Of a stretch of 32,000 nt of DNA, positions 1 through 32,000 are shown piece by piece (the stretch's first letter is position 1; the number at the start of each line of letters is the position of its first letter). This DNA is from Candidatus Kuenenia stuttgartensis (GTDB lineage Bacteria > Planctomycetota > Brocadiia > Brocadiales > Brocadiaceae). The stretch is from the NCBI RefSeq assembly GCF_900232105.1, contig NZ_LT934425.1, positions 1,110,001-1,142,000 on the forward strand, written 5' to 3'. The translations under genes were made by a program, and so were the position numbers. The notes beneath the pieces were generated by a model. It had not been told where the DNA came from. It searched no databases and saw nothing but the letters and a program-made list of their open reading frames with translations.

Positions 1-486
1 TATCTTGCGGAGAAAGGAATTGTCGCTGATATTGAATTTTCTCATGGTGCAACAGAAGCAAAGGCGCCTGCTTTGGTTGATGCGATCGTAGAGCTTACCG
101 AAACAGGCAGCAGTCTCAGGGCTAATAAACTTCGAATAATAGATACAATTATGGAGTCGGCAACCCAGCTTATCACTAATCACCAGTCATGGAAAGATGA
201 TTGGAAACGCACAAAAATAGAAAATCTTGCCATGCTTTTTGAAGGAGCAATCATTGCACGTGAAAAAGTTGGATTAAAAATGAATGTACCTGGAGATTCC
301 CTGGAAAAGGTATTAAAACAATTGCCTGCACTGAGGAAACCCACGGTCTCGACCTTAAGCGAAGGTGCCGGCTATGCGGTTGAAACAATGGTAGATCAAA
401 GCATCGCGAGAAACATTATTCCGGCATTAATTAGGGCAGGGGCTGAAGGAATTATTGAATATCCATTAAATAAAGTAATACTTTAA
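1..486 (+). CDS. hisG: ATP phosphoribosyltransferase HisG, C-terminal part (5' end lies outside the window)
   Basis: Frame 1 is open from base 1 ([44 protein letters not shown]...) to the stop at 484-486. The [10 protein letters not shown] segment and the C-terminal regulatory domain are typical of long-form HisG. Confidence 0.9.
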
Positions 487-706
487 CGACCCGTAACTAT
501 TTAACCAATTGAAGTATTATAGCACCATCATGCCACTTTCCCTGCACTTAATAGTCGCTATTTTTTAAAGAAGGCTCGATACGGACAATCGGTAGCTTTA
601 TACGGATTCGTCGTATAGCGTATTTTCCATTAGGTAGAGGTATTGCTTCGCCAGTAGTTACTTGCTATTTTATTTAAAGCTTGCAAAGTGTAAAAAGAAA
701 TATGAA

Positions 707-1966
707 ATGTTTTGTAAATCATTTACCATTATTGTTTTATCCGTAATTATCTTCTTTCTGGAGTTTTTGGGATGTAGTAATGTTACCATTAGGAAAAATT
801 CTCCCACATCCGGAGAAGGGGTATTTCTACACTTAAAAAGAATGGAAGATGCGTTTTCCTACTTTAGTGCGGGGTACTTTTTTTTACTAGAGAGAAATTG
901 GGAAATGGCTGCTGATAATTTTGAAAAGGCGAATGAAATAGACCCCAATTCTGAGAGGGTCATAAAGCATTTGGCTACCTGTTATTTTCAATTAGGCAAG
1001 AATGAAAAAGCTATAAATGCCCTCGAAAAACTTGCGAATCAAACCCCACAGGAATTCAGCCTTCATTACACACTGGCCACTCTCTACGAAGCAGTTGACA
1101 GAAAGAAAGAGGCAATTTCGGAATATGAATATGCCAGAAAATGTAAAATTACCAAACTGGACGAAGTTTTTCTGGCAGACTCCCTCTATCGGCTTGCAAA
1201 TATTTATATAGAACTGGGCATGATAGAAAAAAGTGCGGAGTGTTTTAAAACCATGTTTAATATGAACATTATTGCCCGCCCGGCAAAGTTTCATTATGAA
1301 ATTGGGTTAAAATACTTTGAGAAAAACATTGTTGATATGGCGCTGGAACATTTTTTGAAAGCAAAAAAATATGATCCGGAACTAACTTTTTCGAGTTTTT
1401 ATATAACACTATGTTATGATATTTTAAATGATCATGATACTGCTGTTGAAGAAGCGAAGGAATTTCTTCTTAAAGAACCTGAAAACTGGATAATGCGCCT
1501 TACACTCTCTGAAATTTATGAGAAATTGGGAAAAAAAACGGAAAGAAATGGAGAAATAGAAAAAATTAAGGAAATTCTCGAAAACAACATAGAGATAGGC
1601 AGCAGGAATCCAAGAGAATATTTTTTACTCTGTCAGATATATAGCAGCCAGAATAACATTGACGAAGCGACAAAAACAATTGAAAAAATGAGATTGTTAC
1701 CATTAGAAGCAGAAACAGAAAAAGATGTTCACTTTATGTTGGCCAATCTTTATTACCAATGTCAAAAATATGATACGGTGGAAAAAGAATTGCGTTTGGC
1801 CATAAAGATAGACCCTGATTTTCACGAAGCCAATAATTTCCTTGGATATTTTTTTGCGGAAAATAACAGAAATATTGACGAGGCAATTACATTAATCAAT
1901 AGAGCCCTTGACTCTCAACCAAAAAATGGCGCGTATCTTGATCAGCTTGGGTTGGGCATACTATAA
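707..1966 (+). CDS. TPR-repeat lipoprotein; frame broken near the 3' end, homologous reading continues to about 2268
   Basis: The 434-aa ORF starts at 662. An internal ATG at 707 gives MFCKSFTIIVLSVIIFFLEFLGCSN, a signal peptide with a lipobox Cys. Repeated TPR-like A/Y/L helices run throughout. After the stop at 1964-1966 the TPR sequence continues in other frames (AYYKKAQIEERDDYLFMALQKLEEAIKLLEDPYIFEHL..., ending ...KHHLKKKI* at 2266-2268). Confidence 0.75.
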   Translation: MFCKSFTIIVLSVIIFFLEFLGCSNVTIRKNSPTSGEGVFLHLKRMEDAFSYFSAGYFFLLERNWEMAADNFEKANEIDPNSERVIKHLATCYFQLGKNEKAINALEKLANQTPQEFSLHYTLATLYEAVDRKKEAISEYEYARKCKITKLDEVFLADSLYRLANIYIELGMIEKSAECFKTMFNMNIIARPAKFHYEIGLKYFEKNIVDMALEHFLKAKKYDPELTFSSFYITLCYDILNDHDTAVEEAKEFLLKEPENWIMRLTLSEIYEKLGKKTERNGEIEKIKEILENNIEIGSRNPREYFLLCQIYSSQNNIDEATKTIEKMRLLPLEAETEKDVHFMLANLYYQCQKYDTVEKELRLAIKIDPDFHEANNFLGYFFAENNRNIDEAITLINRALDSQPKNGAYLDQLGLGIL

Positions 1967-2312
1967 AAAAGCGCAAATAGAAGAAAGAGATGATTATTTA
2001 TTCATGGCGCTTCAAAAGCTGGAAGAGGCGATTAAACTATTGGAAGATCCGTATATTTTTGAGCATCTGGAGACGTGAATTATAGCCTGGGCAGTTGGTA
2101 CGATGCGTTGGGCGCGTGGAAAAGGCAAAGGTATTGTATGAAAAAACACACGTCTATGAAAAACAATTGGAAAATGTAACACATAAAATTGACAAAATAA
2201 AACGTCTCATTTCTTTAGAAAAAAACAGTACAAAAATAATAAAACATCATTTAAAGAAAAAAATATAGTTTGAAAAATTAAATTCTATGTATTTAAGTGG
2301 GGAATAATACAC

Positions 2313-3056
2313 TTGGCAGGACATTCACATTGGGCTGGGATAAAACATAAAAAAAGCATTGCTGATGCTAAAAGAGGCAAGGTGTTTTCTAAAATATCCA
2401 GGATGATTACTATCGCTGTCAAAAAAGGTGGTAGCGACCCTAATATGAACCCGAAACTGGAACTTGCAATAAGTAAGGCGCGGATGGCAAATATGCCGAA
2501 AGACAACATAGAGCGTGCGATACAAAAAGGTATCGGAACGGGAGGCGATAATATCGAATTGCAAGAATGCTTGTTTGAAGGGTATGGGCCAAATGGAATA
2601 GCAATAATGATGGATGCGTTAACCGATAATAAAAACAGAACCGTCAGAACTAAGAAAACTATTTGAAAAGTTTGGCGGCATATGGGTGAAACAGGTTGCG
2701 TTTCCTGGATGTTTGAAAAAAAAGGCATTATATTGGTGAACAATAATGTGTGCGTAGAAGATGAATTTATGATGCTGGTGTTAGATGCGGTGCAGAGGAT
2801 TTCCAAACAGTGAGGGAGTATTATCAAGTGTTATGTGCTCAAACTGATTTGGATGCAGTTAAAAAAGCTATTGAAACTCAAAAATAAACCATAGAGATGC
2901 AGAAACAAGCGGTTGGCAAATAATACTATAGAGGTGGAAGGAGAAGCATATCGAAAAGCGCTTCAGCTTATAGAGGCGCTAGAGGATCATGATGATGTAA
3001 ATAGTGTTTACTCTAATCTGAACTTTGCACAAGAATTTTTTGAGGCTGAAAAGTAA
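2313..3056 (+). pseudogene. yebC: YebC/PmpR-family transcriptional regulator; reading frame interrupted several times (sequencing error or pseudogene)
   Basis: TTG start. The N-terminus [30 protein letters not shown]... is the YebC signature. After the stop at 2664-2666 the family sequence continues in shifted frames ([11 protein letters not shown] / MGETGCVSWMFEKKG / AEDFQTVREYYQVL / NNTIEVEGEAYRKALQLIEALEDHDDVNSVYSNLNF...AEK* ending at 3056). Confidence 0.8.
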
Positions 3057-3177
3057 AGCTTTCCCAAAAGTATAAATTTTGTTTTTTTGAAAGTTGAGGT
3101 GTGTTGCTTTTGCACATGGATGGAAAAAGCACACGGGAATTTAGTAGTACTTACTGTGCATAATTATACTACGCACT

Positions 3178-5071
<1,894 letters not shown>

Positions 5072-5414
5072 GGAATGTTATCTTTGATCATGTAATTAAT
5101 AAAATAAAATATAAATATTCAAAAAAGATAGACAGAACAATGATATATATTAGAAATATGTCTATTGTCAAAATTTAAATCCCTGCTTCCGGGGATGATA
5201 TCAAAGTCTCGTTTAAAAAAACAGATATGCCAAAGGCAGGTGAAAGGGTCAGCGGTGAATAGAATAAAAATTGGCGAATATACATGGACTGGATTTTAAG
5301 ACCTGTATAGTATTTAAGTATAGCCGCTGATGAGGGCAGATTTAAAAAAACGCATACTGCCTGTCAATTCAGGTATATGATTCGCTATTTAATGCTGGTG
5401 GGTAAATAAAAAAC

Positions 5415-5444
5415 TTGACTTATCGCCTGTTTCATACCTATAAT
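5415..5444 (+). promoter_or_regulatory. Sigma70-type promoter for tRNA-Phe
   Basis: TTGACT (5415-5420), an 18-nt spacer, then TATAAT (5439-5444), about 40 nt upstream of the tRNA 5' end. Confidence 0.5.
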
Positions 5445-5484
5445 ATCGCCACTGCATTAGTGATGTATCAATGTAAAATTAATG

Positions 5485-5560
5485 GGGCAGATAGCTCAGT
5501 TGGTAGAGCACAGGACTGAAAATCCTGGTGTCGACGGTTCGATCCCGTCTCTGCCCACCA
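5485..5560 (+). tRNA. tRNA-Phe (anticodon GAA), CCA encoded
   Basis: Folded by hand. Acceptor GGGCAGA/TCTGCCC, D arm GCTC-AGTTGGTA-GAGC, anticodon arm CAGGA-CTGAAAA-TCCTG, variable loop GTGTC, T arm GACGG-TTCGATC-CCGTC, discriminator A plus CCA. Total 76 nt. Confidence 0.95.
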
Positions 5561-5658
5561 CTTACAATCCTTCAAAGATCTCCCGCATTTAGCACCCCTC
5601 CATATCTTGCGAACACAGCATACAAGAAAGCAACTTTTTTTCCTATTGCAAGTTTTTT

Positions 5659-5873
5659 GTAACTATTCAGTGTAAACATTACATGAATCCCGGCGGGTTC
5701 ATGTTTGCAACCGTTCGTCGTGAGCTCAGCCGAACGGTTACAAGCCTGAACCCGCGAATGTAGTTCCAGTACCATTACGTTCCCAAACAGATACTTCACT
5801 ATGTTCAGTACAAGGTTTGGGAACGAGTTACGCTCTGATCTCCGTAGTTTAATAAATTACGCTGAATAGTTAC
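5659..5873. mobile_element. MITE-like non-autonomous element (215 bp) with 17-bp terminal inverted repeats and an 8-bp target-site duplication
   Basis: The left TIR is GTAACTATTCAGTGTAA (5659-5675) and the right TIR is TTACGCTGAATAGTTAC (5857-5873), matching at 16/17 positions. AGTTTTTT abuts both ends directly (5651-5658 and 5874-5881). The interior has no credible ORF but contains several hairpins (5709-5739, 5778-5825). Confidence 0.6.
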
Positions 5874-6052
5874 AGTTTTTTACAAAAACACAAATATACG
5901 GTATAGTATTACCTTATACAAATACAATGGAAATCGTGCAACATTTCTGGAAAAGCAACGTATCTTTAAAATACCTTTCGATAAATTTCACTCTCAAAAA
6001 GTCATTCTTTTATAGTTTTATAAAATTAATTATTTTCAGGAAGCAAAGGAAA

Positions 6053-7336
6053 ATGAAAAAAAGTCTATTTGTTTTATTATTTTATACAATGATAATTTTT
6101 GCAGGCAGTGTCTCCGCAAATACATTTACATTGGGAGCGCCGGCAAATGCTGTGACAAAACGGGCAAATCAGCAAACCAGTGATTTTATATATAAGGAGT
6201 TTGAAGAGTTTGTTAAGGTAATAAAGGCGCTGCAGGAAAAGTATGTTGAAGAATTGGATATTAACACTATTTTTACAAACGCATACCGTGGAATGATGTC
6301 GGAGTTGGATCCCTTAGTCAATATATAAGTCCCGAAGAATTAGAAGAGCTTAAGATCGAAACGGAAGGGGAGTTTGAAGGTTTAGGTATCGAAGTAATTG
6401 TCAGGCATGGGCTAATAACCGTAATAACCCCCATACTCGATTCTCCAGCATTCAAGGCAGGGATATTGGTAGGAGATCGCATTCTCAAGGTTGATGGCAT
6501 ACCAACCAAAGACATAGCTATTCGTGAAACCGTAAAACTCCTTCGGGGGAAGCCGGGCACAACAACAACCCTTACTGTTTTGCATGAGGGAGAATCTATG
6601 CCGGTGGATATTACAATACAGCGGGCAAAGATCCATGTAAACAGTATAAGAGACGTAAAAATGGTGGATGAAACGGAGAAGATTGGCTACTTAGCTCTGA
6701 TAAATTTTCAGGAAAACACCGTTGATGATCTGGATAAAACAGTGAAAGAATTATTGAAGCAAGGCATGGAAGGTTTAATATTGGACTTGCGATTTAACCC
6801 TGGAGAATTGTTGAGCGCCGCCGTGGGTGTTTCTGACAGATTTTTAAAAAAGGGCGTTATTGTTTCAACCCGAGGCAGAGGTCCTGACCAAAACATTCTG
6901 TACCGCGCCCGCAGAAGCGGCTCCTATCCTGATTTCCCGCTGGTAGTACTGGTAAATAACGGAAGCGCCAGCGCATCTGAAATTGTCGCCGGAGCGATAA
7001 AGGATAATAAACGCGGTTTGCTGGTAGGCATGAAAACATTTGGCAAAGGATCTGTGCAGAGCCTGGTTCCAATACGCGAAGGCAATGCCGCCTTAAAACT
7101 AACGACCGCCAAATATTATACGCCATCGGGAGAATGTATCCACGAAAAAGGGATTGAACCCGATATTGAAATTCCGCTTGATTTTTCCCAGATGAGGGAA
7201 TTGCAGGTAGAATTGTCAGCGGCGAAAATAGGCAGGAAAGCGGCTGATAAGGAAAAAAGAACCCCCTCTCTTCAAAGATTTGCAACTCGAAAAGGCAATA
7301 GAGGTAATAAAAGGCATGGAAACTGACGGGAAATAA
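6053..7336 (+). pseudogene. ctpA: Carboxy-terminal processing protease (S41, CtpA/Prc-like); two frame interruptions (sequencing error or pseudogene)
   Basis: MKKSLFVLLFYTMIIFAGSVSA is a signal peptide, preceded by AAAGGA. The frame breaks at about 6311-6316 (stop at 6326-6328) and resumes as SQYISPEELEELKIETEGEFEGLGIEV...PAFKAGILVGDRILKVDG (PDZ domain), then NNGSASASEIVAGA and TFGKGSVQ (S41 catalytic region). A second shift near 7273-7280 restores the C-terminus ...LQDLQLEKAIEVIKGMETDGK* ending at 7336. Confidence 0.85.
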
Positions 7337-7460
7337 AATAACTAATAAGAGAATGGGCATTAATTCATGGATTTTTACTACAGGCAAGAGGGAATACCTG
7401 CTTTTTTCTCCAATTTAGGGAGAATACGTTTCTCAAAAGACTAAAGTGTTACCATTGTTT

Positions 7461-8218
7461 CTATTGCCAATCCCATCCCTCAATTATTTTATGGTGTTGA
7501 TAATCTGTGCGGTCATAACGAAGGGGGGTAATGGAGATATACCCGTCACGAAGCGCACTCAGGTCGGTTCCTTCTTCATGGTATTTGGATTTATCTGCTC
7601 CTGTCAACCAGTAATAAGCCCTGCCGCTTGGGTCAATACGTTTTTGAAAAACTTCTTTAAAATCCTGCGTGAATTGGTGTGTTATCTTAATCCCTTTTAT
7701 CTGATCAGGCGGAATTGCAGGAATGTTTACGTTTAAGAGCAAATTTTTGGGTAGATTATGGCTTAAAATACGTTGTATAATGCCTTTTGCTACGTCTGCC
7801 GTCCTGTGGATGTCATCAAGTGTTCTGTTATTTCGAAGGAAACCGCGATGGATGAAAATCCCATGACAGTGGCTTCCACCGCTGCCGCTACCGTTCCGGA
7901 ATAAAGGATGTGGATGCCCACGTTTGCCCCCATATTTAGCCCTGATATGACAATGTCAGGCTTCTCCCGCATAATCTCATTTACGGCAAGTTTTACACAA
8001 TCTGCCGGCGAACCGTTAACGCCGTACCCGATAAATTCATTGTTCATGTGCACTTTCCTGATACGCAGGGGTTGGTTGAAAGTGATGGAATGCCCACACG
8101 CCGCTTTGCTCAATATCCGGCGCAACAACGGTAACGGTTCCTAGATCCTGAATATAGTGTTTTAACGAAGCGATTCCCGGTGCATAAATACCATCTCATT
8201 TGTGAGCAAAATCTGCAT
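7461..8218 (-). pseudogene. surE: 5'/3'-nucleotidase SurE; about three frame interruptions (sequencing error or pseudogene)
   Basis: ATG at 8218. MQILLTN is followed by a shift where the conserved NDDG should be. Then come GHSITF, GTPADCV-like NGSPADCVKLAV, DIVISGLNMGANVG and YSGTVAAAVEA (fragment 7790-8128). Fragment 7461-7742 follows (LLNVNIPAIPPDQIKGIKIT...YISITPL). Confidence 0.85.
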
Positions 8219-8313
8219 ATGTTTTATCCTTAATAAGGAGTCTGCCGTATATTCGCCGTACACACGTAATAATCATATTTCCAATATGGATTTTTTGCAT
8301 TGATATCTTTGTA

Positions 8314-10022
8314 CCTAAATCCTGCAAACGATTTTCGCAATGCGAAAATCAGTATTTTCCACTACCAAGATTGGCAAAAAGCGATAACAGATATCCGTTT
8401 TTTAGCAATTGTGGTAGCGCTATTGTACTACTTTAAACAAAAAGACATGGGAAATTGTCGGAAACGTGCTCTCTGATGCAATGAAAATCAAGATAGGGAT
8501 GTACTGTCTCCATCTGCGGTATACTTACCACTCTAAAAGACTAAAAAAACGAAATACAACGTGGTTTTCTACTGAAAAACTACATCCAGTGACATGCGTT
8601 CCCACTTTTCCATTCCTCCTGATGGAGAAATTTCTCCGGCAATTTTAATGTCATCTGCCGGCTTCTCTCCACCAGTTTCCCTGCCACACTGATTAACCAC
8701 AGTCTCATCGTCTTTACTTCCCACTTTTGTATACTCCACCACTGAGCAATCCCATCCACTTCAAAAGATTATACGCTAACACCGCACACTGAAATAGCGC
8801 AGCATTGGCCAAAAATTCCACCGTACGTATGTGCCCCGCATTCATCTGTCCTTTACTCTCTTCTATCAAAGTCTCGCAGGTAGCCCTCTTTCCATAACAA
8901 CGATGCGCTTCCATCGGACTTAACCGCTCCGTTGTAACGTAACAAAAATACTCATACACGGACACTTCTACTAATTTCTTTTCTCTTTTGACCAATTGCC
9001 GCACTGCACAAAACGTCTCGCACGATCCCACCCTGCACATCGATACCAAAATTCAGCCTGTTCCCATCCTGGCTCCCTTTCACCCTCATTCCATTTCTGC
9101 CCTTCAACAATCCTTCCAGATTCTTCAGCTTTACCTTAATCAGATATCCCGCAAATATTGACTCAAGGTATTCAAGTAATTCTCGGTAAAAAAACCGCTG
9201 TCTCCCCGAAATACCACCCTTACCCCCTTATTCATGTACGCCATACATTCCTTCATGAACTCTACTACTCCGTTACTCGTGTAGGCGCTTCCACAGCGGA
9301 ACCAACTATGTAATACCTCCTTTGTTTCTGCAATAAATGCCATTAAGGGATGATACGCCTTCTGCCCCTTCTTGTGCGGATTATATCCTACCTCTGCACC
9401 CACCTTGTTTCCCATATACACCATCTACGGTAGAATCAACATCTATCCATACTTCGCAAAGAGCACTCCTGAGTTTATGGCCTGATCTCACCGCACGCTT
9501 CCATATCTTTCCCCTAAACCGGTGGATCACCCCCGTCAGTTCCACTATATCTCCCTGACTCGCCAGCTTCATAATACGTCCTATCGTAGTATCTACAGGT
9601 ACCTCTTTCCACCCGGACATCTTCTTCAATACCTCATCTGTACACACCTTCATACACTCTACCATCGATGTCGCCCCTGCTATCAACCCTATCACTACCA
9701 TTTGTACCGCATCGACAAACTGATACCGGGCATTTGCTCCACGATCCTTATGTACCGCTTCATGGACTCTCTCCCGGAACATCAGCTTACCCATAAAATT
9801 CAATACCGGTAAAAGCCCTGCATGTACCGTTAAGCCTTTCCCGCTCATCTCTGCCTTGATTTTCGGTTGTCTTTTGCTGTATTTTTTTGCTATATTCTTC
9901 ATCGAAATGGTGAATCTCCTTTCAGGTGTTTTTTGTTATCAATATACCGCCGAATACCTTGGAAATCCTACCATTTCAATCCTATTCCTGCAACAAGGCT
10001 TTGCTTGTTTGCAGGATTTAGG
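8314..10022 (-). mobile_element. IS1380-family insertion sequence (1709 bp), complete ends
   Basis: Perfect 16-bp terminal inverted repeats: CCTAAATCCTGCAAAC at 8314-8329 and its reverse complement at 10007-10022. A 5-bp direct target duplication TTGTA lies at 8309-8313 and 10023-10027. The single transposase gene is of IS1380 type. Size and TSD length fit that family. Confidence 0.85.
8580..9902 (-). pseudogene. IS1380-family DDE transposase; reading frame interrupted at least three times
   Basis: Fragments 9381-9902 (LTVHAGLLPVLNFMGKL..., WIDVDSTVDGVYGKQ), 9140-9424 (GYNPHKKGQKAYHPLMAFIAETKEVLHSWFRCGSAYTSNG, FRGDSGFF) and 8714-9049 (YFCYVTT..., ETLIEESKG, FLANAALFQCAVLAYNLLKWM) are colinear. 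So is a further shifted tail (MRLWLISVAGKLVERSRQMTLKLPEKF...* with its stop at 8580-8582). Confidence 0.8.
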
Positions 10023-10028
10023 TTGTAA

Positions 10029-11034
10029 TTAAAACAAATCAAGCAACGCCTTTTTCTTTCTACTATGGTCTTCTTCTGTAATAAGCCCCTCCTTCAGTAA
10101 ATCTTTTATTTCCCTGAGCTGATTTTTTATATCCATATCATTCATTCCATTATTCAAAAGCATTTCCTTTTTATAATCATAGTCTTCCTGTAAAAGAATC
10201 CCGTCATTGAGTAGTTCGCGCAATATAAGTAATTGTGCTTTGATTTTACTTTCCCTTTGAACACATTCGCGCCAGGTTCCACTTGTTGATAACCGGATGA
10301 AGAGTGAATATTGCTGCCAACTTTTTCTTTTTTTTGCAGTTGGTTATAGAAATCAGACTTGTCGGACTCGGAAATGTCCGGTTTTTTTATTTCAGGCCTC
10401 TGGTATGTTTCATCTGATATGTTTATGACCAGCCAGTTTTTGTGCCCCGGTTCAAAGGCTTGTCCATACGCAGGCAATAACGCCCAAAAACGACTGCCTT
10501 TTATCTTCGTCGGGTCTTCTTTTGCCGTACCCATCCCTTTTTTCTCAGACACCAAATCGCTGTACGTTTGGAACTTTTGTACCCGGCTAAAAACAATATT
10601 TAGACGGCTATCCCTCATAAACATAACGCAGTAGTTCTGTTTGTCCGCGAAAAACGGCCGCCCTGAGTACGAGACAACCTCTATTACCTGTGCAGGAGTT
10701 GCTACAGAAAAAGCCTGGATAATCAAGGGCACAAGCCTGCTGATTTCGTCATCCTGAAAGACGTTCACAGATGTACTCTTTTTCAAAAGCCCCTTTTCTT
10801 CGAAATAAATCTGCGATAATACATTACCGATAACATCACTGTTCATTTCATAAGGATGATTGAATTGCACAGAACCCCTGTTTGTTTAATGGATAATTCT
10901 TTATGCCTCACCTTAATCTTTCCATCCTCATATGTTTCTGCGCGAATTGCACCCGAAATATGAAAAGACAGCATGCAGAAGATAATACTCAAAAACAAAT
11001 TGGTTTTTTTAAAATGTGTATTCTTTGAATTCAC
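10029..11034 (-). pseudogene. Exported hypothetical protein with two C-terminal SHOCT-like repeats; two frame interruptions
   Basis: The GTG at 11034 overlaps the radA stop (GTGA). The signal-peptide-like N-terminus KKTNLFLSIIFCMLSFHISGAIRA lies in fragment 10843-11067, and the body in 10154-10870. The tail in 10029-10223 carries LRELLNDGILLQEDYDYKKEMLL and LKEGLITEEDHSRKKKALLDLF, the SHOCT pattern. Confidence 0.55.
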
Positions 11035-12392
11035 CCGATTATTTCTACTACTTCCGAAAGGTAGCATATTTCAATTAATTCAATCCCAAAATCTTTTCCT
11101 AATCCTTTAGCGTTATCTTTTGGAATAACTGCTCTTTTAAAACCCAACCGTTGAGCTTCTTTTAATCTGATTTCAATTTGATTTACACTTCGCACTTCAC
11201 CGCCAAGGCCAACCTCGCCAATGACTACCATATCCGGAGGTATTGGTTTCTCTTTAAAACTTGAGGCAATTGTCATTGCGATACCAAGATCCGCCGCAGG
11301 TTCGTAAACATGAACCCCCCCTACAATATTCACAAAGATATCCTGGCCTCCCAATTTTAAACCAATCCGCTTTTCAAGTATGGCAAGGAGCATCGATACC
11401 CTGTTATAGTCAACGCCGCTGACCTTTCTTTCCGGCATGCCAAACGTTGCCTTTGTTGCAAGCGCCTGAATTTCTAACAGCAAAGCGCGTGTTCCTTCCA
11501 TACAGGGAATGATTGTAGAACCTGCGCCTACTCTCATACCCTGTGAAATAAAAATCTCCGATGGGTTGTCAACCGGATGTAATCCGTTTTTTCTCATCTC
11601 AAAGATTCCAATCTCATCCGTGGATCCAAATCGGTTCTTAACAACCCTTAGAATGCGATAGCATTGAAATTTTTCTCCCTCAAAGTACAAAACGGTATCA
11701 GCCATGTGCTCCAACACCTTTGGACCTGCAATTATACCTTGTTTGGTTACGTGTCCTACCAGAAATATTGCAGAACCCGTAGATTTCGCGGTAAAAATCA
11801 GTTCATTTGCGCATTGTCGTACCTGAGCAACGGTGCCCGGAGAGGATTCTAGCTGGGGCTTATAAATCATTTGGATGGAATCTATCACCACCAGGGTAGG
11901 ATGTGTGTTGTGTATATTTTCTAATATAAAATCTAAATTTGTCTCAGAAACAACGAGTAATTTAGGCGACAATACGGATAGCCGCTCTGCCCTGAGTTTT
12001 GTTTGAGCAACGGATTCTTCTCCTGTGACATAGAGCGTGGTATATCCTTTTTGACTGACGTGCTGACATACTTGTAAGAGGAGTGTTGATTTGCCAATTC
12101 CCGGCGTTCCGCCGATCAATACCGCTGAGCCAACAACCAAACCTCCCCCCAGGATTCTGTCAAATTCGCTGATTCCCATTTCGATACAAGGGCAATCCTG
12201 AAGTTTTATCTCAGTTATCGGAATGGGAAGTTGTCTGTCAAGCATGGCAGACAAGGAAGTAGCGCCAACGGAATCATTACTATATTCCTCTACAGTGGAA
12301 TCCCATTCTCCGCAACCGCCACAACGCCCTACCCACTTTAAACTTTTCCATCCGCAACTTTGGCAGACGTAAACAACAGATGTTTTCGCCAT
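11031..12392 (-). CDS. radA: DNA repair protein RadA/Sms
   Basis: Intact 453-aa ORF. It has an N-terminal zinc finger (CQSCGWKSLKWVGRCGGCGEW), Walker A (GGTPGIGKST), the KNRFG motif (VVKNRFGSTDEIG) and a Lon-like C-terminal domain. Confidence 0.95.
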   Translation of the reverse strand: MAKTSVVYVCQSCGWKSLKWVGRCGGCGEWDSTVEEYSNDSVGATSLSAMLDRQLPIPITEIKLQDCPCIEMGISEFDRILGGGLVVGSAVLIGGTPGIGKSTLLLQVCQHVSQKGYTTLYVTGEESVAQTKLRAERLSVLSPKLLVVSETNLDFILENIHNTHPTLVVIDSIQMIYKPQLESSPGTVAQVRQCANELIFTAKSTGSAIFLVGHVTKQGIIAGPKVLEHMADTVLYFEGEKFQCYRILRVVKNRFGSTDEIGIFEMRKNGLHPVDNPSEIFISQGMRVGAGSTIIPCMEGTRALLLEIQALATKATFGMPERKVSGVDYNRVSMLLAILEKRIGLKLGGQDIFVNIVGGVHVYEPAADLGIAMTIASSFKEKPIPPDMVVIGEVGLGGEVRSVNQIEIRLKEAQRLGFKRAVIPKDNAKGLGKDFGIELIEICYLSEVVEIIG

Positions 12393-12430
12393 GTATCGTG
12401 AGAGTTATTCACCCCTCAATTGTTTCGTGC

Positions 12431-12463
12431 GAAAAAATAAAAAAGGGCAAAAAAAGCCCTTTT
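12431..12463 (-). terminator. Rho-independent terminator downstream of clpC, about 40 nt upstream of the radA start
   Basis: On the minus strand the sequence reads AAAAGGGC-TTTTTTT-GCCCTTTT followed by TTATTTTTTC. The plus strand also has a T-run after the hairpin, so it could act in both directions. Confidence 0.6.
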
Positions 12464-12657
12464 AAAATTTTTACCAACAAGAATTATGGTATTAAAAACA
12501 CATTAAGCGACACTTGCAGAGCCTGGATATTTTTAAAGGATTATTTGTTGCCGCTAAAAAAAAGAAATGTAAGCCGGAAATGATTCTATAATGCTGCTTT
12601 ATGTAATAATGTTATCTAACAAATTTTTATTTAATATTACACCCCTATTTGCATAGC

Positions 12658-12704
12658 GTATGGGAGAAGCATTTGCCTGTTTATAGCAAATGCTTCGCCC
12701 ATAC
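12658..12704. other. Long inverted repeat / hairpin (19-bp stem, one mismatch, 9-nt loop) immediately 3' of clpC
   Basis: GTATGGGAGAAGCATTTGC (12658-12676), loop CTGTTTATA, GCAAATGCTTCGCCCATAC (12686-12704). On the plus strand it is followed by TTTTGTT. On the minus strand (clpC sense) there is no U-tract. Confidence 0.6.
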
Positions 12705-12728
12705 TTTTGTTGGCATATCTCAAATTAA

Positions 12729-15209
12729 TTAAATGCCATTTTCAGCATTTGCCAGCGCTGGTTCCGGTTCTTCAACAATATCCTCGAACACCAGCTTGCC
12801 ATCTTGCAATAAAACTTTCACACTGGATTTTCCTTCGAATCGTCCCTGCAAAATTTCCTCAGAAAGAGGATCTTCTAAATAATTTTCAATAGCCCTCCTG
12901 AGTGGTCGGGCGCCAAAATTTTGATCATATCCCTTGTCTATAAGGAAATTCAATGCTTCATCTGTCATTGTAATGCTGATTTGATACGGTTCCAATCTCT
13001 TTTTCACGTCAACAAGTTCAATTTCAACAATCTTCTTCAAATCATCTTTGTTTAAAGGTTTAAAAACAATAATATTATCTATTCTGTTTAAAAACTCCGG
13101 ACGAAAATGTTTTTCTACCTCCTTTTTCAATTGTTCTTTCATTACCTCGTAGTTATCCTTCTCCGAAGCTTTACGAAATCCTAAAGAGGCCTGATTTTTA
13201 ATAACCTCCGCGCCAATATTTGAGGTCATAATAATGATAACATTACGGAAATCAACATGCCTGCCGAAACTATCGGTAAGTTTTCCTTCATCCATGATCT
13301 GTAACATCATGTTAAAAACATCCGGATGCGCCTTTTCAATCTCATCTAATAAAACAACCGCATAAGGACGGCGGCGAATTTTTTCCGTTAACTGCCCGCC
13401 TTCCTCGTAGCCGATATAACCCGGAGGAGCTCCTATTAATCGTGAAATACTGTGCTTTTCCATGTATTCTGACATATCAATCTGTACCAAAGAACCTTCT
13501 TCTCCAAAAACCAATTTGGCGAGAGATCTTGCCAAATGTGTCTTACCAACACCGGAAGGGCCTACAAAAATAAAAGAGGCCACAGGGCGATTTGGATTCT
13601 TCAGTCTAGCGCGTGATCTTCTGATTGCTTTGGAAATTGCCCTGGTTGCCTCTTCCTGGCTTATCACCATTTTATGAAGTTCCTCTTCCATATGAAGCAA
13701 TTTATTTGCCTCTGTCGATTCTATTCGTGAGATAGGTATGCCGGTCATTTTCGACACTACTTCATCAACAATTTCAACATCAACCTCCCCTTCCAGTTCG
13801 GCATGTTTTTCCCGCCACTCTCTTTCGACAACTTCCTTTTTCTTTTTCATTTTGTCCGCTTTATCCCTTAACCGTGCCGCCCTTTCAAAATCTTGTATTG
13901 CCACGGACTCATCTTTTTCTTTTTCCAGCCGGATAATTTCGTCTTCCAGATGTTTTACGTCCGGCGGTTGCGTGGTTGCTTTGAGTCTTAACCTGGCGCA
14001 CGCCTCATCGATTATATCAATAGCTTTATCGGGCAAAAATCTTCCGGTAATATAACGCACGGAAAGTTCAGTTGCGGCTTCTAATGCCTCGTCGGTAATT
14101 CTTACTTTGTGGTGAGATTCATAGCGGTCGCGAAGCCCTTTTAGTATTTCAACCGTTTCTTCTTTCGACGGCGGCTCTACGATAATTGTCTGGAACCTTC
14201 TTTCTAGCGCACCGTCTTTTTCGATATATTTTCTGTATTCATCCAAAGTGGTAGCTCCGATACACTGTATTTCACCACGGGACAAGGCAGGTTTTAAAAC
14301 ATTTGAGGCATCTATAGCGCCCTCTGCCCCTCCTGCGCCAACAAGGGTATGTAACTCATCAATAAAGAGTATGATGTTTTTTGCCCTTTTTACTTCTGAC
14401 ATTACCGCCTTGATCCTCTCTTCAAACTGGCCTCTGTATTTCGTACCGGCTACCATCATTGCGAGATCAAGGGCTACTATTCTGCGCCCTCTCAGCAACT
14501 CAGGAACATCCCCGTGAACCACTACCTGTGCAAGGCCTTCAACTATCGCAGTTTTTCCCACGCCGGCTTCCCCCAGAAGAACAGGATTGTTTTTTGTTCG
14601 CCTGCATAAGACCTGAACAACACGTTCAATCACATCTTTCCTTCCAATAACCGGATCAAGTTCTTTTTCTCTGGCCTGCTGTGTAAGATCGCGCCCGAAA
14701 GAGTCAAGCGCAGGAGTTTTGGAACGTCCTTTCTTTTCTTCTTTTTCCTGTGATTGACTGTTTTGCACCGATTCCGAGCCCAGCAAACCAATTACTTCCT
14801 CCCGTACTTCTGCAGGTTTAACGCCCAGGTTCAATAATACCTGCGCGGCTACACCTTCCTGCTCCTTCAACAAGCCCAACAATAAGTGCTCCGTTCCTAT
14901 ATAATTATGTCCCAGCGCCCGCGCCTCTTCCATCGCATATTCCAGCACCTTTTTTACGCGGGGCGTGAACGGAAGCTGCCCTACCGATACCAGATCAGAT
15001 CCACCTTGCACTATCTTTTCTATTTCAATACGTATTTTCTTTAGTTCAACATCTAAGTTTTGCAGAACATTAGCCGCAACGCCGCTTCCTTCTTTCACCA
15101 GCCCTAATAATATATGTTCTGTCCCAATATACTCGTGATTAAACCGCCTTGCCTCTTCCCGCGCAAGGGCCATAACCTTTCTGGCACGATCAGTAAATCG
15201 ATCAAACAT
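12729..15209 (-). CDS. clpC: ATP-dependent Clp protease ATP-binding subunit ClpC (class III stress AAA+ unfoldase)
   Basis: Intact 826-aa ORF. It has the duplicated Clp_N repeat ([11 protein letters not shown] / [11 protein letters not shown]), two Walker A sites ([16 protein letters not shown]) and a UVR-like segment ([12 protein letters not shown]) between the AAA modules. Confidence 0.95.
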
Positions 15210-15216
15210 AAAACAC

Positions 15217-16284
15217 CTATCCTTTCAAAGTTTCTATCTTTTCAAGCCGTTTCCTTACATACAACGCACGAATTATATTTCTTTGCGAAGAAGTAAGCTC
15301 GCGCCCTTCTAACTTTTGTAAATGTCCCGGTAAAGTAAGAACAAAAAGTTCATTTAATGTTTTCATTTCAATATCATTGATAATTCCCAAATTAACGCCC
15401 ATCCTCACTTGCGAGAGAAGATGCATGATTTCTTCCGAAGTAATCATGCGTGCAACCTTCAGCATCCCGTACGATCTCCACACGCGGTCTTCCAGTTGTT
15501 CCCTGCTTTCAGCGATCAGGGACTTTCTTGCAATCCGTTCGTAACTGGTAATCCTGGGAATTACCCCTTCAATAATTTCAATAATTTCGGCCTCTGATTT
15601 TCCAAGGGTAAACTGGTTTGAAATCTGATATAAATCCCCGGAGACCTGCGTCCCTTCTCCGTATAAACCTCTCACTACCAAGCCAAGCTTCATTACTGCA
15701 TTAAATACTTTTTCTATATGATGTGTCATTCCCAACGCCGGCAAATGAAGCATTACCGATGCCCTCATCCCCGTACCAACATTTGTGGGACAGGCCGTTA
15801 GATATCCAAATTGCGATGAATACGCATAGTTTATTTTTCTTTCCAGTTTGTTATCAATAATGTCTATCGTTTTCCATGTTTCCCGAAGCTCAAGGCCGGA
15901 ACGGATTACCTGTATTCTTATATGATCCTCTTCATTGACCATAACGCTAATATTTTCCGATTTTTCAAAAGCGACGCCTCTCTCTTTTTCACCTTCTGCA
16001 TGTTCCCTGCTAATGAGGTGTCTTTCTACGAGAAACAGCCGGTCAACAGAAGAAAGTTCTGACAGGTTAATATAACTAAGGGCAGGTGCAACATCCGCGT
16101 CTATAATCTTTGTTCTTATAAGTTCCTCAAGTTCCTTCTTTTGTTTTACATTAGCACGGGAAAGAAAGGGATATTTTGCCACATTTCTCGCAAGGCGAAT
16201 CCTGCTGCTTATAACAATGTCAGATTCCGGTCCCGTTCCCCTAAGCCATTCACCTGTATTATCAGCCAAATCACTTATTTTCAT
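15217..16284 (-). CDS. mcsB: Protein arginine kinase McsB (ATP:guanido phosphotransferase family)
   Basis: Intact 355-aa ORF with the guanido-kinase core (NEEDHIRIQ, CPTNVGTGMRASVMLHLPAL, GEGT). It sits between mcsA and clpC, as in the Bacillus clpC operon. Confidence 0.9.
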   Translation of the reverse strand: MKISDLADNTGEWLRGTGPESDIVISSRIRLARNVAKYPFLSRANVKQKKELEELIRTKIIDADVAPALSYINLSELSSVDRLFLVERHLISREHAEGEKERGVAFEKSENISVMVNEEDHIRIQVIRSGLELRETWKTIDIIDNKLERKINYAYSSQFGYLTACPTNVGTGMRASVMLHLPALGMTHHIEKVFNAVMKLGLVVRGLYGEGTQVSGDLYQISNQFTLGKSEAEIIEIIEGVIPRITSYERIARKSLIAESREQLEDRVWRSYGMLKVARMITSEEIMHLLSQVRMGVNLGIINDIEMKTLNELFVLTLPGHLQKLEGRELTSSQRNIIRALYVRKRLEKIETLKG

Positions 16285-16771
16285 TATTATCGCCCGAAAG
16301 TTCGTATATTTTATCTCTCAACTCAGCCGCCCTTTCATAATCTTCCTTTTCGATTGATTTATTCAATTCATTTCTAAGCTGCATGAGTTCATTTTTTTTA
16401 ATCATTTCTTTCCCCGCCCTGGAAGGCACTTTTCCCACATGCTGTGCGCTGCCATGCATTTTTTCAAGCAAAGGGATTAACCCCTTTCTGAAAACAGTAT
16501 AATCCATAGGGCAACCAAGTCTCCCGTGTGAACGAAATTCCAAATATGATAATCCGCAAACAGGGCATACAATCTTGGATAACTCGTTTATCCCCGGAGC
16601 AACCTGATTAATAAGATTTGTTAATATTTCTGTAGGAGAAGGTACCTTGGCAATCTGCGTGCTTACTCCTTGCGCACATTCTTCACAAAGATGCCGTTCT
16701 TTCTTCACATTACCAACGATTTCCGTCAAGTGCACGGTTGCGTATTTTTTGTTGCAGGATTCACATTTCAT
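16271..16771 (-). CDS. mcsA: McsA-like activator of the arginine kinase (zinc-finger plus UVR-domain protein)
   Basis: 166 aa. CxxC pairs (CESC...CEEC, CPVC...C) and a C-terminal UVR motif (EDYERAAELRDKIYEL). It overlaps mcsB by 14 nt. Confidence 0.8.
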   Translation of the reverse strand: MKCESCNKKYATVHLTEIVGNVKKERHLCEECAQGVSTQIAKVPSPTEILTNLINQVAPGINELSKIVCPVCGLSYLEFRSHGRLGCPMDYTVFRKGLIPLLEKMHGSAQHVGKVPSRAGKEMIKKNELMQLRNELNKSIEKEDYERAAELRDKIYELSGDNNENK

Positions 16772-16808
16772 GCTTTGTCACCCCCATAAATCTTTCTGCG
16801 GGAAAACA

Positions 16809-18107
16809 TTACTTCTTTTCCCATTTTAACAAATCTGTCACCCTTCCTAAAGAACTTTTTTCAGATAATATTTCTTTACGAATCCTATTTTCTTTTTCCA
16901 GACAATCCATGCCATAGTTAACACTAATTTCAGATTCCGCCTGAGGTACTGCCATGAGCCCATCCTCATCTCCGATTATCCAATCCCCCGGCATGATTTG
17001 AATTCCGGAGATATTCAGAGGCACATTAATTTCCCCCAATCCTTTGGGTTCTCCCGCATCAGGCATGACTAATTTTGTATACACCGGAAAATTCAATTGC
17101 TTCATTTCCGCCGTATCGCGAACCGCTCCATAAACTACCAAACCGCTTAATTTTTTTTGTATAGCGCTGTGCGTAGCCAGTTCTCCCCAAACAGCAGGCC
17201 CCGTTCCGCCGGCATCAATTACGATTACATCCCCTTCTTTCGCAATATCTATGGCTTCTACAGGCTTAGCCCAGTCGCCGGGATAGGTTCGAACGGTGAC
17301 GGCAGTGCCTATGAGTTTTATGGAAGGATTTACCGGATACAGCCCTACAATACTTTTCGCGCGATGACGGCCATCGGATATGTTTGCGGTCGAAAGTTTC
17401 ATGAACGCATTCCGGACGTCTTCGCGGGTTACTCTTTTGAAAAAGCCGGTCTGAATTCTTCTGTTTTCTTTAACAGCTTGCCTGATATTGTTTGCCGCAT
17501 CCCTGGCGTTTTCTGATTTACTGATATATCCGCCAACAATTACGATTTGCGCCCCGGCATTGATCGCATCAACAACATTTTCAGAATTTATGCCCCCCGC
17601 GACAGCAACAGGGGTATGCGCATTTTCGCATATGTGCCGTAATACATTAAAAGGTGTTTTTCCGCTCATTTGATCGTCGATTGCGGTGTGGATAGAAATA
17701 TAATCGACGCCGCATTTTTCAACAATTCCGATACGTTCATCAATTGCGTCAGTATCCATAAAATCAGCGCATACTTTTATGCCATAATTTTTACCGGCCA
17801 ACACGCATTCCCGTATCGTTGCACCAGGCGCATTGCCCATTACCACCGCAATATTGGCGCCTGCTTTTGCAGCCATTTCCATTTCTACGCGTCCGGCATC
17901 CATAGTTTTCATGTCAGCAACCAGCATCGTATCGGGAAATATTTCTCTCAGCCGGCGAATGGCATTCATTCCTTCGCTTTTTATAAGCGGGGTGCCTATT
18001 TCCAGCCAATCAGCGCCACCTTCTATTGCCTCACTGGCAACCTTTATCGCCCTGTGAATATCCACAAAATCAAGAGCTACCTGAATAATAGTATGCTTTT
18101 CAGACAT
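16809..18107 (-). CDS. Fusion protein: 3-hexulose-6-phosphate synthase-like (OMP-decarboxylase fold) N-terminal domain plus RraA-like C-terminal domain
   Basis: 432 aa. The N-terminal half (IQVALDFVDIHRAIKVA...WLEIGTPLIKSEGMNAIRRL...VADMKTMDAG) matches the HPS/KGPDC pattern. The C-terminal half (STANISDGRHR..., GDVIVIDAGG...AVWGELAT, GLVVYGAVRD) matches the RraA / HMG-aldolase-like pattern. Confidence 0.75.
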   Translation of the reverse strand: MSEKHTIIQVALDFVDIHRAIKVASEAIEGGADWLEIGTPLIKSEGMNAIRRLREIFPDTMLVADMKTMDAGRVEMEMAAKAGANIAVVMGNAPGATIRECVLAGKNYGIKVCADFMDTDAIDERIGIVEKCGVDYISIHTAIDDQMSGKTPFNVLRHICENAHTPVAVAGGINSENVVDAINAGAQIVIVGGYISKSENARDAANNIRQAVKENRRIQTGFFKRVTREDVRNAFMKLSTANISDGRHRAKSIVGLYPVNPSIKLIGTAVTVRTYPGDWAKPVEAIDIAKEGDVIVIDAGGTGPAVWGELATHSAIQKKLSGLVVYGAVRDTAEMKQLNFPVYTKLVMPDAGEPKGLGEINVPLNISGIQIMPGDWIIGDEDGLMAVPQAESEISVNYGMDCLEKENRIRKEILSEKSSLGRVTDLLKWEKK

Positions 18108-18121
18108 TATTAAAAAAATCC

Positions 18122-18487
18122 TTATTCAAAATACGTTGCGCCACATCGGTCTGATTCCCACGTAGTAACTTTTTCAACCTTTATGCCTGAGGGCATGGCA
18201 CTTGTTAATTCTCTGTAAATCATTCTGGAAATGTTTTCGGTGGTTGGGTTTTCGGCCTTAAAATGTTCCATGTCATTTAAGTACGTATGATCAAATTTTT
18301 TTGTAACGTCTCCGATAAGCTTTTTTGCTTCTCTGAAATCAATCACCATTCCAAGATTGTCCAGCTTTTCCGACTTCAAAACAACCTGAACCTTCCAGTT
18401 ATGGCCGTGAAGATTTTCACACTGTCCTTTATATCCCCGAAGATTATGTGCCGCCGCAAAATCCGTATCGATTATAAGTTCGAACAT
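18122..18487 (-). CDS. queD: 6-carboxy-5,6,7,8-tetrahydropterin synthase (QueD / PTPS family)
   Basis: 121 aa, with the AAHNL...GQCENLHGHNW motif (catalytic Cys plus Zn-binding His residues) typical of QueD-type PTPS. Its stop lies 14 nt upstream of the HPS-RraA start. Confidence 0.8.
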   Translation of the reverse strand: MFELIIDTDFAAAHNLRGYKGQCENLHGHNWKVQVVLKSEKLDNLGMVIDFREAKKLIGDVTKKFDHTYLNDMEHFKAENPTTENISRMIYRELTSAMPSGIKVEKVTTWESDRCGATYFE

Positions 18488-18714
18488 AAATATTGCTCCG
18501 GAAAGAAATGGTTTTTAAAGAAAGGTATTACAAAACGCTGCACTTTTTAGTAAAAGGGACGGGCAATTGGACAAACATTGCTTTTTACCTGAAGCTTTGA
18601 AAAAAGCTTATCCGCGGCAAAATTAAAAGTCAAGGGTTTTAATCGAAAGAAAGAATGTGCTTAACGTCTTTTTATAAAAAAACATAGGATAACCATTCCT
18701 TCATTTTCAATGGC

Positions 18715-20502
18715 TCATTTTCTTTTGAAATGTTTGTACAATTCATCCAAAGAAAGTGATAGTGTCGTCGGCCGGCCATGGGGGCAGTTATTTGTATAGG
18801 CATTGATATTTTTTTTCTTTTCCATGAGTTCTTCTATTTCCCGATACTCTAATCTTTGCCCCGCTTTTACCGCGGCCTTGCATGCCATGATATTGACTAG
18901 TTTATTCATGACGCCTTCATTGCCCTTTCGGGAATCTTCCTCGCCAAAATCATGCGTCAGGTTTTCTATAAATTCTTTTCCATTTAAATGTTTCAGGATT
19001 TGGGGAAAGGAACGAATCATAATGGTATTGCTTCCAAATTCCTCGATCTCTATGCCAATGCCTTCCAGTTGTTCTTTTATGCTTAATACGAAAAAAAAGT
19101 CTTTTGGGTTCAATTCCACAAGTTCCGGGATCAGTAATCGCTGGCGGGGAGATTGAGATGACTGCATTCCTTTCAATATTGCATGGTACAGGATTATTTC
19201 ATGCAAGGCATGCTGGTCTATAATATTCAAACCCTCATTCGTCTCTTCTACAATAAAGGCATTGTGAATCTGAAAATACCTTTTTTTGCCGGAGAAAATC
19301 GCTTTCCCAACAGATATCTCTTCTCTTATGGGCATGGCCGTGGTGTGCTTCACATCCGTAGATGGCCCTGACGCGGGCGTTTTTTCCACTGTTTTTTCAA
19401 AAGGAAATTGTTCCCATAAAGAGGTGTTTCTATGATCAACTGTATCGGTGTTTCCCAAGTCTCTTTGAAATGTTTTTTCCGGCGTCACTATATCAATGGA
19501 TTTGGGCTGTGATTTATTCAAGGCGTCTTTTAGCGTAGAGAGCACATAATTAAAAACAACACTCTTATTCCGGAACCTTACCTCTGTTTTTGTGGGATGG
19601 ACATTGACGTCCACCTCGGACGGTGCAACCGTTAAAAATAAAAATACTATGGGGTATCGTTTGTTCATTAATTTCCCATGGTAAGCGTCGCTGATTGCAC
19701 GGTAAATAGCCGTATCCTTAATATAACGTCCGTTTAGAAAAATAAATTGCAGCCTTCCATTCGCTTTGTTCAGGAATGGCGGTGCAATATATCCTTTGAG
19801 GGAAAACAACTCTTCCCGGAGAAAGGCAGATAAAAGATGTTTTTTCAACTCACTGCCAAAAAATGTCTCAATTCTTTCTATTACTTCCTGAACGGGCGGA
19901 AGGTTAAATACCGTTCTGTTGTTGTGTCTTAACGTAAAATGGATATTCGGATAACACAGGGCAAACCGCGTTAACACGTCTGAAATATAAGACATCTCCG
20001 TCGGCGCCGTTTTCATAAATTTCTTACGCACGGGAGTATTAAAAAAAAGATCCTGCACCTCTATCTGCGTGCCTTCCGGCGCCCCGCATTCTCTCACATC
20101 GCCAATGCGGCCCCCTTCGGTTTTTATTTCTGCGCCACTTATCGCCCCTCTTATTCTCGAAGTAATTTTTGAGTTAGATACCGCACCAATACTGGGCAGG
20201 GCTTCGCCGCGAAACCCCAGTGTGTTTATCGCAAACAAATCTTCCGCGCTGGATAGTTTGCTGGTAGTGTGGCTTCGGAAAACAAGAGCGAGGTCTTCCG
20301 CGTCAATACCAACGCCATCGTCGGATATTCTTATCAGTTTTCTTCCCCCGTCTTCCAGATAAACATCGATCCTCTTTGCCTCTGCATCAATGGCGTTTTC
20401 AATGAGTTCCTTCACAACAGCGGCAGACCTGTCAATTAACTCGCCTGCCGCAATTTTATTAATTACCGACGGAGGAAGAATTTTAACTTTACCCATTTTC
20501 AC
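18715..20502 (-). CDS. mutL: DNA mismatch repair protein MutL (endonuclease type)
   Basis: Intact 595-aa ORF. It has an N-terminal GHKL ATPase (ELIENAIDA, DDGVGI, GFRGEAL) and C-terminal DQHA..., ACKAAVKAG and CPHGRP motifs. Confidence 0.95.
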   Translation of the reverse strand: MKMGKVKILPPSVINKIAAGELIDRSAAVVKELIENAIDAEAKRIDVYLEDGGRKLIRISDDGVGIDAEDLALVFRSHTTSKLSSAEDLFAINTLGFRGEALPSIGAVSNSKITSRIRGAISGAEIKTEGGRIGDVRECGAPEGTQIEVQDLFFNTPVRKKFMKTAPTEMSYISDVLTRFALCYPNIHFTLRHNNRTVFNLPPVQEVIERIETFFGSELKKHLLSAFLREELFSLKGYIAPPFLNKANGRLQFIFLNGRYIKDTAIYRAISDAYHGKLMNKRYPIVFLFLTVAPSEVDVNVHPTKTEVRFRNKSVVFNYVLSTLKDALNKSQPKSIDIVTPEKTFQRDLGNTDTVDHRNTSLWEQFPFEKTVEKTPASGPSTDVKHTTAMPIREEISVGKAIFSGKKRYFQIHNAFIVEETNEGLNIIDQHALHEIILYHAILKGMQSSQSPRQRLLIPELVELNPKDFFFVLSIKEQLEGIGIEIEEFGSNTIMIRSFPQILKHLNGKEFIENLTHDFGEEDSRKGNEGVMNKLVNIMACKAAVKAGQRLEYREIEELMEKKKNINAYTNNCPHGRPTTLSLSLDELYKHFKRK

Positions 20503-20960
20503 ACACTGCCCTAAATCCTAAACAAAAAAAATACTCACAGTAAAAATCTGCGGTAACCCTTTTTTGATATCCTTATTAATAGTAAATTGTCTCTTGGCTT
20601 CTGACACAATACCTTTTTTCATGCTACACAACAAATTTATTAGATGCATTTAACATTGACTATTTATTATAATGCTATTCTAAATTAAATCTTAACATTT
20701 TTATTAAAAAACGCACTTTCCTTATTATAATATTTATCAATAACTTCAGAATCATTGCCGCCGAGTTAAGAATTATTTTACCGAATAACTCCCTTTTGCC
20801 CTGCCAGAAATTGGATATGGGCAGACAGATTTTCTTGCAGCTAATTTAACTAACCCCCGATGAACGGAGATCACAACGAAACATGAAAGTCGTCCGGATT
20901 GGTATTAATATAGTATCTATTGTATTCATAAAGAACTTGTAGTTAATTTTACAATGTTAC

Positions 20961-20976
20961 ATGGAAAGACTTTCAT
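20961..20976. promoter_or_regulatory. Candidate operator: imperfect palindrome ATGGAAAG-A-CTTTCAT 45 bp upstream of glgE
   Basis: The palindrome was read directly. A third ATGAAAG half-site lies at 20883-20889. No known regulator could be assigned. Confidence 0.25.
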
Positions 20977-21020
20977 ATAGAACAACACCGACTTCAAACT
21001 TTTAAATAGCAGGAATATAA

Positions 21021-23006
21021 ATGGAATTTGAAGGAAGAAAAAGGGTAATTATTGAAAACGTAAGACCGCAAATTGATTGCGGTCGTTTTCCAGTAAAACG
21101 AGTAATTGGAGAGAAGGTAGTAGTCCAGGCAGACGTCTTTACTGACGGACACGATGATGTTATCCCTGTTTTATTACAACGTAAGGCCAGCGAAAAGGTT
21201 TGGCTGGAAATACCCATGAAGACTCTGGGAAATGATCGATGGGAAGGAAACTTTACTGTTCGGGAAATCGGCATTTATTATTATACAGTTGAAGGATGGG
21301 TAGATCACTTCACCACATGGAAAAAGGAACTGAAAAAAAAGTATGACGCAGGGCAGGAAACAAGCATGGATATTTTGACAGGCGTTGTCTATATTCAAAA
21401 ATCATCAGCGCTGGCAACAAAGGATGATTCCAAAAAACTTCATGTATTTGCTAATACCTTAAAAACAGAAAAAAATACAGCAGGAGCCCTTTCTCTTGCC
21501 TTTAATGAGGAATTAGCTTCGCTTATGAAAACATGGCCAGACAAAAGTCTGTCAACTCTATATGAAAAAGAATTAGGAGTAGTGGTGGACAGGGAAAAGG
21601 CTCTTTTTAGCGCCTGGTATGAATTGTTTCCGCGTTCCTGTAATTCTGAACAGGAAAGAGGCGGCACATTGAAAGACTGTGAATCACTCATTCCTGAAAT
21701 CGCAAATATGGGTTTTAATATATTGTACTTGCCTCCAATTCATCCTATTGGAATAACGAACCGAAAGGGGAAAAACAATTCCCCTGTCTCACAAAAGGGA
21801 GAGCCTGGAAGTCCCTGGGCAATCGGATCGCACGAAGGAGGGCATACGTCAATACATCCTTCCCTTGGTACAGAGAAAGATTTTCAAGCGCTGATAGAAC
21901 GGGCGAGGGAATATAATATTGATATTGCATTGGATCTTGCGTTTCAGTGTTCCCCGGATCATCCTTATATAAAAAAACACAGGAACTGGTTCAAGATACG
22001 ACCTGATGGTTCAATACAACATGCGGAAAATCCTCCAAAAAAATATGAAGATATTGTTCCCTTTAATTTTGAAACGGAAAACTGGAAAGGACTTTGGCAT
22101 GAGCTGAAAAATGTTGTCTTTTGCTGGATTGAACGCGGGGTTCGTATATTCCGGGTGGACAATCCACATACAAAACCGTTTGCTTTTTGGGAATGGTTGA
22201 TAGGAGAAACACAAAAAATCTATCCGGAGGTAATTTTTCTTTCAGAGGCTTTTACGAGGCCAAAAGTAATGTACCGATTGGCTAAAATAGGGTTTACACA
22301 GTCATATACCTACTTTACCTGGCGGAATACAAAACGGGAACTGACTCAGTATGTCACTGAACTCACACAGGAAGAATTAAAAGAATATTTCAGGCCGAAT
22401 TTCTGGCCAAATACGCCGGACATTTTACCGGAACAACTGCAATATGGAAGAAGACCAGCATTTATAATACGGTTTATCCTGGCAAGCACCCTGTCTTCTA
22501 ATTACGGTATTTACGGACCTGCCTTCGAACTTTGTGTCAGTGAAGCGGTAACCGGTAAGGAAGAATATTTTAATTCCGAAAAATATGAGATAAAACAATG
22601 GAACTTGAACATGCCGGGAAATTTAAAGGATCTCATAACAAGGATAAATCGGATACGCATAGAAAACGCAGCATTGCAGGATACAGGGAATATACGTTTT
22701 TATGAAGTTGATAATGAACATCTTCTCTTCTATGGAAAGACAACAGAAGACCTTTCCAATATTATACTCGTCGTTGTCAATCTGGACCCGCACCATGCTC
22801 AATCGGGCTGGGTCAATGTTCCGATAAAAATATTGGGAATAGACGCAAATCAGTCATACATGGTGCATGATCTGTTGAGCGATGAAAAATACGTGTGGCA
22901 GGGGAAAAAAAACTATGTAGAACTTCAGCCCGATGCCACTCCCGCGCATATTTTCCGAATAAGGAAAAGGCTGAGGAAAGAAACCGATTTTGATTATTAT
23001 ATGTAA
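21021..23006 (+). CDS. glgE: Alpha-1,4-glucan:maltose-1-phosphate maltosyltransferase GlgE
   Basis: Intact 661-aa ORF. The N-terminus (IENVRPQIDCGRFPVKRVIGEKVVVQADVFTDGHD) and FRVDNPHTKPFAFWEWLI are GlgE hallmarks. An AGGAG site precedes the next gene. Confidence 0.85.
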   Translation: MEFEGRKRVIIENVRPQIDCGRFPVKRVIGEKVVVQADVFTDGHDDVIPVLLQRKASEKVWLEIPMKTLGNDRWEGNFTVREIGIYYYTVEGWVDHFTTWKKELKKKYDAGQETSMDILTGVVYIQKSSALATKDDSKKLHVFANTLKTEKNTAGALSLAFNEELASLMKTWPDKSLSTLYEKELGVVVDREKALFSAWYELFPRSCNSEQERGGTLKDCESLIPEIANMGFNILYLPPIHPIGITNRKGKNNSPVSQKGEPGSPWAIGSHEGGHTSIHPSLGTEKDFQALIERAREYNIDIALDLAFQCSPDHPYIKKHRNWFKIRPDGSIQHAENPPKKYEDIVPFNFETENWKGLWHELKNVVFCWIERGVRIFRVDNPHTKPFAFWEWLIGETQKIYPEVIFLSEAFTRPKVMYRLAKIGFTQSYTYFTWRNTKRELTQYVTELTQEELKEYFRPNFWPNTPDILPEQLQYGRRPAFIIRFILASTLSSNYGIYGPAFELCVSEAVTGKEEYFNSEKYEIKQWNLNMPGNLKDLITRINRIRIENAALQDTGNIRFYEVDNEHLLFYGKTTEDLSNIILVVVNLDPHHAQSGWVNVPIKILGIDANQSYMVHDLLSDEKYVWQGKKNYVELQPDATPAHIFRIRKRLRKETDFDYYM

Positions 23007-23020
23007 AGGAGTATCGCTCT

Positions 23021-26000
23021 ATGCCGCCAAAAGAGATGCTTCACGCTGAAGAACCCCTCTGGTATAAGGATGCAATTATTTATGAACTGCATGTAAAGGC
23101 ATTCTACGATTCGAATAGCGATGGGATTGGCGACTTCAAGGGCGTCACGGAAAAGCTGGATTATCTGGAAAATCTCGGCGTAACCGCTTTATGGCTTCTG
23201 CCCTTTTATCCCTCTCCCCTAAAGGATGACGGATATGATATCGCGGACTATTTTGGCATTCATCCCGATTACGGAACATTAAGAGACTTCAAACTCTTTA
23301 TCAAAGAGGCGCATAAAAGAGGTTTGAAGGTAATTACGGAACTCGTTCTCAACCATACCTCCGACCAGCATAAATGGTTTCATGCCGCCAGGAGACCGAA
23401 ACAGAAATCAAAAATGAAAGATTTTTACGTGTGGAGTGATACGTCTGAAAAATATAAAGACGCGCGAATAATTTTTAAAGACTTTGAACATTCCAACTGG
23501 ACATGGGATCCGGTTGCAAAGGCATATTACTGGCATCGTTTCTACTCACATCAACCCGATTTAAATTTTACGAATCCGGCCGTGCAAAAAGAAATGCTCA
23601 GGATTATCGATTACTGGATTGATATGGGAGTCGATGGTTTCCGTCTGGACGCAGTGCCGTATCTGTTTGAAAAGGAGGGAACAAATTGTGAAAATCTCCC
23701 TGAAACCCACGATTTTTTGAAAAAGCTGAGGGCACACGTTGAAAGCACGCACAATAATGTTATGCTCCTGGCAGAAGCAAATCAATGGCCAGAGGATGCT
23801 GTCGTATATTTCGGCAATCAGGATGAATGCCATATGTCGTTCCATTTCCCCCTCATGCCGAGATTGTTTATGTCAATATGGATGGAAGACAGATTTCCGA
23901 TCATTGATATCTTCGATCAAACCCCGCTATTGCCGGAAACATGTCAATGGGCTCTTTTTTTAAGAAACCACGATGAACTCACCCTTGAAATGGTAACCGA
24001 TGAAGAGAGGGACTATATGTACCAGGTATACGCAAGCGATCCCGTTGCAAGAATAAACCTCGGCATCCGAAGACGGCTGGCTCCCCTGCTAGGGAACAAC
24101 AGAAGAAAGATAGAGCTTATGAACGCACTCCTTTTTTCCCTGCCGGGTACGCCCATTATTTATTATGGAGACGAAATCGGGATGGGGGACAATTTTTACC
24201 TTGGAGACAGAAATGGCGTACGAACTCCCATGCAATGGAATGTCGACCGGAATGCTGGATTTTCAAGGGTAAACCCCCAGAAACTCTATCTGCCTATCGT
24301 TACCGATCCGGAATACCATTATGAGGCAATTAACGTGGAAAATCAGGAAAAGAACCACGCGTCACTTCTCTGGTGGATGAAACGGGTAATAGCCATGAGA
24401 AAACGGTATAAGGCATTTGGAAGAGGGAGTATAGAATTTCTTTTCCCTGATAATCCGAAAGTACTCGCATTTATCCGCCATTATCAGGACGAGCATATCC
24501 TTGTCGTCATGAATCTCTCACGATTCTCTCAGGTAGTGGAATTAGACCTTTCAACGTTTTCCGATTGTACGCCGGAAGATGTGTTTAGCGGAAATAAATT
24601 CCCAAAAATAACGAAATCTCCTTATGTACTTACCATTAACAGGCATGATTACTTTTGGTTTCTGATACAAAAAGAAGCGGAAGAATTACGTCTTGCAAAA
24701 GACGAAAGTATCCCTGAATTGAGTATAAACGGAAAGTGGGAAACTGTTTTCCAGGGAAAAACGGCGGTAAAATTGGAAAAAATGATTTTGCCTGTTTATC
24801 TTAAAAAGAGCAGATGGTTCGGCGGCAAGGCATCGGATATTCAAGAAGTCAAAATTATTGAAAATATTTCATTGCAGAAAGACACGCATACCACACAACT
24901 TATCCTGATTGAGGTAAAATATAACGGCAAGGAATCTGATAGGTATGTCCTTTCTTTTTCTTATCTGAGCGGAAGCGAAGCAGAAACAATGCTGCATGAA
25001 AACCCCCAGAAAATTGTGATGAAACTGAAAACAGATGATACTGAAGGGATTGTGTATGACGGCATTTATGATGAAGAATTTCAAAAGTTTATATTGAAAA
25101 TGGCGGTAAACAGATTGTCAGTAAAGGGTACTCAGGGAAGACTTGTCGTTCATACCGGGAAAATGCATAAACAATATAAACTGAAAGAATTGCTTTCAGA
25201 AAAATCATCCGTATTAAAAGCGGAACAGAGCAATTCATCATTACTCTATGGTAAAGAATTAATTTTCAAACTTTACCGACGCCTTTGCGAAGGTATTAAT
25301 CCGGAGTGGGAAATTGGCAAATTTCTAGGCGAGTATACTGCATTCGCCAACGTTCCGGCATTTATAGGGGAAATAGCATATGTGAGAAAGGGAAATCAAC
25401 CGATATCGATCGGTATCCTCCAGCGCTTCATTCCCAATCATGGAGACGCCTGGTCATATACACTTGATTCATTAATGACGTATTTTGACAGGGTCTTTGC
25501 AAAAAAGAATGAAATTCCGGAAATGCCCGTGATGTCTTTTTCCCTTTTAGAAAGTACGTCGCATGAAATACCTTTGCTGTTTAAGGAATTAATTAGCGGG
25601 GTATATCTTGAGATGGCGTCGCTTTTGGGGAAAAGAACGGCCGAATTGCATATCGCGCTGTCAAAAGAAACGGATAACAACGATTTTCGCCCCGAACCGT
25701 TTTCACGGCTGTATCAAAGATCTCTTTATCAATCAATGCAATCTTATCTGAAAAAGGTTTTCGCCTTGCTCAGAAAAAACATGAAAAAATTGCCAGAGAA
25801 TACAAAAGAATCAGTCGATAAATTGCTATTGCAGGAAAACAGAATAATAGAACTCTATAAAAACATCTTTAAAAAGAAAATTTCCGCTTTGAAAATAAGG
25901 ATACACGGCGATTATCACCTGGGCCAGGTTATTTACACTGGAAATGATTTTTTTATTATTGATTTTGAAGGCGAACCGGCCAGGAGCCTTAGCGAAAGGA

Positions 26001-26353
26001 GACTTAAAAAATCCGTATTAAAGGACGTAGCGGGAATGATACGGTCTTTCCATTACGTGTCAAATACCGCTCTCTTGAAACATATCACCATACGCCCGGA
26101 AGATATTCCCGTGTTGGAACCATGGACAAACCTATGGTATCAATATGTGGCAGGAATTTTCTTAAAATCATATATTGAAACGGCAAAAAATACCCACCTT
26201 TTCCCTGAAAATAATGAAGATTTTACCATGCTCCTTACTTCTTTCCTTTTGGAAAAGGCAGTTTATGAACTGGGATATGAATTAAATAACCGCCCGGAAT
26301 GGACATCGATACCCATAAAGGGCATTTTACAACTTTTGGAAACAAACAAATGA
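23021..26353 (+). CDS. treS: Fused trehalose synthase / maltokinase (TreS-Pep2)
   Basis: Intact 1110-aa ORF. The N-terminal GH13 TreS part has WYKDAIIYELHVKAF...DGIGDF, GFRLDAVPYL and NHDELTLE. The C-terminal maltokinase part has RIHGDYHLGQV and FIIDFEGEP. Confidence 0.9.
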   Translation: MPPKEMLHAEEPLWYKDAIIYELHVKAFYDSNSDGIGDFKGVTEKLDYLENLGVTALWLLPFYPSPLKDDGYDIADYFGIHPDYGTLRDFKLFIKEAHKRGLKVITELVLNHTSDQHKWFHAARRPKQKSKMKDFYVWSDTSEKYKDARIIFKDFEHSNWTWDPVAKAYYWHRFYSHQPDLNFTNPAVQKEMLRIIDYWIDMGVDGFRLDAVPYLFEKEGTNCENLPETHDFLKKLRAHVESTHNNVMLLAEANQWPEDAVVYFGNQDECHMSFHFPLMPRLFMSIWMEDRFPIIDIFDQTPLLPETCQWALFLRNHDELTLEMVTDEERDYMYQVYASDPVARINLGIRRRLAPLLGNNRRKIELMNALLFSLPGTPIIYYGDEIGMGDNFYLGDRNGVRTPMQWNVDRNAGFSRVNPQKLYLPIVTDPEYHYEAINVENQEKNHASLLWWMKRVIAMRKRYKAFGRGSIEFLFPDNPKVLAFIRHYQDEHILVVMNLSRFSQVVELDLSTFSDCTPEDVFSGNKFPKITKSPYVLTINRHDYFWFLIQKEAEELRLAKDESIPELSINGKWETVFQGKTAVKLEKMILPVYLKKSRWFGGKASDIQEVKIIENISLQKDTHTTQLILIEVKYNGKESDRYVLSFSYLSGSEAETMLHENPQKIVMKLKTDDTEGIVYDGIYDEEFQKFILKMAVNRLSVKGTQGRLVVHTGKMHKQYKLKELLSEKSSVLKAEQSNSSLLYGKELIFKLYRRLCEGINPEWEIGKFLGEYTAFANVPAFIGEIAYVRKGNQPISIGILQRFIPNHGDAWSYTLDSLMTYFDRVFAKKNEIPEMPVMSFSLLESTSHEIPLLFKELISGVYLEMASLLGKRTAELHIALSKETDNNDFRPEPFSRLYQRSLYQSMQSYLKKVFALLRKNMKKLPENTKESVDKLLLQENRIIELYKNIFKKKISALKIRIHGDYHLGQVIYTGNDFFIIDFEGEPARSLSERRLKKSVLKDVAGMIRSFHYVSNTALLKHITIRPEDIPVLEPWTNLWYQYVAGIFLKSYIETAKNTHLFPENNEDFTMLLTSFLLEKAVYELGYELNNRPEWTSIPIKGILQLLETNK

Positions 26354-26360
26354 TGACAGA
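26314..26360 (+). repeat. Direct repeat copy 1 (47 bp): the 3' end of treS-pep2 plus a duplicated glgB start
   Basis: CATAAAGGGCATTTTACAACTTTTGGAAACAAACAAATGATGACAGA is identical at 47/47 positions to 27166-27212. Confidence 0.95.
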
Positions 26361-26428
26361 TGAAGGAAGAACTTTAACTTTATCTATTTTTGCACACTTT
26401 ACTTAAATAAGATTGGAGATAAAATAAT

Positions 26429-26680
26429 ATGGCAACATTAACAATCGAGTATCCGGATGAAATTTTGGTATCATTAAAAGAAACACAAGACGATTTTTCT
26501 GAAGAGCTGAAAATAGCAGCAGCAGTAAAGCTTTACGAGATGGGGAAACTATCGTCTGGTAAGGCAGCCAGGCTTGCGGGTATGGATAAGATTTCTTTTT
26601 TGAAAATACTTGGTAAATATCAGGTGTCCATATCGACATTAGAAGAATTTAAAGAGGATATGAAAGTTGACATCGGTTAA
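26429..26680 (+). CDS. UPF0175-family antitoxin-like protein
   Basis: 83 aa. The pattern (...AAVKLYEMGKLSSGKAARLAGMDKISFLKILGKYQVS...) is typical of UPF0175 proteins that pair with PIN-like partners. GGAG lies 11 nt upstream of the ATG, and the gene overlaps the next one by 14 nt. Confidence 0.7.
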   Translation: MATLTIEYPDEILVSLKETQDDFSEELKIAAAVKLYEMGKLSSGKAARLAGMDKISFLKILGKYQVSISTLEEFKEDMKVDIG

Positions 26681-27170
26681 AAATATTGTCGTTGTAAACA
26701 CATCACCAATCATCTATTTGTCTGCTATCAATAAAACAGACCTGTTAAAGAAACTTTTTGGCGAAATCTTTATACCCGGTGCAGTAAAACAAGAAATAAT
26801 ATCAGGAGGCAAAGACACCTTCGGTTTTCTGGAAATAAAAAATGAACCATGGATAAAAACTAAGACTATCGAAAATGAATTGGCAAAAAAGTGTCTTCTA
26901 ACGGATATCGATGATGGTGAAGCAGAGGTAATAGTTCTTGCAGAAGAATTAAAAGCGAATATCATCGTTATGGATGACAGATTAGGTAGAAAGGTTGTAC
27001 GGCTCAGAGGTTTTCGTGTTATCGGTACATTGAGATTATTGATAGCCGCTAAAGAAAAAGGAATAATAACGGAAGTAAAGCCGCTGGTTGAAAAGCTTAA
27101 AGAATTCGGCTTCTGGATAAGTGCGGATGTTTATAAAGACGTTTTGGCACGATCAAACGAAATAACATAA
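26667..27170 (+). CDS. PIN-like nuclease toxin candidate (COG2405 / DUF3368-type partner of UPF0175)
   Basis: 167 aa with a TTG start. It contains [33 protein letters not shown] and [10 protein letters not shown], plus the C-terminal [15 protein letters not shown]...FWIS pattern of DUF3368-type proteins. Confidence 0.7.
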
Positions 27171-27212
27171 AGGGCATTTTACAACTTTTGGAAACAAACA
27201 AATGATGACAGA
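27166..27212 (+). repeat. Direct repeat copy 2 (47 bp): supplies the toxin stop codon and the glgB start region
   Basis: Identical to 26314-26360. It contains the TAA stop of the toxin gene (27168-27170) and the ATGATG start of glgB (27202). Confidence 0.95.
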
Positions 27213-29151
27213 AAAAAATAAAACCTGTGAAACGGTTAATACCAGCAAAAGTCTTTTAACAGACCACGACATATATCTGTTTAAAGAAGGAAACCATTTT
27301 CATCTCTATGAAAAACTCGGCTCGCATCTTATAACATTTAATAATGTGAAAGGCGTTTACTTTGCCGTATGGGCGCCAAATGCCGAAAAGGTATCCGTAA
27401 TAGGCGACTTTAACAACTGGAACAAGACATCGCATCATCTCAGGGCGAGAGAAGACAGTTCAGGTATCTGGGAAGGATTTGTTCCCGGCATAGGCGAAGG
27501 AACAATCTATCGCTACCATATTCGTTCACGATACAACAATTACCGTGTTGATAAAAGAGACCCATTTGCCTTCTACGGCGAAACTCCCCCTAACAGCGCT
27601 TCTATAGTGAGGGATTTAACATACACGTGGGGCGATCAGGCATGGATGAAGGAACGGTCAGGGAAAAATAATATCAATGCCCCCTTGTCCGTATATGAAA
27701 TCCATTTGGGTTCGTGGAGGCGGATTCCGGAGGATGGAAACAGATTCCTGACTTACCGTGAAATGGCGCCATATCTCGCGGAATATGTAAAAGAGACGGG
27801 ATTTACACATGTCGAATTACTCCCTGTCATGGAACACCCTTTTTATGGTTCATGGGGATATCAGATAACAGGTTTTTTTTCCCCAACGGGCAGATACGGA
27901 ACCCCGCAGGATTTTATGTATCTGGTTGATTATCTGCACCAGAACGAAATTGGAGTCATTCTCGACTGGGTGCCATCACATTTTCCCTCCGATGAACATG
28001 GCCTTGTTTACTTTGACGGCACACATCTTTATGAACACGCCGATCCGAGGAAGGGGTTTCATCCGGACTGGACAAGTTATATTTTCAATTACGGCAGGAA
28101 TGAAGTACAAAATTTCCTCGTGAGCAATGCCCTTTTTTGGCTGGATAAATACCATATTGACGGATTAAGAGTGGACGCCGTTGCCTCAATGCTGTATCTT
28201 GATTACTCAAGGAAAGAGGGAGAATGGATACCAAACAAATACGGCGGCAGGGAAAATATTGAAGCCGTCAGTTTTTTGAAAAAATGCAACGAGACAATAT
28301 ATCATTTTTACCCCGATGTTCAGACCATCGCAGAAGAATCCACTGCATGGCCCATGGTTTCAAGGCCAACGTATGTAGGGGGGCTTGGATTCGGAATGAA
28401 ATGGAATATGGGATGGATGCACGACACATTAAAATATTTCTCAATCGACCCCATTTACCGGAAATACCACATGAATCAAATTACCTTTAGCATACTGTAT
28501 GCCTTTACAGAAAACTTTGTCCTCCCGCTTTCACACGATGAGGTTGTGCATGGGAAAGGGTCGTTATTGTACCGCATGCCGGGTGATGAGTGGCAAAAGT
28601 TTGCAAATCTCCGGTTGTTATTTGGTTACATGTTCGGACACCCGGGAAAGAAATTACTCTTTATGGGAGGTGAATTCGGGCAGACAAAAGAATGGTATCA
28701 CGAAGAAAGCCTGAGCTGGCATCTCCTGCAATACCCGATACACAAAGGGATGCAGGAATGGGTTAAAGACCTCAACCGCTTTTACAGAAATGAACCCGTA
28801 TTGTACGAAATTGATTTTGAATATACGGGCTTCGAGTGGGTCGATTTCCACGATCTGGACCGCAACATCATAAGTTTCCTGCGAAAGGGAAAGACCGTAA
28901 AGGATCAGATTCTGGTGGTCTGCAATTTTACCCCTGTGCCAAGATACAACTATCGTATTGGAGTTCCATATGGCGGATTCTGGAAAGAGGTATTGAACAG
29001 CGATGCAAAACATTATAATGGAAGCGGACACGGAAATTTAGGCGGAGTAGAGGCAAGTCCGCTGCCTTCACATGGCAGATATTATTCGATTGCACTAACA
29101 CTGCCTCCGCTTGGTATAGTTTTTTTTAAAAGAGAAATGGATGACAAATGA
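27202..29151 (+). CDS. glgB: 1,4-alpha-glucan branching enzyme GlgB (GH13)
   Basis: Intact 649-aa ORF with [45 protein letters not shown] and SHDEVVHGK. Confidence 0.95.
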
Positions 29152-30971
29152 GGATTGGCGCACATTATCTCGGGAACGGAACGTGCGAATTTGTGGTGTG
29201 GGCGCCTTTTCTTAAAAGCGTTGCGGTAAAACTCATTTCACCCGACGAAAGACTGCTCCCTATGAAAAAAGATGAAAAAGGCTATTGGAAGGCTTGTGTT
29301 GAAGATGTATATCCGGGCGCCTGTTATTTTTATCAGCTCGGGGAAAAAACAGACAGGCCCGACCCGGCTTCATATTTTCAGCCTGCCGGAGTGCATCAAT
29401 ATTCACAGGTGGTGGAATTCGACTCCTTCAAATGGAAAGATAGTAAATGGAAAGGGATAGAACTTTCACAATTAATAATCTATGAACTCCATGTCGGTAC
29501 ATTTACTCCCCAGGGCACATTTGACGCAATACTTCCAAGATTAAACTCCTTAAAAGAGTTAGGCGTTAATGCCATTGAATTGATGCCCGTTGCGCAATTT
29601 CCCGGGGAAAGGAACTGGGGATATGACGGCGCCTATCTCTTTGCCGTGCAAAATTTGTATGGTGGGCCGGAAGGCCTTATGAGGCTTGTCAATGAATGCC
29701 ACAAACATGGCATCTCGGTAATTCTTGACGTCGTATATAATCATCTTGGCCCGGAGGGAAATTATCTTGCGGAATACGGCCCGTATTTTACCGATAAATA
29801 CCACACTCCATGGGGAAAGGCCATAAACTTTGATGACGCTTACAGTGACGAGGTTCGTTCATTCTTTCTTCAGAACGCGCTATTCTGGTTTGAAAATTAT
29901 CATATCGACGCCTTGCGGCTTGATGCCATTCACGGTATTTACGATATGGGGGCAAAACATATTTTAGAAGAATTGAAGGAGAAAACGGCAGAACTCTCCG
30001 TTCAAAAAAAGAAAACCTATTATTTAATTGCAGAAAGCAACCTGAATGATACAAAAATAACGCGGATAAAAGAAACCGGCGGTTATGGGATAGATTCCCA
30101 GTGGTGCGATGATTTGCACCATTCCCTGCACACACTCCTTACCGGAGAGATCACAGGATATTATTGCGATTTCGGTGAAACGAAACATCTGGTAAAATCT
30201 CTCGGAGAAGGGTTTGCTTATTCAGGAGAATACTCTCCATTCAGGAAACGACGTCATGGTAACTCTTCGAAAAATTGTCCGCCATCGCAATTTGTCGTCT
30301 TTTCGCAAAATCATGATCAAATAGGCAATCGGATGCTTGGGGAACGGTTATCAACATTGGTTTCGTTCGAGGCGTTAAAACTTGCGGCCGGTGTAATACT
30401 TCTTTCCCCTTATATACCGCTTTTGTTCATGGGAGAAGAATATGGCGAAGAAGCGCCTTTTCTCTATTTTGTCAGCCACTCGGATGTTCCTTTAATAGAA
30501 GCGGTAAGGCGCGGAAGAAAGCATGAGTTTCATGATTTTCAATGGCAGGGCGAACCGCCTGACCCGCAGGACAGTGAAACCTTTTTAACATCAAAATTAA
30601 ACTGGGGAAAAAAGAGACAGGGACATCATAAAGTATTGCTGGATTTTTATAAACATTTAATACATTTGAGGAAAACAATTCCTGCCTTCGCGAATCAGGA
30701 TAAGAACAAACTTTCCGTGTACGGCCTTGAGGATGAAAAGGTCGTGTTTTTGCAAAGAGGAGAGGGAGTGGATAACTCTTTTACCGTATTTAATTTTAGC
30801 GATAGTGAAGTGTCCGTGAAACTTCCCCTTCAGGAAAATCACTGGAAAAAGCTTGTTGATTCATCAGATGAGATGTGGGACGGTCCCGGCTCATTGTTAA
30901 CAGAAAAAACAGGGCAATTTAATCAAATCACTCTGAGAAAACACAGTTTTATTACGTTTATAAAGGAATGA
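29148..30971 (+). CDS. treZ: Malto-oligosyltrehalose trehalohydrolase TreZ (GH13)
   Basis: Intact 607-aa ORF with [62 protein letters not shown] and NHDQIGNR. Its ATGA start overlaps the glgB stop. Confidence 0.85.
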
Positions 30972-30978
30972 TCTATTT

Positions 30979-32000
30979 ATGGAAAGATATATTTGTATTC
31001 ACGGCCATTTTTATCAACCGCCAAGAGAAAATCCCTGGCTGGAAGATGTGGAACTTCAGGATTCGGCATATCCCTATCATGACTGGAATGAGAGAATAAC
31101 CGCCGAGTGTTATGCACCGAATGCTGCTTCGAGCATTCTCGACGTTGACGGAAGAATAGTAGATATCGTAAATATATATTCAAAGATAAGCTTTAACTTC
31201 GGCCCTACCCTGCTTTCATGGATGGAAAAGCATAAACCAGGCGTTTACCAGGCAATTCTTGAAGCTGACAAATTGAGCCGTGAACATTTTTCCGGGCATG
31301 GCTCAGCTTTGGCTCAAATATACAACCACATGATCATGCCACTTGCCAATAAAAGAGACAAGTATACGCAGGTTATATGGGGACTAAGGGATTTTCAATC
31401 AAGATTCGGAAGAGATGCGGAAGGCATGTGGCTTCCGGAAACTGCCGTAAATACCAAAACCCTTGAGGTACTGGTGGAACTGGGAATAAAATTCACCATA
31501 CTGGCGCCCCGCCAGGCCCAGAAAATGAAAAGAATGGAGAGCCATGCTTGGAAAGATATGGGAAACGGGGAAATAGACCCTACAACACCCTATCTTTGCA
31601 GACTCCCCTCAGGACGAAGCATTTGCATCTTTTTTTACGACGGGCCTATTTCACAGGACCTCGCATTTGGCGGTTTGCTGGAAAATGGAGAAAATTTCGC
31701 AACTCGATTGCTTTCCGCATTTACCGAAAACAGGGACTGGCCTCAGCTTGTGCATATTGCAACAGATGGCGAAACATACGGACATCACCATTTTAAAGGG
31801 GATATGGCGCTTGCGTACTGCCTATATCATATAGAGTCAAAAAATCTGGCGAAAATTACAAATTATGGGGAGTATCTCGAGAAACATCCGCCAAAATTCG
31901 AGGCGGAAATAAAAGAAAATACTTCATGGAGCTGTATTCACGGAATTGAAAGATGGAAAAATAATTGCGGATGTTGTTCCGGCAGCCATCCAGGCTGGAC
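30979..32000 (+). CDS. Glycoside hydrolase family 57 protein (3' end outside the window)
   Basis: ATG at 30979, and frame 1 stays open to the window end. It is absent from the ORF track only because no stop is reached. MERYICIHGHFYQPPRENPW..., HMIMPLA, GMWLPETAV and ATDGETYGHH are GH57 signatures. Confidence 0.8.
   Translation, partial: MERYICIHGHFYQPPRENPWLEDVELQDSAYPYHDWNERITAECYAPNAASSILDVDGRIVDIVNIYSKISFNFGPTLLSWMEKHKPGVYQAILEADKLSREHFSGHGSALAQIYNHMIMPLANKRDKYTQVIWGLRDFQSRFGRDAEGMWLPETAVNTKTLEVLVELGIKFTILAPRQAQKMKRMESHAWKDMGNGEIDPTTPYLCRLPSGRSICIFFYDGPISQDLAFGGLLENGENFATRLLSAFTENRDWPQLVHIATDGETYGHHHFKGDMALAYCLYHIESKNLAKITNYGEYLEKHPPKFEAEIKENTSWSCIHGIERWKNNCGCCSGSHPGW

Follow-up and report, generated by a model that had tools for sequence, protein, structure and literature searches.

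By what route does a predicted toxin-antitoxin (TA) pair with no mobility gene come to lie in the glg operon of Candidatus Kuenenia stuttgartiensis, between two genes that it leaves intact and within an exact duplication of their junction? The window denotes here the whole stretch of DNA that was analysed, 32,000 nucleotides in length. We found that the 47-mer CATAAAGGGCATTTTACAACTTTTGGAAACAAACAAATGATGACAGA occurs in it in two exact copies, at 26314-26360 and 27166-27212, which bracket 805 bp, and the duplication claimed by the original prediction was confirmed in this way by sequence and repeat search. Since the bases next to the two copies differ (C and A before, T and A after), the repeat is exactly 47 nt long; it is the sole long direct repeat that the repeat search returned near the locus, and it represents a protein-gene junction, not a tRNA. 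No third copy was detected even when up to 3 mismatches were allowed (0 expected from 100 shuffles), and the count of two holds both within the 32-kb window and within the +/-10-kb loci.

Layout and content of the insert

The features of the locus, in window coordinates, are the following.

18715-20502, minus strand: mutL, upstream neighbour of the glg operon (Pfam MutL_C, DNA_mis_repair, HATPase_c)
21021-23006, plus strand: glgE, maltosyltransferase, the operon's first gene (Pfam GlgE_dom_N_S and GLGE_C)
23021-26353, plus strand: treS-mak, trehalose synthase/maltokinase fusion of 1110 aa (Pfam Alpha-amylase, Malt_amylase_C, Mak_N_cap)
26314-26360, plus strand: left 47-nt repeat, with the treS-mak 3' end, its TGA and the first 11 nt of the ancestral glgB start
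26350-26406, plus strand: decoy ORF of 18 codons, MMTDEGRTLTLSIFAHFT*, read from the sequence
26361-26402, minus strand: mutL filler, a decayed mutL start-codon region of 42 nt
26403-26428, plus strand: remnant of the native cassette leader, with a ribosome-binding site (GGAG at 26415-26418)
26429-26680, plus strand: predicted UPF0175 antitoxin, 83 aa (COG2886, HTH; Pfam PF03683)
26667-27170, plus strand: predicted DUF3368 toxin, 167 aa (COG2405, VapC-group PIN-like; Pfam PF11848)
27166-27173, plus strand: 8-nt microhomology CATAAAGG at the right junction, with the toxin stop codon within it
27166-27212, plus strand: right 47-nt repeat, the glgB translation-initiation region and start codon
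27202-29151, plus strand: glgB, branching enzyme, intact (Pfam CBM_48, Alpha-amylase, Alpha-amylase_C)

The left repeat copy holds the final 12 codons and the TGA of TreS-Mak (the last 37 nt plus the stop) and bears a C>T SNP at 26343 in some strains, and the right copy holds the ATGATG start of glgB, whose product is named GlgB [Candidatus Kuenenia]; the assignment of the two copies to a gene end and a gene start, as well as the placing of the antitoxin's GGAG site and of the toxin stop TAA (27168-27170) inside the right copy, had been predicted and was borne out by the sequence. The decoy ORF begins at the duplicated glgB start (ATGATG), stops 22 nt before the antitoxin ATG and is still open in L149, a contig from a different species-level lineage; any function of it would be conjectural. 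Within the 805-bp insert, Pfam searches revealed no integrase, transposase, phage gene or recombinase, and no integrase was found among the ORFs from 16271 to 30971 (Pfam and precomputed contig annotations, with ORFs 9381-16284 left aside). The repeat search gave no meaningful inverted repeats near the locus and none at the insert ends, and the predicted lack of inverted repeats, integrase and transposase in the insert was upheld. The neighbours had likewise been called undamaged: treS-mak and glgB are both intact, and the CSTR1 proteome contains TreS and GlgB (rank 359) together with KsCSTR_14710, which by its position is the antitoxin.

The insert had further been said to carry only a TA pair, and here the pair was verified and the 'only' was not, as the insert comprises the UPF0175 and DUF3368 genes and, in addition, the 42-nt mutL fragment. 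The homologous mutL start region lies at 20468-20507 and the mutL gene 5.9 kb upstream of the insert. Local alignment of 26359-26398 with 20468-20507 gave 33/40 identities and a score of 26, against a null of 7.3 +/- 1.9, and the filler scored 30 against the same null when aligned with the mutL start of L147; with blastn-short, it matched L147 4697-4730 over 34 nt (88%, E 4e-5) and window positions 20473-20491 over 19 nt (95%). The filler spans about 12-15 nt upstream of mutL plus about 9 of its codons, reading M/I-D-K-V-K-V-L-P-S on the minus strand, and it is of the Kuenenia-clade type, the MGKVK-type N-terminus being specific to Kuenenia-clade MutL. It is common to L149, where 38/42 positions are identical. 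Homology to the sister cassettes in L111, L116 and L124 begins at 26399-26403 (blastn), and a leader of about 40 nt that these three have in common is absent here, the mutL fragment standing in its place. As judged from these alignments, the insert is composite, a mutL fragment followed by a TA core cut back to a 26-nt leader.

We regard the cassette as a predicted type II toxin-antitoxin pair, made up of a UPF0175 antitoxin and a COG2405/DUF3368 PIN-like toxin. The antitoxin matched PF03683 with an E-value of 1e-26 (92.6 bits, cut-off 27.9) and the toxin matched PF11848 with an E-value of 8e-16 (58 bits, cut-off 27.3); the GGAG lies 10 nt 5' of the antitoxin ATG, and the toxin starts with TTG in a 14-nt overlap with the antitoxin gene. 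This antitoxin-first, same-strand, overlapping architecture is also present in relatives. When relatives were aligned, the PIN-like acidic residues E43, D103 and D104 of the toxin proved invariant, and position 11 is N in this subgroup and D in P0050, P0053 and P0068; the COG2405 family has been listed with 2-5 conserved residues and rated '+/-' (PMC5499597). Compared with L149, dN/dS is 0.035 for the antitoxin and 0.395 for the toxin, and such purifying selection, together with the antitoxin in the proteome, lends the predicted TA function indirect support. Literature searches returned no published experimental test of this COG2405/UPF0175 subgroup. The locus resembles the described family (Makarova 2009, PMC2701414; Matelska 2017, PMC5499597) in having both Pfam domains above threshold, the antitoxin first, overlapping frames, products of 83 and 167 aa and tightly conserved relatives, and it differs in that the cassette lacks the leader of its nearest sister cassettes and carries Asn at the first PIN acidic position. 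Related cassettes, 84-91% identical in amino acids and 90-94% in nucleotides, occur with similar ends in at least 4 unrelated contexts; a Brocadia homologue lies between perfect 21-nt direct repeats adjoining an integrase fragment, a copy in a BREX context has no flanking repeat, and the exact toxin and antitoxin proteins were retrieved from this locus only (23-24 contigs per look-up).

A search for plus-strand terminators around the cassette found none, and promoter-like matches there are at background level. Since the cassette has no recognisable promoter or terminator, it is probably co-transcribed with glgE-treS-glgB, and the missing sister-cassette leader likewise suggests that the TA pair is probably read from the host operon.

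Empty sites, precise loss and the L149 lineage

The empty site that had been predicted, one 47-mer with the ATGA overlap, was found in three K. stuttgartiensis contigs (L016, L019 and L020) and in two sister species (L144/L145 and L146), the 47-mer being identical at 47/47 positions in L144 and at 44/47 in L146; distant relatives with the same gene order have treS/glgB gaps of 0-100 nt. A genuine insertion into the formerly overlapping treS-mak/glgB junction is supported by these sequence comparisons. The insert is present in about 17 of the 21-23 sampled K. stuttgartiensis contigs that carry identical GlgB, and the filled allele recurs in many independent assemblies (NCBI, ENA, JGI, Logan) and in CP049055, a closed PacBio genome; locus-tag order, with two genes between glgB and treS, places it in KUST, MBR1 and CSTR1 as well.

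The window comes from a metagenome-assembled genome, L013 is noisy and the Logan family L142/L143 looks chimeric, all of which would suit an assembly artefact, be it a strain-variant chimera formed through the shared 47-mer or empty alleles created by repeat collapse. We nevertheless find this hardly credible. The filled allele is not a chimera, because it is present in the closed PacBio genome, and the independent assemblies and the locus-tag order of the three reference genomes refute the artefact for this allele as well; the chimera that the original prediction had named as an objection is contradicted by CP049055 and by the order of locus tags in KUST and MBR1. Moreover, k=31 contigs run exactly across both junctions in strains where a SNP interrupts the left copy, so that no exact match there reaches 31 nt. 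As for the three empty contigs, a k=31 graph built from filled alleles only would break at the 47-nt repeat, and judging from this graph behaviour they therefore need reads that truly lack the insert (the raw reads behind them are SRR33280780, SRR31916085 and SRR32939174).

The identity of the two copies had been taken as a sign of a recent event, a reading that we abandoned. Given its frequency among the K. stuttgartiensis contigs and its presence in L149, where the copies differ at 5/47 positions, the insertion does not appear from the sequences to be a recent, strain-level event; and since one empty-site species keeps 47/47 positions of the highly conserved 47-mer although its flanks have diverged by about 12%, the perfect match of the two copies is a poor guide to their age. 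The empty contigs L016 and L019 show 0 differences from the filled L005 over the 5.3-kb left flank, and the empty L020 groups with the filled haplotype of the window and L003, with 8 differences from the window in the left flank and 0 in the right, so that empty alleles are nested within two filled haplotype backgrounds. At the level of this allele pattern, the 47-nt direct repeats are shown to permit a precise deletion that restores the ancestral junction.

L149 has the same left junction, mutL fragment and both repeats as K. stuttgartiensis, and comparison of the two revealed that divergence in the insert is about 4-fold lower than in the genes beside it, dS being 0.15 for the antitoxin and 0.11 for the toxin against 0.55 for glgB and 0.54 for treS. 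In a sliding window, divergence was 11-17% in the sequence directly adjoining the insert and fell to 2-8% inside it. The insert's non-coding portion, a clock of only 68 nt and the only non-coding one, differs at 8/68 positions, where about 39% difference would be expected at neutral sites for a dS of 0.55. Lineages with and without the insert are intermingled, the gene trees of treS and glgB disagree, and the cassettes of K. stuttgartiensis, L149 and L111 lie at roughly equal distances from one another, their variable sites forming a mosaic. Gene conversion from paralogous cassettes could account for part of the low dS in the TA core. These data suggest that the insert passed from one Kuenenia lineage to another with no DNA from its flanks, most simply through homologous recombination in the 47-mer.

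Origin of the insertion

The right junction bears on how the cassette was joined to its target. In L111 and L124, which represent two other contexts, the native tail of the cassette reads ACATAAAGGTTAATTTAG and the target at the empty sites reads CCCATAAAGGGCATTTTAC; the two have the 8-nt CATAAAGG in common and agree at 13/17 positions when extended, the comparison being made with sister cassettes 90-94% identical and not with the true donor. In these 8 nt the tail of the toxin itself, ACATAAAGG, coincides with the target, and for this reason the toxin stop lies inside the repeat. Taken from sequence, the 8-nt microhomology is a mark of illegitimate joining. The other two microhomologies, about 2 nt ('GA') on the left and up to 6 nt between filler and cassette, were deduced from orthologues and are ambiguous, because the actual donor of the cassette was not found. 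Between the toxin tail and the right repeat, L149 carries a MITE-like element with CATAAAGG and CATAAAAGG on its two sides, so that the K. stuttgartiensis right junction could be a secondary deletion; a target-site duplication made by the MITE fits better.

We consider it probable that the cassette was inserted once, by an illegitimate event, and that the repeats later allowed its precise loss and the 47-mer its spread. A single recombinase-independent, microhomology-mediated event, an 'insertion with long target duplication', would have entered the 4-nt ATGA overlap of treS-mak/glgB in a Kuenenia-clade genome, bringing in the 42-nt mutL start piece and then the TA core with 26 nt of leader; rejoining to the treS 3' end through CATAAAGG would have left 39-47 nt of the junction copied on both sides. 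Such a pattern would result from serial template switching (MMBIR-like) where a replication fork has broken or stalled, and the signs of it here are the 8-nt right microhomology, the same-orientation mutL filler from 5.9 kb upstream and the 47-nt duplication, the left and middle junctions offering only about 2 and up to 6 nt, which are ambiguous. A foreign fragment joined illegitimately at staggered positions may have produced the same pattern. The product's survival would be explained by selection, since only a junction-duplicating insertion keeps both gene ends, the TreS-Mak C-terminus and stop on the left and the glgB start region on the right. Later, the 47-nt repeats would recombine, losing the cassette and bringing back the ancestral junction, and spread may have proceeded by Campbell-style re-integration of an excised 852-bp circle or by crossovers confined to the repeats. 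It also counts against this account that no circular intermediate or tandem amplification of the cassette was observed, and that a strong addiction module should counter-select precise loss, yet empty alleles exist.

The original prediction put forward Campbell-type integration, in which a small circle with a 47-mer of its own recombined at the junction, the duplication being the region of homology. The topology fits, with an 852-bp unit of insert plus one repeat, and so do the strong conservation of the 47-mer among Kuenenia species, the lower divergence of the insert with boundaries at the repeats, and the contrast between identical copies in K. stuttgartiensis and diverged ones in L149, which recent re-integration or gene conversion would explain. 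As an origin, however, it is contradicted by the 8-nt overlap of the cassette tail with the target, no circle was observed, and because the circle's first gain of the 47-mer, the microhomology and the mutL filler go unexplained, we judge it quite improbable and place Campbell integration only after an illegitimate founding event, where it may well explain how the insert went on to spread among lineages. The filler would be accounted for if the cassette once stood just upstream of mutL and the 47-mer is the remnant of a large tandem duplication: a segment of about 6.7 kb from mutL codon 9 to glgB +11 would have been duplicated, giving the left junction, a deletion between toxin tail and treS 3' end via CATAAAGG would have removed the second glgE-treS, and the original mutL-side cassette would have been lost later. 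This accounts for the direct repeat of the junction and for a filler taken, in native orientation, from the start of the operon's upstream neighbour; the region is rearrangement-prone, the L147 lineage lacking glgE-treS and L149 having other genes upstream of glgE, and microhomology-jointed tandem duplications are common in bacteria. Four events are needed, though, one of them the loss of the first cassette without a scar; neither the L147 spacer nor the one between mutL and glgE in K. stuttgartiensis was found to contain a cassette remnant, and a TA pair adjoins mutL in none of the sampled genomes, which makes this history unlikely.

An ancient vertical insertion before the split of the Kuenenia species, with the empty sites as precise losses and the low divergence due to gene conversion and purifying selection, would agree with the junctions and filler common to K. 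stuttgartiensis and L149, with the near-equidistant, mosaic cassettes and with the precise loss that clearly occurs within K. stuttgartiensis. We think it rather unlikely, as the insert's non-coding stretch, for which no paralogue could serve as a conversion donor, still differs at only 8/68 positions against the roughly 39% expected, divergence shifts sharply at the insert boundaries, and at least 2 independent precise losses in sister species would be required besides those within K. stuttgartiensis. A dedicated mobile element moved in trans, such as a non-autonomous transposon or MITE, an integron cassette or an integrase-borne islet, could be argued from the similar ends of related cassettes in at least 4 unrelated contexts, from the Brocadia homologue between 21-nt direct repeats beside an integrase fragment and from the transposase-rich genomes of K. 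stuttgartiensis (PMC7709395). Against it, terminal inverted repeats are lacking, as are hairpins and attC-like sequences, the left end is a mutL fragment instead of a conserved element end, and the BREX-context copy lacks a flanking repeat, so that such an element is very improbable; a transposon, IS or MITE in particular was rejected on the absence of end inverted repeats, on a 47-nt duplication far beyond the range of transposase target-site duplications and on exact proteins confined to one locus (23-24 contigs per look-up).

Beyond the founding insertion, we tentatively raise the possibility, which we hold to be less than an even chance, that the conserved 47-nt junction acts as a recombinase-free attachment site, the cassette with one repeat excising precisely, either as an 852-bp circle or by recombination of the repeats, and re-entering empty junctions in other Kuenenia lineages by homologous recombination. 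If this is true, an addiction-type cassette would be a self-contained, reversible mobile unit that spreads across species, needs no mobility gene and drags no flanking DNA.

Comparison with known insertion systems

Integrative elements at the 3' ends of tRNA or protein genes resemble this locus in the duplicated host gene end, which leaves the target gene intact in both, and in precise excision via the repeats. They differ in encoding a tyrosine or serine recombinase, which is absent here, and in having defined att sites, the repeat here having arisen by illegitimate joining; a site-specific integrative element was rejected, the insert having no recombinase and its repeat boundary reflecting microhomology joining and not an att core. 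TA cassettes of chromosomal integrons are, as here, small, promoter-poor, placed inside a host transcription unit and found in many contexts, but attC, integron integrase and cassette array are missing at this locus, and a 47-nt duplication is not an integron feature. Since no non-target DNA lies 3' of the toxin stop, there is no room for an attC, and an integron gene cassette was rejected because the toxin stop is inside the target repeat, with no imperfect palindrome and no nearby integrase.

As far as their outlines go, the MMBIR model (Hastings et al. 2009, PMC2621351) and homology-facilitated illegitimate recombination (PMC3240628) have short junction microhomologies in common with this locus. 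MMBIR or serial template switching also provides for a templated filler in native orientation from a few kb away and for a duplication upon re-entry, as seen here. These models rest mainly on human copy-number variants, yeast and transformation experiments, and a role for replication at this locus is putative; Kuenenia is not known to be available in pure culture. Homology-facilitated illegitimate recombination usually deletes target DNA, whereas here the target was duplicated.

The original prediction knew of no described mechanism for such an insertion, a statement that has to be corrected, since insertions with long target duplication have been described for restriction-modification genes: inserts without mobility genes, with target duplications of about 45-100 bp that sometimes overlap 3' gene ends (PMC2853133, PMC3874152). 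A mechanism involving DNA breaks has been suggested for them (PMC2853133). Those cases (Nobusato et al. 2000, Gene 259:99; Furuta, Abe & Kobayashi 2010, PMC2853133) match the present one in an addiction-type pair without a mobility gene and in repeats of more than 30 bp (several of 45-47 bp) that are single-copy in a relative with the empty site. When the features by which Furuta et al. (2010) define them were compared, repeats longer than 30 bp here correspond to one copy in the empty sites (L016, L019, L020, L144, L146), and the insert, defined there as shorter than 20 kb and free of mobility and phage genes, measures 805 bp and contains none; the cargo departs from the definition, being a predicted TA pair in place of restriction-modification genes. 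The locus extends the long target duplication phenomenon to a new cargo class, and as this predicted PIN-type TA cargo has no DNA-cutting activity, the idea of a break made by the element's own nuclease is inapplicable. Further differences from the restriction-modification inserts are the composite build with a mutL filler, the junctional microhomology, the translationally coupled gene overlap as target, and the evidence for repeated precise loss and for interspecies spread without flanks.

Two states of the treS-mak/glgB junction

The 47-mer CATAAAGGGCATTTTACAACTTTTGGAAACAAACAAATGATGACAGA was found in exactly two copies, at 26314-26360 and 27166-27212, with no third copy in the window when up to 3 mismatches were allowed (0 expected by chance), and since the bases bordering the two copies differ, the repeat is exactly 47 nt long. 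This confirms the original observation of an exact 47-bp duplication bracketing a toxin-antitoxin (TA) pair. ORF listing combined with Pfam gave the following genes in and around the 805-bp insert (26361-27165):

21021-23006, glgE
23021-26353, treS-maltokinase fusion (treS-mak)
26429-26680, UPF0175 protein, predicted antitoxin
26667-27170, DUF3368 protein, predicted toxin
27202-29151, glgB
29148-30971, further amylase-family gene

The final treS-mak codons with their TGA form part of the left repeat copy. The right copy contains both the ATGATG with which glgB starts and the toxin stop codon (27168-27170), and a GGAG motif is located 10 nt upstream of the antitoxin ATG. As had been proposed, the insert lacks mobility genes by Pfam and inverted repeats by repeat search. 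The possibility that the filled arrangement is an assembly chimera could be dismissed, since exact-protein look-ups recovered the locus from many public assemblies (GlgB source name on record, 'Candidatus Kuenenia'), including CP049055.1, the closed PacBio genome of Candidatus Kuenenia stuttgartiensis CSTR1 (PMC7709395), and the window haplotype is that of GCA_023384235.1. Moreover, the numbering of the glgB and treS tags, KsCSTR_14690 and KsCSTR_14720, kuste3063 and kuste3066, KSMBR1_1062 and KSMBR1_1059 (supplementary table, PMC7709395), places two genes between glgB and treS in all three reference genomes.

The predicted empty site, a single 47-mer with an ATGA overlap of treS-mak and glgB, was found in contigs L016, L019 and L020 from three sequencing runs, each of which encodes a GlgB identical to that of the window and has no TA pair. 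These are k=31 assemblies, and such contigs should require reads without the insert, because a graph containing only the filled allele would be expected to break at the 47-nt repeat and not to skip it. In agreement with this, the only k=31 contigs to cross the filled allele come from strains whose left copy is interrupted by a C>T SNP at 26343. This SNP, present in L014, L015 and L017, changes Thr to Ile in the TreS-Mak C-terminus and leaves a 46/47 repeat. Empty sites were also present in sister species, L144/L145 (GlgB 93% identical) and L146 (89%), whose flanks share ~88% nucleotide identity with the window and whose single 47-mer matches at 47/47 and 44/47 positions, respectively. Where distant phyla share this gene order, the treS-glgB gap measures 0-100 nt. 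Together, the empty sister species and the short gaps in distant phyla indicate that the compact junction is ancestral and that the TA pair was inserted. The 47-mer is far more conserved than the surrounding sequence, presumably owing to its dual role in coding for the TreS-Mak C-terminus and forming the glgB start region, so the identity of its two copies is weak evidence of youth.

A different rearrangement was seen in the Kuenenia-clade contigs L147/L148 (GlgB 87%; 4720-5000), where glgE and treS-mak are both absent and glgB follows mutL after 281 nt; similarity to the treS 3' end persists in the last ~40 nt ahead of glgB, which indicates a ~5.6 kb deletion at the same hotspot.

Composition and founding of the insert

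The nearest homologues of the toxin occupy unrelated genomic contexts.

Contexts of the nearest toxin homologues (identity to the window cassette)
L111-L115: between a BrxC/PglY-like gene and the next large gene; 91% amino acid, 94% nucleotide identity
L124: short contig from which the context is not readable; 90% nucleotide identity
L116/L117/L123: phage-like region; 87% amino acid identity
Jettenia and Brocadia homologues: genomic islands

Nucleotide homology of these sister cassettes to the window extends only from ~26403 to 27181. At the right end, the native cassette tail common to L111 and L124 is ACATAAAGGTTAATTTAG and the target sequence at empty sites is CCCATAAAGGGCATTTTAC, and the switch from cassette to target in the window falls inside the shared CATAAAGG, an 8-nt microhomology (13/17 when extended). 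This microhomology explains why the toxin stop seems to lie inside the repeat, and it means that the true target duplication measures 39-47 nt. At the left end, a ~40-nt leader common to L111, L116 and L124 is missing from the window insert; the 42-mer at 26361-26402 (TGAAGGAAGAACTTTAACTTTATCTATTTTTGCACACTTTAC), which we call the filler, is the start region of mutL in a decayed copy. It aligns with L147 4697-4730 (34 nt, 88%, E 4e-5) and with the window mutL start at 20473-20491 (19 nt, 95%), with local alignment scores of 30 and 26, respectively, against a null of 7.3 +/- 1.9, and it has the orientation of the real mutL, the operon's neighbour 5.9 kb upstream. Its minus strand reads M/I-D-K-V-K-V-L-P. 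Among 120 MutL homologues, the N-terminus MGKVKILPPS is confined to the Kuenenia clade and none begins with MDKVKVLP, the expected start in a donor lineage, and no sampled lineage matches the filler exactly. The insert is thus composite, consisting of a mutL fragment and a TA core without the sister-cassette leader, and was probably assembled in a Kuenenia-type genome; the earlier description of it as carrying only the TA pair has to be amended accordingly. We considered whether 26361-26402 could be the cassette's own leader and rejected this, as forced alignment gave ~50% identity and blastn-short matched 0/12 other cassette leaders. An 11-nt exact match between the insert start and glgE codons 3-6 (21029-21039) was attributed to chance (~0.5 expected), and it is absent from L149.

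The same arrangement occurs in L149, a metaSPAdes contig of a different species-level lineage, whose GlgB is 91% identical to that of the window and whose exact GlgB protein is found on five contigs. The L149 insert has the same left junction, the mutL fragment (38/42), the TA pair and both repeats, and the shared junction and filler imply that the insertion arose once. From this single origin, the target duplication, the 8-nt microhomology at the right junction, the precise empty alleles, the filler templated by a nearby gene and the lack of a recombinase or inverted repeats, we infer that the founding event was an illegitimate, microhomology-mediated rearrangement, for which two routes fit. 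By serial template switching (MMBIR-like), replication would have left its template at glgB +11, copied 42 nt at the mutL start and then the TA core, and re-entered at CATAAAGG, 47 nt behind the exit point. Otherwise, a foreign fragment would have been joined at staggered positions. A multi-step tandem duplication followed by remodelling would also account for the mutL fragment, but it requires four events, and a search of the mutL-glgE spacer for a TA remnant that it might have left found none. The original reading knew of no described mechanism, yet insertion with long target duplication has been described for restriction-modification systems, including cases with 45-47-bp repeats, some of which overlap 3' gene ends (PMC2853133, PMC3874152). 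The outcome there matches that of the Kuenenia insertion, whereas the cargo here is a TA pair without a DNA nuclease. Our literature search found no direct precedent for TA cassettes with long target duplications or microhomology junctions. The Kuenenia case extends this type of insertion from restriction-modification systems to nuclease-free cargo, which argues that such insertions are made by the host, through repair of breaks or restart of replication, rather than by the cargo.

A metagenome scan with the toxin alignment yielded 20 loci, few of which had usable flanks, too few for statistics on whether TA pairs are generally flanked by duplications; viral collections contained neither a toxin relative nor a filler match. 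In L123 (3273-7381; likewise L116/L117), the 87%-identical cassette lies between two copies (86-95% identical) of a ~1.1-kb segment comprising the 3' end of an AAA_24 gene and a DUF669 gene, with a HicAB pair in the second copy at the place of 99 nt in the first; host or phage DNA is duplicated around a TA pair here too, though in a looser form. In L119 (Brocadia), a perfect 21-nt direct repeat, TGCAACATGATTAATTCAATG, at 5600-5620 and 7137-7157 encloses a UPF0150 (HicB-like) gene and an integrase fragment of 63 aa along with the homologous TA pair, and the unit looks like the remains of a site-specific islet. In the BREX-type context of L111 (~2630-2656) and L112, a perfect hairpin with a 12-bp stem and 3-nt loop, GCACGGACAAAC CCT GTTTGTCCGTGC, is located at the end of the BrxC/PglY-like gene; the 94%-identical cassette starts 4 nt later, and the L111 cassette has no flanking direct repeat.

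Proposed spread between lineages and loss within K. stuttgartiensis

From the ~88-90% raw identity, we had considered the insertion to be as old as the species split, a view that was dropped when synonymous divergence between K. stuttgartiensis and L149 proved to be 0.15 for the antitoxin and 0.11 for the toxin versus 0.55 for glgB and 0.54 for treS. The non-coding part of the insert differs at 8/68 nt, with ~39% expected at neutral sites for a dS of 0.55, and a sliding window gave 11-17% divergence right up to both repeats and 2-8% within the insert. Moreover, the treS and glgB gene trees are discordant and intersperse filled (K. stuttgartiensis, L149) and empty (L144, L146) lineages, with L149 and L144 being sisters in the treS tree at 7% divergence. 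The simplest reading is that the insert spread among already diverged lineages without flanking DNA, which points to recombination confined to the conserved 47-mer. Integration of a Campbell-type circle, originally proposed for the insertion as such, is one way in which this spread could have occurred; for the founding event, we favour the illegitimate rearrangement. The recent event also proposed did not hold up as a strain-level one, given that copy identity is a weak clock and that L149 has a diverged orthologous insert. Its repeat copies differ from each other at 5/47 positions, and the identical copies in K. stuttgartiensis would fit a later re-integration or gene conversion in that species. 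Less probable, in our view, is an ancient insertion in which gene conversion by paralogous cassettes kept the TA core uniform, as no paralogue exists from which the filler could have been converted.

Within K. stuttgartiensis, the empty contigs are not a lineage of their own. L016 and L019 are identical to the filled contig L005 across the 5.3-kb left flank, L020 clusters with the filled haplotype of the window and L003, and the remaining filled haplotypes are at least 30 SNPs away from these backgrounds. The L005 insert has two private SNPs and has therefore been resident in that background, which favours a recent precise loss in L016/L019 over a recent gain in L005.

TA pairs are among the most mobile prokaryotic genes, and to our knowledge the movement of 'naked' chromosomal TA pairs without mobility genes is poorly understood. 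The event described here is unusually well resolved: a natural example with an ancestral empty site, a filled site, a 47-nt target duplication, junctional microhomology, precise loss at the population level and a diverged orthologous copy in another species, in which the templated filler points to the type of genome where the insertion happened. It suggests that, once duplicated, a conserved gene junction can provide a portable patch of homology through which an insert is lost and regained without a scar, and it makes the insert a polymorphic marker within the Ca. Kuenenia stuttgartiensis populations of anammox reactors.

Several variants of the locus were recorded. At the repeat position matching 26343, L149 has a T in its right copy, and at position 7 of the 47-mer the two copies agree within each lineage (G in K. 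stuttgartiensis, A in L149), a pattern that hints at concerted evolution. Between the L149 toxin stop and right repeat copy lies a ~110-nt MITE-like element (8290-8398) that contains a hairpin and ends in perfect 14-nt inverted repeats, GGTAACACTTTAGT; the bordering CATAAAGG and CATAAAAGG look like an 8-9-bp target-site duplication, and one copy of GGTAACACTTTAGT occurs downstream of the K. stuttgartiensis glg cluster (L011 21345-21358). Where mutL would lie upstream of glgE, L149 instead has another pair of small genes adjoining the glg operon (1394-2121), an 85-aa ORF and one for a MazE-like protein of 157 aa. Contigs L142/L143 (Logan SRR9129449, SRR9129454) are filled, and their toxin has residues typical of L111 and L149; they were set aside as a third filled lineage, since their glgB is a patchwork, L144-identical for ~1.2 kb and then K. 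stuttgartiensis-identical, making them probably chimeric k-mer contigs or else a true inter-species recombinant. L013/L029 (GCA_027493735.1), with an internal toxin deletion followed by ~1.1 kb of extra DNA containing two G8C7-10 runs (G8C10 in L013) and a noisy second copy of the toxin 3' end, represent either a toxin-inactivating insertion or a poor long-read assembly, and L013 was set aside as too noisy.

Expression of the TA pair and neighbouring features

UPF0175 proteins have been reported exclusively beside COG2405/DUF3368, predicted PIN-like toxins of the VapC group (PMC5499597, PMC2701414). Residues E43, D103 and D104 of the toxin are invariant and its first acidic position is Asn; a PDB sequence search with the toxin gave nothing significant. 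Neither gene of the pair is disrupted in K. stuttgartiensis or L149, and dN/dS is 0.035 (antitoxin) and 0.395 (toxin). A scan around the cassette found no + strand terminator and no promoter hits above background, and the CSTR1 proteome contains GlgB, TreS and the product of the gene adjoining treS, which its position identifies as the antitoxin. Co-transcription of the cassette with the glg operon is thus predicted as likely, which would wire a stress-type module into a glycogen (GlgE-pathway) operon.

Elsewhere in the window (3178-5071, minus strand; 5927-7326, plus; 7790-8128, minus), an FtsH-like coding sequence is spread over three or more ORFs, with AAA_lid_3, FtsH_ext and a Peptidase_M41 domain in two pieces; two fragments make up a CtpB/S41 protease, and SurE has only 112 aa. 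Either these are pseudogenes or the metagenome-assembled genome from which the window comes contains indel errors. A DDE transposase fragment (DDE_Tnp_1_4 / DDE_Tnp_1) lies at 8714-9049 on the minus strand, ~17 kb from the insert; K. stuttgartiensis genomes are reported to be unusually transposase-rich (PMC7709395). At the left boundary of the insert, an 18-codon decoy ORF (26350-26406) begins at the duplicated glgB start of the left repeat copy and stops 22 nt short of the antitoxin ATG.
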